Of a stretch of 63,529 bases of DNA, positions 1 through 63,529 are shown piece after piece. The notes beneath the pieces are model-generated. The model was given only the letters and a program-made list of their open reading frames with translations, searched no databases and had not been told where the DNA came from. The DNA is from an uncultured Clostridia bacterium (GTDB taxonomy: Bacteria; Bacillota; Clostridia; Christensenellales; CAG-917). Both the position numbers and the translations under genes were made by a program. Location: contig CANDBF010000003.1 in assembly GCA_947382865.1 (NCBI GenBank), positions 1 to 63,529 of the forward strand. The letters are read 5' to 3'. Every line of letters starts with the position of its first letter. The stretch's first letter is position 1.

Positions 1-730
1 GTGTTTTGCGTCCTAACTCCGCTGTTATTCCGCTACTCCTCTTATACTACATTTTACCGCTTTTTTCAATGCTTTTTGCCTACTTTCCCACTTTTTATGC
101 TTTTTACTGACCTACCTGCTCTAAATTGGGGCGGCATAACGTCTGGCGCAAAATCTTTTTCGCAAAAAATGCAAACGACCTCAGGTGATACACCCAAAGC
201 CGTTCGCTATAATAAGGGGGAAAATTATGAGCTGTTTTATCAAGTCTCCTTGATTACGCTTACATATTATCACTACATTATATTCACGTCAACTATTTTT
301 TGTAAGTTTTTTTGAATTTTTTTCAAAAAACATCAAATTAGTCCACAAATACCAACAAATAAGTTGAGATTTATTTGCAAATTTGTTGAATTTGCGCTTG
401 CATATTTTGAATTTCTGCAAAAATCGGTATTCTAAAATATGCCGTTAAAATATCGATTTGTTAAAAACCGTATATCTAAATACATATTATCAAAACAGGC
501 GGTTTGAAGCCGTAAAAATGCCGATTTTTGAAATTTGCAGAAAAATTTTTCACGGGAGAGAGAAATTTTTGCGTAATAATAAAAAATTTTACGTTTAACG
601 CACGTACGACGACTCAAACAAATACGGTTTATCTTTAACAAAGCCGATTTTATTGCTAAGCGTAAACAAAAACTCAAACTTTACCTTGCGTTCGGTAATG
701 TGGGAATTTATACGAATCCTATCGATTAAG

Positions 731-2572
731 CTATTTTGTCTGTCTGAGCGCCACTATCAAAACAGCAATATCAGCCGGCGATACTCCCGAAACGCGCGAG
801 GCCTGTCCGAGATTGAGGGGTCTCACCTCGGCGAGCTTCTGTCTCGCTTCTATTCGGAGCGCTTTTACGCTTTCGTAATCAAAGCCGTCGGGAATTACTC
901 TGTTTTCCAACCTTTTCTGCTCGGCAATCGCCGCGTATTCCTTTTTCAGATATCCCTCGTACTTCATCTCGACAACCGCGGCGCGAAGCGCCTCTTCGTC
1001 ACAATCGGAGTCAATAAGCGGCGCGATATCCTCCGCCGTCACGGCGGGTCTGCGGCAAAGCTCGCCGAGGGTAGGCGTTTTTATCGGCGTCGGCTCTCCT
1101 ATTTTTTCAAATATAATCACAGCCCTTTCTCTGTCGACTGCCTTTGTAGCTTTGTCTACTATGCTCTTGATATATGCTCTTTTCTGCAAAAGCCTGCGAT
1201 ATCTGTCCTCTTTGACGAGTCCTATTTCATAGCCGAGCTCGGTGAGCCTCATATCCGCGTTATCCTGCCTCAAAAGAATGCGGTGTTCGGCGCGCGCCGT
1301 CATCATTCTGTACGGCTCGTTTGTGCCCTTTGTGACCAGATCGTCTATAAGTACTCCTATATACGCCTTATCGCGTCCGAGCACCACGGGCGGCTTGCCG
1401 TCCGTAGCGCGGGCGGCGTTTATCCCCGCCATAAGCCCCTGCGCCGCCGCCTCCTCGTAGCCGCTGCTGCCGTTTATTTGCCCCGCGAAATACAAACCTT
1501 TCACCATCTTGCTTTCAAGCGACGGATATAGGCTCATCGGGTCTATACAGTCGTATTCGATTGCGTAGCCATATTTTGCGAATCTGCAATTTTCCAGTCC
1601 CATCACCGTACGGTACATTTTCTCCTGCACGTCGGCGGGAAGTGAGGTGGACATACCCTGTACATACATCTCCTCGCTGTCTCTGCCCTCGGGCTCTATA
1701 AATATCTGGTGCCGCTCCTTATCCTTGAAGCGCACCACCTTCGTCTCTATCGACGGACAGTATCTCGGTCCCACGCCCTGAATCGTACCGTTGTAGAGAG
1801 GACTTCTGTCGATATTGTCAAGTATGACCTTGTGCGTGTTTTCGTTGGTGTAGGTAAGCCAGCAAGGCTCCTCCTCGAAGGTCGCGCGAGGAGACATAAA
1901 GGAAAATCTGTCGCTGTCGTCCCCCGTCTGTATTTGCATTTTGGAAAAGTCGATACTGTCGCGATATATGCGCGCGGGCGTTCCCGTCTTAAAGCGGCGC
2001 ACGGGTATTCCCGATTTTATAAGGCTTTGAGTGAGAGCGGTTGCGCTGTCGAAGCCGCTCGGTCCGCAGTTTTTCACGTCCTCGCCCGTAATGATTGCAC
2101 TGTTGAGATAGACTCCCGCCGCCACGACTATCGCCTTGGCAGAATACGCCGTGCCGTCCGTAGCGCGCACTCCTACGGCAACGCCGTCCCGCGTTTCTAT
2201 CTCCGCCGCTTCCTTTTCCTCTACGGTCAAACCCTCCGTATTAAGCACCGTAGCGAGCATAAGCGAGTGATATACCTCTTTATCCTCCTGCCCGCGCAGA
2301 GAAAAAACCGCGGGTCCTTTTGCCGAATTGAGCGTTTTCACCTGCAACAGAGCCTTATCCGCGCAAAGCCCCATTTCTCCGCCGAGCGCGTCCACCTCTT
2401 TTACGAGGTGTCCCTTTGCCGTTCCGCCTATGGACGGATTGCAGGGCATATTGGCAACCGTGCCGAGCTGCTGACAGAGCATAAGGGTACGCCTGCCGAG
2501 CCTTGCCGAAGCAAGCGCGGCTTCTACGCCGGCGTGTCCGCCCCCTATGATGATAACGTCGTAATCGTTCAT
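731..2572 (-). CDS. mnmG: tRNA uridine 5-carboxymethylaminomethyl modification enzyme MnmG (GidA)
   Basis: 613-aa ORF with N-terminal FAD fold DVIIIGGGHAGVEAA and full-length GidA-like sequence. Sits in the conserved mnmG-mnmE-jag-yidC-rnpA-rpmH order. Confidence 0.95.
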   Translation of the reverse strand: MNDYDVIIIGGGHAGVEAALASARLGRRTLMLCQQLGTVANMPCNPSIGGTAKGHLVKEVDALGGEMGLCADKALLQVKTLNSAKGPAVFSLRGQEDKEVYHSLMLATVLNTEGLTVEEKEAAEIETRDGVAVGVRATDGTAYSAKAIVVAAGVYLNSAIITGEDVKNCGPSGFDSATALTQSLIKSGIPVRRFKTGTPARIYRDSIDFSKMQIQTGDDSDRFSFMSPRATFEEEPCWLTYTNENTHKVILDNIDRSPLYNGTIQGVGPRYCPSIETKVVRFKDKERHQIFIEPEGRDSEEMYVQGMSTSLPADVQEKMYRTVMGLENCRFAKYGYAIEYDCIDPMSLYPSLESKMVKGLYFAGQINGSSGYEEAAAQGLMAGINAARATDGKPPVVLGRDKAYIGVLIDDLVTKGTNEPYRMMTARAEHRILLRQDNADMRLTELGYEIGLVKEDRYRRLLQKRAYIKSIVDKATKAVDRERAVIIFEKIGEPTPIKTPTLGELCRRPAVTAEDIAPLIDSDCDEEALRAAVVEMKYEGYLKKEYAAIAEQKRLENRVIPDGFDYESVKALRIEARQKLAEVRPLNLGQASRVSGVSPADIAVLIVALRQTK

Positions 2573-2617
2573 AATATCAATTTCTTCCGCCGTACGAGAA
2601 GCAACTGCGTCGCTAGT

Positions 2618-3937
2618 TTACTTACCTACGCAGAACTTCGAGAAAATGGAATCGATAATGCTTTCCGTCGCGGTTTTGCCGGTAATGCTCCCGAGTGCGT
2701 CGTACGCCTCGCGCAAATCTATAAGCAAACAGTCGACGGGACTGTCCGCATTTGCGATAGCGTTTTCGACGGCGCGCTTCGCCTCGTACAGAGCGGAGAT
2801 ATGTCTCTCCTCGGTCAGTACCTCGCCGCCCGTCAGCCCGTTTTCCTTGTACATCGCGGCAATAGCCCCGACAAGCGTATCTACGCCCTCGCCCGTCTTC
2901 GCGCTTATTCCAAATGTGTACGCCATACGCGGAATCGCAAAGCCGCCTATGTCGCACTTGTTGTATACTGTGAAAACCAATTTTTCTCCGAAATCCAAAT
3001 CTCCGCGCACCCTTGCGCTTTTGTCTATCACGTGCAGAACGATATCCGCGTTTGCAATCGCCCTTTTCGCCCTTTCTACACCTTGCGCTTCTATAACATC
3101 TCCGCTCTCGCGCAAGCCTGCCGTATCCACAAGATTTATGCGCACGCCGTTATATTCCATACTGCCCTCGACGGTATCGCGCGTAGTGCCCGCGATATCC
3201 GCGACAATGGCGCGCTCGTCGCCGAGCATCGCGTTCATAAGCGAGGATTTGCCCGCGTTTACGTCGCCCGCCAGAACTACGTTGAGTCCGTGCTTTGCAA
3301 TCCTGCCCTCCGAAGCGGTCAGTAGCAGCTGGTCTATCTCGTTAAGACTGCTTTGCATACTCTCTTTCAAGGACGGCAAGACCTCGTCCTCCGTCTCCTC
3401 GGGATAATCGAGAGTAGCTTCCAGCCCCGCAATCAGGTCTTCGAGGGAGTCGGATATTTTGTTTACCGCTTTTGCAACGCCGCCCGTCATAAGCCTGTAC
3501 GCAGCGCGCAAGCCCGCCGCGCTGTCGGCGTTTATCATATTGATAACTCCCTCCGCGTCCGCAAGCGACAGCCTGCCCGCAAGAAAGGCGCGCTTCGTAA
3601 ACTCGCCGTGCTCCGCAAGCGAAGCTCCCGCTTTGAGCAGCGCGCCGAGCGCGCCCTGCATAATACGCACGCCTCCGTGCAGATAAAACTCCACAGTGTC
3701 CTCGCCCGTATACGCCTTTGCCGCGGGAAAATAGACGGCGTAGCCGTTATCCTTGAAGTCCTGCGCACTAAACGTGCCGTAATTCATCATCAACGGCTGC
3801 CATCTGTTCTGCGCGCCGCTTTTGCCGCCGAAATGAAAAACGGTATCGGCTATACCGAGCGCTCCGTCTCCGGAAACGCGCACTATGCCGATACCCCCTG
3901 CGCCGATAGGTGACGATATTGCCGCTATCGTTTTCAT
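2618..3937 (-). CDS. mnmE: tRNA modification GTPase MnmE (TrmE)
   Basis: 439-aa ORF with G-domain motifs GDVNAGKSSL, DTAG and NKCD, and the C-terminal FCVGK (CxGK) signature. Confidence 0.95.
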   Translation of the reverse strand: MKTIAAISSPIGAGGIGIVRVSGDGALGIADTVFHFGGKSGAQNRWQPLMMNYGTFSAQDFKDNGYAVYFPAAKAYTGEDTVEFYLHGGVRIMQGALGALLKAGASLAEHGEFTKRAFLAGRLSLADAEGVINMINADSAAGLRAAYRLMTGGVAKAVNKISDSLEDLIAGLEATLDYPEETEDEVLPSLKESMQSSLNEIDQLLLTASEGRIAKHGLNVVLAGDVNAGKSSLMNAMLGDERAIVADIAGTTRDTVEGSMEYNGVRINLVDTAGLRESGDVIEAQGVERAKRAIANADIVLHVIDKSARVRGDLDFGEKLVFTVYNKCDIGGFAIPRMAYTFGISAKTGEGVDTLVGAIAAMYKENGLTGGEVLTEERHISALYEAKRAVENAIANADSPVDCLLIDLREAYDALGSITGKTATESIIDSIFSKFCVGK

Positions 3938-4827
3938 CAGAATCTCTTTTTGCCTCCGAAGCTCTTGAATTTCGGCGGTCCGGATTGAGAAGCGGGCTTC
4001 ACGAAATCGTCCTGCTCCGTGAAATATCCGAGATAAACGTTGCCGTCCTCGACCTCGGGCTCATCCTCGCGCGGTCTACGCTCGGCTCTGCCGCCGTCTC
4101 TGCGCCGTCTGTCCTCGCGCCTGCCTCCGTCTCGCCTGTCGTTTCTTCTGTCGCCGCGGCGCCTGTCTTCCCTGCCTCCGCGTTCTCTTTCGCCGCTCTT
4201 TATGGGACGCTCGTCTTTAAGCTCCACTCCGACGGGGATAATGACGATATGTCTCATAGCGTCCTCTCCCTCGCTCACGGTCTGAGCAACCGTTCCGTCC
4301 GCAAGCGCGCTGTGTATAACCCGCCTCTCGAACGGATTCATAGGTTCGAGCTCGATTTTACGTCTAAGTCTGACCGCCTTCTCGGCAAGTCTCAACGCGA
4401 GCGCGGTCAGCGCTTCCTTGCGCTTTTCGCGATAATTCTCGCAATCTACGACCACCTTTTTCAGCTCCGCCTTATGCTCGTTGAGGAAAGTCATCGAAAG
4501 ATATTGAAGAGCGTCCAGCGTTTCGCCGCGATAGCCTATTGCGACCGCGCTGTCCTCTCCCGTAATCCTTACGACAATCACGTCGTTTTCCTCGGTCACT
4601 TGCGCACGGGATTTCAATCCCATACGTTCCAGCACACCGTTTATAAACGCGTCCATCTTTTCCGCCGCGTCGTCCCTGACCGTAACGCGCACTTCCGCCT
4701 TGGAGAACAGCCCGCCATCGGAGAGCACCTCTACGTCGACTTTATCTCTGGAAACGCCCAGCTGTTCGAGCGCCTGTTCGACGGCAAGCTCCACACTGCC
4801 CGCCTGAATTTCAATACTTTTATCCAT
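3937..4827 (-). CDS. jag: Jag/KhpB-type RNA-binding protein (Jag_N, KH, R3H) with Arg-rich C-terminal tail
   Basis: 296-aa ORF between yidC and mnmE. R3H-like segment PFERRVIHSAL. Its stop overlaps the mnmE start. Confidence 0.85.
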   Translation of the reverse strand: MDKSIEIQAGSVELAVEQALEQLGVSRDKVDVEVLSDGGLFSKAEVRVTVRDDAAEKMDAFINGVLERMGLKSRAQVTEENDVIVVRITGEDSAVAIGYRGETLDALQYLSMTFLNEHKAELKKVVVDCENYREKRKEALTALALRLAEKAVRLRRKIELEPMNPFERRVIHSALADGTVAQTVSEGEDAMRHIVIIPVGVELKDERPIKSGERERGGREDRRRGDRRNDRRDGGRREDRRRRDGGRAERRPREDEPEVEDGNVYLGYFTEQDDFVKPASQSGPPKFKSFGGKKRF

Positions 4828-4835
4828 TTTGACTC

Positions 4836-6089
4836 CTATCTTTTAGCAACGATAACGTTTGATTTGTCTTCCTTTGCGCGGTCGATAATTTTGCCGATTA
4901 TATTGAACGCAAACTGGAATACTATCGCCGTAAGCGACGACGTGAACATATACACCGCAAACGCGCCCGAATACAGCAGTCCGAATACGCCCATCATAAT
5001 CGGCATAAGCCACTGCATCATCTTCATCGAGCCCTGCGCTCCCGCCGCGCCCTCTCCCGTCGGAACGGGGGGCTGACCCTGCGACTTGGAAAGTATCTTC
5101 TGCGAAAGGAAGCTGAGCACTATCGACAGAACGGGAAGGATGAGAAGCCCGTTCCAAGAACCGCCCTTTCCGTATCCGCCGGTGCCGAGCACCTTGCCCA
5201 TAACCGTGTTGTATTCGTCTATTGTAATTCCCGCAAGTCTGGAATTTGCAAAACCCGACTGACCCGTGACTGTGGCAAAGTCGGGAACCGCCTTATACCA
5301 GTTGTCGCCGACGAAAATGTTCTTTATCCAAAGCCAGCTTCTTACGCTCTTCTGTCCGTCGGAATAATACGCCTCGGCGACGGCATCCTGCGCCTTTTCC
5401 ATAGCTCCCGCCACGTGCGTATCGCCGTCCTCGTATCCGAAGTAAAACCTTGCGCCCTCTTCGTCCTTCGGGACGTCGTCGAGATTGTAGACCTTGTTTT
5501 CGGCGGCGTCGGTCGTGCCGTACTTCGCCTCGATTTGCTCGCTGAGACTATTATTGTAAACAATTTGACTGTTTTTATAATCCTGCGCGAACTGATATCC
5601 CACAACCTGTCTGAACCCCGCGAAAACCACAAAAAATACCACAAACGTGATAATCGTGGGCAGACACATGCCCATAACCGAATACTTTTCCCGCTTATAA
5701 AGAGCGGATTGCTCCTGCTGCAAGCGCTGCTTGTCGTCCGCATATTTTGCCTGCAACGCTTCCAGCTGCGGTTTCATACGCTCCATAGCCTTGCTGTTTT
5801 TGCGGGCAATCATTTTCTGCCATATGTCGAGGGGAGAAAGAATGAGACGCAATACGATTGTAAACACAACGACAACCCAGCCGAAGCTCACGCCCGGACC
5901 CATGCTTCTGCCGATTACGAGCATAAATTTCGCCATAAAATGGTCGGGCTCCGCGACCGTGTCGCCGCCCGATACGTTGTAAGAGTTGTCGTTGTTGCAC
6001 GCAACCAAAATGAGGCAACTCAACACTACGAGTGCCACCAGCAGATATATCTGCAATTTTCGTTTGCGTTCAAAGCCTAAATAAGCCAT
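4836..6089 (-). CDS. yidC: membrane protein insertase YidC (lipoprotein-type signal, LVAC lipobox)
   Basis: 417-aa ORF with the Oxa1/YidC core (SPLDIWQKM..., multiple TM segments). Its position between yidD and jag is conserved. Confidence 0.9.
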   Translation of the reverse strand: MAYLGFERKRKLQIYLLVALVVLSCLILVACNNDNSYNVSGGDTVAEPDHFMAKFMLVIGRSMGPGVSFGWVVVVFTIVLRLILSPLDIWQKMIARKNSKAMERMKPQLEALQAKYADDKQRLQQEQSALYKREKYSVMGMCLPTIITFVVFFVVFAGFRQVVGYQFAQDYKNSQIVYNNSLSEQIEAKYGTTDAAENKVYNLDDVPKDEEGARFYFGYEDGDTHVAGAMEKAQDAVAEAYYSDGQKSVRSWLWIKNIFVGDNWYKAVPDFATVTGQSGFANSRLAGITIDEYNTVMGKVLGTGGYGKGGSWNGLLILPVLSIVLSFLSQKILSKSQGQPPVPTGEGAAGAQGSMKMMQWLMPIMMGVFGLLYSGAFAVYMFTSSLTAIVFQFAFNIIGKIIDRAKEDKSNVIVAKR

Positions 6090-6322
6090 TTGACTCTTCC
6101 TCGATAATTTTCCCTCACGGGGTCAAAGCCGCCCTTTGCCCACGGTCCGCATCTGAGAAGCCTCAGCGCGGTGAGCGCTATGCCAATAACCGCTCCGTAC
6201 TTGCTTATAGCGTCGTACGAGTACATCGAGCACGTGGGAGTATATGCGCAGCGTCTGCCCGTCAGGGGAGAAAGCGTCCGCTTGTACAGCAACAGCAGCA
6301 AAAGACAAAACCTTTTCAGCAT
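6077..6322 (-). CDS. yidD: membrane protein insertion efficiency factor YidD
   Basis: 81-aa ORF with the conserved CAYTPTCSMYSYDAI motif. Overlaps both rnpA and yidC. Confidence 0.9.
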   Translation of the reverse strand: MLKRFCLLLLLLYKRTLSPLTGRRCAYTPTCSMYSYDAISKYGAVIGIALTALRLLRCGPWAKGGFDPVRENYRGRVKWLI

Positions 6323-6651
6323 TTCAGCTTCCCTGCCCTTGTAAAAGCGGCGACAACCTCTTCGGATACCCTTGAGAGCGGAAGCCCCGCGACGGTGGGG
6401 CGCGCGACTATGACATACATATATCCGCCGTCAATCCTGTCCGTAAGCGGGTTTATCGCCTCGCGCAGCAAACGTTTCACTCTGTTGCGCACGACCGCGT
6501 TGCCCACCTTTTTGGACACGGACAGTCCGATTTTCAGCCCCTCGCGCGAGCGGGCGCTCAGCAGCAGCAGGTCTCTTGCGGACGACTTTTCTCCCTTGCG
6601 GTAGACGTATGCGAAAGCCGCCCTCCTTTTAAGCCTGTACTGCTTTTGCAT
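6316..6651 (-). CDS. rnpA: ribonuclease P protein component
   Basis: 111-aa basic ORF with the RNR-like motif VVRNRVKRLLRE, 3 nt downstream of rpmH. Confidence 0.9.
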   Translation of the reverse strand: MQKQYRLKRRAAFAYVYRKGEKSSARDLLLLSARSREGLKIGLSVSKKVGNAVVRNRVKRLLREAINPLTDRIDGGYMYVIVARPTVAGLPLSRVSEEVVAAFTRAGKLKC

Positions 6652-6653
6652 AT

Positions 6654-6788
6654 TTACGCCGAAATCTGCTTCCTGCCTCTGTTGCGACGGCGTCTCAAAA
6701 CGTTTCTGCCGGACTTGGTGCTCATCCTCTTGCGGAAGCCGTGCACTTTATTTCTCTGTCTCTTTTTGGGCTGGTATGTTTGTTTCAT
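6654..6788 (-). CDS. rpmH: 50S ribosomal protein L34
   Basis: Not in the ORF track (44 aa). Hand translation of the minus strand gives [44 protein letters not shown], with GGAAAAGGA upstream. Confidence 0.95.
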
Positions 6789-6880
6789 ATCCTTTTCCTC
6801 CGTCCGCTCCCCGTTATGTCGGGAGCTTCGATTGTTATTCGTTTGATTTATTGCTTTATTTATATAATAAACGCTTGTCT

Positions 6881-6910
6881 ATTATAATAAACGAACGGCG
6901 CGCCTGTCAA
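6881..6910 (-). promoter_or_regulatory. sigma-A type promoter of the rpmH-rnpA operon
   Basis: Minus strand reads TTGACA, 18 nt, TATAAT, about 90 nt upstream of the rpmH start. Confidence 0.6.
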
Positions 6911-6936
6911 GCGATATTTTAACGGCGGCCTTCGTT

Positions 6937-6971
6937 AAAAAAACCGCCCCGCGTCTTTTGGACGGGGACGG
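6937..6971 (-). terminator. intrinsic terminator after argS
   Basis: GC-rich hairpin CCGUCCCCG...CGGGGCGG followed by a U7 run on the minus strand, just after the argS stop. Confidence 0.75.
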
Positions 6972-6977
6972 CTGCGT

Positions 6978-8663
6978 TTACATTTCCTCGGGAGCGTCTA
7001 TTCCAAGCAGACCAAGTCCCGCGCCAATTACGTTCGCCGTAGCTTTTGTAAGCAGCAGTCTCGCGTTTTTCACCGCCGCGTCGTCCACGATTATGCGGTG
7101 CCCTATATAGAATCTGTTGAACTTCTCCGCCAAATCCATAACGTGTCTCGATACGCAGCATGGCTCGCGCAGCTTCGCCGCCTGTCTCACGCTGTCGCCG
7201 AAGGTCAGCACGCTCTTTATCACCTCGTAGCCCTCGTCGTCGGTTATCGCGCCGACGTCGATATCGGAGCAGTCTGGCTCGCCGCCCTTTCTAAGCGCGC
7301 TCGCGCAACGGGCGTAGGTGTATTGCAGATAGGGCGACGTTTCGCCGTCGAAGTTGAGCACCTTGTCAAACGAGAACGTTATGTCCTTTATGCGGTTGTT
7401 AAACAGCGCTGAAAATACCACCGCGCCCACGCCTACGCTCTCGGCAATCGCCGCCTTGTCCTTTATATCGGGGTTTTTCTCGTCGATGATAGCCGCCGCC
7501 TTTTCCACAGCTTTGTCCAGCACGTCTTTAAGCCAAACTACGCGTCCGTTTCTCGTGGACATAGCTCCGTCTTCCATGGAAACCATTCCGAAAGCGATAT
7601 GCTCCAAATCCTCCGCTCCCGCAAAATCCATAAGTTTAAGCACCTGAAATAGCTGCTTAAAGTGCAGATTTTGCTGATATGCGACAACGTATAGGCATTT
7701 TTCAAAGTCATATGTTCGCTTGCGGTAATACGCGGCGGCGATATCGCGCGTAGCGTACAGCGTAGCGCCGTCTGCCTTGACAAGCAGACAGGGAGGCATA
7801 TCGTATTCGTCCAGCTTCACCACCTGCGCGCCGTCGCTCTCTATGAGCAGATTTTTTTCTCTCAGTATGTCGAGGCACTCCTCCATCTTATCGTTGTAAA
7901 AACTTTCGCCCGCATAGCTGTCGAACTTGATTTTCAGCCTGTCGTAAATCTTCCCGACCGCTCTCATCGTCACCTGCTTGAACACGTCGAAATATTTTGT
8001 AGCCTCTTCGTCTCCGTCCTCTATGCGCTTAAACCAGGCGCGCGCCTCGTCGTCCATCGAGGGATTTTCTTCCGCCTCTTTGTGATAGCGCACGTACAGC
8101 GAATTGAGGAAATACTCGTCGTTTTTCTCCACTTCTTCGAGCGACGACCACCTACGCGTGGCGACGATGAGCTTGCCGAACTGCGTGCCCCAGTCCCCCA
8201 GATGGTTTATGCCCACGACTCTGTATCCGAGATGCTCGAAAATGCGGTACAGCGCGCCGCCGATAACTGTTGTGCTCAGATGACCGATATGAAACGGCTT
8301 TGCGATATTGACGGAGGAATAGTCGATGCATATCGTCTTTCCCTCGCCCTCGTTTCCGCTTCCTACTCCCTTTCCCGCATATGCGGCTTCCCTGACTTTT
8401 TCCGCGATAACCGCGCGGTCGAAGAAAATATTCAGATATCCGCCTGCGACCTCCGCTCTGTCCACAAAATCCAGAACCTGTGCGTACGGCATAAGTTTTG
8501 CCGCGATAACGGGCGGCGCCAGCCTCATTGCGCGCGCAAACTTAAAGCACGGCAGACATATATCGCCCAGCTTCGGTTCCTTTGGCGTTTCGAGCGCGCC
8601 CGCTATATCCTGTTCGGTCAGTCCCTCGACTGCGAGAGCCTTTGAAAGTTGTTGTTCGTACAT
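6978..8663 (-). CDS. argS: arginine--tRNA ligase
   Basis: 561-aa ORF with the class I HIGH motif (PFHIGHLSTT) and ArgRS-like length and ends. Confidence 0.95.
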   Translation of the reverse strand: MYEQQLSKALAVEGLTEQDIAGALETPKEPKLGDICLPCFKFARAMRLAPPVIAAKLMPYAQVLDFVDRAEVAGGYLNIFFDRAVIAEKVREAAYAGKGVGSGNEGEGKTICIDYSSVNIAKPFHIGHLSTTVIGGALYRIFEHLGYRVVGINHLGDWGTQFGKLIVATRRWSSLEEVEKNDEYFLNSLYVRYHKEAEENPSMDDEARAWFKRIEDGDEEATKYFDVFKQVTMRAVGKIYDRLKIKFDSYAGESFYNDKMEECLDILREKNLLIESDGAQVVKLDEYDMPPCLLVKADGATLYATRDIAAAYYRKRTYDFEKCLYVVAYQQNLHFKQLFQVLKLMDFAGAEDLEHIAFGMVSMEDGAMSTRNGRVVWLKDVLDKAVEKAAAIIDEKNPDIKDKAAIAESVGVGAVVFSALFNNRIKDITFSFDKVLNFDGETSPYLQYTYARCASALRKGGEPDCSDIDVGAITDDEGYEVIKSVLTFGDSVRQAAKLREPCCVSRHVMDLAEKFNRFYIGHRIIVDDAAVKNARLLLTKATANVIGAGLGLLGIDAPEEM

Positions 8664-8700
8664 TGAATGTCCTCTTTGTATTGGTGTTGGTTGTATTGGC

Positions 8701-9029
8701 GACGTGCTCTATAAAATGGATACGTCGGGTACTCTAAAATCCCCCTTCCTCAGGTGTTCCCCCTATTGCGGTCTCTCACTTGGGATTCCCAAGCGAGCCT
8801 CTCCGCAAGCCTTCGGCGGGTGAACACAACGCGATTGGACTTTCAGTCAACAATCGCTATTCCGTCGCTACGCTCCTTACGGCGCTCGCATATACAAGCA
8901 TAGATCTCTGTTTATATCACTCGCTCACATGCAGAAAACGAAATTGCCTGTTCGCTTGTACAGAGCGTCAAGCTCGGCACTCGGGTTGGCGCGCGCCCTG
9001 CACGCGCCGGTACAGTCTCTTGAACAGCG
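8701..9029 (-). ncRNA. copy A of an unclassified ~330-400 nt structured repeat element (central-domain version 1, 5' module missing)
   Basis: About 8 mismatches by eye to copy B over ~175 nt. Shares conserved hairpins. A G.U wobble fits only the minus strand. No conserved ORF. Confidence 0.5.
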
Positions 9030-9258
9030 ATTTGCCGAAATCATGTTCGCGCAAACTGATTTTTTATCCGCTCGCTCACAAAGTGAGCAAAACTATATTT
9101 ACGCAAAAAGTGGAAATTTCTTTCACTTTTTGCCCCTTATGCGACGAAGCACGGTGAGCTTGCGGAGTGCGTGGAGTAGCGTTTGCGCTCACAGCACACG
9201 CGACAACTACAAACTAAAACAATCAATATAAACTTTCAGTTTTGTTGTCGCTGTGCGT

Positions 9259-9289
9259 ACGTAAAATGCGATAAAACCGCATTTTACGT
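9259..9289 (-). terminator. perfect 12-bp hairpin just after ychF (possible terminator, no clear U-tract)
   Basis: ACGTAAAATGCG, 7-nt loop, CGCATTTTACGT, 20 nt beyond the ychF stop. Confidence 0.4.
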
Positions 9290-9308
9290 GTGACATTCGG
9301 CGCAAAAC

Positions 9309-10391
9309 TCACACATTTATTCTAAACAACACCACGTCGTTATCCTGCATGACATAATCCTTGCCCTCGCTGCGAACCTTTCCCTTTTCCTTTGCGACGT
9401 TGAAAGAGCCGCACTCTATCAAGGTCGCGTAATCCACTATTTCCGCGCGTATAAAGCCGCGCTCGAAGTCGCTGTGGATTTTGCCCGCCGCCTGCGGGGC
9501 TTTGGTGCCCTTAACTATCGTCCAAGCGCGCGTCTCCTTTTCTCCTGCGGTGAGATAGCTTATAAGCCCGAGCAGTTTGTAAGACGCCTTGACAAGCCTG
9601 TCCAATCCGCTCTCCCTTAGCCCGTACTCGCTCATAAACAGCTCCCTGTCCTCGTCCGAAAGCTCCGATAAATCCTCTTCCAGCTTTGCGCACAGCACAA
9701 TCGCCTCGCTGTTTTCCGACTTTGCGATTTTTTCGACCTCCTGCGTATATGCGTTGCCGCCTATGCCGCCCTCGTCCGTGTTAGCCACGTATATGACTGG
9801 CTTCGAGGTCAGCAGAAACTGTTCGTCTATAAAACGCCCGAAGTCCTCGTCCGCGTCCATATTGCGCAAGGGCTTGCCGTCTTCGAGCCACTTTTTCATC
9901 GCCGTAAGCCTATCCACGTCCTCCTGATACTTTTTGTCCGCCTTTACCATAGACAATGCCTTTGTCATACGTCTGTCCAGCGTTTCGAGGTCGGCAAATA
10001 TAAGTTCGAGATTTATCGTTTCCGTGTCGCGCGCGGGATTTACGCTTCCGTCAACGTGGGTTATATTGGCGTCGTCGAAGCATCGCACAACGTGTACGAT
10101 TGCGTCGACCTCTCTGATATGAGACAGAAATTTATTTCCCAAACCCTCGCCTCTGCTCGCGCCCTTGACAAGACCCGCGATATCCACAAACTCCAAGGAG
10201 GTGGGCGTGATTTTTTTGCTGTTGTAAAGAGCCGCCAGTTTGTCCAGCCTCTCATCGGGCACGGCAACCACGCCTACGTTCGGCTCGATTGTGCAAAACG
10301 GATAGTTTGCCGCCTGCGCGCCCGCCTTTGTAATCGCGTTGAACAACGTGCTTTTTCCTACGTTCGGAAGTCCGACAACACCGAGTTTCAT
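9309..10391 (-). CDS. ychF: redox-regulated ribosome-binding ATPase YchF
   Basis: 360-aa ORF with N-terminal [14 protein letters not shown]-loop and a TGS-like C-terminus. Confidence 0.95.
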
Positions 10392-10526
10392 ATATCCCTC
10401 CCGAGCCCGTCTTCATTCTAAAACCCGAGCCCGTAACATAAGTATTATAAACAACTCAAAGCCAATAGTAAAGCGAATGCGGACGGTTTTCCCGAGTGGC
10501 GGAACGCCGCCCGCGCGGAGAAATTT

Positions 10527-11297
10527 ATGGACATTTTACAAGCGTTAATTCTCGGACTCGTACAGGGCGCGAGCGAATTTCTGCCCGTGTCGTCGTCGGG
10601 GCATCTTCTACTGCTGGAAAAACTCGGCGTTGGTCAGCAAAGCCTGTTTTTCAACGTCATGGTTCACGCGGGCACTCTGCTTGCGGTGCTTATCGCGCTG
10701 CGCAAAAGCTGGATCCCCATCTTGCGCAAGCCATTTCAGAAGACTACGGGGCATATATTGACCGCCTGCGTACCGACCGTCATTCTCGCGCTTATATTCA
10801 AATTCCTCGCACCCTCGCTTCTTGACGGCGCGTTTCTGGGCTTCGGCTTTGTGCTTACGGCGTTTTTACTCATAGTCGGCGAAATGTTCAAACCTACGCA
10901 AACCGCACTTTTAACCTACAAAAAGAGCATATTAACAGGCGTTTTGCAAGGAATAGCCGTTCTCCCCGGCGTTTCGAGAAGCGGAGCTACCATATCCGCG
11001 CTGACCGTACAGGGAGTGGACAAAAGCTCCGCCGCGAACTTCTCGTTTCTGCTTTCGATACCTATAATCATAGGTTCCGCAATACTAGAAGGCGCGGAGC
11101 TTGCAACAAGTCACGCGGCGGCGGATATCGCCGTCGCGCCTCTCATCGTCGGAACAATCTGCGCATTTGTTTCGGGTTTGATATCCATAAATTTTTTCAT
11201 AAAACTGCTCAAAAAGCACTCGATGATAGGCTTTGCGGTTTACACGCTGTTACTCGGAATAACCGTAACCCTGCTGCCGATTTGGGGGATAATCTGA
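10527..11297 (+). CDS. uppP: undecaprenyl-diphosphate phosphatase (BacA/UppP)
   Basis: 256-aa polytopic ORF with the signature EFLPVSSSGHL and a PGVSRSG motif. Confidence 0.93.
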   Translation: MDILQALILGLVQGASEFLPVSSSGHLLLLEKLGVGQQSLFFNVMVHAGTLLAVLIALRKSWIPILRKPFQKTTGHILTACVPTVILALIFKFLAPSLLDGAFLGFGFVLTAFLLIVGEMFKPTQTALLTYKKSILTGVLQGIAVLPGVSRSGATISALTVQGVDKSSAANFSFLLSIPIIIGSAILEGAELATSHAAADIAVAPLIVGTICAFVSGLISINFFIKLLKKHSMIGFAVYTLLLGITVTLLPIWGII

Positions 11298-11554
11298 CCG
11301 CTATCTACCATCTGTATTATACGGCAAATGTGGTAATAAAAATTGTCTCTCTTCAATCCGAGTGCTTGCATTGCGATTTCGGACATTATTTGCTTTTGAA
11401 TATAATTTACGGCGACAGGCACTATCGGACATGCGACGGCTGCGACAAAAAGAATTACGCCGAACACGACTTTTCAGACGGCAATTGTATTTGCGGCAAA
11501 AAGAAACAGACCGAGGGGCTTGATTATACTTTGAACGGCGACGGTGAAAGCTAA
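11282..11554 (+). pseudogene. fragment of a BspA-like leucine-rich-repeat surface protein gene with an in-frame TAA
   Basis: The ORF ends ...GLDYTLNGDGES*. The same frame continues SVTGIG, which is the pattern seen at the start of LRR_5 modules, then runs into the convergent LRR gene. Confidence 0.3.
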
Positions 11555-11573
11555 TCCGTCACGGGAATAGGAA

Positions 11574-13472
11574 TTAATTTCCGCTATATCCCCATACGAC
11601 CGTCGCGTCGCAGCCGCTAAGCCAATCCTCGTCCCAACCTTCGGGTTGAGCGTCGCTCTTACAGCTTATCGTCTGCAACTCAACGCAGAGCGTAAACACT
11701 GCGTTGCCGACCTCCGTCAGACTTGCGGGCAGAATCGCGCCGTTCAAATCCGTACACGCAAAAAACGCCTGCGAACCGAGTCTTAAAACTCCGTTGGGAA
11801 GAGAAATCGACGTAAGTCCGCTGTGCGCGAAAGCGTGTAGACCTATCGTCAACACGCCGCTCGGTATGTTTATTTCCGTCAAAGATTTGCAGTTATAAAA
11901 GGCGAGCTCGCCTATTTCCTCTATACCCGTCGGCAGACTTACCTCGCTGAGATTTTCGCAGTTCTGGAACATATGCGAGAGATTGAGCGAGGTCACGGTA
12001 TTGGGGATTTGTATGCTTAAAAGCCCCGTGCACCCAGAAAAGGTGTCCGAGCCTATCGTCGTGACGTTTGCGGGTATCGTCACGCCTTGTAAAGTCGCGC
12101 AGTCCTTAAATACGCCGTTGCCGAGAGTAGCAACACCCGCGCCGAGCTTGACGTTGTTCAAAGCCGTACAGCCCTCGAATGCGAAGTTTCCGATAGCCGT
12201 TACGCTGTCGGGAACCGTGACGGCGGTCAGACTCTCGCAGCCCGCAAACGCATAATCCGCTATACCCTTTATTCCCTCTCTCAGAGTCAGGCTCGTCATA
12301 CCTTTACAGCCCGCAAACGCGGAATTGCCGAGCGTATTTATTCCGCCGCCTACGTCCACGCTCTTCAAGCCCGCGCAGCCGTAAAACGCCTCTACGCCAA
12401 GCCCCGTAACGGTTGCGGGTATTGCGATAGAGCGCAATCTCGCGCACCCCGAAAACGCCCTGTATCCTATCTGAGTAAGACCGCTCGGCAGGTTTATCCT
12501 TTCAAGCTGAGAGCAACCGTAAAACGCATATCTGTCTATACTCTCTACGTTGGCGGGAAGCGTAACGCTCATAAGCCCGTCGCACCCGTAGAATGCCTCC
12601 GCGACAATTTTGGAGCCGCCCGTAATTTCCAGCTCCATAAGGCTGTCGGGAACCCATTGGGAATTCATCAATCCGTTTTCCGCTCCGAAAATATAACCTA
12701 AATACGCGTGATTTTCGCCGTCCTTCGTTTCGCCGACAAACGGGATTTTCATTCGGACTACTCTGTTGCAGGCGGTGAAAGCGAGTCCGCTTATCCTTGT
12801 AACGTAGTCGGGAACTATTATGGTCTCGACGGATTTATCCTTGACGCCCGTGATTACGCAGGTCGTTTCCGTCGCGGTAAACTCGAAATTTTCCATTTCC
12901 TGCTTGACGGGCATATCGGCGTCAACGCGCTCGATTTTGTTCTCCACAACCTTTCCGTCCACGTTCCAGCCTCTGAAATCGTAGCCAATCCGGTTTATAG
13001 GCGCAGGAACGGGAAACGCCGTATGCGAAAGCACCGTTTCGGTCTGCACCAGCTCGTCTGCCGCAAAGTAATTCACCGTCGCGTAAAAATTGCGCCATAT
13101 GTCGAGCGTATATCTGTTGCTTATCGCCCCGTCCTCGGTGCTTACGAGGAGATAATATCTGTTGTGACCCTCTTTAAGCGCGTCCGTGCGATTGTTCTGC
13201 ATGACTATCTGACACGCGACGTCCCTGTACAGCGCCCACCTGCAACCGGCGGATACCGAAACCCGATACGCGCCCTCGCCTATGCTCACTGTTTCCACGT
13301 CGGGAGCGACGTCGAGCGCAACGGTCTTCCCTTGGATAGTCGCGCCGTCAAACTGCTTTAATAAAGCCGTATTATCGTTCGTATATTCTTCGCCCTTGTT
13401 GCACGCCGCGAGCGACACCGCCGCAGCAAGCACAACTATCAAACAAATAAAACCAAAAACTTTCTTTTTCAT
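11574..13472 (-). CDS. leucine-rich repeat (BspA/LRR_5-type) surface lipoprotein
   Basis: 632-aa ORF with signal peptide plus lipobox (LAAC). Many ~23-aa repeats of the form ..IP..VT.IG..AF.GC..L. Confidence 0.8.
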   Translation of the reverse strand: MKKKVFGFICLIVVLAAAVSLAACNKGEEYTNDNTALLKQFDGATIQGKTVALDVAPDVETVSIGEGAYRVSVSAGCRWALYRDVACQIVMQNNRTDALKEGHNRYYLLVSTEDGAISNRYTLDIWRNFYATVNYFAADELVQTETVLSHTAFPVPAPINRIGYDFRGWNVDGKVVENKIERVDADMPVKQEMENFEFTATETTCVITGVKDKSVETIIVPDYVTRISGLAFTACNRVVRMKIPFVGETKDGENHAYLGYIFGAENGLMNSQWVPDSLMELEITGGSKIVAEAFYGCDGLMSVTLPANVESIDRYAFYGCSQLERINLPSGLTQIGYRAFSGCARLRSIAIPATVTGLGVEAFYGCAGLKSVDVGGGINTLGNSAFAGCKGMTSLTLREGIKGIADYAFAGCESLTAVTVPDSVTAIGNFAFEGCTALNNVKLGAGVATLGNGVFKDCATLQGVTIPANVTTIGSDTFSGCTGLLSIQIPNTVTSLNLSHMFQNCENLSEVSLPTGIEEIGELAFYNCKSLTEINIPSGVLTIGLHAFAHSGLTSISLPNGVLRLGSQAFFACTDLNGAILPASLTEVGNAVFTLCVELQTISCKSDAQPEGWDEDWLSGCDATVVWGYSGN

Positions 13473-13615
13473 AGTTTTTATCCTATCGCTTAGTATACGG
13501 TATATCTATAATATTACACCGCTCTCCCCTTGTCAAATGAGCGCGCGGTCGGCGTAAAATGAAAAGAAAGCCTATTAGGTCTTTCTTTTTCCGTCGATTA
13601 ATGTCTTACGCGCCG

Positions 13616-14281
13616 TCACTCCCAGTTGAAATTTTCCTTCCCCGCGCCGATTTCAAAATGGCATTTGGCAATGCCCAGATCTATCTTCGTGTAGAATCCC
13701 GCGCCTGCCTCGGCTTTAACTCTGTTTCCGTCGCAAAGCGTAAATTTGAATTTCTGCTGATTGAGCGCGGTGGGCGCAAGCATCGCCGCGCGCACTCCGT
13801 TTGAAAACCACTCCGGCGCGCCGTTTATATCCGCAATCTTTTCAACCGCTTTGTTTTTGTGCGGCTTGCCCTGCGTCTGACCGTAGCCCAGCGCAATCAC
13901 GACTCCGAGCTTTTCGCCCTCGTCTACAAGATAAGCGCTCTTTACTTTTTTATACGTTGCGGCAACCCAACAGGTGTTTAATCCCAGCGTTTGTGCATAT
14001 AAAACTATCTTTTCGCCGAAATAGCCTATTTTTTCGTCGAAGTCTTCCGTCTTCGGAGCGACAAGCGCAAGATAGTTTTTCACCCCCGAAAATTTGCCGT
14101 AGCGCGCCATAGTTCCGCCGAACGCCTGCGGCTCGTCGAGCACCGGCTGAATATGCAAACCGCCCTCGCGGTTGCACTCCTCTATATACCCGTTGAGCAA
14201 ACGTAAAGTCTCCCCGTCTATCGGCTTATCAATATACGCCCTGACCGAATGTCTGTCATTTATTGCTTCCGAAAAATCCAC
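13616..14281 (-). CDS. nitroreductase family protein
   Basis: 221-aa ORF with an N-terminus RHSVRAY typical of FMN nitroreductases. Confidence 0.8.
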   Translation of the reverse strand: MDFSEAINDRHSVRAYIDKPIDGETLRLLNGYIEECNREGGLHIQPVLDEPQAFGGTMARYGKFSGVKNYLALVAPKTEDFDEKIGYFGEKIVLYAQTLGLNTCWVAATYKKVKSAYLVDEGEKLGVVIALGYGQTQGKPHKNKAVEKIADINGAPEWFSNGVRAAMLAPTALNQQKFKFTLCDGNRVKAEAGAGFYTKIDLGIAKCHFEIGAGKENFNWE

Positions 14282-14306
14282 GCTCTTCCTCCGACGTCAG
14301 TCCTGC

Positions 14307-16001
14307 TTATTTATTCGCGGGGGTAAAATACGCTCTGCCCTCGTACGGCTTCATGTTCTTGCCCAAAGCTCCGTCGTAAACGGACAAAACTTCCATTGCC
14401 CCTTCGGGGATATACTTTTTCACCTTTCCGCTCGAAACCCGCTTTTCGCTGACGTTGAGCACAACGGTGAGCTTCGAGCCGTCCTTTGCAATCTTGTCGT
14501 ATACGAACAGGCGCTTATCGCCTTTGAGGTGCAGGCGGAACTCGCCGTAAATCGCCGTATCCTTGTACTGCTTGCGAAGCGCTATGAGCTTGCGGTAGAA
14601 ATTGAGCAGGGAGCTCGGGTCCTTTTCCGCCGCTTCGACGTTGACCTCCTTATAGTTGGGATTGACCGCATACCATGGGTCTACGTCGCTGAAACCCGCG
14701 TTTTTCTGCGCGGACCACTGTATTGGAGTACGCGCGCAGTCTCTCGCCGCGGTATGCGCGACTTTGAGGATATGCTTTTCGGAAAAACCGAACTTTTTCA
14801 TCAGGTCGCGCACGCAAAATGTGGAAATATCCTTAAACTGTGTCCACGGGTCCTCGCCTTTTTGACATTTATCGAAATGCGGAGAGGTCATGCCTATCTC
14901 CTGTCCCTGATAGACGAACTGCGTTCCGCTTAGCAGCGAGTACATCATCGCGAGGCATTTGCCGCTCTCCACTCTGTACTTCTCGCTGCCGTAGCGGGAT
15001 ATTATCCTCGCGTGGTCGTGGTTTTCGAGATAATTGACGTTCCATGCCCTTCCGAAAAGCATCGTCTGCCAGTTGTTGTAAATCTTTTTGAGTTTTTTGA
15101 GATTGAAGGGCAGGCGCATCCATTCAATCATAATGCAATCCGCTTCCATATGCTGGAAGGAAATCATCATATCCAGCTCCTGTTTCTTTTCGTTTACGAA
15201 GGTAAGCGCCTTTTTCGGGCTCATAAACGGAGCCTCGCCGACCTGAAACGCGTCGTAATCCTTCAAGACCTCTCTGTATTCGGAAAGGAATTCGTGTATG
15301 TGCGGACCGCAGTCGTAGTGCTCGAGTCCCCTAGACGCGGGCATAAGCGGATTGCCGTTGGGCAGACCCTCCGCCTTGCTTATCTGCGTTATAACGTCCT
15401 CTCTGAACCCGTCCACGCCCATATCCAACCAGAAGCGCATCACGTTTTTCACCGCCTCGCGCACCTTGGGATTGTCGTGATTGAGATCGGGCTGTTCCTT
15501 TGCATAGAGGTGCAGATAAAACTCGCCGCGCTCCTCGTTGTACTCCCACGCGGATCCGGGGAAGGTGGACATCCAGTTGTTGGGGGCTTTTTTGCCGTTC
15601 TTGCCTCTGCCCTTTCTCCAAATATAGAAATCCGTGTACGGCTCCTCCCTCTTTACGCTCTTTTTGAACCATTCGTGTTGGTCGGAAGTGTGATTTATGA
15701 CAAGGTCCATAATGACCCGAAGTCCCAGTCCGTGCGCCTTGTCAAGCACCTGCTTAAACTCGTCAAGAGTGCCGTACTCGGGATTTATATTGCAGTAATC
15801 CGCTATATCGTAGCCGTAATCCGCCTGCGGGGAAACGTAAAGCGGCGAAAACCACACCGCGTCCGCGCCCAGACTCTTTATGTATTCGAGCTTGCTAAGC
15901 ACGCCCTTCAAGTCGCCTATGCCGTCGTTGTTGCCGTCGCAAAAGGAGCGGGGCCAAATCTGATATACGGTCATCTCCCTGAACCACTTTCTTTCTTCCA
16001 T
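14307..16001 (-). CDS. GH13 alpha-glucosidase / oligo-1,6-glucosidase-like enzyme
   Basis: GH13 conserved regions DLVINHTS, GVDGFREDV, VGEAPF and LENHDHARI. Start set at MEERKW (GGGAGGG Shine-Dalgarno) rather than the upstream TTG at 16049. Confidence 0.9.
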   Translation of the reverse strand: MEERKWFREMTVYQIWPRSFCDGNNDGIGDLKGVLSKLEYIKSLGADAVWFSPLYVSPQADYGYDIADYCNINPEYGTLDEFKQVLDKAHGLGLRVIMDLVINHTSDQHEWFKKSVKREEPYTDFYIWRKGRGKNGKKAPNNWMSTFPGSAWEYNEERGEFYLHLYAKEQPDLNHDNPKVREAVKNVMRFWLDMGVDGFREDVITQISKAEGLPNGNPLMPASRGLEHYDCGPHIHEFLSEYREVLKDYDAFQVGEAPFMSPKKALTFVNEKKQELDMMISFQHMEADCIMIEWMRLPFNLKKLKKIYNNWQTMLFGRAWNVNYLENHDHARIISRYGSEKYRVESGKCLAMMYSLLSGTQFVYQGQEIGMTSPHFDKCQKGEDPWTQFKDISTFCVRDLMKKFGFSEKHILKVAHTAARDCARTPIQWSAQKNAGFSDVDPWYAVNPNYKEVNVEAAEKDPSSLLNFYRKLIALRKQYKDTAIYGEFRLHLKGDKRLFVYDKIAKDGSKLTVVLNVSEKRVSSGKVKKYIPEGAMEVLSVYDGALGKNMKPYEGRAYFTPANK

Positions 16002-16593
16002 AATTCCCTCCCGAGACGCACCGTCCCGAATATATATGTTTATATTCAAATAATATCAGTTTTAACTCTCAAATTCAAGACCGAATGTGCAAAAACAAGC
16101 CGTTTAGACATAGATTAGCCGCATGTTTAATTAACTTGTAAACCATAATGGATTTTATAAAATATTTCGTTACGTTATGCCAGTCCGATAGTTGCATACG
16201 CTCAATCAAATATAAATACCAATTCGATAAAGAAAAACCATTACAAAAACATAAATATTCATAAAAAACCTACGTGCACAGCCTTAAAAATGCAATTCTT
16301 CATCTTTGTATAGCCAGAAAAAGTGAATTTTATTATAAATAGACAGTTGAAAATTAACTTTCAAAATATAACGAGCATATTTATATGCACAAAATAAGCC
16401 TGTTTTTATAGATTTTTCTGCGTGAAACTATTACAAATTTTTAACAATTTTCAGTGAAACATCATGGGTGAAAAAATTTGGGTGAAAGAATGTAAAATTA
16501 GCTAAAATCCCATGAGGGACAAAGCGGACAAATTCTCAAAACACCACTAAAAAGCCGAAATATGCTACTGTTTAGTAGCATTTTAACAAAATG

Positions 16594-16609
16594 AGTTCCA
16601 CGTGAAACT
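16594..16609. promoter_or_regulatory. parS-like ParB binding site (14/16 to TGTTCCACGTGAAACA)
   Basis: AGTTCCACGTGAAACT. Confidence 0.6.
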
Positions 16610-16625
16610 AAAATCCCCTCCCATA

Positions 16626-16641
16626 TGTTTCACGTGGAACA
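16626..16641. promoter_or_regulatory. parS ParB binding site (perfect consensus)
   Basis: TGTTTCACGTGGAACA is the reverse complement of TGTTCCACGTGAAACA. Confidence 0.85.
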
Positions 16642-16923
16642 TAGCCATAGCGGCTTCTCTAAACCTTATTATGCCTACGCTAGTTTGCTCACAATGTCAC
16701 GACACGTCCGAGCATAATCAATACAAATATTACAGCTCATAAAGCTATAAATTCGATGGCTGGATTTTCGGCAATAATACTTTTATGTTTTATCCAACTT
16801 AAACTGCGGCATTGCGATTTAAGTATACGGCGTAAAAATAAACAAATCTTATATGGCAACTACACATTCTTGAATTCGACAAGGCAAACGATTGCGCCCC
16901 CGTTGGGGAATGACATGAATTAT

Positions 16924-17027
16924 ATTCGCCATACCCATTCGCCATACCCATTCGCCATACCCATTCGCCATACCCATTCGCCATACCCGTTCGCCATACA
17001 TATTCGTCATGCCTATTTGTCACACAT
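16924..17027. repeat. 13-bp tandem direct repeat ATTCGCCATACCC (5 exact units, then about 3 decaying units)
   Basis: Read directly. Exact units start at 16924, 16937, 16950, 16963 and 16976, followed by GTTCGCCATACAT, ATTCGTCATGCCT and ATTTGTCACACAT. Confidence 0.9.
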
Positions 17028-17066
17028 AATGTTTATGCAAAGCAAATATAATATAAATCAACAGAT

Positions 17067-17082
17067 TGTTACACGTGAAACA
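17067..17082. promoter_or_regulatory. parS ParB binding site (matches TGTTNCACGTGAAACA)
   Basis: TGTTACACGTGAAACA. Confidence 0.8.
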
Positions 17083-18115
17083 TTTTGATTTTTATCGACA
17101 ATAAATTAGTATATATTCTGCATTGGTCTGATATGTCGGTGTCTGATTAAAGTGCGCTTGATACAAAAATTTTTACTTAATACTTAGGTTAAACATTAAT
17201 TTTAGACGCGTAGGCATGGATAAGCGCACATTCATTATAATTAATTCTAATAAACGTTTACTTCAAACTTCTTACTATGACTTTGCGCGTTGGCTTTATT
17301 TCATATCGACAATGATACATTCTAGATTGCGGTTCATTTAACGATAATTAATATCAATAAATTTGAAGTAAATGCAAATAGCTGCAATAGTGGGGGACGC
17401 CTACAACTGAGTTTGATGAATATAGCGGTTTGCTTGATTTGAAGCTATGGGTTTTTGTCTGTAAATATCCAACTGTTATTATTTTTATAGACGATTGACT
17501 AAAACTTTTGTACGTCCGCTTATTATCGCCGCTCATTCCCGACGTTTGAATGATATTTTCCGCCCGATAAAGCAAATTACTTTGTTGCAAATTATATAAT
17601 TTTGATTTGTATTGTTTTCGGATGTCTGAATTTACGCCGCGATTACAGCTGTTATTCCAAAATTTTGAAATTAGAATTTGTAAATTCAATCGATATTTAA
17701 GCCTATCATCAAATCTCCGATTGGCTTTATAAGATATAGTACGGATTCGACAATATCATATCTTGTAATAGTTTATAAATTACAGAGCAATATGCGCCGA
17801 ATTACGGCTACCCGACTTTGTATATAGATATTTAGCCCAGAAACAATATATTACTTATGCGTAATGCGAATATCAAAAGCGGAGTGCGAATATTGAAATC
17901 GGAATAAATTCATTTTGATATTTCACGCACGACGATTTAAGCAAAATTCACCGTTTGTTTTATTTGCCGACGCGTTCACGAAATCGAAATCGCACAACGA
18001 TTTTCATTGCCAGTATGGTTCAAATGTAAACTGTTTTATACTTGACTATTTATGCTTTTTCAATGAAACGAACACAACGCGCGCAAAACTGTTTTTATTT
18101 AACCAATATGCGTAA

Positions 18116-20191
<2,076 letters not shown>

Positions 20192-20205
20192 TCTAGGAGG
20201 AAATT

Positions 20206-22770
20206 ATGGCAAACATAAGAGACGACAAAAACAACGAATATATACAGCACCTTGCCAACTCCACCGTCAAAAATATCGAGATTAACGGCGAGCTGAAAAA
20301 ATCCTTCATTTCATACGCGATGGCGGTCAACGTATCGCGCGCGATACCCGACGTACGCGACGGTCTCAAACCCGTTCACAGAAGGATACTTTACGCTATG
20401 AGCGAGCTGGGTCTCACCCCCGACAAGCCCTACCGCAAGTGCGCTATGGTCGTCGGAGAGGTGCTGGGTAAATACCATCCGCACGGAGACAGCTCGGTGT
20501 ACGACGCGCTCGTGCGCCTCGCGCAGGACTTTTCCATACGCTGTCCGCTTGTGGACGGGCACGGCAACTTCGGCTCGGTGGACGGCGACCCCGCGGCGGC
20601 GTACAGATACACGGAAGCGCGACTTTCCAAAATCGCGCTGGAAATGATACGCGACATCGACAAAAAGACGGTGGATTTCTATCCCAACTTCGACGACACG
20701 CGCGAACAGCCCACCGTACTGCCTTCCAGATTTCCCAATCTGCTCGTAAACGGCTCGGACGGTATAGCGGTCGGGATGGCGACGTCCATACCTCCTCACA
20801 ATCTCAGCGAGGTCATAGACGCGACTGTCGCGCTTATGCAGAACCCCGAAGCCACGGTGGACGAGCTTATGGAATATATTCCCGCCCCCGACTTCCCGAC
20901 GGGCGCGCTCATACTCGGCAGAAACACAATAAAGCAGGCGTACCGTACGGGTCGCGGCATGGCGATTCTGCGCGCCAAGGCGGAAATCGAAGAGCTCGCA
21001 AACGGCAAGAGCCGCATTATCGTCACCGAGATACCCTATCAGGTCAACAAAGCCAAACTTATCGAAAATATCGCAGACCAAGTCAAGGATAAGAGGCTGG
21101 AAGGCATTGCGGATTTGAGAGAGGAGACCGACCGCCACGGCATGCGTATCGTCATCGAGCTCAAAAAGGACGTCAACGCGCAGGTGCTTCTCAACCAGCT
21201 GTACAAGCAGACGGCGATGCAGACGAGTTTCAGCATGATACTGCTCGCGCTCGTGGACGGTGTGCCGCGCATACTCAACCTCAAAGAGATACTCGAAAGC
21301 TACGTCGCGCATCAGAAGGACGTCGTCATTCGCCGCACGCGCTTCGACCTTTCCAAGGCGCAGGAGAGACAGCATATCCTGCTCGGTCTGCACATAGCGC
21401 TCGAAAATATCGACGCTATCGTCGAGCTCCTCAAAAAGTCGCAGGACAGACAGGACGCAATGGCAAAGCTGATGGAGAACTACGCTCTGTCCGACAGACA
21501 GGCGGCGGCAATCCTCGATATGCGCCTGCAACGTCTGACGGGTCTCGAAGTAGAGAAGATAAACGCCGAGCTCGCCGACCTCGAAAAACAAATCGAATAC
21601 TTCAACTTCGTGCTTTCCCACGACGAGGAAGTCTGCGCGATTGTCGTCAAGGAGCTTTCCGACGTCAAAGCGCAGTACGGCACTCCCAGACGTTCGGAGC
21701 TCACCTACGACTACGGCGATATCGACATCGAGGACCTTATCGAAAAGGAGGACGTCGTCATTTCGATGACGCACAGCGGATATATCAAACGCATACCCGT
21801 CGCCGAATACAAGGCTCAGCACCGCGGCGGAATGGGCGTTACGGCGCATAAGGCAAAGGACGAGGACTTCGTCGAGAAGATATTCACCTCCAACACTCAC
21901 GAGCGGCTTATGTTCTTTACAAACCTCGGCAAGGTGTTCACTATGAAAGCCTACGAGATACCCGAGGCGAGCCGCAACGCGCGCGGCAGAGCGGCGGTCA
22001 ACCTGCTGCAACTCGAACAGGGAGAGCGCATTCAGGCGTTCTTGAAGCTGCCCGAGGAGAAGGAGGGCAAGTTCCTTATGCTCGCCACCAAGCGCGGACT
22101 TATCAAAAAAACTCCTCTGGAAGAATACGAGTCCATCAAGCGCAACGGCAAGATTGCAATCAAATTCAACGACGATGACGAGCTTATCGACGCGGTAATC
22201 ACCGACGGCGACAGCGAGCTTATAGTTGCTTCCGGCGCGGGAATGAGCATACACTTCCACGAGAGCGTAGTGCGCCCGATGGGAAGAACGGCAATGGGCG
22301 TAAAGGCGATGAGCCTTGCAAAGGGCGTGAACCTCGTCGCGTTCACCGCGGTCAAGGCGGGGGACGAAATCCTCACCGTCACCTCCAACGGCTACGGCAA
22401 GCGCAGCGACCTTGAAGACTATCCGTTGCAGGGCAGAGCGGGCAAAGGCGTCAAGGCGGGCGTGTTCAACGACAGAACGGGGTCTCTCGTATGCCTGAGC
22501 GTTATCCCCGCAGACACCGACGTTATGATGATAACCGACAGCGGAGTCATAATCAGAGTAGGCGCCGACGAGATAAGCAAAATCGGCAGAGCGACGCAGG
22601 GCGTGCGCATAATGAAGCTCAAAGGCGATAAGATAAACGTTATGGCGGTCGCGCTCACTCCGCACGAAGAAGAGGAGGAAATCTCCGAAAATGCGGATAC
22701 CGCGACTGTATCGGACGCGGCGGAAGAGACGCAAACGGCGGATACCGCGACTGAAACCACGGAAGAATAA
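20206..22770 (+). CDS. gyrA: DNA gyrase subunit A
   Basis: 854-aa ORF with GKYHPHGD, the catalytic-Tyr region [10 protein letters not shown] and an acidic C-terminal tail. Confidence 0.97.
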
Positions 22771-22785
22771 TGTCCCGATTATGAC

Positions 22786-22816
22786 AAAAAAGGCAGGAAT
22801 TATCCTGCCTTTTTTT
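22786..22816 (+). terminator. intrinsic terminator after gyrA
   Basis: AGGCAGGA, loop, TCCTGCCT followed by T6. Confidence 0.8.
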
Positions 22817-22899
22817 GCTGTCATTATTTGCATTGATAATTACAAAAATCGAAGTTTATATATTGATTATAAATATATAAACCTCGTTTTCGTAGTTTA

Positions 22900-23625
22900 T
22901 TATTTCTTTTTTATCGGCGGAAGCGGCTTTACAGAGCCTGTCACTGCGGCTATCACCGCGGGCAGAATTTCCTCGTACTTCGCAATGCCTCTTCTCACCA
23001 CCTCGTCAAAACTCACGGGCGCGGTTGCGTCCGCCTTGTCCGAAACCACTTTGACGGAAAGCAGAGGTATGCCGTTTCGCTCGCAGGCGATAGCAAGCGC
23101 GGCAAGCTCCATTTCGCATATGTCGCAACCAAACCTTTCGGCAAGCTCTTTTTTCTTGTCCGCGCTCGCCACAAACACGTCTCCGCTCGCGACCGCCACC
23201 CTGCGTATCGGCTTTCCGACCGCCGCCAATACCGCGTCTATAAGCGCGCCGTCCAATTTGAAATAAATGTCGTCCTTATCAAGATACTGTCCGACCTTTG
23301 TGCCGTCGATACGCGAAGTGTCGAACTGATAGTGGCATACTCTGTCGGCTATTACAAGCTCGCCGACTCCGATAGCGGGGTTGAGAGAGCCGACAAATCC
23401 GAAGTTGAGAATAACCTCCACGTCGAACAAATCCACAAGCGTCTGCGCCGTGAGCGCGGCGTTTATCTCGCCGACGCCGCAGGTCGCAAGATAGACGGTA
23501 TTGCCCGAAAGCTCTATTCTGCAAACATGCGCGCCGTGTATGGCGCTTTTTTCGACTACGCCTCCGAGCTTGCGATAAATAGGCAGAGTTTCCTCCGCCA
23601 TCGCGGTTACGATTCCTATTCTCAT
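22900..23625 (-). CDS. mtnN: 5'-methylthioadenosine/S-adenosylhomocysteine nucleosidase family protein
   Basis: PNP_UDP_1-like sequence (IGIVTAMAEE..., CEMELAALA). Start set at MRIGIV, preceded by GGAGG. Confidence 0.8.
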   Translation of the reverse strand: MRIGIVTAMAEETLPIYRKLGGVVEKSAIHGAHVCRIELSGNTVYLATCGVGEINAALTAQTLVDLFDVEVILNFGFVGSLNPAIGVGELVIADRVCHYQFDTSRIDGTKVGQYLDKDDIYFKLDGALIDAVLAAVGKPIRRVAVASGDVFVASADKKKELAERFGCDICEMELAALAIACERNGIPLLSVKVVSDKADATAPVSFDEVVRRGIAKYEEILPAVIAAVTGSVKPLPPIKKK

Positions 23626-23829
23626 ATGCGCCTCCGAATTCCGATTTATATTATAATACCACCCGCCGCCGCGCAATTCAATACGGCGAGATTTGAAAAC
23701 GAAAAAATTTTAAGCGGAAACGCAGCGATAATTATGACGCGCGCTTAATTCCGCGCGCATTGAAGAGTATCCGAAATATAATTTCCCTCCGCGGTTGATT
23801 TATGTCTCGGATAATGATAAAATTCGATT

Positions 23830-24522
23830 ATGGACGACTTGGAATTTCTCATCTTGCGCGCATCAGAGATAGGAGTTGAGCTCGACGGCGACACCGCCGC
23901 CGCGCTTCTTACGTACAAGAACCTCGTTCTGTCCGCAAACGAAAAATTCAATCTTACAGCGATAAAGGAAGACGGGGAGTTCATAGTCAAGCACCTCGTA
24001 GATTCCCTTTTGGGCGCAAGCGAAATTCCTTTCGGCGCAAGGCTCTGCGATATAGGCTCGGGCGCGGGCTTCCCCTGCGTGCCGCTCGCCGCGGCGCGAA
24101 AGGATATATGCGCTGTCGCGCTGGATTCCACCGCGAAGAAAATGAATTTCGTATCCGAAGCCGCAAAAAGCATAGGACTTGGCAACGTAAGCACGGTTGC
24201 GGGGAGAGCGGAAGAGCAGAAAAACCTGTTCGGCGCCTTCGACGCGGTGACGGCAAGGGCGGTGTCATCTCTGCCCGTGCTTTTGGAGCTCGCCATACCT
24301 CTTCTCAAAGTAGGGGGAGTTTTTATAGCGTATAAAACGGACGACGGCGAGCTTGAAATCTCAAAGCGCGCTCTTTCTGAGCTCGGCGCAAAATGCGTAA
24401 ATATAAAATCCGCCGCGCTTTACGGCGGAGACAAAAGGACAGTTCTCGTTTTTGAAAAGCTCAAAGCGACAAATCCCAAATATCCGCGGCTGTACGGCGC
24501 AATCAAGAAAAATCCGCTTTAA
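23830..24522 (+). CDS. rsmG: 16S rRNA (guanine527-N7)-methyltransferase RsmG (GidB)
   Basis: 230-aa ORF with SAM motif DIGSGAGFPCVPLA. Lies upstream of parA-parB as in many Firmicutes. Confidence 0.9.
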   Translation: MDDLEFLILRASEIGVELDGDTAAALLTYKNLVLSANEKFNLTAIKEDGEFIVKHLVDSLLGASEIPFGARLCDIGSGAGFPCVPLAAARKDICAVALDSTAKKMNFVSEAAKSIGLGNVSTVAGRAEEQKNLFGAFDAVTARAVSSLPVLLELAIPLLKVGGVFIAYKTDDGELEISKRALSELGAKCVNIKSAALYGGDKRTVLVFEKLKATNPKYPRLYGAIKKNPL

Positions 24523-24703
24523 TTTTTACGAATATCGTATCTGATAATTTCAATATTTCATTCTGGGAAAATCAAGCTCGATAACGTCTCGACTTTTGCC
24601 GAAGCAGTACAGGCGTATATATTATTTCCTAATTTATTTTATATTTATATAATTTTGTTTCGCGTTCCTTGAAAAATCCACCGCGTTATGTTACACTCAT
24701 TTT

Positions 24704-25471
24704 ATGGCTAGGATAATTTCTTTTTCAAATCAGAAGGGCGGCGTTGGCAAGACCACTTCCTGCGTGAACCTCGCCGCCGCGCTCGCCTTGCGCGGCAAAC
24801 GCGTTTTGATTGTGGATTTTGACGCGCAGTGCAACGCATCTAGCGCTCTCGGGGAGTTCGACAAACAGCCCGAGCATTCCGTATACTCGGTGCTATGCGA
24901 CAATCTTGCGGCAAGCGAGGCGATACGCAATTCGGATATTGAAAATCTTGACTTCATTCCCTCTTCCTGCGACCTCGCGGGAGCGGAGCTGGAGCTTTCT
25001 CAGATTGTCATCGGCAGAGAAAGGGTTTTGCAGGATAAGCTGTCCGAAATAGAGGAGAAATACGATTATATCTTTATCGACTGTCCTCCCTCTCTAGGTC
25101 TGCTCACCGTCAACGCTCTCACCGCTTCGTGCGGAGTTATCGTGCCAATTCAAAGTGAGTTTTACGCGCTCGAAGGTCTCAGCCAGATGATGAACACTAT
25201 AAAACTCGTCAAAAAGTTTTTGAATAAAGATCTTGAAGTCATCGGCGTCGTGCTTACGATGTTCGACGGCAGGTCAAAGCTGGCAAAGGGTGTGCTTGAT
25301 GAGATACTCAAGGTTTTCGGCGACAGGGTTTACGACGTAAAAATTCCCCGCAACATCCGTCTCGCCGAAGCGCCGAGCTACGGAAAACCCGTAGCGCTGT
25401 ACGACAAAAAATGCGCCGGAGCCGTCGCGTACGACGCGCTCGCGGACGAATTCCTTTCAAAAGAACAATGA
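24704..25471 (+). CDS. parA: chromosome partitioning ATPase ParA (Soj)
   Basis: 255-aa ORF with the deviant Walker A motif NQKGGVGKTT. Confidence 0.95.
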   Translation: MARIISFSNQKGGVGKTTSCVNLAAALALRGKRVLIVDFDAQCNASSALGEFDKQPEHSVYSVLCDNLAASEAIRNSDIENLDFIPSSCDLAGAELELSQIVIGRERVLQDKLSEIEEKYDYIFIDCPPSLGLLTVNALTASCGVIVPIQSEFYALEGLSQMMNTIKLVKKFLNKDLEVIGVVLTMFDGRSKLAKGVLDEILKVFGDRVYDVKIPRNIRLAEAPSYGKPVALYDKKCAGAVAYDALADEFLSKEQ

Positions 25472-25479
25472 GGTGAATT

Positions 25480-26412
25480 ATGGCAAATGTGAAAGGCGGA
25501 CTCGGTCAGAGAGGCATGAACGCATTGTTCAGAGACAACGTTGAAAACGTCAAGGTCGACGTTCCTTCCGATGTTCCCACGCAGGAAATCGATATAGCGC
25601 TTATCGACCGCAACCCCGGTCAGGCGAGAAAGTCCTTCGATGAGGAAAGCCTGCAATCGATGGCGAGCTCAATCGCAATGTACGGCGTTCTTCAACCAAT
25701 TCTGCTCGTAAAGAGCGAGGGCGGAAGATATATGATTATCGCGGGCGAGCGCCGTTTCAGAGCGAGCCTTAAAGCGGGTCTTAAAACAATTCCCGCAATC
25801 GTGAAAAATCTTTCCCCGCAGGAAATTCAGGAAATCTCGCTTATAGAAAACCTGCACCGTGAAAACCTCAACGCGATAGAAGCCGCCGAGGGCATACGCG
25901 AGCTGATGGAAAATCACGGTCTTACTCAGGAGGAAGTCGCCGTTCGCATCGGCAAATCCCGTCCCTACGTCACCAATACGCTGAGGCTTCTCCAACTCCC
26001 AGAAGAGGTTATGGATATGGTCAAGTCGGGCAAGCTCTCGCCGGGACACGCGCGTACCATTCTTCCCGTAGACAACAAGGAAAAGCTGATAGAGTTTGCA
26101 AAGCTCTCCTGCGAAGAGGGCATTTCCGTGCGCGATATGGAGAGGATTGTGCAAAACTATCTCAACGCGCCAAAATCCAGTGCACCCGCGCAAAGGCGTA
26201 AAAAGGAAGCGCTTCCCCTTGAATTCAAAGCGTTCGTCAACGATATGAAAAGACTCTTTTCCACAAAGGTAGTTCTTAAACGCAACGGAGACAAGGGAAG
26301 AATTATCATCGACTATTTCAACAACGACGACCTTGAGCGCATTCACGCCATAATGCACCTTCTTCAAATACAGGCGAACAATTCAAGTACCTTCAACGAA
26401 AAGGATAATTGA
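25480..26412 (+). CDS. parB: chromosome partitioning protein ParB (Spo0J)
   Basis: 310-aa ORF with the ParB box IIAGERRFRA and an HTH region (GLTQEEVAVRIGKSRPYVTNTLRLL). Confidence 0.95.
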   Translation: MANVKGGLGQRGMNALFRDNVENVKVDVPSDVPTQEIDIALIDRNPGQARKSFDEESLQSMASSIAMYGVLQPILLVKSEGGRYMIIAGERRFRASLKAGLKTIPAIVKNLSPQEIQEISLIENLHRENLNAIEAAEGIRELMENHGLTQEEVAVRIGKSRPYVTNTLRLLQLPEEVMDMVKSGKLSPGHARTILPVDNKEKLIEFAKLSCEEGISVRDMERIVQNYLNAPKSSAPAQRRKKEALPLEFKAFVNDMKRLFSTKVVLKRNGDKGRIIIDYFNNDDLERIHAIMHLLQIQANNSSTFNEKDN

Positions 26413-26542
26413 GACGGAATAAATAAAATTTATTTTACGGCATCAAATTTGCAATAAATCACAAAACGCCCGTTTTATACGGACGTTTCGCTTATATAAA
26501 GTGTCGTTTGTGTTTTATAATCTAAAATTTATGACTATTGTT

Positions 26543-27688
26543 TTAATCCGTTAACGCTGACATAAAATATTCATTTCTTTTGTTATTTTTTGCCGTGCCG
26601 TCCATGACGTAAATTCCGTTATATTCGCAATCGAGATTGAATTCCGTACAGGTAATGACCGTCTGAAAGCCATTCGTCATATCGAGCAGGAGCTTTTGTC
26701 TGTCTATATCGAGTTCGCTGAGAACGTCGTCAAGAAGCAGTACGGGCGCTTCTCCGATTTCGTTTTTATAAATTATAACCTCTCCGAGCTTGAGAGCGAG
26801 CGCGACCGTGCGCTGCTGTCCCTGCGACGCAAACTTTCTGCTGTCCTTGCCGTTTATCTCTATTTTTATATCGTCGCGGTGCGGACCGACGGTTGAGTAG
26901 CCAATCTCCTTATCCTTTGCGCGCGCGGATACAATACTTTCATACAGTTTTTTTTCTATCTCTTCCGTATTAGTTTTTTTGATGTTTTCGTTATCGAATA
27001 CAAGAGAGCTTTCGTATGAGAGTTTAAGGCTTTCCTTTTCGCTGCTTATGGCGTTGTGAAACCTGCTTGCCGCGTCATTGAGAGTGTCTATATATGCTAT
27101 ACGCTTGGACATAATAACAGCGCCTTCCTTTGCAAGACAAGCGTCCCATACGTCCAGCATATCGTCTATGTTGCGGCTCTTACTCCACTCCTTCAAGAGA
27201 TTGTTTTTTTGCTTTAATGTCTTGTTGTAACGTTGAAGTGAGTAAAAATAACTGCGCTGCTGCTGACTTAGCCCCACGTCCATAAATCTGCGTCTTTCCT
27301 GCGGCGATTCCTTGACCAGTTTCATTTCGTCGGGGGAGAAAAACACAACGCCCAGCACTCCGAACAGCTCGCCCGCGCGATTTAGCGGAATGTTGTCCAC
27401 AAGTACCTTTTTCTTCCCTTTGTCGTCTATTTGCAGATTTATCGTCTGTTTTTTATATTTGGTTTTGAGAGTAAGAGATACGGTTGCTTTATTTTCTCCG
27501 ATCAGCACCATTTCCTTGTCCTTTACGGTGCGGGGACTGTGAAATATGGAGCATAGATATATGCTTTCCAGCATATTGGTTTTGCCGCTGGCGTTTTTTC
27601 CGTAAAGCACGTTGAGCCCGTCGTCGAAATCGACATTTACGCGCTTGTAATTTCTGAAATTATTCAACTCCAACGAGAGAATTTTCAT
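26543..27688 (-). CDS. recF: DNA replication and repair protein RecF
   Basis: 381-aa ORF starting MKILSLELNNFRNY, with Walker A GKNASGKTN and C-terminal LLLDDVLSELD. Confidence 0.93.
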   Translation of the reverse strand: MKILSLELNNFRNYKRVNVDFDDGLNVLYGKNASGKTNMLESIYLCSIFHSPRTVKDKEMVLIGENKATVSLTLKTKYKKQTINLQIDDKGKKKVLVDNIPLNRAGELFGVLGVVFFSPDEMKLVKESPQERRRFMDVGLSQQQRSYFYSLQRYNKTLKQKNNLLKEWSKSRNIDDMLDVWDACLAKEGAVIMSKRIAYIDTLNDAASRFHNAISSEKESLKLSYESSLVFDNENIKKTNTEEIEKKLYESIVSARAKDKEIGYSTVGPHRDDIKIEINGKDSRKFASQGQQRTVALALKLGEVIIYKNEIGEAPVLLLDDVLSELDIDRQKLLLDMTNGFQTVITCTEFNLDCEYNGIYVMDGTAKNNKRNEYFMSALTD

Positions 27689-27759
27689 ATTGACAGTATA
27701 TCTTAGATGCGACCTTTTTTCAACTTACTTTATTTGTTTTTTCTTTTTTTGCAATTCGC

Positions 27760-27787
27760 TTGAATTATTCGCCCGTTTTGATATAAT
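27760..27787 (+). promoter_or_regulatory. candidate dnaA promoter abutting the start codon
   Basis: TTGAAT, 16 nt, TATAAT. The -10 box ends 7 nt before the dnaA ATG and no Shine-Dalgarno sequence lies between. Confidence 0.45.
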
Positions 27788-27794
27788 TCTTTAT

Positions 27795-29165
27795 ATGGTA
27801 GATATAGAAAATTTTTGGGTCGAATGTAAAGAAGAGCTTTCTACTTCCTTTCAGACGATAGTGTACGAGGTATGGATAGAAAAACTCAAACCCGTTTGTT
27901 TTGTGGACAACAAGCTGGTTTTGTCTACCATCGCACAGCAGGCCAAGCGCACCGTAGAAACAAAATATCTCGACAGAATAAAGAGCGTGGTCGTAAGCAA
28001 AAATCCGTCGGTTTCTGACGTTATAGTGATTTTGGAATCTCAGGCGGCGGAGTATATGGAAAAGCAAAACGAGTTTTTTGAAAACGGCGGGTCGCCCTCA
28101 AAAACGGAAAAAAACCAGCGCTCCGTCAAAAAATGTCCCTTTCTTGAAAAATATACCTTCGATACATTTGTCGAAGGAAAGTCAAACGCATACGCATTGG
28201 CTGCCTGCAAAACCGTATCCGAAAATATAGGAACAAAATACAATCCTCTTTTTATATACTCCGGCGTAGGTCTCGGAAAAACTCACCTTTTGCACGCAAT
28301 CGGAAATCTTATCTACAAGCAGTCTCCAAAAAGCAACGTTCTTTATGTTAGCGCGGAAACGCTCGTAACAGAGCTTATATCCGTAATACGCAGTAAATCT
28401 CCCGAGGATAACACCAATTTCAGAGAAAAATACCGCTCCTGCGATATCCTCATGATAGACGATATACAGTTTCTCATCGGCAAGGACGCGACGCAGGAGG
28501 CTTTTTTCCATATATTCAACGACCTGTATCACGAAAACAAGCAAATCATACTCACCTCCGACAGATCCCCAAAAGACCTTACAACGCTCGAAGACAGACT
28601 TCGCACGCGTTTCAGCTGGGGTCTTACGGTCGATATACAGGCTCCCGATATGGAAACGAGGGTCGCTATCCTTAAAAACAAAGCCGCGCAGTCGAGATTT
28701 TCTCTATCCGACGAGGTAGCTGAATTTATTGCGGAAAACTCAACCTCGAATATAAGAGAGATGGAAGGCTTACTCAACAAAATTATATTTTTTAGCTCTC
28801 TTTCAAACAATACGATTACCACGCGCGCGCTTGCCGAGGAAGCTCTGAGCGACTTTATCGAGGATAAAAAGGACACAATAGACACAAGCGATATAGTAGG
28901 CGCAGTCTGTAAATATTATAAAATATCTACGGAAGACCTCTTTTCCAAAAAGAAAACCAAAAATCTCGTCGAGCCCAGAATGGTCGCTATCTATCTCATC
29001 ACCGAGCTTCTCCCTACGCCGCTAGTTCAGATAGGAGAGATATTCGGCGGAAGAGACCATACTACGATAATTCACGCAAGAGACAAAATAACGGACGAAA
29101 TCAAAGTGAATCCGCGCATACGCATAACTGTTGCCGATATAAAGAATATGCTTCTAAACAGATAA
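27795..29165 (+). CDS. dnaA: chromosomal replication initiator protein DnaA
   Basis: Start at MVDIENFW. AAA+ motifs GVGLGKTHLLHAIG and LMIDDIQF. Domain IV has GGRDHTTIIHARDKI. Confidence 0.95.
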   Translation: MVDIENFWVECKEELSTSFQTIVYEVWIEKLKPVCFVDNKLVLSTIAQQAKRTVETKYLDRIKSVVVSKNPSVSDVIVILESQAAEYMEKQNEFFENGGSPSKTEKNQRSVKKCPFLEKYTFDTFVEGKSNAYALAACKTVSENIGTKYNPLFIYSGVGLGKTHLLHAIGNLIYKQSPKSNVLYVSAETLVTELISVIRSKSPEDNTNFREKYRSCDILMIDDIQFLIGKDATQEAFFHIFNDLYHENKQIILTSDRSPKDLTTLEDRLRTRFSWGLTVDIQAPDMETRVAILKNKAAQSRFSLSDEVAEFIAENSTSNIREMEGLLNKIIFFSSLSNNTITTRALAEEALSDFIEDKKDTIDTSDIVGAVCKYYKISTEDLFSKKKTKNLVEPRMVAIYLITELLPTPLVQIGEIFGGRDHTTIIHARDKITDEIKVNPRIRITVADIKNMLLNR

Positions 29166-29203
29166 GCAAAATTCTTTCTCCGTCTTCATAATCCGTTATT
29201 TAA

Positions 29204-29240
29204 TAAAAAAACAGTTCGCTTTTTGCGGACTTTTATTTTT
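29204..29240. terminator. hairpin terminator between convergent dnaA and dnaN
   Basis: AGTTCGC, loop, GCGGACT, flanked by an A-run and a T-run. Confidence 0.6.
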
Positions 29241-29284
29241 ATACTTTTCATCTTTTATAAGATAATGAAAATTTTATAGCATTA

Positions 29285-29316
29285 GAAAAAAATCCGCTGT
29301 ATGGCGGATTTTCTTT
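29285..29316. terminator. second bidirectional hairpin terminator between dnaA and dnaN
   Basis: AATCCGC, loop, GCGGATT, flanked by A7 and a T-rich run. Confidence 0.65.
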
Positions 29317-29333
29317 ATATTATGTTTTCAATC

Positions 29334-30434
29334 TTAACCTATAACTCTTAACGGCAGTATAAGATATTTCCACTTTCCGCTCTCACCCTCGATAACCGCA
29401 GGAGACGTCGACGTGTTGAAATTGAAGGTTATAAACGGCTCGTCTATGACTTTCAGACAGTCGATGAGATATTTGGGGTTGAAGCCTATCGTAAGATCCT
29501 TTCCGTTGAGACCTATAACCACCTTTTCATTTATCTCGCCGTCCTCGCTCTTCGCGTTGAGCATAACCGCGTTTTCCTTAATTTCTATTTTGACGTTGGA
29601 ATTTTTGCCGACGCGGTTTATAAGCGATACGCGCTCGACTGCGCTTTCAAACATTTTTTTGTCGATTGTAGCGACGGTCCCGAAATTAGGAGGAATGATT
29701 TTTTCGTAATTAAGGAATTCCTCGCCAATAAGCCTCGTCACTATTTTGGTGTGGAACAAATCCACCATAACGTAATTCCTCTCTACGTATACTGTGACCG
29801 TTTCCTCTCCGTCGTCTATAAGTCGGCTAAGCTCCGTTATACTCTTTGTTGGGATTATAATTTTGTTTACAACGCCGTTGTTTTTGACGGGCGCGTTGGC
29901 AATAGCGAGCCTGTATCCGTCGGAAGCCACCGCCTCGACGGTATCTCCCTTTACGTTCAGACATACTCCGCGGAGATTGGGACGTCCTTCGTCTGAAGCG
30001 ACGTCGAACAGCACCTTTCCTATAATCTCCTTGAAATCCTTTTTGAGAAGTATTATGGAATTTTCGGTGTTAACCTCGTTGAAAACAGGGTATTCGTCCG
30101 AGCTCATGCAGTTTATCTGCAATTCGCTGTCAAGATACCTTATGATAAGTTTTGTAGTTATCGTGCCGTCGAGCTCTATCTGTTCCTCTTCTATTTTTTT
30201 GGCGTAATCCGCAAACAGCTTGCCGGGGACAACCGTTTCTCCTTCGATAAGCACCTGCGCGTTTATTTTTTTCTCTATCGCAAGCTCAAGATCCGTTGCG
30301 AATATAGTGAGAGTGTCGCCTACCGCCGTAAGTTTGACTCCGTCAAGAATAGGATTGTTTCTTTTTACGGGAAGAGCCTTTACAACCTTAGAGAGAGCGT
30401 CGCTCAACTCGTTTCCCTGACACAAAACTTTCAT
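29334..30434 (-). CDS. dnaN: DNA polymerase III subunit beta (sliding clamp)
   Basis: About 366 aa, three-domain clamp-like sequence. Start set at MKVLCQG with AGGTG 6 nt upstream; the track ORF starts at a GTG 9 nt further up. Confidence 0.93.
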   Translation of the reverse strand: MKVLCQGNELSDALSKVVKALPVKRNNPILDGVKLTAVGDTLTIFATDLELAIEKKINAQVLIEGETVVPGKLFADYAKKIEEEQIELDGTITTKLIIRYLDSELQINCMSSDEYPVFNEVNTENSIILLKKDFKEIIGKVLFDVASDEGRPNLRGVCLNVKGDTVEAVASDGYRLAIANAPVKNNGVVNKIIIPTKSITELSRLIDDGEETVTVYVERNYVMVDLFHTKIVTRLIGEEFLNYEKIIPPNFGTVATIDKKMFESAVERVSLINRVGKNSNVKIEIKENAVMLNAKSEDGEINEKVVIGLNGKDLTIGFNPKYLIDCLKVIDEPFITFNFNTSTSPAVIEGESGKWKYLILPLRVIG

Positions 30435-30647
30435 ACGTTTCACCTGATTGTTTATTATATTTTATCTTTAATAATGATAACATATATAAGCTCTGTTGAC
30501 AAGTGGAAAAATATCATTGAAACACTATGTTTAGTTGTATGGCATAGTATAAAATCGCAATATTTTGTAATAAATGCATTTAATTTTTGTGGATAGTTTT
30601 CAAAAGAGTTCAACATTTGCTTAACATACGGGCTAAGTTGTCAACAC

Positions 30648-31679
30648 TCAGAAAGGAAGAGCGCCGAAAGAGAATATGAGTGAGAAAATATATCCTGTGA
30701 AAACGCTTATTAAAAAAGTTGCCGAAAATATGACAAAACTGCGACCCAAATGCTTCGTATCTCTAAAAAGCAGCATAAAACCGAGCCCTGCGTTCATGCA
30801 AAGTCCGCCGAGAGTAGCACCGAAGCCGAGACCGCCCATAATATAAAGCTCGCTTAAAACTATGGAAGAAACACAGTTGGGAACAGCGCCTATAATCACT
30901 GAAAATAAAGGAGCTATATATTTGTTGGAGGAGATGAACGCAATTATTTTATCCTCCCCGACGTAATGTAAAATAACTCCGAAAATTATGTTCACGATGA
31001 AAACGTAAACGAATATTTCGAGAGAGTGGAGCAGCGGTTTAAGCAAAAATCTTTCCGCTTTTTTTCTCTTATCTTCTTTTTTGACGAAATTCTGATTATA
31101 TTTGTAAAGCACGCCTTTTCCGCTTTTGATTTCTTCGTTATGAGCTTTGTGATTTTCACATTCGGAGTGAGAGCATTCCTCGCATGAGCATTTTTCTTTG
31201 CAATCCTCCGAAACAACAAGCTCAGCGCTGTCGCAGTGCATAAGGCGAATACGGTATTCATCATTGCAATGCTCGATATGGTGGCGCACGGCGCGGCGGT
31301 TCTTTACACAAATAAAATCAATTAGATATCCGAAAATCAATCCGACAACAAATTTTAGTCCCAAAATCGGCAATATATGCAGAGCTTTTTCCGGATAGCT
31401 GAGAAAGATAGGAAGAGCCTCGTCGGAAGTGGCGATAAAAACGCCTATCAGCGTACCTACGGTTATGTGACGTTTTTTGTATAAATCGGTTGCGACCACC
31501 GAAAATCCGCATTGAGGCAATAGAGAAATACTCACGCCGATAAGCGGGGCGAGTTTTCCGTTGAGTCTGATTTTGTTTGATAAAAACGGCTCTATCGCGG
31601 CTATTATGTACGTGAAAACCGCAACGACCGCAAAAATTTTCAGACTGTCCAAAAATGCGTCGAGTATAACTTCTGCCAT
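30648..31679 (-). CDS. polytopic membrane protein with Cys/His-rich central loop (putative metal exporter/permease, ArsP_2-like)
   Basis: 343-aa ORF with about 10 hydrophobic segments, motifs LLPQCGFSV and ATSDEALPI, and the loop HHIEHCNDEY...CKEKCSCEECSHSECENHKAH. The family name is from memory only. Confidence 0.55.
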   Translation of the reverse strand: MAEVILDAFLDSLKIFAVVAVFTYIIAAIEPFLSNKIRLNGKLAPLIGVSISLLPQCGFSVVATDLYKKRHITVGTLIGVFIATSDEALPIFLSYPEKALHILPILGLKFVVGLIFGYLIDFICVKNRRAVRHHIEHCNDEYRIRLMHCDSAELVVSEDCKEKCSCEECSHSECENHKAHNEEIKSGKGVLYKYNQNFVKKEDKRKKAERFLLKPLLHSLEIFVYVFIVNIIFGVILHYVGEDKIIAFISSNKYIAPLFSVIIGAVPNCVSSIVLSELYIMGGLGFGATLGGLCMNAGLGFMLLFRDTKHLGRSFVIFSATFLISVFTGYIFSLIFSFGALPF

Positions 31680-31835
31680 AAACGCATTATAGCACCGAAA
31701 GAAAACATATAAAAGCGATATGAATGTTTTTACAATATTTATAAAAAATTTATAAATAAAAAAACAAGTAAACTATTCTATTATACAAATATTAAGTTTG
31801 CTTAGAAAAGATTGAAATAACATACACACGAAGTG

Positions 31836-31959
31836 TGCGAAGCGTCCACTTCGGAAGAAGTGTCGAAGCGCAAAACGCGCGGCAAAAATTGCCGCAGGGG
31901 GTTCGAGAATATATAAAGAAAAGCACGACAGTTGTCGTGCTTGCTTGGCGCCTGTTGAG
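31836..31959. repeat. direct repeat copy 2: the last 14 nt of tRNA-Asn plus its terminator and downstream sequence
   Basis: 124 bp matching 32061-32184 with 2 mismatches by eye. Confidence 0.9.
31911..31942 (-). terminator. duplicated copy of the tRNA-Asn terminator hairpin
   Basis: AAGCACGACA, 2-nt loop, TGTCGTGCTT followed by a U-rich tail on the minus strand. Confidence 0.5.
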
Positions 31960-32060
31960 AAAGTTGAGAAATTGGCTTTATAGAAATTAAAAAAAAGCAA
32001 ACACACGAAGTGTGGGACCCCCGTGAAGTAGCGAAGCAGGCGGATTTATCCGCAAAAAAC

Positions 32061-32184
32061 TGCGAAGCGTCCACTTCGGAAGAAGTGTCGAAGCGCAAAG
32101 CGCGCGGCAAAAATTGCCGCAGGGGGTTCGGGAATATATAAAGAAAAGCACGACAGTTGTCGTGCTTGCTTGGCGCCTGTTGAG
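32061..32184. repeat. direct repeat copy 1, overlapping the tRNA-Asn 3' end
   Basis: See the partner at 31836-31959. The period is 225 bp. Confidence 0.9.
32134..32167 (-). terminator. intrinsic terminator after tRNA-Asn
   Basis: A 10-bp stem, AAGCACGACA paired with TGTCGTGCTT, plus a U-rich tail. Confidence 0.65.
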
Positions 32185-32246
32185 GGACTCGGACCCCCGA
32201 CACTTCGGTTAACAGCCGAATGCTCTACCGACTGAGCTAAACAGGC
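32171..32246 (-). tRNA. tRNA-Asn (anticodon GTT), CCA encoded
   Basis: Minus strand reads GCCTGTTTAGCTCAGTCGGTAGAGCATTCGGCTGTTAACCGAAGTGTCGGGGGTCCGAGTCCCTCAACAGGCGCCA. Folded by hand it gives a cloverleaf with a 7-bp acceptor stem and anticodon loop CTGTTAA. Confidence 0.93.
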
Positions 32247-32315
32247 AATTTATTGATGCTTGATTATAATAATATTATATGACGCTTTTGTCAAGAAAAT
32301 TTTCAAAATTGCGCG

Positions 32316-32897
32316 TCAAGAATTAAAATTTGCGGGAAGTTTTGAAAAGGACAGACCGTAAACGGTGAATTTCTTATTTATACGCAACAGTTTGTCAAAT
32401 CCGAGTCTTTCATAGAATGCCGAAAGCGAGTCGGAATCGGCTACGGCATGCATTCCGTCAACATGCATTCCCGACAAATGACCGACAAGACGCTGAACGA
32501 GCGCTTTTCCCTTACCTTTACCCTGAAAAGAGGGGAGCACATTTATTACAAACCGCGCGGAATAGCCCTGCGGAAGATTTGAAAGCTGCTTGAAATTCTG
32601 ATTTTGTTCGGAATACATTTTTCTGTTCATGCGTTTTAGCTGGGAGATATATTCCGGATAAAGATGCCAAAAACGGTCTTTGTTGACGGAGCAGAGTATA
32701 TATCCGACGGGTTTATCGAATTCGTCGCAAGCGACGAAGCCGTGTTCGGGCTCGAAGTCTATAAAATAATCGCATCTGACCGCGCAGACGGCGTTCATAG
32801 CGTCGTCCTTGAAGTCGGAATGCGCGATATAACGCACCGTTTTGGCGTCCGCAGTACGGTACGGACGTATGCTGTTAAAATTATCAGTTCGATTCAT
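32316..32897 (-). CDS. GNAT family N-acetyltransferase
   Basis: 193-aa ORF with the acetyl-CoA motif FQGKGKGKALVQRL and C-terminal FYERLGF. Confidence 0.8.
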   Translation of the reverse strand: MNRTDNFNSIRPYRTADAKTVRYIAHSDFKDDAMNAVCAVRCDYFIDFEPEHGFVACDEFDKPVGYILCSVNKDRFWHLYPEYISQLKRMNRKMYSEQNQNFKQLSNLPQGYSARFVINVLPSFQGKGKGKALVQRLVGHLSGMHVDGMHAVADSDSLSAFYERLGFDKLLRINKKFTVYGLSFSKLPANFNS

Positions 32898-35800
32898 AAC
32901 CGTACAGCTTAAACATATTGACGTACATCACGCCGCCCTTGTATTCCAGACTTGTGAAGAAGTCGATTGCGGATACCGTTTTCAACAGCTCCTTGACAGT
33001 GCCGTTCATACCCTCTATGTTTGACCAGTGTATCAAATCGCCGATTGTCATATTCGCAAGCAGAACCTTAAATGCATTGCCGAGCTCGGAAATTTTGGAA
33101 TTTTTTATCATCTCGTTGTCGAAAAGGCTTCCCTCCTCGGCGTCGATAAGGTTGCTGACGGTCGCGTTTTCTATGATATCGCTCATATTAGATACGGTGC
33201 CCGTCGCAAGAAGAAGCAATACGGGAGCGCTCTTTTTGTGGACGTACCGGGAAACCGTCATCGCGTTTTCATAAATAGGAGTACGGTCTCCCGTTCCGCT
33301 TTGAATGACGTAAAGCTCGTTCGCGGTGGAAATATATCCGATTTTTTTTGTGAAACGATCGAGAGTGGAATGTACGCTTTCGTCATATGAAACGTACTGT
33401 CCGCCGTCGTATACAAAGTCTCCCATATCGTCCTTGACGTAAATCGTTTCACATCTTCTCAACGAATATTTCAGCGCGTTTTCCGCTTCCGTTATGGACA
33501 GGTCGCTCAAAGGAATAATGAAAGACGGGGATGTGGCGGTTTCCTTCACGAAGTAATCGAGGTCTGCAAATGCCGCGAGATTGACAGAGGTGACCTCTGT
33601 AAATCCGCTTATAGTTCCGCGAACGTAGACCTTATTGCTTCCCGCTCCCGTATATACTGTTGCGGCAATCGCACCCGCGTCCGTAGACGAGGCGGAAGCC
33701 TTGTAATAAACGTTGCCGTAATGGCTGTCTGCCGCGCCGAGGGAAATCACGTACGTACAGAAGGTCGGGTCGTGATGATAAACTCCGCCGTCGAGATAAT
33801 ACAGGTTGCCCAGCGCGCCCTGCGCGGTTATCTCTAATGAGGAAAGCCCCGTAATAGGCTTATAGGAATAATAAATATTGTTCGCCGTATATTTAGAGGG
33901 CTCAAGAGCAAGCTGAGACGAGGTTTTCGTTACATAACGGAAGTCGCTGAACGTGACCTTGCCGTTGGTGTCGAGAACGTAGACGAATTTGTTTTCTCCG
34001 TCGTCCGCGCAAAGTTTGTTTTCGGGGTCGTATTCTATGAAATACTCCGAATTCTCTCCGAAAACGGGCGCGGAAAGTTCAACCGCGTTTTCCGAATATA
34101 TGTCGATAAGCTCCGACAGCATCATATCGTCGATGACCGCTTCCATAGAATCCGCCATATTGTCGACCTTGACGTAAGCCAGCTTTTTGAGAATATTGGA
34201 GCTTGTACCCGATGAAGCAATGCGGAAATAGACTTTGTCCGCGTTTGACGGGTCGCTACGGAAGCCCTCGTCCGCAATGCGGTAGACGGAGGTTGCCGCG
34301 TCGTAATAATAGTAACGCTCGTCGGGATTGTCGGTTATATACTGGGGAGAGGCGACGGCATAAACGTCCGCGTCTATGTCCATAACGTCCGCAATAGACA
34401 GTGAATCGAATGCGGTCGAAAAGCCGCCAAGACTCGCGCCCGCGAAGCGTTGAAGCACGGATGACGAAGCGCCATCAACCTTGCGTTTGCCGTATCTTTG
34501 AACGTTCGGGTCGGTATGAACGGCCGGATTGTACAGCGCGTAGCATCCGTCTTCCTCGCTGTAAACGTATTTGCCGTGAGCGTTGTCGGGGACGTATTCG
34601 TCGGATACTATATCTATAACGTCGGACAGAGCAAGGTCGTTGATATCGTCGCCGATGGTTTTGAGAGTGCTGTCTTTGAGCGCTTTTATTATTTTGGAGG
34701 AAGCCGTCTCGGCGTCGACGATGTCGCCTATGGTAAGATTCGAGACAATCTCGTCGGCGTCCTGTAGCTCTCTCACCGTCATATAGTTGAGAGACTGTAA
34801 AAGCGCCGACGCGGTGCCCTTGTGAATGCGTATATAATAGGACTGCGCCTCGTCGACTTCTTCGAGAGCGCTGTCATTGTCTATGACTTCGTCGGTTACG
34901 ATCCATTTCCCGCCGTCGCGTATTGCCTCATCCGTAATAAGACTTACGGGAACGAGCTCCTTAAATAAAAGAGTATAGCCCGTGGCAGAAACCGTATCTA
35001 TTTTGTTTGCATAGCCCTGTACGAAAACGTTCGTCTCGTTGGCGGGAGGAGTTGAAAGAGTGGTTACGGGGACGTATTCCAGACGGCGGTAGTACTTTTG
35101 CGTGTTTTCGCTTGCGTCGAAATCCTCGTTATAGCAAGAGTTGTCGATGACGTATTTGCCGTCGGCAGTCTTTTTGTAGCGCATTTCGAGAATATTCATC
35201 GCGTCTGCCACGCCGTCTCCGTCCGTGTCCTTGCCGTTTGGGAAATATCTTTCCGCGCCCGTCTTGGGAATATAGCTCTTATCCGCCAGCTCCGTCGCGG
35301 AAACCTCTTCGTATTTATCGCAGTATACGTACTTCGTAAGCTCGCCGCAGGGAATGAACGTATCGGTGTCGACGTTCAGAATCGTGTCGAGCATAAGCAC
35401 GTTTATGACGCTGCCGAACTCGTCGAGTCCGACGTCCTGTAAGTCGGAAAGGAGTTTGTTGTCGTTTACTCCCAAATCTATACCCAAAGTGTCCTTAATA
35501 CGGCGAATGGATATGCTCCCGTTAAGACTGTTCAATATGTTGTCCATAGCGACGTTGAGACCTACGTTCATATTGTCGTCGAGTATTGGTAGACCATAGG
35601 AGGAGAAATCTATTTGCGTCAGGGTGGACACGTCTTGCAGGGTGAACGAGTTTATCAGTTTTGACGGCTCTTTCACCAAGGAGGTTATGGGCTTGTCGTA
35701 AAAATCCTTGGTTGTGAAATCAAGACCGCTGATACCTTTGAAAAAATCGATGCCGTAATGCTCGTAAAGAGTTTTCAGGCTGAGGCTGTCAAAATTCTGA

Positions 35801-36021
35801 ATATCCGAAAGGATAATGTCTTTCGCGGCGTGCCAGACGTTTTTATCGTATATTTCGCTGTCGGGAGAGAAGACTTCTTCGCCAATAAACGTGTCCTGCA
35901 GCTTGCCCACCGAAACGGAAAGTCCCAGTCCGAGCACAGTGCCGCCTATGGCGATTACGAAAAGCAGTATACCGATTATCAAACCGAGTACAAAAGTCAG
36001 TGTTCCGCGTAAAACCCTCAT
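32884..36021 (-). CDS. very large (1045 aa) N-terminally membrane-anchored protein of unknown function
   Basis: Uninterrupted ORF with one N-terminal TM segment (FVLGLIIGILLFVIAIGGTVLGLGL). Recurring (L/M)(T/S)(I/L)xD(V/I/L)(I/M)D-type motifs. Overlaps the GNAT start by 14 nt. Confidence 0.75.
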   Translation of the reverse strand: MRVLRGTLTFVLGLIIGILLFVIAIGGTVLGLGLSVSVGKLQDTFIGEEVFSPDSEIYDKNVWHAAKDIILSDIQNFDSLSLKTLYEHYGIDFFKGISGLDFTTKDFYDKPITSLVKEPSKLINSFTLQDVSTLTQIDFSSYGLPILDDNMNVGLNVAMDNILNSLNGSISIRRIKDTLGIDLGVNDNKLLSDLQDVGLDEFGSVINVLMLDTILNVDTDTFIPCGELTKYVYCDKYEEVSATELADKSYIPKTGAERYFPNGKDTDGDGVADAMNILEMRYKKTADGKYVIDNSCYNEDFDASENTQKYYRRLEYVPVTTLSTPPANETNVFVQGYANKIDTVSATGYTLLFKELVPVSLITDEAIRDGGKWIVTDEVIDNDSALEEVDEAQSYYIRIHKGTASALLQSLNYMTVRELQDADEIVSNLTIGDIVDAETASSKIIKALKDSTLKTIGDDINDLALSDVIDIVSDEYVPDNAHGKYVYSEEDGCYALYNPAVHTDPNVQRYGKRKVDGASSSVLQRFAGASLGGFSTAFDSLSIADVMDIDADVYAVASPQYITDNPDERYYYYDAATSVYRIADEGFRSDPSNADKVYFRIASSGTSSNILKKLAYVKVDNMADSMEAVIDDMMLSELIDIYSENAVELSAPVFGENSEYFIEYDPENKLCADDGENKFVYVLDTNGKVTFSDFRYVTKTSSQLALEPSKYTANNIYYSYKPITGLSSLEITAQGALGNLYYLDGGVYHHDPTFCTYVISLGAADSHYGNVYYKASASSTDAGAIAATVYTGAGSNKVYVRGTISGFTEVTSVNLAAFADLDYFVKETATSPSFIIPLSDLSITEAENALKYSLRRCETIYVKDDMGDFVYDGGQYVSYDESVHSTLDRFTKKIGYISTANELYVIQSGTGDRTPIYENAMTVSRYVHKKSAPVLLLLATGTVSNMSDIIENATVSNLIDAEEGSLFDNEMIKNSKISELGNAFKVLLANMTIGDLIHWSNIEGMNGTVKELLKTVSAIDFFTSLEYKGGVMYVNMFKLYGYESN

Positions 36022-36076
36022 ATTTTCCTCGCATAAGAAGTTTTATTTTGATTGCGCGCAGGGCGCGCGCCGAGCG

Positions 36077-36850
36077 TCACCCGAATATCCTTGCGAATAT
36101 CGAGCCGATGGGATTGTGTCCGTAAAAGAATCCGCAAACGGGCGACTGTCTGAAAAATTCGTCCACCGAGGGTACCGCTTTGCCGATAGAACGCATAATC
36201 GCAAGCACAAGCAGTATGAACAGCAAGCCCAGAGCGACCGCGACTATCGCGCCAAGAGTCCTGTCTATCGCTCGGGCGGTAGGGTTCTCGGAGGAGTGCA
36301 TTTCCTTGAATATCTTGCGCAATATGCGGCATATAATCGCAAGCGCTATACAGTACAGGATGAAAGCTATCGCAGCAACGATTATGCTTGTTATCATGTC
36401 CGCCGCCGCCTGACTCAGCGATTTGCCGCCGTTTTCCTCGGTTATGAAGCGTTTTGCAAGCCACTGCGCAAACTTTGCCTTTGACTCTTGAACAAGACCG
36501 TTGCCGCTTGCCGATTCCAGAGGCATTTTCTGAACGGAACCGTCGTACTCGGCGTAAATGTAGTACGAGCCGTCGTCCGCGATATAAATAGGCTCCGTAA
36601 ACACAGCGCCCCAGCCGCTCGCCTTGGAGGCGATGGAGTCGCTCATTTTCCTGATACCTTCGGTGTTGCAGATAGGAGCGAGGGTAGCGCCGACAAGCAG
36701 AAGCGAAACAAGTATAATAGCTACGGATTTGAAAAAACCTTTAAGCGCGCGGGACACGCCTCCGAATATACCTCCCAGAAGACATATCGCGAGTATAACG
36801 AAAAAGCCTATGTCCGCGTAAGATAATGTTGCCGAAATCAAAGCCGTCAT
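36077..36850 (-). CDS. CvpA-family membrane protein
   Basis: 257-aa ORF with CvpA-like N-terminal TM pair (DIGFFVILAICLLGGIFGG) and C-terminal TM segments. Confidence 0.6.
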   Translation of the reverse strand: MTALISATLSYADIGFFVILAICLLGGIFGGVSRALKGFFKSVAIILVSLLLVGATLAPICNTEGIRKMSDSIASKASGWGAVFTEPIYIADDGSYYIYAEYDGSVQKMPLESASGNGLVQESKAKFAQWLAKRFITEENGGKSLSQAAADMITSIIVAAIAFILYCIALAIICRILRKIFKEMHSSENPTARAIDRTLGAIVAVALGLLFILLVLAIMRSIGKAVPSVDEFFRQSPVCGFFYGHNPIGSIFARIFG

Positions 36851-37046
36851 TTTTACCCTGTTAACCGCCGCGCTTTGCGCTAGTGATGTATATGCGCGCG
36901 CCGCGACGGATAAATACTTTCACATTATTATGTTTATTATAACCGAAATCGGACAGCTTGTGCAACACAATTTTCCTATTGCCATATTCTGTATATTACT
37001 TTTTTCGCGGAAGTATTTTTTTGCGCATATTGTCAACAATCATAAA

Positions 37047-37625
37047 ATGAAAAAATCTCTGAAAAACGATACTGCTTCAAAGCAAAAGACTAACAATATC
37101 GAGGAAAATGCCGCAGAATGCTTCTGCGACGACGAGGCGATTGCGCCGTTTGTAGGCGCGCTGTTCAGAGCCGTCACCGAATGTGACGACAGACCCGTTG
37201 TGGTGGTGTGCTTCGGCACGACCGCGATATCGGGGGATTCGCTGGGACCGATGGTGGGCAGCATACTCAAAGACAGATACGACGTTCCGGCCTTCGTATA
37301 CGGAACCGAGGAGCACTCCGTGAACGGGAAAAATATGAACGACTGGATGACGTTCATAAGGCAGGTGCACGGGGACGCGATGTTTATAGCTGTCGACGCA
37401 AGTCTCGGCGCGAGCGACAAGGTCGGTCAGATTGTGCTGAGAAACGACGGCGTTTGCCCCGCCGCCATAAAAGGCAAAAAAACGCGTTTCGGAGACGTGG
37501 GAATTCTTGCGGTCGTTGCCGAAAGCTCGAACGATCCGCTGATGCAGCTTATGTCCGTTTCGCCGTTTTACGTACAGAAACTGGCTGATAAAATAGGCTT
37601 TATGCTAAAAAGCGTGCTTTGTTGA
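37047..37625 (+). CDS. yyaC: sporulation protein YyaC (GPR-like endopeptidase family)
   Basis: Motif VVCFGTTAISGDSLGPMVG resembles CIGTDRSTGDxLGPLVG of YyaC. YyaC is origin-proximal as in Bacillus. Start set at MKKSLKN. Confidence 0.8.
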   Translation: MKKSLKNDTASKQKTNNIEENAAECFCDDEAIAPFVGALFRAVTECDDRPVVVVCFGTTAISGDSLGPMVGSILKDRYDVPAFVYGTEEHSVNGKNMNDWMTFIRQVHGDAMFIAVDASLGASDKVGQIVLRNDGVCPAAIKGKKTRFGDVGILAVVAESSNDPLMQLMSVSPFYVQKLADKIGFMLKSVLC

Positions 37626-37651
37626 ATTGCCAAAGATTTACGTAAAAATGC

Positions 37652-37679
37652 AAAATCCGCGCTTGTCGCGGATTTTTTT
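37652..37679 (+). terminator. intrinsic terminator after yyaC
   Basis: AAAATCCGCG, loop, CGCGGATTTT followed by a T-run. Confidence 0.8.
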
Positions 37680-37789
37680 GTGTCATCCGAACGGCGTAAA
37701 ATTTCATAGATTCATATGTCATAATTCCGCGCGCATTGCGGTCTTATTCGGGACTCGGCCGTAATCGCATATTAACATTTTCGTTGCCA

Positions 37790-37819
37790 TTGACACGGTA
37801 TTTGCCTAAATGCTATAAT
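37790..37819 (+). promoter_or_regulatory. sigma-A type promoter of the ABC-2 transporter operon
   Basis: TTGACA, 18 nt, TATAAT. Confidence 0.6.
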
Positions 37820-37878
37820 TCTTTAATTCAAAACGTGCGTTGCAGAAAGTTGCAATCCGTATTATTTACGAGGTAAAG

Positions 37879-38790
37879 GTGGAAAAGGTAATCGAAATAG
37901 AGGGGCTGAGCAAGAGCTTCGGGGACGTCAAGGCGGTGCGGGATATCTCTTTCAACGTAAGAGAGGGGGAGCTGTTCGCCTTCCTCGGCGTTAACGGCGC
38001 GGGCAAAAGCACGACGATTTCCATTATATGCGGACAGCTTGCAAAGGACGGCGGAAAGGTTTACGTGAACGGCGTCGACGTCGATAGAGCGAACGACGCG
38101 ATAAAACGCGAAATCGGAGTGGTGTTTCAGAGCTCGGCGCTGGACAAGTCGCTGAGCGTTAAGGACAATCTGAAAAGCAGGGCGGCATGCTACGGCATAT
38201 GCGGAGAGAATTTCAAGAAGAGGAGCGCGGAGCTCGGCGAGCTGTTCGAGTTGGAGCCGATAATGAAGAGGGCGGTCGGAAAGTTGTCGGGCGGTCAGCG
38301 CAGGCGCGTGGATATAGCAAGGGCGCTGCTCCCTTCTCCCAAAATACTCATTCTCGACGAGCCGACGACGGGTCTCGACCCGCAGACGAGAAAGAAGCTC
38401 TGGGAAATTCTGAGCAGACTCAGAAAGGAAGAGAATATGACCGTTTTCCTCACCACTCATTATATGGAAGAGGCGGCGGAGGCGGATTACGTAGTGATTA
38501 TCGACAGCGGCGAAATCGTCGCGGAGGGCACGCCGCACGAATTGAAGAACAGATACACAGGCGATTTTATAACCATATACAACGCCGACGAGGAAGAAAT
38601 AAAAAAGCTGGGACTTCCCTATGAAAGGCTGCGCGACGCGTACAGAATAGAGGTGCCCGACACCGCCGCCGCGACGGAAATCATAGTCAACAACAAAGCG
38701 CTGTTCAACGATTACGAGGTTGTGAGGGGCAGAATGGACGACGTTTTCCTTTCCGTCACGGGAAAGAAGCTCGGGGAGGAGGACAAATGA
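37879..38790 (+). CDS. ABC transporter ATP-binding protein (ABC-2/DrrA-like)
   Basis: Walker A GVNGAGKST, signature LSGGQRRR and Walker B ILILDEPT. Start placed at a GTG after GAGGT; an ATG at 37840 is possible. Confidence 0.88.
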   Translation: MEKVIEIEGLSKSFGDVKAVRDISFNVREGELFAFLGVNGAGKSTTISIICGQLAKDGGKVYVNGVDVDRANDAIKREIGVVFQSSALDKSLSVKDNLKSRAACYGICGENFKKRSAELGELFELEPIMKRAVGKLSGGQRRRVDIARALLPSPKILILDEPTTGLDPQTRKKLWEILSRLRKEENMTVFLTTHYMEEAAEADYVVIIDSGEIVAEGTPHELKNRYTGDFITIYNADEEEIKKLGLPYERLRDAYRIEVPDTAAATEIIVNNKALFNDYEVVRGRMDDVFLSVTGKKLGEEDK

Positions 38791-39725
38791 AGACCTTTTT
38801 CGTAATGTGCGAAAGAAATATAAAGCTGTTTTTCAAGGATAAGGGACTGTTTTTCACCTCGCTTATAACTCCAATAATTTTGCTGGTCTTGTACGTCGCG
38901 TTTTTGGCAAACGTATATAAGAGCAGTATGCTGTCGGCAATTCCCGAGGGCTTTGAGATCCCCGAAAAAATCGTAAACGGCGTGGTTGGCGGACAGTTGT
39001 TTTCCTCTCTGCTTGCAGTGATTACGGTTACCGTTTCCTTTTGCGCGAATATGGTTATGGTACAGGACAAGCTGACGGGCGCCGCTGCGGATTTTGCCGT
39101 CACGCCCCTGAAAAAGCCCGTGCAGGCAATGGCGTATTACGTATCCACTCTGGCGGTGACGATGATAATCTGCCTCGTCGCGACAGTCGCAAGCATGATT
39201 TATCTTGCGTGCGTAGGTTGGTATCTATCCGTTGGCGACGTGTTTTTGCTGTTGCTGGATACCTTTTTGCTTACGGTATTCGGCACTGCGCTGTCCTCGT
39301 TTGTCAACGTTTTTGTGAGTACGAACGGGCAGGCGCAGGCGGTGGGCACGATCGTAAGCGCGGGCTACGGATTTATCTGCGGAGCATATATGCCGCTTTC
39401 AAATCTGGGAAAGGGACTTCAAAACGTCGCGTCTCTGCTTCCCGGCACGTACGGCACTGCGCTCTTCCGCAATAACGCGCTCGGGGGTTCGTTTAACGCT
39501 CTAAGCGATATAGGAGTTCCGCAGGAGGTCATAAACGGCATAAAGGATTCCATCGACTGCAATCTGTATTTCTTCGGCAGTAAGGTGAGCGTAGGCGCGA
39601 TGTACGGGGTCATTGTGCTGACGACCGCGGTCGTGATAGGAGCGTACGTGCTTGCAACCGTCGTGAAGGGCAAAAACAAAAATACGCTTATAATAAAACC
39701 CGAGAAAAAGAAAAAAGCCGAATGA
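38787..39725 (+). CDS. ABC-2 type transporter permease
   Basis: 312-aa polytopic ORF overlapping the stop of the ATPase gene. Confidence 0.85.
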   Translation: MKTFFVMCERNIKLFFKDKGLFFTSLITPIILLVLYVAFLANVYKSSMLSAIPEGFEIPEKIVNGVVGGQLFSSLLAVITVTVSFCANMVMVQDKLTGAAADFAVTPLKKPVQAMAYYVSTLAVTMIICLVATVASMIYLACVGWYLSVGDVFLLLLDTFLLTVFGTALSSFVNVFVSTNGQAQAVGTIVSAGYGFICGAYMPLSNLGKGLQNVASLLPGTYGTALFRNNALGGSFNALSDIGVPQEVINGIKDSIDCNLYFFGSKVSVGAMYGVIVLTTAVVIGAYVLATVVKGKNKNTLIIKPEKKKKAE

Positions 39726-39743
39726 CGGCCTATCAATTTTATT

Positions 39744-39772
39744 TATGCCGCGTGAAATGCGGCATATTTTTT
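39744..39772. terminator. bidirectional terminator between the ABC permease gene and lepB
   Basis: TATGCCGC, loop, GCGGCATA followed by T6. Confidence 0.7.
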
Positions 39773-39773
39773 G

Positions 39774-40418
39774 TCATTTTACCGTACGCAGCTTTCCTTT
39801 TATGGATTTGACGAGGAAGCATTTGCCTACGACGCAATCGAGGGGAACAGAGTCGTATACGCGGCAGTCGGTGGAGTGGTTGCGGTTGTCGCCCATACAG
39901 AATATGAAGCCTTCGGGAACGTACACGTCCATATCGGCGTTGTCCGTCATCGGCTCGTTGATATAATCCTCTTCGAGCAGGCTCCCGTTCAGGTAAACCC
40001 GATTGTCGATAATCTGCAAGCGGTCTCCGCCGACGGCTATTACGCGCTTTACAAGCGAAGGATGCTTGCCGTTTACGTCGGCAATGCCCCAGTTTTCGGG
40101 TGTGAACACGACGATATCCCCGCGCTTGATTTTTGCCAGCTTGTTGAGATACAGCGTCTCTCCGTTGGCGAGAATACGCGCGTTGTCCTCCTCGTCGAGG
40201 GGAAATTCCGAATTCGGACCGTCGCCGCCGTCCAACGTCGGATACATCGAAATGCCGTCCACTATATATGTGGCGATAACGTAATGTTTGACCAGCAAAG
40301 CGGACGACACCGCGAGAATTATCACAAGCAATACGACGACCGCCGCTACGATTGCGCGGCGGCCGGGGTGCTTCTTTTGTTCAAATTCTACGGATTGTAA
40401 GGGTGATTGCATACTCAA
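39774..40418 (-). CDS. lepB: signal peptidase I
   Basis: S26 motifs GISMYPTL, GDIVVF, VKRVIAVGGD and GDNRNHSTD, with an N-terminal TM segment. Confidence 0.92.
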   Translation of the reverse strand: MSMQSPLQSVEFEQKKHPGRRAIVAAVVVLLVIILAVSSALLVKHYVIATYIVDGISMYPTLDGGDGPNSEFPLDEEDNARILANGETLYLNKLAKIKRGDIVVFTPENWGIADVNGKHPSLVKRVIAVGGDRLQIIDNRVYLNGSLLEEDYINEPMTDNADMDVYVPEGFIFCMGDNRNHSTDCRVYDSVPLDCVVGKCFLVKSIKGKLRTVK

Positions 40419-40445
40419 AGTATATGGCGGATTTGCGCAATATTT

Positions 40446-42116
40446 CTAAATCCACATAAAGTTGTTGAAAATTACGCCCTGCGCGTTGCGGACGGCAAGC
40501 ACTTTCATATTGTCGAATTTTACAAGAGTTCTGCCTTCCTCGCTTTTGAAATCGGCGTTTTGCAGGAGAATTTTCTGCCAGAATTCCCCGCCCTTGAGCG
40601 AGGTGTAGGCGGAATATCTTTTGAAATCGGGATAGGAAAACATATCTATGCACAAGTCCGTAGGCTCCGGAGAATACGCGTCGAAATGCAGCGTCGAAAA
40701 TTTGCTCATAGACGCAAGCTCCGCCGCGCTGCGGCAAAGATACAGTCCTCCCTTTTTTGACGTAACGCCCGCGATGTCGAAGGGACCCTTTTCCTGACAT
40801 ACCAGACCGTCCTCGATAACGACGTCGTTTGTCAGGCATATAAACGCGCCGATGCCCTTGCTGCCGTCATATACCACTCGCGAGGAAATCCTCGTCGCGT
40901 TGGTTGCGGTTATGCCGTTTTTGGACGGAATTATGCCCGCGACGGGAGTGGAGACGATATTGCCGTCGGGATACGTGCAGGTCGCATACGCAACTATAAG
41001 CTCGTTGATATCGTATATCGGAACGCCTACGCTGTAATAATGAGTGTCGAGTTTTTGGAGATTTTCCATCATAATCCAGTGTCTTGCGCTTGCCAGAGGC
41101 TCGCCGTAGCAGACGTAAACCTCGTGGGCGGTCGCCTTATGGACGGTGTGAAGCCTCAGATACAGATTGCCGTCTATGGTTTCAAAGGTCGCGGAGGGCG
41201 AGGGGGTTTCCGCAGAGGAATCCGTCGCAAGACGCTCGCCAAGCCAAACCGTCATCGCATTGAGAGCGGAACGGGAAAGCTGGGTTTCGTTCGTAGTGGT
41301 TATAAGCAGCTGCTTGTGCTCGGATTTGACGAAGGAGAGAATGTCGCTCGCTCTGTCTGCGTCCGACTTATGGGCGGTCCTCGACGTTATCAGAAGAGTG
41401 GGACAGCCGACGAATTTGGCATAGGTTTCGGCTCCCACGCCCGCCGAGAACGTCCTGTCCTCGTCGGTGGACGGCACGTTTCCGACCGAAAAGCGGGGTT
41501 TGCCTATCGCCCAGCGATAGCCGCCTCCGCCCACGGAAATAAGTGCTCGTACGCGCTTGTCCATCGCGGCGACCTGCCACGCGACATGCGCGCCGACCGC
41601 GACGCCGAGAATTCCGATGCGTTCCTTATCCACCACTCGCTGAGTCGCAAGCAGGGAAATCGCGCGACGCGTAATCTTGCTCCATACAAACCAAGGAGTA
41701 TTGCGCGCGCTGTCGCTTATGTGGTCGAGATAATTTACGCAATCGGGATAAGAGGCGAAGCCGAGGTCGGACGGGAACGTAGTTTTGTGTTCCCCGCCGA
41801 AAATTGCTCCGCAATAGTCCAAAAGACAGACGGTGTAGCCCGCGTCCGTAAGAGCGCGCACCATCTCGCCGTAATCCTTTTGGGGATAGGAAACGAGCAT
41901 GAGAAGCGTGGGGTGCGGCTCCTCCCAGCCCGCGCCGCTGTACGTTTCAAGATAGGCGCGCACACGTCCCTGCGCCGTTTCCTCGGCGGTGAAATACTGT
42001 CTGGAACAGACCAGATCATCCGTTGTTTCAGACGAGATTATTGAGTTCTCCAAAGGCGCGCCCGACGGGTCGTAGCCTTCCCAGACCTCCGTCGGCGTCA
42101 AGAATTTCAGTTCCAT
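40446..42116 (-). CDS. alpha/beta-hydrolase-fold protein (acetyl-xylan-esterase/dienelactone-hydrolase-like N-terminal half)
   Basis: 556-aa ORF. The N-terminal ~250 aa look like a hydrolase fold (...LLMLVSYPQ..., ERIGILGVAVGAH...). The C-terminal half is unassigned. Confidence 0.55.
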   Translation of the reverse strand: MELKFLTPTEVWEGYDPSGAPLENSIISSETTDDLVCSRQYFTAEETAQGRVRAYLETYSGAGWEEPHPTLLMLVSYPQKDYGEMVRALTDAGYTVCLLDYCGAIFGGEHKTTFPSDLGFASYPDCVNYLDHISDSARNTPWFVWSKITRRAISLLATQRVVDKERIGILGVAVGAHVAWQVAAMDKRVRALISVGGGGYRWAIGKPRFSVGNVPSTDEDRTFSAGVGAETYAKFVGCPTLLITSRTAHKSDADRASDILSFVKSEHKQLLITTTNETQLSRSALNAMTVWLGERLATDSSAETPSPSATFETIDGNLYLRLHTVHKATAHEVYVCYGEPLASARHWIMMENLQKLDTHYYSVGVPIYDINELIVAYATCTYPDGNIVSTPVAGIIPSKNGITATNATRISSRVVYDGSKGIGAFICLTNDVVIEDGLVCQEKGPFDIAGVTSKKGGLYLCRSAAELASMSKFSTLHFDAYSPEPTDLCIDMFSYPDFKRYSAYTSLKGGEFWQKILLQNADFKSEEGRTLVKFDNMKVLAVRNAQGVIFNNFMWI

Positions 42117-42366
42117 AGCCCTTATTATATCTCAATAATTTTGTAAAGTAAAGAATTAAAAACAATCCCGTTATGTAACGTCCTCCGTCCGCGTTTTGCC
42201 GAGGAGCGCATAGGACGGAAGTGCTTGCGTCCGCGCAAGCGTGAAGTTTTGCAAATTCGCGGCGCATAAGCTCCATAGTGTTTTCGTCGGGCAGCGCAAA
42301 ATCCATAATACACCTCAACGTATTTTATTCGTCGGGGTTTTTCTGTGTTACGGATTGGGCAACGAC

Positions 42367-43524
42367 TTACGCCATATCCTTCACTTCGAGCTCGACGGTG
42401 GGAGTGAAGGTTATCGTATTCAGGCAATCCTCCTCGAGCGTTCTGCCTACCGACTGATATACCTTGGCTTGCAGACCGAGGAAGTCGATGTTTATTTCCT
42501 TGGACAGTTCGAACAGTTGAGTTATGCGGAAAGCGAGCTCTTTGCCGAGATTGGATGCGGCTTGAAGAATGATTTCGTCCGCGTCGGTCAACACGGAATC
42601 CGACTTGATAAACTGTACGTCGAGAAGCTCGACGGCCATTTTTATCTGAGCCGTCACCTCCCGTCCCTTGGGCTTAACCTTTACGTCCTTTTCCAAAATG
42701 TTGAAATCTATCGTCGCGCCCGTGTCGAAGGAATAGTTTATAGCTCCGAACGCAGATCGCGAAAGATACAGCGCGAGCACCTCCGACAGCTTTTCGTCGA
42801 GCACGCGGGAAGAGTCTTTTCCGAATACGAGCGCCTGTTTCATTTCAAATTCGTACCTGTCTTTCAGCTCTCCCGTGCCGTCTATGGGTTGGTCGGACAT
42901 GAGCGTGGCGGCGATATAGGGCATGGCGGTCGCTCTGCTTCTGGACTGTGTGCGCGCAATCAGGTCCTTGACCGTAGTTCTTATCATTCCGTCCGTGCCC
43001 TCCTTATTTGTAAGAGCAAGTTGCAAATAGTACGGAGTGCTAACCGTAGTTCCGACTTGAAGCGCGATGAGCTCCTGCGGGCTGCGGTCTGCCGTAACCA
43101 CGATAGCGTGTTCGGGCAAAGAGTACAGACCCGTGAGCGGATAAATCAGTTGTATCATATCCAGTTTTAGGGTCTCTTGCGACAGAATCAGGACATTACA
43201 GTGCGATAATGATAAAGTTAAACCCATTTTGCGTGAAATACTGTCGAGAGCCGATGATATCGATTTGCCTTTTTCCGTGTAAGTGGAGTAGGTCGTCTGT
43301 CCTCCCGATTCGGATGAGGACGACGCCATGATGACGTTTTGCGCCGTCACCACAAACTCCTGAGTCTCGGGCAGAAAGTCGATGCCTGCGCCCAGCACGA
43401 TTCCCGTTTTGGTCAGCGCGGGGCTTTCTATCATACGTCCGAATACAATCAGAATTATTGCGATTACAAGCAGTATCGCCCATTTGGTGCGCAAAAAATA
43501 TGATGAGATTTTAAGCCTTTTCAT
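42367..43524 (-). CDS. spore germination protein, GerAC/Ger(x)C family
   Basis: 385 aa starting MKRLKISS. The ATGA start overlaps the stop of the upstream permease gene. It is the third gene of a gerA-type operon. The rest of track ORF 42367-44184 is an out-of-frame overlap artefact. Confidence 0.8.
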   Translation of the reverse strand: MKRLKISSYFLRTKWAILLVIAIILIVFGRMIESPALTKTGIVLGAGIDFLPETQEFVVTAQNVIMASSSSESGGQTTYSTYTEKGKSISSALDSISRKMGLTLSLSHCNVLILSQETLKLDMIQLIYPLTGLYSLPEHAIVVTADRSPQELIALQVGTTVSTPYYLQLALTNKEGTDGMIRTTVKDLIARTQSRSRATAMPYIAATLMSDQPIDGTGELKDRYEFEMKQALVFGKDSSRVLDEKLSEVLALYLSRSAFGAINYSFDTGATIDFNILEKDVKVKPKGREVTAQIKMAVELLDVQFIKSDSVLTDADEIILQAASNLGKELAFRITQLFELSKEINIDFLGLQAKVYQSVGRTLEEDCLNTITFTPTVELEVKDMA

Positions 43525-44786
43525 TGTCCTTCCTCCTCGGACGCGGGTTGCAGCATTCCGTTTTGGATGACGGTTTCCGTCTGTTCCGCTTCCTCTTTCA
43601 TGCCGACAAGCACGTTGTCCGCGAGGCTGTCGGGCGCCGTCGGACGCTGCGGCGGATGAGGCATATATTCGTCGTCCAGACAGTTGTATATTCCTTTCAG
43701 TCTTCTGCGCTTGTACAAAAGCGTCGCAAGCATAAGCAGAGGGATGATTATGGCAAATCCGAACAGTGCGTAGCCCACGCCGCTTATCACGAATTGTAAA
43801 ACCTCCTGAGACGAGCCCGTTGCGAAAATTGCCGCCGCGATTACGATAGGATATATTATTTTTGCGGGCAGAGAGGAACCCAAGGCTCTGTCGCACGCCG
43901 TATGACAACCGTAAAAAACGAAGGAGAGCGATATTATCGAAAGCGCGACTACGGCAAATAGATTCGTCCATTCGATGCGGCCGATTTCCATGGAAAGTTG
44001 GTTGAATATTGCGAGGTGGATGAGCAGGTCGGATACCGTTTCGAGCGCGTCCCCGTATACGGATACGCCCAAGAACACTACTATGTTTATAAGTGCGAAC
44101 GTTATCGATACGCCGAGCGTAACGTACGGCGCGCGTTTGTTCTTTATGCGAAGGAAGGCGAAGGGCAAGGCGTCGCCCAGCCATACTCCGTATCTGAACA
44201 GATTTGAGACGAAATCCTTGGGCTCGACTGCGAAAACGGGAAAATTTCTTCCTATATCCATATCCGTTTCGAGGAATATTAGGTTGAACATAATGAGCGC
44301 GAAAAGCAGCGGAATAAAAATTTCGCAGATTCTGGATATAGAACGCGCGCCTTTAATCCCCATATACGCGATAGGCGCGAGAATAAGAAGATAAAGCACA
44401 GAGGGGACTATGCCTCCGTACAGCTCGCTTGTAAGATATGACGTGCAGAAGCAGAAGTAAAACGAGCCTTTTATAAGCAGCCAGACGGAAGCGAATCCGC
44501 AGCAGATTTTGTAAAACCGGCTGCCTACCGTGCGCAGAAAGCCGTCGCCGCGCATGCGAACAAAGGCGAATACGGCGACGACCGCAATCAGATCGAAGAG
44601 GGTGAGCGCTATGCACGCCCAAAGCGTGGACGAGCCGTAGTATTCCGAAATAAGCCCCGGGGCGGCGGATATTTTGAACGCCACGCCGAGTGCGAATATC
44701 AGGGTCGCCGCCTGACTGTTGTATATGGTGTTGTGGGGCAGATTTTTGTACAGCCCGTGTTGTATGCCGGTATGCTTCATAGTCAT
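43521..44786 (-). CDS. spore germination protein, GerAB family (APC-type permease)
   Basis: 421-aa ORF with about 10 TM segments. It is the middle gene of the operon and overlaps the gerAA stop. Confidence 0.85.
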   Translation of the reverse strand: MTMKHTGIQHGLYKNLPHNTIYNSQAATLIFALGVAFKISAAPGLISEYYGSSTLWACIALTLFDLIAVVAVFAFVRMRGDGFLRTVGSRFYKICCGFASVWLLIKGSFYFCFCTSYLTSELYGGIVPSVLYLLILAPIAYMGIKGARSISRICEIFIPLLFALIMFNLIFLETDMDIGRNFPVFAVEPKDFVSNLFRYGVWLGDALPFAFLRIKNKRAPYVTLGVSITFALINIVVFLGVSVYGDALETVSDLLIHLAIFNQLSMEIGRIEWTNLFAVVALSIISLSFVFYGCHTACDRALGSSLPAKIIYPIVIAAAIFATGSSQEVLQFVISGVGYALFGFAIIIPLLMLATLLYKRRRLKGIYNCLDDEYMPHPPQRPTAPDSLADNVLVGMKEEAEQTETVIQNGMLQPASEEEGQ

Positions 44787-46225
44787 TCGGGTCGCGCGTT
44801 TTTCTTGATACGCGTGCGGTTGGGGGTGGGGATAGAGTACGGTCGCCGTTCCATAGACGACGTTCCGCTTTTAAGCAAGCCGTCTTTGAGGTCGGGATTG
44901 ATGCGCGGCGCATAGGGCGCTAGATATGGCGTGCCGAAGTTTTCAAGTCCCGCAAGATAAGCGATTATTACGAGTGCTAGGACTATCATTCCGACAAAGC
45001 CGGTCACGGCGCTGACGCACAGGAAAATGAGCCTGAGTATAGAGAGCGTTCCGACCTGATCGGGCACACAGAATATTCCTATCGCCGAAAGCGCGATAAT
45101 GAGCACCGACGGCGAGGATATAAGTCCCGATTTGACCGCCGTGTCGCCAAGAACTATCGCGCCGACGACGGAAAGCGATATGCCCAGATAGCGCGGCATT
45201 CGCAAGGACGCCTGATTGAGTATTTCAAACAACATCAGCACTATCAGCATTTCGATGGCGGGCGGGAAGGGAATTCCCGTGGTCGCCGCCATGAGAGTCA
45301 TCAGAAATTTTATCGGCAGCAGCTGGAAATGATAGGTTTGAAGCGCGACGTACGCCCCCGGAAGGAATATCGTAAGAAGAGCGCCCAAAATGCGGAAGAG
45401 TCTTATCATCGAAGCGCGCCAGTCTCCCGAGTAGTAGTCGTAGCCGTCCTGCACGTCCTCGAATATGAGATAAGGAAGGGTGAGCGCAATGGGCGAGCCG
45501 TCCACGAGTATGACGATTCTGCCTTCGAGGAGCTTCGCCTCGGCGATATCGGGCTTTTCCGTCGTTCCCGTTTGCAGGAAAAACGAATTCTTTTTGGTCT
45601 GAATAAAGGACGCGATATACGCGCTGTCCACGATTCCGTCTATATCTATGCGGCTTATTTTCTCGGATATTTGGTCGACTATATGCTTGTCGGCGATTCC
45701 GTTGATATGCAGTACGGCGACGGTAGTGGCGGAGTATCTGCCCACCTGAAAGAATTTGACCGCGAGGTCGGGAGTTCTCAGGCGGCGGCGGATGAGGGAC
45801 AGGTTGGATTTCAAATCCTCGATGAAGCCCTCGCGCGGACCTTTGAGAACGCTTTGCGTGGGCGGCTCGGCAATGGAGCGCTTTTCGGGTTTCCTGAGGG
45901 ATATGATATACGAGTTTTCGTCATCCTCGACTATAAACGCCACGTCGCCCTCGGCAATCGCGCCCGCGCAGTTTGCGAGCGGAAGCACGGTGATTTCCTC
46001 GGAGTAGAGCACCGTCCGATTGAGCGCGTCGATATAGGGAGGCTCGAAGCTCTGCGCGTTTTTGAGGGGCAGGATTACGTCCTGTTCGAGTAGCAGCTTG
46101 TCCGTGCCGCCGTCGATATACGCAAAAAGACAGCGCTTGCCCGCGAACGTGTATTCGCGGATTTTGAGGTCGTCGCTGTTTATAAAGGTGTCTTTTATCG
46201 CAGTTGTAATTTCTTCTATTTTCAC
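44783..46225 (-). CDS. spore germination protein, GerAA/GerKA family
   Basis: 480-aa ORF with a soluble N-domain plus a C-terminal TM bundle typical of GerA A-subunits. GTG start. Confidence 0.88.
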   Translation of the reverse strand: MKIEEITTAIKDTFINSDDLKIREYTFAGKRCLFAYIDGGTDKLLLEQDVILPLKNAQSFEPPYIDALNRTVLYSEEITVLPLANCAGAIAEGDVAFIVEDDENSYIISLRKPEKRSIAEPPTQSVLKGPREGFIEDLKSNLSLIRRRLRTPDLAVKFFQVGRYSATTVAVLHINGIADKHIVDQISEKISRIDIDGIVDSAYIASFIQTKKNSFFLQTGTTEKPDIAEAKLLEGRIVILVDGSPIALTLPYLIFEDVQDGYDYYSGDWRASMIRLFRILGALLTIFLPGAYVALQTYHFQLLPIKFLMTLMAATTGIPFPPAIEMLIVLMLFEILNQASLRMPRYLGISLSVVGAIVLGDTAVKSGLISSPSVLIIALSAIGIFCVPDQVGTLSILRLIFLCVSAVTGFVGMIVLALVIIAYLAGLENFGTPYLAPYAPRINPDLKDGLLKSGTSSMERRPYSIPTPNRTRIKKNARPE

Positions 46226-46508
46226 ATTCGCAGTATTGACAAAACGCTGGGTTTATACGCCGTAATAAAACAATAAACGTGCAGTACGCAAAAATTAGAC
46301 CTTTTTCAATCTGTTTCGACGCAAACGGAAAAACGGAGCCTCCTATCTCCGAACGGATTTTTTTAGGCGGGGTTTCTTGTAATAGCGCGGACTCTGTGAT
46401 AAACTTAATGCACAACGTTTATATTTTGTAATATAGGTATAGCAACGTTGAAGCATACGGGCGCGTAAACGAATCAAAACTCGGTGTTTGCTTGTCGGGA
46501 GAGACGCA

Positions 46509-47387
46509 ATGAGAAGAAAGAGCAGATTGGCAAAGGCGATAATCGCAATCGCCGTCATAATATTTTTGCTAGCCGCGATAGCGGTTACGCTGGTGTTTAC
46601 GATTATGAACAATTTCAAATTTATGACTTATACGTCGGGCAAGGTGAACGCGGCGTATGAAAGCATAAACATGAGCGACGTGCGGTTTATCGCGCACAGG
46701 GGACTGAGCGCCGAGGCGTATCAGAATACGGAAGCCGCCTTTTTGCTTGCCGCAGAGGAGCCGACGGTCTGGGGCATAGAGACGGACGTATGGGCGACGG
46801 CGGACGGAGAGTTTGTCTGTATGCACGACGGAGACGCATTGCAGGGGATAGACAACGTTCGCGACGTTTCGCTCGAAGAGGCGCTGTCCGCCCCGCTTGC
46901 GAAGAATACCGCAGAACGGGCGTGCTCCTTTGACAGATATCTGGAAATTTGCAGGTCGGGCGGCAAAACCGCGGTCATCGAAATCAAGGATAAGGAGATG
47001 ACCGAAAGCGATTTGGACTTGCTTATGGAGAAGGTGCGCGAGAGCGGCGCGAACGCAAAGTATATTTCCTTCCATTTCGCCAAGCTGAAATATATCCGCG
47101 CGTGCGACGAAAGCGCGGAAATGCAGTTTCTGACAGTCTACGGAATGCCTAAGGATATCTCGGGCGCGACCGTGAAAAAGAAAATGCAACAGGTCATAGA
47201 CCTTAGGTGCGATCTATCGATTGAATACAGATTTTTGTCCAAGTCGCTTGCGGATATGTTCCATGGCGCAGGGCTTAAAGTCGGCGTATGGACGGTGAAC
47301 GGCGGCAAGAACGCGGCGTGTCTGCAATACACCTACGGGGTGGATTATATCACTACGGATATGAGAAAAAGCGAGCTGCTCGGCTGA
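46509..47387 (+). CDS. glycerophosphodiester phosphodiesterase family protein (membrane anchored)
   Basis: GDPD motifs FIAHRGLS and WGIETDV. Start set at MRRKSRLAK, followed by a TM segment. Confidence 0.85.
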   Translation: MRRKSRLAKAIIAIAVIIFLLAAIAVTLVFTIMNNFKFMTYTSGKVNAAYESINMSDVRFIAHRGLSAEAYQNTEAAFLLAAEEPTVWGIETDVWATADGEFVCMHDGDALQGIDNVRDVSLEEALSAPLAKNTAERACSFDRYLEICRSGGKTAVIEIKDKEMTESDLDLLMEKVRESGANAKYISFHFAKLKYIRACDESAEMQFLTVYGMPKDISGATVKKKMQQVIDLRCDLSIEYRFLSKSLADMFHGAGLKVGVWTVNGGKNAACLQYTYGVDYITTDMRKSELLG

Positions 47388-47464
47388 GGACGCGCAAGCC
47401 GCGGTTTTTGCGGCATAGTAAACGGGTGAGGTGAAAATACAATTTTATTCGGGTAAGGGCAATA

Positions 47465-47494
47465 AAAAACGGACGTCGCAACGTCCGTTTTTTA
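47465..47494. terminator. bidirectional terminator between the GDPD gene and gdhA
   Basis: AACGGACGT, loop, ACGTCCGTT, flanked by A6 and T6. Confidence 0.8.
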
Positions 47495-47510
47495 TATGCA
47501 TAAATCAAAA

Positions 47511-48866
47511 TCAATAAACGCCCTGCGCAAGCATTGCGTCCGCGACCTTCTTAAAGCCCGCGAGGTTCGCGCCCTGAATGAGGTTGTAGGGCAGCTTGTA
47601 GAAGTCGAGCGTTTCAACTATATTTGCGTGTATGCTCTTCATAATGTCTTTGAGCATAGCGTCCACCTGCTCCGACGTCCAGCTCAGGCGCTGGCTGTTT
47701 TGTGACATTTCCAGTCCGCTCACCGCCACGCCGCCCGCGTTTGCGGCTTTGGAGGGCGCTATCACGACGCCGTTTTCGTACAGATAGTCGAGAGCCTCGT
47801 TGGAGGTGGGCATATTGGATACCTCGCAGAGATATCTTACGCCGAGAGCCACCGCGCCCTTTGCGTCGTCGAGATTTATTTCGTTTTGCATAGCGCAGGG
47901 CATATATACGTCCGCCTTTACTTTGCCCCAAGGCTTTTCGCCCTTATACAGCTTGCCGCCGAATTTGTTCACGTAGGCTTCGAGCGCGCTCTTGCCCTGT
48001 GCGCGCAGGGTGAGCATGTGCTCCATAAAGTCCACTTTTTCGCCGCTTATGCCCTGTTCGTCGTAGATATAGCCCTCGCTGCCCGAAATAGTGACGACCT
48101 TGCCGCCCAGCTCGGAAACCTTTTTCGCCGCGCCCCAAGCCGCGTTGCCGTAGCCCGATATGCAGAACGTCTTGCCTTTTATTGTGTCGTTCTGATGTTT
48201 GAGTATCTCTTCTAAGAAGTACGCCGCGCCGTAGCCCGTCGCCTCGGGGCGGATTTTGCTTCCGCCGTAGGAAAGTCCCTTGCCCGTAAGAACGCCGTTC
48301 TCGAAGCCGTTGCGGATTTTTTTGTATTGACCGAATAGATAGCCTATCTCTCTTCCGCCTACGCCCATATCGCCCGCGGGTACGTCGAGGTCGGGACCGA
48401 TATGACGGTAAAGTTCGTTCATAAAGGATTGGCAGAATCTCATAATCTCGTCGTCGCTTTTGCCCCTCGGGTCGAAATCGCTGCCGCCCTTAGCTCCGCC
48501 CATTGGGAGGGTTGTCAGCGAATTCTTGAAAGTCTGCTCGAAGGCGAGGAATTTGATTATGGACAGATTTACGTTGGGCTGGAAGCGAAGCCCGCCCTTG
48601 TAAGGACCGATAGCTCCGTTGAACTGTACGCGATAGCCGCGGTTGACGTGATATACGCCGTTATCGTCCATCCAAGGAACGCGGAACACTATCTGTCTGT
48701 CGGGCTCGACCATTCTTTCCAAAATGCAGTATTTGCGATAGATTTCCTCTTTTTCCTGTATTGCCGGCGCGAGAGAGCCGAGGACTTCCTTTACTGTTTG
48801 CAGAAATTCTTTCTGATCTGCGTTTTTTTGTTCGGTTTGCGCGATGACTTCGCTGATATAGGACAT
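47511..48866 (-). CDS. gdhA: NADP-specific glutamate dehydrogenase
   Basis: 451-aa ORF with the Glu/Leu/Phe/Val dehydrogenase active-site region LPMGGAKGGSDFDP. Confidence 0.95.
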   Translation of the reverse strand: MSYISEVIAQTEQKNADQKEFLQTVKEVLGSLAPAIQEKEEIYRKYCILERMVEPDRQIVFRVPWMDDNGVYHVNRGYRVQFNGAIGPYKGGLRFQPNVNLSIIKFLAFEQTFKNSLTTLPMGGAKGGSDFDPRGKSDDEIMRFCQSFMNELYRHIGPDLDVPAGDMGVGGREIGYLFGQYKKIRNGFENGVLTGKGLSYGGSKIRPEATGYGAAYFLEEILKHQNDTIKGKTFCISGYGNAAWGAAKKVSELGGKVVTISGSEGYIYDEQGISGEKVDFMEHMLTLRAQGKSALEAYVNKFGGKLYKGEKPWGKVKADVYMPCAMQNEINLDDAKGAVALGVRYLCEVSNMPTSNEALDYLYENGVVIAPSKAANAGGVAVSGLEMSQNSQRLSWTSEQVDAMLKDIMKSIHANIVETLDFYKLPYNLIQGANLAGFKKVADAMLAQGVY

Positions 48867-49242
48867 ATACGCCTCCTTTTTTTATTCTCCCTCTTAATAT
48901 TGATAAAAATATACACTACCTTTGTATGCGCAGGCAAATATTTTTTGTGCGTTGCGCAATTTTTTAATTGCGGTCAAATTATAATATAAACAATGCCTTT
49001 ATATAACATTTACAAAATCAAACCGATTAGAATGCGGAAATTTTGTCGTGAAATCGCATTTTATCAAAAATCCGCCCTTCGTATCGCGCCGCGAGTCGGC
49101 AAGCATGAAAAAAGTACGATAAGAAATATTCTTAAAATAAAAGCATTTTTCCATATTGAAATATAAACTATTATATGTTATCATAATAATTACATAATAA
49201 GGGCAGGGGCGCGTGCGCTATTGTGCTCGCAAGGAGAAAATT

Positions 49243-51894
49243 ATGATTCAGGACAAGCAGGTTAAAAAGGTCAAGCAATATAGGGTCGTCAAAACGGTTT
49301 TCTATTGCTTGGGCTTTCCTCTGTTTTTTGTAGCGGTTTTCCTTTCCGCAATCAGATTTATCGGCAACGACCCGTTTACGGGCACAGCCGATTTCACTAC
49401 TCAGCTCGGCATGTTCAAGAGTATAGAAATCCTCTTCACTTCGCCTGCGCTGTACGGCGTGTGGATTGCTTTCGGGATGTGGGCGTTTATAGCTATCGTC
49501 CATATTATTCTGAGCAAAACGGTTAGAAACCGCAGAGTGAGGATGTTTTCGGTGGTTGCGCTGTGTCTGGTGGTTATGCTTGGCGGAATGCTGGTGATGG
49601 ACGCGGTGCTTGGCGCCAAGGTGGACGCGATAATCAAAAACGCTCCCGAGGGCGTGACCGTTTCGGATTATAAAACCCAGCTGTCATATTACCGTACGAT
49701 TACTTCTACCATAAATCCCAGCAAAGATCTTACGGCAAGTCTGATTGACAAGGTCGAGCTTTACGAAAAGGTTTACAACGTGGATATGCTGGGTATCGAC
49801 AAGAGCGGAGTCGCAGGCAATATCAGCAACAAGCCCGTGACGTATTTCAACGTCATAAGCGACGACGGTAAGTCGGGCGTGGATATCAGCTTTGTGAGAG
49901 ATGAGGCGACGGGGGTGCCGAAGCCGGACTGCGATACGGGCAGCGGCAACACTTTCAAGGGCGACGGCGTTATCAGAAAGGAAATAGAGGGCACGGAGGT
50001 TATAACCCTCGCGCCAGACAAAAACGGACAGCTTGTCATCAACGGCGAGGTTTATTCTCATTATTTCTACGTTTGCAGGAAGTCGGTGCAGGGTCCAGAC
50101 GTTTACGTGTGGTACACAAAGGAAATGATGCCTACGTCATGGAGCTGGAAGCACAACGCCAAGGACAACAGCGGCAGCAAGAGCACGATTAAGCCCGAGG
50201 ACGGCATTTACGGAAAAGGGCTTTACAACACCAACGGTCTGGTGTCAGACGGCTGGATATTCAATCTGTACAACGTACTGGACATACTCGAAGACTATTA
50301 CGAGGCGAAGGAAGTCATTGACAACGGCGACGATATAGGCACGTCCGCGCAGTACCAGAGCTATTACGCGCAGATGTACGCGAATGCAAGCAAGGCTCGC
50401 GACGAGTATTATAAGGGAAATATCGCCGACGCGGACGGACAGTACGTCGACGATTGGACGAAGGCGCTTTACGGGCAGGAAATTATGATGAACGAAAGGT
50501 TTTCCATCACCCGCGGCGAGCTGGACGAGCTTGTCGCCAAGGTCGGCGCGTTGCTGGGTGACAACTCCCTGTTCGATTATCTGCTTATAAATATAGATAC
50601 TTTCGTAGGCGATATCGGTATCGGCGATAAGCTGGTCGAATCTCTTATCGGCAGCTCGCTGGGCACTTTGTTCAAACAGCTCAACGAAGGTATGAGCATG
50701 AGGGAACTGCTGTCTAAGTTTATCAAAGAAGAAGGCACTGTCGATAAGGTGATAGATCTTATAAAGTCGGCGGCGAATATCAAGGACGAGAATATTACGG
50801 ACATCTATATCACCGCCGCATACAAGGCAAAGGACGCTTTCGGAAGAGTGCAGGACCACCTTTATATCGCGCTCATTAAGGGCAACGCGGAAGGAGGTAT
50901 GGGCTCCGACCCCGCAGAGGACGTGATTATCGAAATCGACCTTGACGATAGGATTACCGACCCCGACAACGGCACCTATGCCATAGACCTTGACGCGGTC
51001 AGCGGCTTTTTGAATATGGCGCTTAATAACCTGCTCGAAAAGTACAATATCGATATTTCGGGAGGCGCAGTCAATACGATAGTCGGACTAGTGCTCGAAG
51101 ATATGGACGTAAACGGTCAGACCTACAAGGGGCTGAGCATTGCGGGCATAGATATTCCGATTATCCTCGACGGCAAAATAAATTTGGATATCGCGGGCAT
51201 TCTTCAAAACGTGCTCACGGGATTTTACAGCTATCAATCGTCCGTGATAAAGCCGGTATGGGATTTTTACGAGCTCGGCTTGCAGTATGACAGAGCATAC
51301 GTAAACAGTCAGGGCAACGAGACGAGTTATAAAAAGGAAGCGTACAAAGCAAGCGCGGCGGCGCTGTTTGCCGAATACGAACGCGCGCATTATGCGGCGG
51401 TTGTGCATGGCGGAATGATGGGCTCTGCGCTCATAGGCGACAACTTGGGAGACGGCTCGTACCCTGCGTCGTTGGGACTGACCGATTTGCAGAGCGTACG
51501 TCAGCTCAAAACGGATTTGTCCTATCAGAGAGAGTATTTCCCAATATACGCTCTGCGCGATATGCTGGCATCATTCACCGCAATCGTAATTCTGTTCTAC
51601 TTCCTCAGCTTTATGGCTGCGCAGAAGGAGGAGGACTACGCTTCGGGCAAGATAGTCCCGCGCGACAAGAAGAGAAAGGGAAAGGATTCGGAGGATAAGG
51701 ATGTCTCGGATATGCTCAACGACTCCGAAAACGCCGATATACAGACGGACGGCGTAGATACGGTCGCAAGCGGAGCCTCGGTTGACGGTGCGGCGTGTGA
51801 TTCCCTAGATATGCCGACTTCGGAGAATAAACCCGAGAGCGGGGAGGATACGGCTTTGCCTGTTTCTCAAAATTCCGATAAGGAGGTGCGCTGA
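49243..51894 (+). CDS. large (883 aa) membrane protein of unknown function: 3 N-terminal TM, large central domain, 1 C-terminal TM, acidic tail
   Basis: Uninterrupted ORF. Start at MIQDKQ after AAGGAG. Hydrophobic segments read from the translation. Confidence 0.8.
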   Translation: MIQDKQVKKVKQYRVVKTVFYCLGFPLFFVAVFLSAIRFIGNDPFTGTADFTTQLGMFKSIEILFTSPALYGVWIAFGMWAFIAIVHIILSKTVRNRRVRMFSVVALCLVVMLGGMLVMDAVLGAKVDAIIKNAPEGVTVSDYKTQLSYYRTITSTINPSKDLTASLIDKVELYEKVYNVDMLGIDKSGVAGNISNKPVTYFNVISDDGKSGVDISFVRDEATGVPKPDCDTGSGNTFKGDGVIRKEIEGTEVITLAPDKNGQLVINGEVYSHYFYVCRKSVQGPDVYVWYTKEMMPTSWSWKHNAKDNSGSKSTIKPEDGIYGKGLYNTNGLVSDGWIFNLYNVLDILEDYYEAKEVIDNGDDIGTSAQYQSYYAQMYANASKARDEYYKGNIADADGQYVDDWTKALYGQEIMMNERFSITRGELDELVAKVGALLGDNSLFDYLLINIDTFVGDIGIGDKLVESLIGSSLGTLFKQLNEGMSMRELLSKFIKEEGTVDKVIDLIKSAANIKDENITDIYITAAYKAKDAFGRVQDHLYIALIKGNAEGGMGSDPAEDVIIEIDLDDRITDPDNGTYAIDLDAVSGFLNMALNNLLEKYNIDISGGAVNTIVGLVLEDMDVNGQTYKGLSIAGIDIPIILDGKINLDIAGILQNVLTGFYSYQSSVIKPVWDFYELGLQYDRAYVNSQGNETSYKKEAYKASAAALFAEYERAHYAAVVHGGMMGSALIGDNLGDGSYPASLGLTDLQSVRQLKTDLSYQREYFPIYALRDMLASFTAIVILFYFLSFMAAQKEEDYASGKIVPRDKKRKGKDSEDKDVSDMLNDSENADIQTDGVDTVASGASVDGAACDSLDMPTSENKPESGEDTALPVSQNSDKEVR

Positions 51895-51896
51895 TT

Positions 51897-54317
51897 ATGA
51901 AAAAGAATAAAAACGTTCAAGACAACGCAATGGATTTCAACGTAGTAAACGTCGATAAAGACGGCAACGCTATAAACGAAGCGTTTCCCGTAAGCGAGCG
52001 CACCCAAAAAGACCACAGGAAAACATCCGTAGGCTTTACGCTCATCTCGTTTATACTGCACGTTCTGGCGTTTGTGCCTATCGTTGCGGTGACGGCTATA
52101 CTGGCTGCGAAATGCGGCGAGCTTACGCCCTATTACTCGTTCTGGCCTTTTGTCGGATTGATTATAGTGCTCGTATTCGCGCTCATTTACGCAATCGTCG
52201 CTATCGTCGTAATGCGGAAAAACAGCAAGAGCAGCGTAGGGACGCAAACTGTGAAAATCGCCATTACCTTCGCTTGTCTGACGGCGGTGTTCGCGTTGCT
52301 ACTCACGTACATTCTTCCCGACGTAATCGCAAAGGCAACGCAGAATACGCTGTTTGTGGAGGATTTGTATTACAACGGAGAGGCGCAGGCGGAAAAGAAC
52401 GCAAAGCTCGACCGCGATTTTATAATGTACAATCTGCTCAACGGAAATCTCAACGACCACACCAAGGACAACGGGACTTATTCGTATAAGGAGCTTTCAA
52501 AGCGCACCAAAAACGGCAGCGGCGTTTGGAGCTATGACAATGCGGAGATAAACGCAAATTACGAGATTTATAAACAGTATTCGGTATCTCAGCTTCAAAC
52601 CGACGTTATAGACGTATTGAAGCAGAAATCTCCGAGGAAGTACGAGCTGTATCAGTTTGTCTACAATTCCTACGTGCTCAACGATTTCGATTACGCGATG
52701 CTCAACAACGTGGACAGACGCGCGCTCGCGCTCTCCATAGTCGATTACGAGTACTCCAACGCGAGATACGAAAAGCTCCTCAAAGAGGGCTTCAAAAACA
52801 AGAAGATAAAGCAGCTGTTCGACAAAAACTACGACCAGTTCAATCAGGACGGATATCAGACCTTCGACGACCCGCTGCTGCTGTACGCCCAAATGGACGG
52901 ACGTATGACGGTGCCCGTCGTAATACGTCTGATACTCAACGAGGGTTGGATGTATTCGCAGCCCGTGTTCGACGCGAACGGAAACTGCTATTTCGATGAA
53001 AACAACACCTTCCTTTATGAGCTGTACGACCCCGCGACGCGCGATAAATTCGTAAAAGAAGAGAACGGGAAATTCGATTTCACGGGAACGCTTATGAACG
53101 GCGACGGCTCCGAAATTCCGGTCAAATACGGCTATAACAAAGACGGCTGGATGGTTTATGAAAACGGCGTGGTCAAGCGCACGATAAACTGGCTTGTTTT
53201 GGATATGCTCGGCGATAAGATGGACCTTACCACTGTCGATTTAATCGGCACGATTATGGGCATTATTCCCGCCGACTTCCCGTTGCCTCCCGCCGCTGTG
53301 AAGAACATTTTGAATAAGATACTCGGCATGGGCGATTTGACGGGCGCGCTCGGCGACTTGTTGCAGGAAGACTTGCAGGAAGTGCTGGAATACGCCACAA
53401 ACGGAGCCAATCTCAATATCGGTCTGTACATGGACGACAACGACTGCCTTGCCGTAAACATTTACCCGATGAACGTGGAATACGGAATGGTCGGCTATAT
53501 GCAGGCGACTTGGATACAGTCGAACAATCTGCTTATGGCGGTCATAAACGTTATGGGTCTTAGAAACTGGCTGTGCATTTTCGGCGCGGTGGGCATAGTG
53601 CTTGTGATTGCCGCGGGCATCTGCCGCGAGTGCGGACGTAGAACCCGTCTGAGAACGGAAGTGTCGAGAGACAGAATCGCCCGCGCAAAAACCATCGAGA
53701 AAAACAACAATCCCGAAGTCGTCTCCGATATCGCGATAACGCCCGCTGTTTCGGATAACCAAACTACTGTCGCACCCGCGGACGTAAGCGTAGGCACGGC
53801 GCCTGCGGAAAGCACGAAAGCGGATGACGCGCCTACTGCCGAAACGGCAGCCACGCAGCCCGAGGTATTTATGGCGGAAGAGGTCAAGCCGAAGAAGAAA
53901 AAGAAACGCCCCGAAGCTCCCGTCGCCGAGCCGATGAACGAAGTTGCGCCGACAGTCGCGGCAGAGCCGGTACAGCCCGTCGCAGAAAGCGCGATTATGA
54001 CGCCTCCTCCCGTTTACGCACCCGAGGCTGCGCCGTACGATTTCGCGACCGCGGAGCCGCTTATGGCGGAGGAAGCGCCTCAAAGACCCAAGAAGAAAAA
54101 GAAACGCCCCGAAGCGACGGAGATAACGACGGACAACGCGTCGACTCCCGAAGCTCCCGTAGACAGCGCCGTAGTAAATGCGGAAGCTACCGAGGTTACG
54201 GCAATGCCGACGGAAGGCGGCGAGCCGCAAAGCGACGGCGTTCTGGCGGCGGAAGAAGTCAAGCCTAAAAAGAAAAAGAAGGTCGAGCAGCAGACTCCCG
54301 ACGGCGAGATTAAATAA
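51897..54317 (+). CDS. large (806 aa) membrane protein of unknown function, same topology as the upstream gene, with a Lys-rich repeat tail
   Basis: Starts 3 nt after the upstream stop, preceded by AAGGAGG. Three TM segments, a large domain, one TM segment, then a tail with three KKKKK-containing repeats. Confidence 0.8.
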   Translation: MKKNKNVQDNAMDFNVVNVDKDGNAINEAFPVSERTQKDHRKTSVGFTLISFILHVLAFVPIVAVTAILAAKCGELTPYYSFWPFVGLIIVLVFALIYAIVAIVVMRKNSKSSVGTQTVKIAITFACLTAVFALLLTYILPDVIAKATQNTLFVEDLYYNGEAQAEKNAKLDRDFIMYNLLNGNLNDHTKDNGTYSYKELSKRTKNGSGVWSYDNAEINANYEIYKQYSVSQLQTDVIDVLKQKSPRKYELYQFVYNSYVLNDFDYAMLNNVDRRALALSIVDYEYSNARYEKLLKEGFKNKKIKQLFDKNYDQFNQDGYQTFDDPLLLYAQMDGRMTVPVVIRLILNEGWMYSQPVFDANGNCYFDENNTFLYELYDPATRDKFVKEENGKFDFTGTLMNGDGSEIPVKYGYNKDGWMVYENGVVKRTINWLVLDMLGDKMDLTTVDLIGTIMGIIPADFPLPPAAVKNILNKILGMGDLTGALGDLLQEDLQEVLEYATNGANLNIGLYMDDNDCLAVNIYPMNVEYGMVGYMQATWIQSNNLLMAVINVMGLRNWLCIFGAVGIVLVIAAGICRECGRRTRLRTEVSRDRIARAKTIEKNNNPEVVSDIAITPAVSDNQTTVAPADVSVGTAPAESTKADDAPTAETAATQPEVFMAEEVKPKKKKKRPEAPVAEPMNEVAPTVAAEPVQPVAESAIMTPPPVYAPEAAPYDFATAEPLMAEEAPQRPKKKKKRPEATEITTDNASTPEAPVDSAVVNAEATEVTAMPTEGGEPQSDGVLAAEEVKPKKKKKVEQQTPDGEIK

Positions 54318-54327
54318 TCTTAAATGA

Positions 54328-54362
54328 TAAAACGGCGTTTCGATATGAAACGCCGTTTTTGT
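54328..54362 (+). terminator. intrinsic terminator after the two large membrane-protein genes
   Basis: AAAACGGCGTTTC, loop, GAAACGCCGTTTT plus a T-run. Confidence 0.85.
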
Positions 54363-54497
54363 GTTGTGTATGTTATTTTGATTAAATAATATTAGTTTAT
54401 CTTATTATTTATATACAATATTAGAATTAAAATCCGATTTCGGATTACGAAATATCTCTCTTATGGAAATACGCATTTAACGTCGCAAACAGCTTGG

Positions 54498-55697
54498 TTA
54501 TTTTATCAGCAAATCGCCCTCTGAAAGCGCGATAGGGCAGTCGAAGCTGTAAACGTGCTGTACCAGCTTTGCGTCGTCGGTAATTTCACCGTCGGGTTCG
54601 TGCGCGATATTCCCCATAACAAACGACTTGCCGTTCGCATCGTCGGGAGAGAGAACTGTGAGAGTATCGCCGCTCTTAAAGCGGTTGCGCATTTCCGCCG
54701 TCGCCCGACCGTTTTCATACCTCAAAACGCTTGCGGTAAAGCGGTATTTTTCCTGCGTGCGTTCTTTTTCAAGCGATATCGTATGCGTGTTCTCGCCGTC
54801 GAGATACGCTTCCGTATACGCGCGGTGGGACACGGTTTCGAGAAGGGCATTGTAGCTATCCGCGTTTTTGATTTCTCCGAACGCTAGATATTCGTTGATA
54901 GCGCGGCGATACGCCGTCGCGACGGTTGCGACGTAGTACTCGCTTTTCATGCGGCCCTCAACCTTCAAGGAGCATATGCCTGCCTTTGCGAGCTCGGGTA
55001 TGCGAGGCAGAAGCCGCAAATCGCAGCTGTTCATAAAATAAGTGCCGCGCCCGTCCTGTTCCACGTCGACGGCGACGTCGCGCTCGACCTCGGTGAGTCT
55101 GTATTGCCAGCGGCAGGGCTGAACGCATTCGCCGCGATTGGAGCTCCTTTCCGAGAAGTAGGAGGAGAGCAGGCATCTGCCGCTGTAGCTTACGCACATT
55201 GCGCCGTGAACGAAGGCTTCGAGCTCCATATCGGGAACGGCGTCGTGTATTTTGCGGATATCGTCAAGCCCCAGCTCGCGGGACAGCACGACGCGCTTCG
55301 CGCCCATAGATTGCCAGAATTTCACCGCTAGCGCGTTTGTCGTGTTGGCTTGGGTGGAGATATGAACGGTGAGAGAGGGTGCTTTTTCGCGGCAGAGAGC
55401 AAGCAGCCCTACGTCGGAAATCAGCACCGCGTCCGCTCCTGCGTTTTGGAGAAAAACAAAAAAATCCGCCGCTTCGTCGAGGTCGGAATTTCTTGCGAAG
55501 ATATTTGCGGTCACGTACACCTTTTTGCCGAGAGCGTGCGCGTAGGATATGCCGTCGGCAAGCTCCTCGCGGCTGAAATTGTCCGCAAACGCGCGCAAAG
55601 AGAAGTTTTTGCCGCCTGCATATACTGCGTCCGCCCCGAATTTCAGGGCGGTGCGTAGTTTTTTCAGATTGCCTGCGGGCATAAGGAGTTCCAACAT
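54498..55697 (-). CDS. peptidase U32 family protein
   Basis: 399 aa from MLELLMPAGN. U32 signature EAFVHGAMCVSYSGRCLLS. The upstream part of the track ORF overlaps the PRT gene out of frame. Confidence 0.9.
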   Translation of the reverse strand: MLELLMPAGNLKKLRTALKFGADAVYAGGKNFSLRAFADNFSREELADGISYAHALGKKVYVTANIFARNSDLDEAADFFVFLQNAGADAVLISDVGLLALCREKAPSLTVHISTQANTTNALAVKFWQSMGAKRVVLSRELGLDDIRKIHDAVPDMELEAFVHGAMCVSYSGRCLLSSYFSERSSNRGECVQPCRWQYRLTEVERDVAVDVEQDGRGTYFMNSCDLRLLPRIPELAKAGICSLKVEGRMKSEYYVATVATAYRRAINEYLAFGEIKNADSYNALLETVSHRAYTEAYLDGENTHTISLEKERTQEKYRFTASVLRYENGRATAEMRNRFKSGDTLTVLSPDDANGKSFVMGNIAHEPDGEITDDAKLVQHVYSFDCPIALSEGDLLIK

Positions 55698-55717
55698 ATT
55701 TGCTCCGAAATCAAGTC

Positions 55718-56260
55718 TTATTGCGGGAGAATGGGAATTGACGCGAGATATTTCACGTCCGTGCGCGCCGCGGCGTCGCCCTCTGCGAGCACAAAGGCTT
55801 TGTCTACGATAATGCCGCCCGCAAGCCGCACGATATCCTCTATGCCTTTGAGGCTTCCGCCCGTGGATACGACGTCGTCTACTATCGCCACGCGCCTGCC
55901 GCGCAGCAAATCCGCGTCGTGCTTGCTTAGATACAGAGTCTGGATTTCGCCCGTCGTGATGGACTGAACGCTTGTGTGCAAGCCGTCCTGCATATACAGC
56001 TTTTTGGACTTGCGGCATACGGCGTAGTAGTCTTGTCCCAGCTCCCTCGCCACGACGTGCGCCAGCTGTAAGCCTTTTGATTCCGCCGTTATGATAATAT
56101 CGCAGGGGCTCAGGCGTTTTGCGATTGCCTTTCCGCAGTGCTCCGTGAGAGCTTGATTGCCGTGCAGATTGAAGAAGCAGATGCTTATGCCCGACGGCAA
56201 CGGCAGTATGGGAAGCTCGGCTTTTGCGCCGCATATATCAAGCGTATAAAATTTATCCAT
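55718..56260 (-). CDS. phosphoribosyltransferase family protein (purine PRT-like)
   Basis: 180 aa from MDKFYTL. PRPP-binding motif VAIVDDVVSTGGS. Confidence 0.8.
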   Translation of the reverse strand: MDKFYTLDICGAKAELPILPLPSGISICFFNLHGNQALTEHCGKAIAKRLSPCDIIITAESKGLQLAHVVARELGQDYYAVCRKSKKLYMQDGLHTSVQSITTGEIQTLYLSKHDADLLRGRRVAIVDDVVSTGGSLKGIEDIVRLAGGIIVDKAFVLAEGDAAARTDVKYLASIPILPQ

Positions 56261-56384
56261 AGTATCACCCGAAAATAGTTTTACGACGGATATATTATAA
56301 AATAAATAATTAGAATTTTCAACCGACTTTGTAAGTGATTTATAAGTATATTTTTGAACGTAGATTATATAGATTTTGAACGTT

Positions 56385-56788
56385 CGCCTTATCAAGCTGA
56401 GGGGACGTGCTCTACAAAGGTGCACGGCGGGTATTTTAATTAAATTTCCCCCTTCCTCAGGTGTTCCCCCTATTGCGGTCTCTCACTTGGCGTTCCCAAG
56501 TGAGCCTCTCCGCAAGCCTTCGGTGGGGGAACACAACGCGATTGGACTTTCAGTCAACAATCGCTATTCCGTCGCTACGCTCCTTACGGCACTCGCATAT
56601 ACAAGCATAGAGCACTGTTTATGCCACTCGTTAGGGAGCGAATAAACAGGACTCGCTCCCTCACTTGTACAGAGCGTCAAGCTCGGCACTCGGGTTGGCG
56701 CGCGCCCTGCACGCGCCGGTGCAGTCTCTTGAACGGCGACTCGTCGTGCTCACACCCGTTCAAGCAGAGAGCAAGCGCTTTGGTGCGC
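56385..56788 (-). ncRNA. copy B of the structured repeat element (full length, central-domain version 1)
   Basis: Matches copy A (version-1 domain) and copy C (5' modules). Lies between the XRE gene and the PRT gene on the same strand. Confidence 0.5.
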
Positions 56789-56895
56789 AAGATTGTTCCC
56801 AGAGCGGAGACTCGTGATTAGACAAAGATTGTGCACTCGATACTCGGGTTTGTGTGTTTAGTTTTTTTGATTTATAAGATATTCGCAAAGCAATT

Positions 56896-57108
56896 CTAAA
56901 ATCCGAATAAGTCGTTGGGAGTTATATCAAACAAGCGACACAGCATATCGATTTTATAGTAATCAAGTTCCATTCTTTCGGTTTCATATCGGCTGTATAC
57001 GGTTTGTTTTGTATTCATTATTTCCGCAACCTGTTGTTGCGACATGCCTTTTGCTTCTCGTGCCGCTCTAAGATTTTTGCTTACTATACTTTTCATATTT
57101 TTTTCCAT
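56896..57108 (-). CDS. XRE-family helix-turn-helix transcriptional regulator
   Basis: 70-aa ORF with the HTH_3 pattern LRAAREAKGMSQQQVAEIMNTKQTVYSRYE. AGGTGA Shine-Dalgarno. Confidence 0.85.
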   Translation of the reverse strand: MEKNMKSIVSKNLRAAREAKGMSQQQVAEIMNTKQTVYSRYETERMELDYYKIDMLCRLFDITPNDLFGF

Positions 57109-57153
57109 AGTTTCACCTGCATAGAAATTTTATATGATAGTACTAAAAAAGTA

Positions 57154-57182
57154 TTGATATAGAACTAGTTTGGTACTATGAT
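57154..57182 (+). promoter_or_regulatory. candidate promoter for the 109-aa ORF in the divergent spacer
   Basis: TTGATA, 17 nt, TATGAT. The spacer also holds inverted ATAGTAC/GTACTAT half-sites, possibly an operator. Confidence 0.45.
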
Positions 57183-57206
57183 ATTTGTGGAAAAAGGAGA
57201 ATAATT

Positions 57207-57536
57207 ATGAGTAAGGTTAAAGAATGTTGGAATTGTAGATATTATAGGGCGTTTTACACTAAGGGTTTTAGTCGGTTTAATAAGCAAAAAATTGGAATTT
57301 GTAATGTTGAAAATCGAATTATTGGAGATAAGCATATTTCCTGTGACAAATGGTGTAATGGTTTTGAGATTAAAAATATCAGGCAGGTAGCTGCAATCAA
57401 AAGAATAGACGAAACTACGGATTGCCTTATACAAATCAAACAAATTTTGATTGAGGAAAAAGAAGAGTTACAAGACATAAAAGTGATAGAACTTCCAAGT
57501 ATAAATAAAAAAATAAAAAAGTATCTATCAGATTGA
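57207..57536 (+). CDS. Cys-rich 109-aa hypothetical protein (putative zinc ribbon plus helical tail)
   Basis: Strong Shine-Dalgarno (AAAGGAGAA, 7 nt spacing). Cys pattern CWNC...C...C..WC. Divergent from the XRE gene. Confidence 0.7.
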   Translation: MSKVKECWNCRYYRAFYTKGFSRFNKQKIGICNVENRIIGDKHISCDKWCNGFEIKNIRQVAAIKRIDETTDCLIQIKQILIEEKEELQDIKVIELPSINKKIKKYLSD

Positions 57537-57547
57537 GTAACGATTAT

Positions 57548-57905
57548 GCGCACTTAACGCGCTTGCACTCGGCTTGATAAGGTGTGAGCACGACGAGCCG
57601 CTGTTCAAGAGACTGCACCACAGCGCGTGCAGGGCGCGCGCCAACCTGAGTGCCGAGCTTGACGCTCTGTACAAGTGAGGGAGCGAGTCCTGTTTATTCG
57701 CTCCCGAACGAGTGATATAAACAGAGCTCTATGCTCGTATATGCGAGTGCCGAGTTCCCCTCCCGTGAGCAACGTATAGTATAAGCAGAAAGCGTTCCTA
57801 TTCCGAGCGGGAGGGGAAAGCCCGTAGGGAAGGGGTGGGTTATCTAATTAAAATAAACAACGTACACCCTTTATAGACCGCGTTACACCTCAGCTTTATA
57901 AGGTG
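57548..57905 (+). ncRNA. copy C of the structured repeat element (full length, central-domain version 2)
   Basis: The 5' ~190 nt nearly match the reverse complement of copy B. The version-2 domain is identical to copy D over the last 46 nt of the window. Confidence 0.5.
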
Positions 57906-57946
57906 CAAAATATAAAGTATTTTAGTTCTGTCACAAACCCAAATAT

Positions 57947-57973
57947 AAAAGCCTCGGATTTTCCGAGGCTTTT
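57947..57973. terminator. bidirectional intrinsic terminator
   Basis: AAAAGCCTCGG, loop, CCGAGGCTTTT. Confidence 0.85.
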
Positions 57974-57994
57974 ATATTGTTCTCAACTTAAATT

Positions 57995-58129
57995 TTACTT
58001 GCAGTCGGAGCAGTTGCACTCTTTTACAGGCTTCGTCGATTTGGACTTTGAAGAAGTCTTGGTTTCGTTGCAATGACAATCGCTTGTCGGTTTTTTGCTC
58101 TGCTTGCTCGTCGTTGTTGATTTTGCCAT
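57995..58129 (-). CDS. 44-aa Lys/Ser/Thr-rich, Cys-containing small protein (not in the ORF track)
   Basis: Hand translation gives MAKSTTTSKQSKKPTSDCHCNETKTSSKSKSTKPVKECNCSDCK. AAGGAG lies 8 nt upstream and the terminator follows directly. Confidence 0.6.
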   Translation of the reverse strand: MAKSTTTSKQSKKPTSDCHCNETKTSSKSKSTKPVKECNCSDCK

Positions 58130-58197
58130 GATTTCACTCCTTTTAAGGCTTCCGCCTTTTGATATTAGTATGGCTTAGGGGCGCGCTTTCTATACCG

Positions 58198-58225
58198 TTG
58201 CATAAAAATTTTTTCGTGCTATAAT
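58198..58225 (+). promoter_or_regulatory. sigma-A type promoter upstream of ung
   Basis: TTGCAT, 16 nt, (TGC)TATAAT extended -10. Confidence 0.55.
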
Positions 58226-58249
58226 GTGCATATACGAAAGAGGTGCAAT

Positions 58250-58912
58250 ATGGTCAATATCGGCAACGATTGGGACGAGCTTCTCAAAGAGGATTTCGAG
58301 AGCGAAAGCTATAAGCAGCTGCGAGTGTTCCTCGCAAACGAGTACCGTACGCGCTCGGTTTATCCGGATATGCACGACATTTTCAACGCGCTCAAATGTA
58401 CGCCGTACGCGGCGGTCAAGGTCGTGATACTTGGACAGGACCCATATCACGGAAGAGGTCAGGCGCACGGCATGTGCTTTTCCGTCAAGCGCGGAGTTCC
58501 CGCGCCGCCGTCGCTTGTGAATATTTTTAAGGAGATAGAGGACGACGTAGGCGTTCACAACGAGTCTCCCTATCTCGTTCCTTGGGCGGAGCAGGGCGTG
58601 CTGCTTCTCAACACCGCTCTCACCGTCAGAGAGGGACAGCCCAATTCGCACAGGGACAAGGGGTGGGAGGTGCTCACCGACAGCATAATAAGGAAGCTCA
58701 ACGACAGGAAAGAGCCCATCGTATTTATGCTGTGGGGAGGCAACGCGCGCTCCAAAAAGGCGTTGATAAAAGCTCCGCAGCATCTGATACTGGAATGCCC
58801 GCACCCCTCTCCGCTCAGCGCTTATTCGGGATTTTTCGGGTGCAGACACTTTTCCAAATGTAATGCTTTTTTGACGAAAAACGGAGTTAAACCCATAAAT
58901 TGGCAAACTTAA
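58250..58912 (+). CDS. ung: uracil-DNA glycosylase (family 1)
   Basis: Motifs VVILGQDPYH and HPSPLSA. Start set at MVNIGNDW after GAAAGAGGTG. Confidence 0.93.
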   Translation: MVNIGNDWDELLKEDFESESYKQLRVFLANEYRTRSVYPDMHDIFNALKCTPYAAVKVVILGQDPYHGRGQAHGMCFSVKRGVPAPPSLVNIFKEIEDDVGVHNESPYLVPWAEQGVLLLNTALTVREGQPNSHRDKGWEVLTDSIIRKLNDRKEPIVFMLWGGNARSKKALIKAPQHLILECPHPSPLSAYSGFFGCRHFSKCNAFLTKNGVKPINWQT

Positions 58913-58964
58913 ACTGCCTTTAGTGTAAAATAGGCGGTGATTTATGCCGTCGGGAGATATAGTT

Positions 58965-59159
58965 ATGAACGTGGAGAGAATAAACGAACTGGCAAGAAAA
59001 TCAAAGACCGTCGGTCTCACCGCCGAGGAAAAAGAAGAGCAGGCGAGATTGAGGCGGGAGTATATAGACAGCGTTGTGGGCAATTTACGCTCTCAGCTCG
59101 ATAACGCGTACGTCGTAGACGATAACGGCAACGAAACCAAGCTCGAAAAGAAAAAATAA
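58965..59159 (+). CDS. UPF0291/DUF896 (YnzC-like) small protein
   Basis: 64 aa: MNVERINELARKSKTVGLTAEEKEEQARLRREYI..., the typical DUF896 pattern. Confidence 0.75.
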   Translation: MNVERINELARKSKTVGLTAEEKEEQARLRREYIDSVVGNLRSQLDNAYVVDDNGNETKLEKKK

Positions 59160-59255
59160 ATATAATTGTCAAAGCCGACGGTTATCCGTCGGCTTTGCAA
59201 TTAGTTCGGTTTTTGAACAATGATTTTATAGGACTTAAAAATCCTCAATTTAGAC

Positions 59256-59435
59256 TTACAGGTCGTCCGCGTCCTGTACGGGAAGCTCTCCGTCGGGAGT
59301 TTCCGGCCATCCCTGATGCTCGGGAGTGCCGGTCCAGCTTCCGTTGGGGTCGAAGTGCGATCGCATGGTTTCGTGCTCCGTCATATTGCTGTGAGACAGC
59401 GGGACGTCGTGTTTTCTCTTCTTTCTGAATTTCAT
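59256..59435 (-). CDS. 59-aa hypothetical small protein (not in the ORF track)
   Basis: Hand translation gives MKFRKKRKHDVPLSHSNMTEHETMRSHFDPNGSWTGTPEHQGWPETPDGELPVQDADDL. AAAGGAG lies 7 nt upstream. Confidence 0.55.
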   Translation of the reverse strand: MKFRKKRKHDVPLSHSNMTEHETMRSHFDPNGSWTGTPEHQGWPETPDGELPVQDADDL

Positions 59436-59602
59436 AATAACTCCTTTTTTTATCGGGTTGGGCTTAGTATGCGCGGATTTTTGGATTTTCTTTATTTAAT
59501 AAAGAAAGATTTAGAAATTAAATTGCATAAAGAATAGAAAAACGGACGAGTGTATGATAAAATGCTAATATAACAGTTATTTTGCTTGCTTACGAGGTAT
59601 TT

Positions 59603-60184
59603 ATGCACACGACGGATAAGAGAGTAATCAGGACTCAGAATGCCATTCGCAAGGCTTTCAACGAGCTCGTTCAGACAAAGGATATGACCGAGATTTCCGT
59701 AAGCGAGTTGACAAAAGCCGCAAAAATTACGCGTAGCACCTTTTATATGTATTACGATTCGGTTTCGGCGGTGCGCGACCAGATCGAAAACGAAATCATC
59801 GATTATATCGACGCGCTTATGAAAGGACAGGACTGGCTTGCGTGTATGGTCAACCCGTTCCCGTTGCTTGACGCAATAGGCAAGGAAATCATGAAGTACG
59901 ACGAGTATAACCGCTATATACTCAGCAGCAACAATTCCGGCAGACTGATGGATAAGGTCAATCAGAGGTTCGTTGCCGCGTTTATCGATTACGCGTGCGA
60001 AAACGAGCTGAAAATAGACGCCGCAAGAGCGAAATACGTCGCCGCGTTTATAGGCGCGGGCATAGGCGAGTGCTTCAAGATGTGGTTCAATCACAAGAGT
60101 TCGCTTACGCTCGAGGAGCTGTGCCGCCGCATTTCGGAAATTGTGACGAAAGGACTTATATTTCTTAAAGGCTTCAATAACTGA
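59603..60184 (+). CDS. TetR/AcrR family transcriptional regulator
   Basis: N-terminal HTH (IRKAFNELVQTKDMTEISVSELTKAAKITRSTFYMYY). Start set at MHTTDKR. Confidence 0.88.
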   Translation: MHTTDKRVIRTQNAIRKAFNELVQTKDMTEISVSELTKAAKITRSTFYMYYDSVSAVRDQIENEIIDYIDALMKGQDWLACMVNPFPLLDAIGKEIMKYDEYNRYILSSNNSGRLMDKVNQRFVAAFIDYACENELKIDAARAKYVAAFIGAGIGECFKMWFNHKSSLTLEELCRRISEIVTKGLIFLKGFNN

Positions 60185-60255
60185 GCGTTTATGACACGCC
60201 GCGGGGCGGGTGCGCATATAACGCTTTATCGGTAAGATATAAAGGCAGGTGAATT

Positions 60256-63174
60256 ATGCTCAGACTATGCGATATTGTGAAGGAATATCCCACGGCCACA
60301 ACCACCGTGCAGGCTTTGCGCGGCGTGTCCTTGTCGTTCAGGGAAAGCGAGTTCGTCGCAATTCTCGGTCCCAGCGGCTGCGGAAAGACAACGATGCTCA
60401 ATATCATCGGCGGTCTTGACAGATATACCAGCGGAGATCTGATAATAGGCGGAGTTTCCACCGTGTCCTTCGACGACCTGCATTGGGACGCGTACAGAAA
60501 CGCGACGATAGGTTTTGTATTTCAGAGCTACAATCTCATTCCCCATCTTACCGTGCTCGAAAACGTCGAGCTTGCGCTCAGGCTCAACGGCGAAAAGAAG
60601 AAGGTTCGCCGCGCAAAGGCTGTCGCGGCTCTCAACAGAGTGGGTATGGCGGCGGAAATAAACAAGCGTCCCAACCAGCTTTCGGGCGGACAGATGCAAC
60701 GCGTCGCTATTGCCCGCGCTATCGTGAACGACCCCAAAATCATTCTTGCAGACGAGCCTACGGGCGCGCTTGACAGCGAGCTTAGCGTGTCCGTCATGGA
60801 GATACTTCAGGAGATTTCGCAGAAGTGCCTAGTCATAATGGTTACGCACAACGCCGAGCTTGCCGCGCAGTACGCCACGCGTATATGCAGATTTAAGGAC
60901 GGACAGCTGGTGGAGGATACGAATCCCTACGACCCGCTTGCGGAGGAAGGGAAAACGGCGTACGCGGACTTAAACGTCGAGGACGACGGCATAGTGGAGA
61001 AGGACCCCGCGCAGGAGCTTGTCACTACGGATACAATTTCCGAAAGCAGCGAGGAAGCGGCAGACGGGACCGTCGCCGCGGAGAATAGCTCGGACGAAAC
61101 CGTAACCGACATAGAAATATCGGCGGAGGGAGAGCATTGTGTCGAGCCTGTGACGGCGGTCGATTTGGATGCTCTTATTACGAACGAAAGCGAGCACGGC
61201 TCGCATAAGAGTAAGCGTCTGCCCTCCAATCATAAGCGCAAAAAGCAGCTCAAAACAATAAGCGACGATTCCCGCCGCGTATTTGAAAAGCTCGGGCTTA
61301 ACGGCACCAACAGGAAGAGAAAGAAAATAGAAAAGAAGAACAAGACTTTCAAGCCTACGTCGATGAGCGTGGGAATGGCGTTCGGTCTGAGTCTGCGCAA
61401 TCTGATTTCCAAGAAGAGGAGGACCTTCCTCACCGCGTTTGCGGGAAGCATAGGCATAATAGGGCTCGGGCTTGTGCTGTCGATTTCCAACGGTTTCGAC
61501 GTGTTTGTCAAAAACATGCAGACGGAGATGCTTGCGGGAGTGCCGCTCGGCGTATACGAGTATAACGTGGAGGCGTCCGCGGTTATGGACGTTATGTCAT
61601 CGTTTGCAAAGCCGTCCAAAGACCCCGACGCTTATCCCGACGGGAATAAGATTACGGTCGATAAGGAAGGAAGCGGCGGCAGTTCGAGTATGGATGAAAT
61701 CCTCAATTCTTTCTTCAAGTCGGTTTCCAGAAACGATATTACGGAGGAATTCGACGAATATATGTCCCGTATGCCCGAGGAATACTATTCTGCGTACAGC
61801 GCCTATTACGGCGTACAGTATAACCTTATATCCGAAGCATTCGATTTGAACGGAACCAAGAGCTATAAGAACGTATCTCAGACGCCCGCTGCTTCGACGG
61901 TTATGACCATCGCAACCAGTATATTGGGCGAGAGCGGAATGCAGCCCGCAAGCTGGCAGGTGCTGATCGGCGGAGAGGAAAATATGCTTGCTGCGTACGA
62001 GCTTATCGGCGGAACGGGTCATTATCCGAAGAATAAAAACGAGCTGGTGCTTTGCGTAAACGAAAAAAACCAGATAGACGAGAGCCTGTTGGAGACGTTC
62101 GGCATAAATATGATAGTCGAAGAGAACGGCGAATATAAAGAGATTTCCGAGCTTACGACGGATTTCTTTATAGGCAAAAAGCTGAAACTTCTGCTTAACG
62201 ACGATTATTATTCGTTGGATGAAAGCACAGGCTGGTATACCGAACCCGGCAAGAGCAATAAGTCCGTACTCGAACCGCTTTACAATTCTGAAAAAGCGAT
62301 AGAGCTTGAAATCGTCGGCGTAATCCGTCCCAAACAGGGAGTGACGGCGGGCTACGTATCGAGCGCGATTTGCTATACTCCCGAGCTTGCGAGGTTCGTT
62401 GTGGACAATTCGTACGACAGCGAAATCGCCAAGTTCCAAAGAGAGCTTATTGCCCAAGACGTGGCGGCGGCAGGCGGCGAGCCCAACCAGTACAGGACGG
62501 CGTTCGGCGGATTTCAGAAAAAGGACGATAATTTCGCGTCGGGCTCCTCTATAATCGGCGTAACGAGCAAGACTCTCGGCTGGTCGAATTTTATTAAGAG
62601 GCTCGGAGTGACAAAGGCGCCCGTTTATATCAACGTTTATCCGCTTACGTACGACCAAAAAATCAATTCCGGCAAATATATCGCGGATTGGAATACCCGG
62701 TATAACGGAAACGTAGGCTACTTCGACGTGTCGGAGATGTTCATATACAATCTGAATATGATTATCGACCTCGTGTCAATAATGCTGATTGCGGTGGCTT
62801 CCATATCGCTCGTAGTGTCTACGGTTATGATAGGAGTGATTACGTCAAACTCCGTTATCGAACGTACGAGGGAAATAGGTATTCTGCGCAGCATTGGAGC
62901 GAGAAAGCGCGATATAAGAAACGTATTCATCGCCGAAACCTCGCTTATAGGTCTTGCTGGCGGACTTATCGGAATTGTGCTCACCTACATACTGTGTCCC
63001 ATAATCAGCGCGGTTATCGGCGCCGTGTCGGGCGTGCAGAGCTTGTTGCACTTCCATCCGCTCCACGCTTTTATTCTCGTCGTGCTCAGCCTTTTGCTTA
63101 CAATCGTGTCGGGTATACTGCCCGCGATTGGGGCGTCGAGGAAGAATGTTGTGGACGCTTTGCGCGTCGAGTAA
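60256..63174 (+). CDS. fused ABC transporter ATP-binding protein / FtsX-type permease (MacB-like)
   Basis: 972-aa ORF with N-terminal Walker [24 protein letters not shown] and [11 protein letters not shown]. The C-terminus has an FtsX-like 4-TM permease. Confidence 0.9.
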
Positions 63175-63204
63175 AAACCGCGCTATTTGGCGCATTGCAT
63201 TGTC

Positions 63205-63268
63205 AACGCCCATATTCCTCGCCGTCACGTACGTCAGTACGTTAGGCGGCTCGGAATATGGGCGTTTT
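63205..63268 (+). terminator. long hairpin terminator after the MacB-like gene
   Basis: A 14-bp perfect outer stem, AACGCCCATATTCC paired with GGAATATGGGCGTT, followed by TTTT. Confidence 0.6.
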
Positions 63269-63307
63269 CGCGCACTGCATCCCAATATCACGGTTTTTAC
63301 AGATTTT

Positions 63308-63529
63308 GGTTTGTAAGGTGTGAACACGACGAGTCGCCGTTCAAGATACTGCCGGCGTTCGCAGGGCGAACGCCCCGTGAGTGCCGAGCCGAGCTTCGCA
63401 GTACAAGGGAGCAAACGAGCTTTATTTATTTTCGTTTGCGACCGAGTGACATAGATAGAGTAATATGCCAATAGGCGAGCGCCGAGTTCCCCTCCCGTGA
63501 GCAACGTATAGTATAAGCAGAAAGCGTTC
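63308..63529 (+). ncRNA. copy D of the structured repeat element (cut by the window end, central-domain version 2)
   Basis: Same module order as copy C but with compensatory changes in two stems. Confidence 0.5.

Follow-up and report, generated by a model that had tools for sequence, protein, structure and literature searches.

Within the IS110/IS1111 family of insertion sequences, IS4321/IS5075 and IS1111-attC elements insert at one position and in one orientation, in the 38-bp terminal inverted repeats (TIRs) of the Tn21 family or in attC hairpins. When a specific target of this kind lies at both inverted ends of another unit, two insertions yield a mirror-image pair. A second relevant group is formed by the CIMEs, cis-mobilisable elements flanked by att sites which were described in Streptococcus thermophilus and which undergo site-specific accretion. 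The window analysed here, the whole of a 63,529-nt stretch of DNA from an uncultured Clostridia bacterium, holds such a mirror-image pair: two copies of a non-coding repeat, hereafter the element, stand in inverted orientation around a divergent pair of genes. By analogy, the layout appears most to resemble the targeting of transposon ends by IS4321/IS5075, and arrays formed by the same element appear to resemble att-site accretion. Like IS4321/IS5075, the element has no terminal inverted repeats of its own and a fixed orientation relative to its target; those insertion sequences are about 1.3 kb long and encode a DEDD transposase, whereas the element is roughly 320-395 nt long and has no ORF, no such transposase was seen here, and the junction repeat is longer (13-17 nt). 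CIMEs and the element are both non-autonomous, with att-like direct-repeat cores and head-to-tail arrays that share a core, but CIMEs are kilobases long, bear genes and use one chromosomal att site, whereas the element is tiny, dispersed and has an RNA-like fold. The original prediction, made from the sequence alone, had been that no described system is known to have this layout, and on that point we agree.

Bacterial intergenic repeats offer another comparison. The category of mobile/repeat sequence candidates among structured nucleic-acid motifs defined in PMC11109978 shares with the element, as do REP/BIME, ERIC, BOX, RUP, Correia and bcr1 repeats, the properties of being multicopy, intergenic, folded and co-transcribed with neighbours. 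The element differs from all of these in being much larger, with multiple helices and swappable domains, in its lack of terminal inverted repeats, in its head-to-tail arrays and in the absence of any transposase association among its copies. It fits the broad PMC11109978 category, being much larger and more modular than the usual members, and, like those repeats, it is probably selfish. The large RNAs ROOL, GOLLD, OLE, raiA and HEARO/omega-RNA are, like the element, several hundred nucleotides long, with many covarying helices, invariant unpaired blocks and optional peripheral domains, whereas the element matches no Rfam model even at E<=10. With 4-6 copies per 75 kb and a presence or absence that differs between sister lineages, the element looks more like a selfish repeat than like a housekeeping RNA gene.

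Searches of the window with nhmmer and with a covariance model both detected exactly four copies: A (8690..9040, minus strand, between ychF and argS), B, C and D (63300..63529, plus strand, cut by the window end). The body of copy B occupies 56398..56752 on the minus strand (nhmmer E 9e-77; covariance model 114.5 bits) and contains a conserved core of about 105 nt (56587-56691) and a variable domain, version 1, at about 56447-56586. Copy A carries the same version (56447-56630 versus 8740-8923, 95% identity). The body is bounded on the same strand by a 3' direct-repeat core, GCTTGATAAGGCG (56385..56397), with one mismatch to the core, and by a 5' core read from the sequence, GCTTGAACGGGTG (56753..56765); the flanks of the body, likewise read from the sequence, are ..ATCAAGC| and ..GTTCAAGC|. 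Next to the 5' core lies a leader (56766..56790, minus strand), and leader and adjoining core together make up the left one of two inverted repeats of about 39 bp that bound the gene cassette. The right one (57547..57584, plus strand) consists of the inverted counterpart of that leader and the 5' core of copy C, GCTTGATAAGGTG (57572-57584). It is followed by the body of copy C (57585..57892, plus strand; nhmmer E 6.4e-89; covariance model 116.3 bits), which contains its own conserved core (57648-57752) and a different domain, version 2 (about 57753-57840), that it has in common with copy D (57739-57797 versus 63471-63529, 97%), and then by its 3' core, GCTTTATAAGGTG (57893..57905, plus strand). 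Beyond lies the hairpin with a T-run that had been predicted downstream of C (57947-57972); it is a bidirectional terminator, read from the sequence, with terminator-like partial Rfam alignments.

Inside the cassette, a gene for a 70-aa XRE-family helix-turn-helix regulator (56896..57108, minus strand) and a gene for a 109-aa protein with four conserved cysteines (57207..57536, plus strand) diverge from a promoter region (57109..57206; GC 0.28-0.33) with TTGATA-17-TATGAT at 57154-57182 on the plus strand (10/12 matches). The stop codon of the XRE gene lies 105 nt from the 5' end of B and that of the 109-aa ORF 10 nt from the leader of C, and a scan of the coding strand found no intrinsic terminator between either gene and its arm. 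The GC content of the cassette is 0.28-0.37, compared with 0.54-0.58 outside. That two outward-facing inverted copies surround a divergent XRE/Cys-rich pair is thus borne out by the inverted-repeat search, by BLAST and by the Pfam HTH_3 match (E 4.5e-11), with several measurements to be amended. Taking the shared 5' leader into the arms, their inner limits are 56790 (B) and 57547 (C), with 756 bp between them rather than the 759 bp first given. The inverted-repeat search matched 56587-56716 with 57623-57752 (130 nt, 95% complementary) and 56698-56781 with 57556-57639 (84 nt, 80%), and BLAST aligned B and C at 89.7% over 214 nt; the arms are indeed near-identical, the earlier estimate of roughly 10 differences over about 190 nt being too low against about 22 over 214 nt. 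They do carry differing domains, which lie in a 3'-proximal position and not in a central one.

The element is a multicopy structured repeat whose units are bounded by direct repeats of a 13-17-nt core, CTCRGCTTGATAAGGYG, and no terminal inverted repeats occur at its termini. The core occurs six times in the window compared with 1.15 occurrences expected, and three of the six lie at the ends of B and C. Strong conservation across relatives extends over about 105 nt, with the pattern GAGUGCCGAGC..GUACAAG..hairpin..CGAGUG..AUAA..GCGAGYGCCG. Comparison of copies shows module-like swapping of the 5' hairpin region, of the 3'-proximal domain and of some inserts, and this exchange of domains seems to have crossed species boundaries. 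For ten copies RNAalifold predicted a structure of 35 pairs in which 95.1% of cells are paired and 15 of the 35 pairs show compensatory changes; none of 500 shuffles was as good, and slid controls reached 30-59%. Cells with G-U (57) far outnumber cells with A-C (8), which assigns the fold to one strand, namely the plus strand for C and D and the minus strand for A and B. The compensatory changes and the strand-specific G-U bias are what a structured RNA would leave, with single-stranded DNA that folds as a possible alternative. No internal promoter was found in it by scan or by eye.

The analysis had about 15 copies to draw on, which came from about six genomes. Scans of a genome collection with the sequence pattern recovered relatives from two MAGs only (L001-L004), a metagenome scan gave four true loci (L011, L014, L015 and L016) along with three chance matches, and two scans of viral contigs gave either nothing or only chance coding matches (L005-L009), so that by pattern scan the relatives of the element come from only a few uncultured Clostridia/Clostridiales assemblies. 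At the gathering score, the sole Rfam match in the window is a tRNA; at E<=10 no match on 56250-58000 overlaps B or C, and at E<=1 seven loci with copies gave zero matches. Distant-mode blastn against phage and plasmid collections retrieved no element match either, and the arms do not correspond to the ends of a known IS or MITE family. The same composite unit, as expected of a MITE or composite transposon, was not found elsewhere, the Cys-rich protein having element flanks at this locus only. For a bacterial intergenic repeat the family is unusually large and ornate, and its absence from Rfam, strong covariation and clean pattern of presence and absence make it a tractable case for the spread of non-coding repeats that lack a transposase.

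Several identities were considered for the element and set aside. A T-box or other leader was suggested by copy A abutting argS and by the L004 copy abutting an SDR gene; there is no consistent gene association, and the reading was rejected because in the related locus L011 the argS-side copy lies in a different spacer and orientation. A group II intron was suggested by a 5' GUGUG and a D5-like hairpin in version 1, but Rfam gave no match, the bulge occupies the wrong strand, and version 1 is an optional domain. Nor is the leader a diverged 3' hairpin of the element, the similarity beyond the core being 14 compared with a shuffle mean of 15.6. Among the more distant copies we also noted an optional insert, GGCGCGACGCGTTAA..GTAGCC.AAGCGAACGAG..GAAGTC, in a fifth copy of the window's species, E (insert at L021 2330-2400), and in a much larger relative in L014 (4620-5290; insert 5150-5240); a hairpin, TCGGGYGGGACACCCACACCCGA, which adjoins copies in two metagenome contigs (L011 at about 4290-4320, L014 at about 4575-4605); and AT-rich AATAATTAATA runs before and after copies in L011 and L016. 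In L015, two full tandem copies and then a lone version-1 domain fragment (5890-6720) lie between a hydrogenase operon and nadE, convergent with nadE.

Related forms of the module locus were traced through the gene next to it, which encodes a phosphoribosyltransferase (PRTase). L021, another strain of the window's species (98.4% identical over 9.5 kb), has the same layout of B, cassette and C in the same orientation, and a short contig (L019) agrees. In a sister lineage (L022/L023, PRTase 93% identical) only arm C is present, its copy C ortholog lying at 8940-9282 of L023, so that the two lineages differ in arm B. The stretch GAACGTTCGCCTTATCAAGC-[B body]-CCCGTTCAAGC-AGAGAGCAAGCGC of the window corresponds in the sister to GAACGTTCACCTTTATCAAGC|AGAGTGCAAGCGC, which is a precise empty site with one core, left as a single copy, and no body. 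The left leader is retained there without the element body, at 97% identity over 31 nt. The sister cassette encodes a 67-aa XRE protein, 26% identical to that of the window, and a 65-aa HTH protein, and is bounded by the same inverted repeats of about 39 bp, leader plus core, with breakpoints exactly at their inner edges. In three outgroups (L026, L028 and L030, PRTase 80-82% identical) neither cassette nor element was found at this locus, which has only UDG, a 44-aa gene with its terminator and the PRTase promoter; it follows that the entire block was inserted within the clade formed by the window's species and its sister. The terminator at 57947-57972 is ancestral and belongs to the 44-aa gene, a hairpin terminator being found at the same position in the module-free outgroups L028 and L030. 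The 44-aa ORF itself (57995-58129, minus strand) is Lys/Ser/Thr-rich with Cys pairs (CHC..CNC..C) and no family match, and it is kept at the same position in L030 (4740-4874).

Away from the module, the element is equally variable in position. L011 is syntenic with the window around rpmH/rnpA-argS-ychF; its argS-rpmH spacer, which in the window contains a terminator alone, holds an opposite-strand copy, and its ychF-argS spacer is 215 nt long without a copy where the window has copy A. Past the point at which the window ends, L021 has copy D in full, with copy E and then a truncated third copy behind it in head-to-tail order, every junction of this array being a variant of the core, GCTTGATAAGGYG; nearby lies a mini-copy with an internal deletion and both ends kept. 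D and E are absent from the sister lineage. The element has expanded recently in the window's species. Core-region identities are mosaic (B-C 94%, A-E 91%, C against its own sister ortholog 82%), so that copies of the element must convert one another. The window spans the replication origin, with gyrB, gyrA, recF, a DnaA-domain ORF (27690-29165, plus strand) and dnaN, and the GC skew switches sign at some point from about 16 to 30 kb (16000-31000). Copy A to the left of the origin on the minus strand and copies C, D and E to the right on the plus strand all read along with the fork, B being the exception, in a sample too small to separate such a bias from one of gene orientation.

The gene pair, for its part, is found without the element. 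The XRE protein scores 43 bits against the HTH_3 cut-off of 23, as expected of an XRE/Cro-CI regulator, and is 76% identical to an XRE protein in an unrelated context (L017). For the 109-aa protein a word-indexed search retrieved nothing but this locus and a single protein at 51% identity, and an exhaustive profile search retrieved 268 cluster representatives at E<=1e-3, of 83-127 aa, which have C7, C10, C32 and C46 as invariant residues and a conserved C-terminal helix. Its AlphaFold2 model (pLDDT 88) has a small beta zinc knuckle followed by a 40-residue helix; no family match was found in Pfam, PHROGs, NCBIfam or PADLOC and no fold match in the PDB, the best Foldseek match there having an E of 2.7. 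In every context examined a member of this family is paired divergently with an XRE gene. One pair (L017) follows cysS and has plain terminators and no repeats, one (L032-36) lies inside a tRNA cluster, and one (L037/38) is bracketed by 300-nt direct repeats that belong to an unrelated family. Neither nhmmer nor the covariance model found the element near any of them, and the occurrence of the pair without it in three other contexts points to an independent, horizontally moving two-gene unit, which, judging from its neighbourhoods, tends toward hot spots beside repeats or tRNA genes. In L037, the pair is flanked by arrays of a GC-rich repeat with units of about 102 nt (1900-2700 and 3419-3964), and the 300-nt direct repeat (1965-2264 / 3488-3787) is 95% identical. 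In L017, the pair has a third gene, for a 78-aa membrane protein (5456-5692); since it is missing in the window, the window cassette may be a reduced version.

As in CI/Cro-type divergent pairs and among XRE-type antitoxins, a small XRE repressor here stands divergent from a second small protein in AT-rich, horizontally moved DNA. The pair differs from these systems in that the partner is an uncharacterised, predicted four-Cys zinc-knuckle and coiled-coil protein, that the two genes do not form a co-directional toxin-antitoxin operon and that the context is not that of a phage. A type II toxin-antitoxin system with an XRE antitoxin was accordingly considered and rejected, the genes being divergent and the partner having no Pfam, NCBIfam or PADLOC family. 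The XRE/four-Cys pair is a widespread, unnamed two-gene unit; both it and the repeat family are new.

On balance, and from sequence comparison, we take the mirror-image layout to be a recent by-product of the spreading of the repeat and not a conserved functional module, an explanation that we hold to be somewhat more likely than not; the comparisons do not support the module as a unit with a function. The account that we find somewhat probable is that the direct-repeat core was present at both inverted ends of the cassette, that two independent insertions made the palindrome, and that gene conversion then made the arms alike. An AT-rich foreign cassette, acquired separately and encoding the divergently transcribed XRE repressor and zinc-knuckle protein, would have been bounded by the inverted repeats of about 39 bp, whose outer tips are the element's own direct-repeat core. 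One copy of the repeat would have entered the core at each tip and, the orientation being fixed, the copies would consequently point outward. Copy C would have come in before the sister lineage diverged and copy B thereafter, and gene conversion would have homogenised the 5' halves of the two, which would leave these nearly identical while the 3' domains differ. Insertion at the core could have proceeded, for example, through a circular form integrated by a recombinase acting in trans. A crossover within GCTTGA would leave one core in an empty site, two in a filled one and n+1 in arrays, and this is the pattern of cores found at B relative to the sister and in the D-E array. With such a crossover, the 5' core of B would carry element-type bases and its 3' core target-type bases, and the circle junction would read ..CCCTCAGCTTGA.ACGGGTGTGAGC.. 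Under this account the module as such would be ordinary, its symmetry coming from the choice of target site and from gene conversion, and it is not conserved.

A number of observations weigh against insertion at the core. Of the 13 positions of the core, 4 are not the same at the 5' and the 3' end of B; a crossover within GCTTGA would account for this, and so would an old copy. Compared with the sister, the D/E site is no clean insertion, and copy A has no recognisable core at either end. No transposase, recombinase or reverse transcriptase lies near any copy, no recombinase was found in the approximately 75 kb of the genome examined, and no excised circle or circular junction was observed. 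With neither recombinase nor circular junction, and with the empty site of the sister lineage open to being read as a deletion between the two cores, we place the insertion account only a little above even.

The main rival builds on that possible deletion. Originally, the module was thought to be possibly a small mobile unit ended by the elements, a form of the idea that is not supported: the search for the same layout and for empty sites recovered the complete layout only in the window's species (the window and L021) and at no other locus, the sister lineage has a precise B-empty site, one arm and a different cassette, and L017, L032-36 and L037/38 have the gene pair but lack the element. In a modified form, the head-to-head pair of B and C would be ancestral and serve as a capture or exchange site, cassettes being swapped by homologous recombination within the flanking copies, and the sister would have lost the body of B. 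The same inverted repeats do enclose two different cassettes, with the breaks falling precisely where the leaders end on the inner side, the sister's leader with a single core is what a deletion between direct repeats would leave, and the homologous pair in L037 is again bracketed by repeats, albeit of another family and in direct orientation. Nevertheless, we judge a capture site unlikely. No donor with the same flanks was found, the pair in L017 lies between plain terminators, and the version-1 half of B is 95% identical to A and its core 94% identical to C when the orthologous C copies reach only 82%, which is easier to explain with a young B.

A further proposal was that the arms act as RNA, as large structured 3' UTRs of the two genes, with the folded 3' domain stabilising the transcript, being processed out or blocking read-through. 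Part of this holds. With no terminator detected between each gene and its arm, read-through would plausibly put the arms in the cassette mRNAs, as a consequence of the layout and not as its purpose; the strand-specific fold places each arm on the sense strand of its gene, and 5 of 5 copies of the window's species are co-oriented with the upstream gene. However, homologous gene pairs lack the element, the sister XRE gene lacks an arm, copies in L003 and L011 are antisense to both neighbouring genes, and the PRTase gene keeps its own promoter (11/12 matches) downstream of B. The association between gene and element not being conserved, the arms are not a built-in feature of the gene pair and any role as RNA in these mRNAs would be at best secondary, so that we regard this explanation of the layout as quite improbable. 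The remaining suggestion, a cassette that flips as an invertible switch by recombination between its inverted arms, is very improbable: the arms share 130 nt at 95%, and their homogenisation (94% versus 82% for orthologs) shows that they recombine, having exchanged sequence, so that inversion is still physically possible, but no invertase or other recombinase gene lies among the neighbouring genes, three independent assemblies (the window, L021 and L019) have the cassette in one and the same orientation, and both genes have their own promoters inside the cassette, so that flipping would change little.

Beyond the two insertions that we prefer as the source of the palindrome stands a bolder and rather doubtful claim, namely that the element is a new RNA-structured, protein-less mobile unit which integrates at its own 13-17-nt core with the fold as its working part. 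In such a unit the fold might act as a guide RNA, or as one of the bridge kind, for a trans-acting recombinase, or might provide the template for RNA-mediated copying. Complementarity of the bridge-RNA kind between loops and core was looked for by eye only; matches are at most 6-7 nt and inconsistent in sense. If the claim were true, the swappable domains would represent modular evolution of that RNA, and the palindrome would be a natural case in which elements of this kind had targeted another mobile unit, the cassette, at its two ends.

Two further repeats of the window were noted outside the element family. One is a tandem repeat at 16911-17038, made up of about 9 copies of a 13-nt unit, ATTCGCCATACCC, in AT-rich sequence close to the origin. 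The other is a direct repeat of 124 nt (98%) at 31836-31959 and 32061-32184, the second copy of which overlaps the 3' part of a tRNA-Asn gene (32171-32246, minus strand) and which could be an att-like duplication.

Follow-up and report, generated by a model that had tools for sequence, protein, structure and literature searches.

The window, by which we mean the whole 63,529-nt stretch of DNA analysed here, holds four homologous non-coding segments of ~330–400 bases, designated A to D. Their places had been proposed in a first-pass annotation, and repeat finding, alignment, BLASTN and nhmmer all recover them; a covariance model of the 5′ domain scanned over the window agrees, giving exactly four matches with bit scores of 138–165. 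Pairwise identity is 86% for A and B (340 nt), 90% for B and C (214 nt) and 78% for C and D (225 nt). A 28-nt string from the core occurs three times in the window, as against 0 expected. A 41-nt partial match at 12131–12171 lies inside an LRR gene, has no covariance-model match and was dismissed as chance. We note that the window spans the replication-origin region (gyrB, gyrA, parA, parB, dnaA and dnaN), and that rpmH–rnpA–yidC adjoin argS.

Copy A (8698–9059, minus strand) has the long, A/B-type central domain. It lies between the terminator of ychF and the start codon of argS (8663), 35 nt upstream of argS, and would thus belong to the argS leader. The copy is degenerate at its 5′ end and lacks the motif M at its 3′ end. 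Copy B (56385–56769, minus strand; 56385–56798 as first delimited) also has the A/B-type central domain, and the 17-nt direct repeat M is found on both sides of it (56753–56769 and 56385–56401). Upstream of B sits a short segment, mini-X (56770–56825, minus strand), comprising a degenerate piece of the element 5′ end, the small hairpin TGCGCACCAAAGCGC and TTGCTC; we read it as a probable internally deleted copy which has kept both ends of the element. Copy C (57568–57905, plus strand) has the short, C-type central domain and is bounded by M at 57568–57584 and 57889–57905. It begins ~30 nt after ORF109, and its 3′ end is 40 nt before a bidirectional terminator (~57946–57975). A second mini-X is found upstream of C (57527–57567, plus strand), in which the M-like CAGATTGAGTAACG precedes the hairpin TGCGCACTTAACGCGC and TTGCAC. 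Copy C had been annotated as 57548–57905, a span that includes this small hairpin X; the copy is indeed present, but its proper start is 57568 and 57547–57568 is the hairpin X of the truncated mini copy. Copy D (63306–63529, plus strand) is C-type and is cut by the window end inside its central domain. Before D, and beginning around the stop codon of an ABC-transporter gene, is the HP module (63171–63300, plus strand). A terminator had been placed here, and HP does have a terminator-like base (AAAAACCGCG...CGCGGTTTTTA), but the module as a whole is a ~130-nt imperfect palindrome that recurs upstream of copies elsewhere. There is no conserved reading frame across the four copies, as the first-pass annotation had it: antisense ORF fragments are frame-shifted between them, and gene callers predict nothing at the copies. 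A protein-coding reading was therefore rejected.

A search for further copies in related genomes had been suggested, and the total collection now comes to ~30 copies at ~25 loci (L numbers below), drawn from related Christensenellales-like gut MAGs and from a more distant clade. A pattern scan of GTDB species genomes found copies in five uncultured Clostridia MAGs, with seven loci in CASQXY01, three in JAAVHW01, four in CAMWIB01 and one in CAJTQT01 (‘Christensenella sp.’). Matches in Eubacteriales MAGs (L021 and L032) and high-GC matches lay inside genes and were rejected as chance. Further loci were obtained through homologues of ribosomal protein L17 (rplQ). In the JGI metagenomes a first pattern gave no match; a second gave 25 stretches, among which four loci (L062, L070, L076 and L082) with five copies were real by nhmmer, L076 having two copies in tandem (L076a/b). 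The more distant clade keeps GAGUGCCGAGC, GUACAAG, CGAGUG, GCGAGUGCCG, the C-run/G-run helix and the 3′ loop CACCCUUGUAGAG, and differs from the main clade in its 5′ end and H1 stem. BLASTN of copy C against plasmid and phage collections gave no match, nor did a pattern scan of viral contigs (IMG/VR). Many of the relatives' copies sit at contig ends, the contigs breaking inside them, and every public contig with the ABC-transporter gene upstream of D ends inside D.

Helices were derived from RNAalifold on 18 copies, from hand inspection and from formal pair counts, and are described here on copy C (plus strand). All the hairpins quoted in the first-pass annotation are present in the copies. 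At the 5′ end is a short hairpin, P1 (UGAAC/GUUCA, with UAUC/GAUA instead in L026). H1 (57623–57641) is a GC-rich hairpin, GCGCGUGC-AGG-GCGCGCGC; the stem version GCGCGUGC/GCGCGCGC alternates among copies with GCGUUCGC/GCGAACGC, the pairs in question being C-G/U-A, G-C/U-A and U.G/C-G, and the more distant clade has GCCGC/GCGGC. Three double changes had been claimed for this hairpin; two of them (C-G to U-A and G-C to U-A) are borne out, and the third (U.G to C-G) proves to be one-sided. Two GAGUGCCG motifs, UGaGUGCCG at 57647–57655 and CGaGUGCCG at 57744–57752 (CGaGYGCCG across copies), pair over ~90 nt to form helix J. This helix closes a multi-branch junction with three branches, H2 being placed between two variable hairpins. 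The first variable hairpin grows by 40–70 nt in L026, L031 and L024, where the variable-length insertions are placed at hairpin tips. A helix joining the two variable hairpin regions (57654–57670/57721–57737) is not conserved in other copies and was rejected. H2 (57670–57714) is rod-like and is built from UAC/GUG, GN/NC and a 7-bp stem, with two 2×2 purine internal loops. Its U-rich loop may form a pseudoknot with AUAAACAG (57716–57723); own pairing gave −5.4 kcal/mol versus −4.6 kcal/mol for cross pairing (permutation p 0.012), which lends this possible contact moderate support.

The central domain of C (57755–57818) is closed by helix Pc, in which UUCCCCUCCCG (57755–57765) pairs with CGGGAGGGGAA (57808–57818). 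This C-run/G-run helix is kept in 18 of 18 copies and in at least five sequence versions, among them UUCCCCUCCCG/CGGGAGGGGAA, UCUCCCCCGC/GUGG(U)GGGAGA, UCUUCCCCGC/GUGG(U)GGAAGA and UUCCCCUCUUC/GAAG(U)AGGGGAA. The A/B-type and C/D-type central domains had been taken for unrelated. Their sequences do differ, but both have a C-run/G-run closing helix and then a G-run, and the more distant copy L062 contains pieces of both versions. In the 3′ region (57821–57884) a CCC-GUA-GGG hairpin and the G-run GGGGUGGG are joined by an A/U-rich linker to a 3′ hairpin, AACG...CGUU in C, whose loop ACACCCUUUAUAGA is conserved. Pairing of M or the 5′ end with this loop was inconsistent between copies and was rejected.

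Covariation statistics for the 5′ domain were computed on alignment A6 (23 copies), with 500 shuffles and slid partners as controls. In this domain 92.5% of cells are paired versus 83.6% in the shuffles. Changes on both sides are found in 11 pairs and 69 cells versus 7.2 and 19.9 expected, the cell counts overstating the number of independent events because copies from the same genome share descent. The observed values for pairing and double change were equalled in 0–3 of the 500 shuffles, none of which matched the 69 doubly changed cells, and with slid partners pairing falls to 21–58%. Double changes occur in eight of the 12 pairs of H2; they are also present in the inner pairs of Pc, 98.6% of which are paired. 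Covariation holds for H1, H2 and Pc across 18–23 copies from several genomes, so the compensatory changes first proposed from the window persist in a larger alignment. In helix J 99.5% of cells are paired and the variation is one-sided only, G-U to G-C. The 3′ hairpin and several other 3′ helices have one-sided variation or weak support in the alignment used. The junction strands GUACAAG, CGAGUG, AUAA and GCGAG are invariant even between clades that are ~65% identical overall.

The strand of the structured RNA is fixed by the excess of G-U over A-C cells (99 versus 17), in agreement with the polarity that had been deduced from wobble pairs; read as sense, 92.5% of cells are paired versus 80.8% as antisense. 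Thermodynamic folding is not discriminating, the two strands being about equal (z −3.1 versus −2.9).

Searches for a known RNA family were negative, as the first-pass annotation had anticipated. Rfam 15 at gathering score over the whole window returned tRNA-Asn only. At E ≤ 10 over 56300–58000 nothing overlapped B, and for copy C the only matches, terminator-type and other, were at its 3′ edge and far below gathering; six loci with diverse copies gave 0 matches at E ≤ 1. The unmatched families include ROOL, GOLLD, OLE, raiA, HEARO, IS605-orfB, group I/II introns, T-box and self-cleaving ribozymes. No description of the element was found in the literature by taxon, concept or sequence string. 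A riboswitch or other cis-regulatory leader was rejected, there being no constant position upstream of one functional gene class.

At the DNA level the element has been gained, lost and rearranged at orthologous sites. L028 is syntenic with 54508–62870 of the window at 85% identity; the equivalent of C is present and B is absent. At the position of B it reads ...TTGCGCACCAAAGCGCTTGCACTCTGCTTGATAAAGGTG|AACGTTCAG, that is, the 5′ and 3′ flanks of B are joined through a single M, and mini-X is retained alongside this one M. The lack of B in L028 need not mark an empty target; a deletion between the two M repeats could also have produced it. In the spacer downstream of rplQ, modules are found in L026, L030 and L042–44; in L045, L046, L048 and L050–52 this spacer is element-free and has an ordinary short terminator. 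L042 has two head-to-tail copies with one M in common. L043 and L044, whose L17 protein is identical to that of L042, have a single chimera in which the 5′ part comes from copy 1 and the 3′ part from copy 2, which points to unequal homologous recombination rather than transposition. At A there is no strain-level polymorphism, the ychF–argS spacing being identical in nine of nine contigs.

The motif M is found at the junction of tandem units and also at both ends of single copies; at the JAAVHW/CAMWIB copies the 3′ M is absent. Mini copies consist of ~50 nt of the 5′ end, a 3′-hairpin-like stem and M. A mini-X is found before B, C, L028 and L042, and L026 has two 103-nt minis in tandem upstream of its full copy. 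The HP palindrome sits directly upstream of copies after six different genes (L007, L017, L020, L025, L030 and L042), and a shorter HP relative is found downstream of the copies in L030 and L042. These mobile, mosaic-repeat traits (presence and absence, tandem arrays, deletion derivatives and terminal direct repeats) were absent from the first-pass annotation. No terminal inverted repeats were found, the ends being the 17-nt direct repeat CTCGGCTTGATAAGGTG/CTCAGCTTTATAAGGTG, and there is no copy-specific target duplication, since M is identical in sequence from locus to locus and from genome to genome. A classical MITE, with terminal inverted repeats and a target-site duplication that varies between copies, was rejected on these grounds; MITE-like traits are nonetheless present in that the element is small, non-coding, multicopy and polymorphic for insertion. 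No gene for a transposase, TnpB/IscB, nuclease, IS110 recombinase, integrase or RT was found near the ~30 copies (~25 loci). A clear match to a known transposon end or MITE had been named beforehand as evidence against an RNA reading. None was found, and the proposal of a large structured RNA candidate of fixed polarity is supported.

Of the 18 informative main-clade copies, at least 15 come immediately after a co-oriented gene. The co-orientation that had been reported for the four copies in the window thus extends to this clade, but fails in the more distant one, whose copies are divergent from or convergent with their neighbours. The elements were free of sigma-70-type promoters, and the gene after B has its strong promoter beyond the 3′ end of B. 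Co-orientation with the upstream gene and the lack of an internal promoter make read-through transcription plausible, and from its position the main-clade element would be carried in a 3′-UTR or leader. Some copies abut the start codon of the next gene, and in L027 the G-run is 12 nt before the next AUG. Downstream partner genes are either unrelated to one another or convergent; many copies stop at a terminator. Between B and C the window has an XRE/ORF109 gene pair. Unrelated HTH genes take its place in L028, and ORF109 has one distant homologue, beside an XRE gene, where the element is absent. Since the only homologue of ORF109 occurs without the element, the XRE/ORF109 cassette is independent of it, and a link of the element to the XRE-type gene pairs beside several copies was rejected.

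The element is therefore a new sequence family, multicopy and patchy, with a conserved, strand-specific multi-helix fold. Our best explanation, to which we give an even chance, is that these interspersed elements of Christensenellales-type gut Clostridia form a new family, modular and non-autonomous, and that their ~300-nt core is selected to fold as RNA. Invariant junction strands combined with helices that drift by compensation suggest recognition by a specific ligand, protein or another RNA, rather than mere hairpin stability. The survival of both termini in deletion derivatives, together with the joining of units at M, suggests cis-acting ends and possibly a circular or tandem intermediate. 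These two features favour a non-autonomous element whose RNA is a scaffold for a trans-encoded factor. The main-clade element would land just downstream of a co-oriented gene or terminator-like palindrome and, having no promoter of its own, would be transcribed by read-through as part of a 3′-UTR or leader. The conserved fold would then serve as the binding site for a protein, encoded in trans, by which the element is maintained or propagated. The route would probably be a circular or tandem intermediate which may recombine at M; any effects on host mRNA ends would be secondary. We advance this mechanism tentatively, with somewhat less than even confidence.

The placement of the main-clade copies directly after co-oriented genes would also be natural if the element worked for its host at mRNA ends, in the manner of REP/BIME, BOX or ERIC repeats. 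The fold would then protect mRNA from exonucleases, punctuate operons or tune translation, and a passively spreading repeat would have its structure kept for the host's benefit. The association with a terminator-like palindrome fits this account, as do the copies that abut the next start codon, the G-run of L027 standing at the position of a ribosome-binding site. Many insertion sites are in highly expressed operons (rplQ, argS, infC, rpoB, rpsL and carB), and BOX is likewise modular, structured and co-transcribed (PMC3049150). For such a role, however, a strong hairpin would suffice, whereas the element conserves a multi-branch junction with invariant single-stranded motifs across clades. Close relatives do without it at the same sites, and the more distant copies are antisense to their neighbours. 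We consider this account rather unlikely.

The scaffold reading assigns propagation to a trans-encoded protein; the core could instead be a self-spreading large functional RNA of a new class, either self-processing (a ribozyme) or an RNA-guided or RNA-templated mobile unit. The M junction would be where tandem or read-through transcripts are cut or recognised; these would then form circles and re-integrate into M-like sites beside palindromic terminators, with a protein partner or none. Bacteria would then have a counterpart of retrozyme- or omega-RNA-type elements. We regard this as unlikely.

More doubtful is that the copies are orphaned guide-RNA scaffolds, ORF-less and served in trans by a master copy, whether of the TnpB or IscB/IsrB kind (omega/reRNA, HEARO-like) or of the IS110/IS1111 kind (bridge/seek). 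Their size and complexity fit IscB/IsrB omega RNAs; they are multicopy and mostly ORF-less, have asymmetric ends with no inverted terminal repeats, and are inserted in one orientation beside palindromic repeats. M also contains TTGAT, the target motif of ISDra2, although this is a lead only. HEARO, IS605-orfB and the other Rfam models, however, are unmatched even at permissive thresholds, and no TnpB, IscB or DEDD recombinase gene lies beside any copy. The sequences adjoining the core (M and HP) are conserved and not variable. With flanks that are either conserved M, HP or X or else unrelated DNA beyond M, no guide segment is apparent, and loops and junctions are invariant rather than programmable. 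Membership of the omega/reRNA families was accordingly rejected (no adjacent tnpB, iscB or isrB in ~30 copies at ~25 loci, and no variable guide segment), as was that of the IS110 bridge RNAs (no DEDD or serine recombinase gene at any locus, and invariant internal loops in H2 and the junction).

The invariance of the single-stranded motifs would also suit a multi-gene family of trans-acting RNAs, a protein sponge or RNP component whose copies were multiplied by duplication. Each copy has four units of a hairpin plus (C/U)GAGUG that an RNA-binding protein could use as repeated sites: four helices in succession are each followed by (C/U)GAGUG, and there are two occurrences of GAGUGCCGAG. We think this very improbable, given that the elements have no promoter or terminator of their own, that many copies are truncated or chimeric, that presence is patchy among close relatives and that the two GAGUGCCG motifs appear to be paired with each other. 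Least probable of all is a DNA-only structure, in which ssDNA hairpins or protein-binding palindromes would act in replication-coupled or rolling-circle transposition with no RNA involved: both strands fold about equally well, DNA hairpins tolerate G-T pairs, and the direct repeats at the termini, the tandem arrays and the contrast between a constant 5′ end and a variable 3′ end recall one-ended/rolling-circle elements, but the whole 300 nt is conserved, including the long-range helix and junction strands and not the termini alone, the asymmetry of G-U over A-C is typical of RNA, and no HUH or Rep gene is linked.

Large, intricate bacterial RNAs (~300 nt or more) are few: RNase P, tmRNA, OLE, GOLLD, ROOL, HEARO/omega RNA and the group I/II introns. 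Each one newly understood has revealed new biology; HEARO, for instance, is the guide RNA of IscB. The present element unites an RNA-type fold, with junction nucleotides invariant across clades, and genomic behaviour like that of a selfish repeat, in gut Clostridia that are abundant but uncultured. An RNA that works for the propagation of the element would point to an undescribed mobility mechanism, RNA–protein or RNA-only; one that works for the host would be an mRNA-end module of unusual complexity. A practical consequence is that short-read assemblies break at the repeat, which also makes variable hot spots, such as the one downstream of rplQ.

Several known systems invite comparison. The HEARO/IscB–IsrB omega RNAs and TnpB reRNAs are intricate RNAs of 200–300 nt that are multicopy and ORF-less in some genomes, and their carriers of IS200/IS605 type have no inverted terminal repeats and insert in one orientation. 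Unlike them, our element has no Rfam match, no adjacent IscB or TnpB gene and no variable guide bordering the scaffold. The bridge (seek) RNAs of IS110/IS1111 are ~150–200 nt long, contain a pair of programmable internal loops and are invariably found with a DEDD recombinase gene; the RNA lies in the non-coding end of an element which has no inverted repeats, passes through a circle intermediate and inserts in one orientation into repeated palindromes. Our element, by contrast, has invariant loops and no recombinase nearby, and it is flanked by a 17-nt repeat where those elements have a 2-nt core. REPs are palindromes of 20–40 bp mobilised by RAYT. As with REP/BIME/REPIN repeats, different repeat modules form mosaic arrays in intergenic positions after genes, and HP looks REPIN-like; unlike a REP, the core is 300 nt long, asymmetric and structured beyond a hairpin.

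Several traits of BOX- and bcr-type interspersed repeats are found here: multiple copies, intergenic position, modularity and a structure kept by compensatory changes. BOX of Streptococcus pneumoniae (and likewise RUP/SPRITE) is multicopy, intergenic, modular, non-autonomous and patchy among close relatives, and BOX has extensive predicted RNA secondary structure and is co-transcribed with neighbouring genes (PMC3049150, PMC3184786). Our element resembles it in being multicopy, intergenic, modular and non-autonomous, with extensive predicted RNA structure and a patchy distribution. BOX, however, is assembled from boxA–boxB(n)–boxC modules into simple long hairpins, whereas the element forms a multi-branch junction with invariant unpaired motifs that are shared across clades. 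The two have no similarity in sequence and live in hosts of different orders, and the termini of the element are direct repeats. The bcr repeats of the Bacillus cereus group are 150–400 bp long and carry compensatory changes that uphold structure at the RNA level; bcr5, a 310-bp repeat of group B, has copies that flank a small gene cluster on both sides (PMC3184786), much as B and C flank the XRE/ORF109 pair. The element differs from bcr1, a cruciform of two stem-loops with 5-bp target duplications, in having no variable target duplication, and from bcr5, which is linked to resolvase/transposase genes, in having no linked recombinase. In its behaviour the element is thus closest to the structured interspersed repeats of Firmicutes, BOX and bcr, and in the complexity of its RNA closest to the HEARO/omega RNAs.

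The ribosomal-protein/rpoA operon ends with rplQ (ribosomal protein L17), and the spacer 3′ of this gene is a hot spot. Across the loci compared (L030, L026, L042–L046, L048 and L050–L052) the length of the spacer varies between 138 nt and over 1.4 kb, and it holds different combinations of HP modules (imperfect palindromes of ~130 nt), elements, HTH gene pairs and a TM2-domain gene. The spacer differs even among samples whose L17 proteins are identical. Three HP modules are located downstream of rplQ in L026 (6000–6400, minus strand). A ~35-nt palindrome, GGGGTCCCCACAAAACCTCCGCGTTTTATGGGGTAT, occurs twice within one of these modules and splits it. A unit resembling this palindrome sits inside the central domain of the element copy in L022 (~3930–4010, minus strand). 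This palindrome looks like a third, smaller family of nested repeats.

Between copies B and C of the element, a divergent pair, XRE (70 aa) and ORF109, occupies 56896–57536 of the window. In L028, which is otherwise syntenic with the window, two unrelated small HTH genes are found in place of this pair (2096–2665). ORF109 has a CxxC...C...C cysteine pattern and no Pfam match; its only homologue among 5.8 billion proteins (51% identical, locus L083) also adjoins an XRE gene. Beyond copy C lies a bidirectional intrinsic terminator, AAAAGCCTCGGATTTTCCGAGGCTTTT (57946–57975), which gives rise to weak, spurious Rfam ‘leader’ matches. This terminator would serve both a transcript running through copy C and a convergent, lysine/cysteine-rich 44-aa ORF (57995–58129, minus strand).

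The origin-region genes of the window (18161–30443) comprise gyrB, gyrA, parA, parB, a recF-like ATPase (minus), dnaA (plus) and dnaN (minus). Finding dnaA and dnaN on opposite strands is uncommon; this arrangement points to a local inversion. A 124-nt direct repeat (31836–31959 and 32061–32184, 98% identical) starts in the final ~12 nt of tRNA-Asn (32171–32246, minus strand), with the second copy 225 nt downstream, and takes in the terminator. The pair appears to be an attL/attR remnant, left by an element formerly integrated at the tRNA-Asn 3′ end. The GC skew switches sign within ~17–32 kb, a zone that also contains a tandem array (16911–17038) of seven 13-nt units, ATTCGCCATACCC, in a stretch of 34% GC with gyrB ~1.1 kb downstream. 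These copies may constitute either a variable-number tandem repeat or an origin-associated repeat, resembling a DUE or DnaA-trio.
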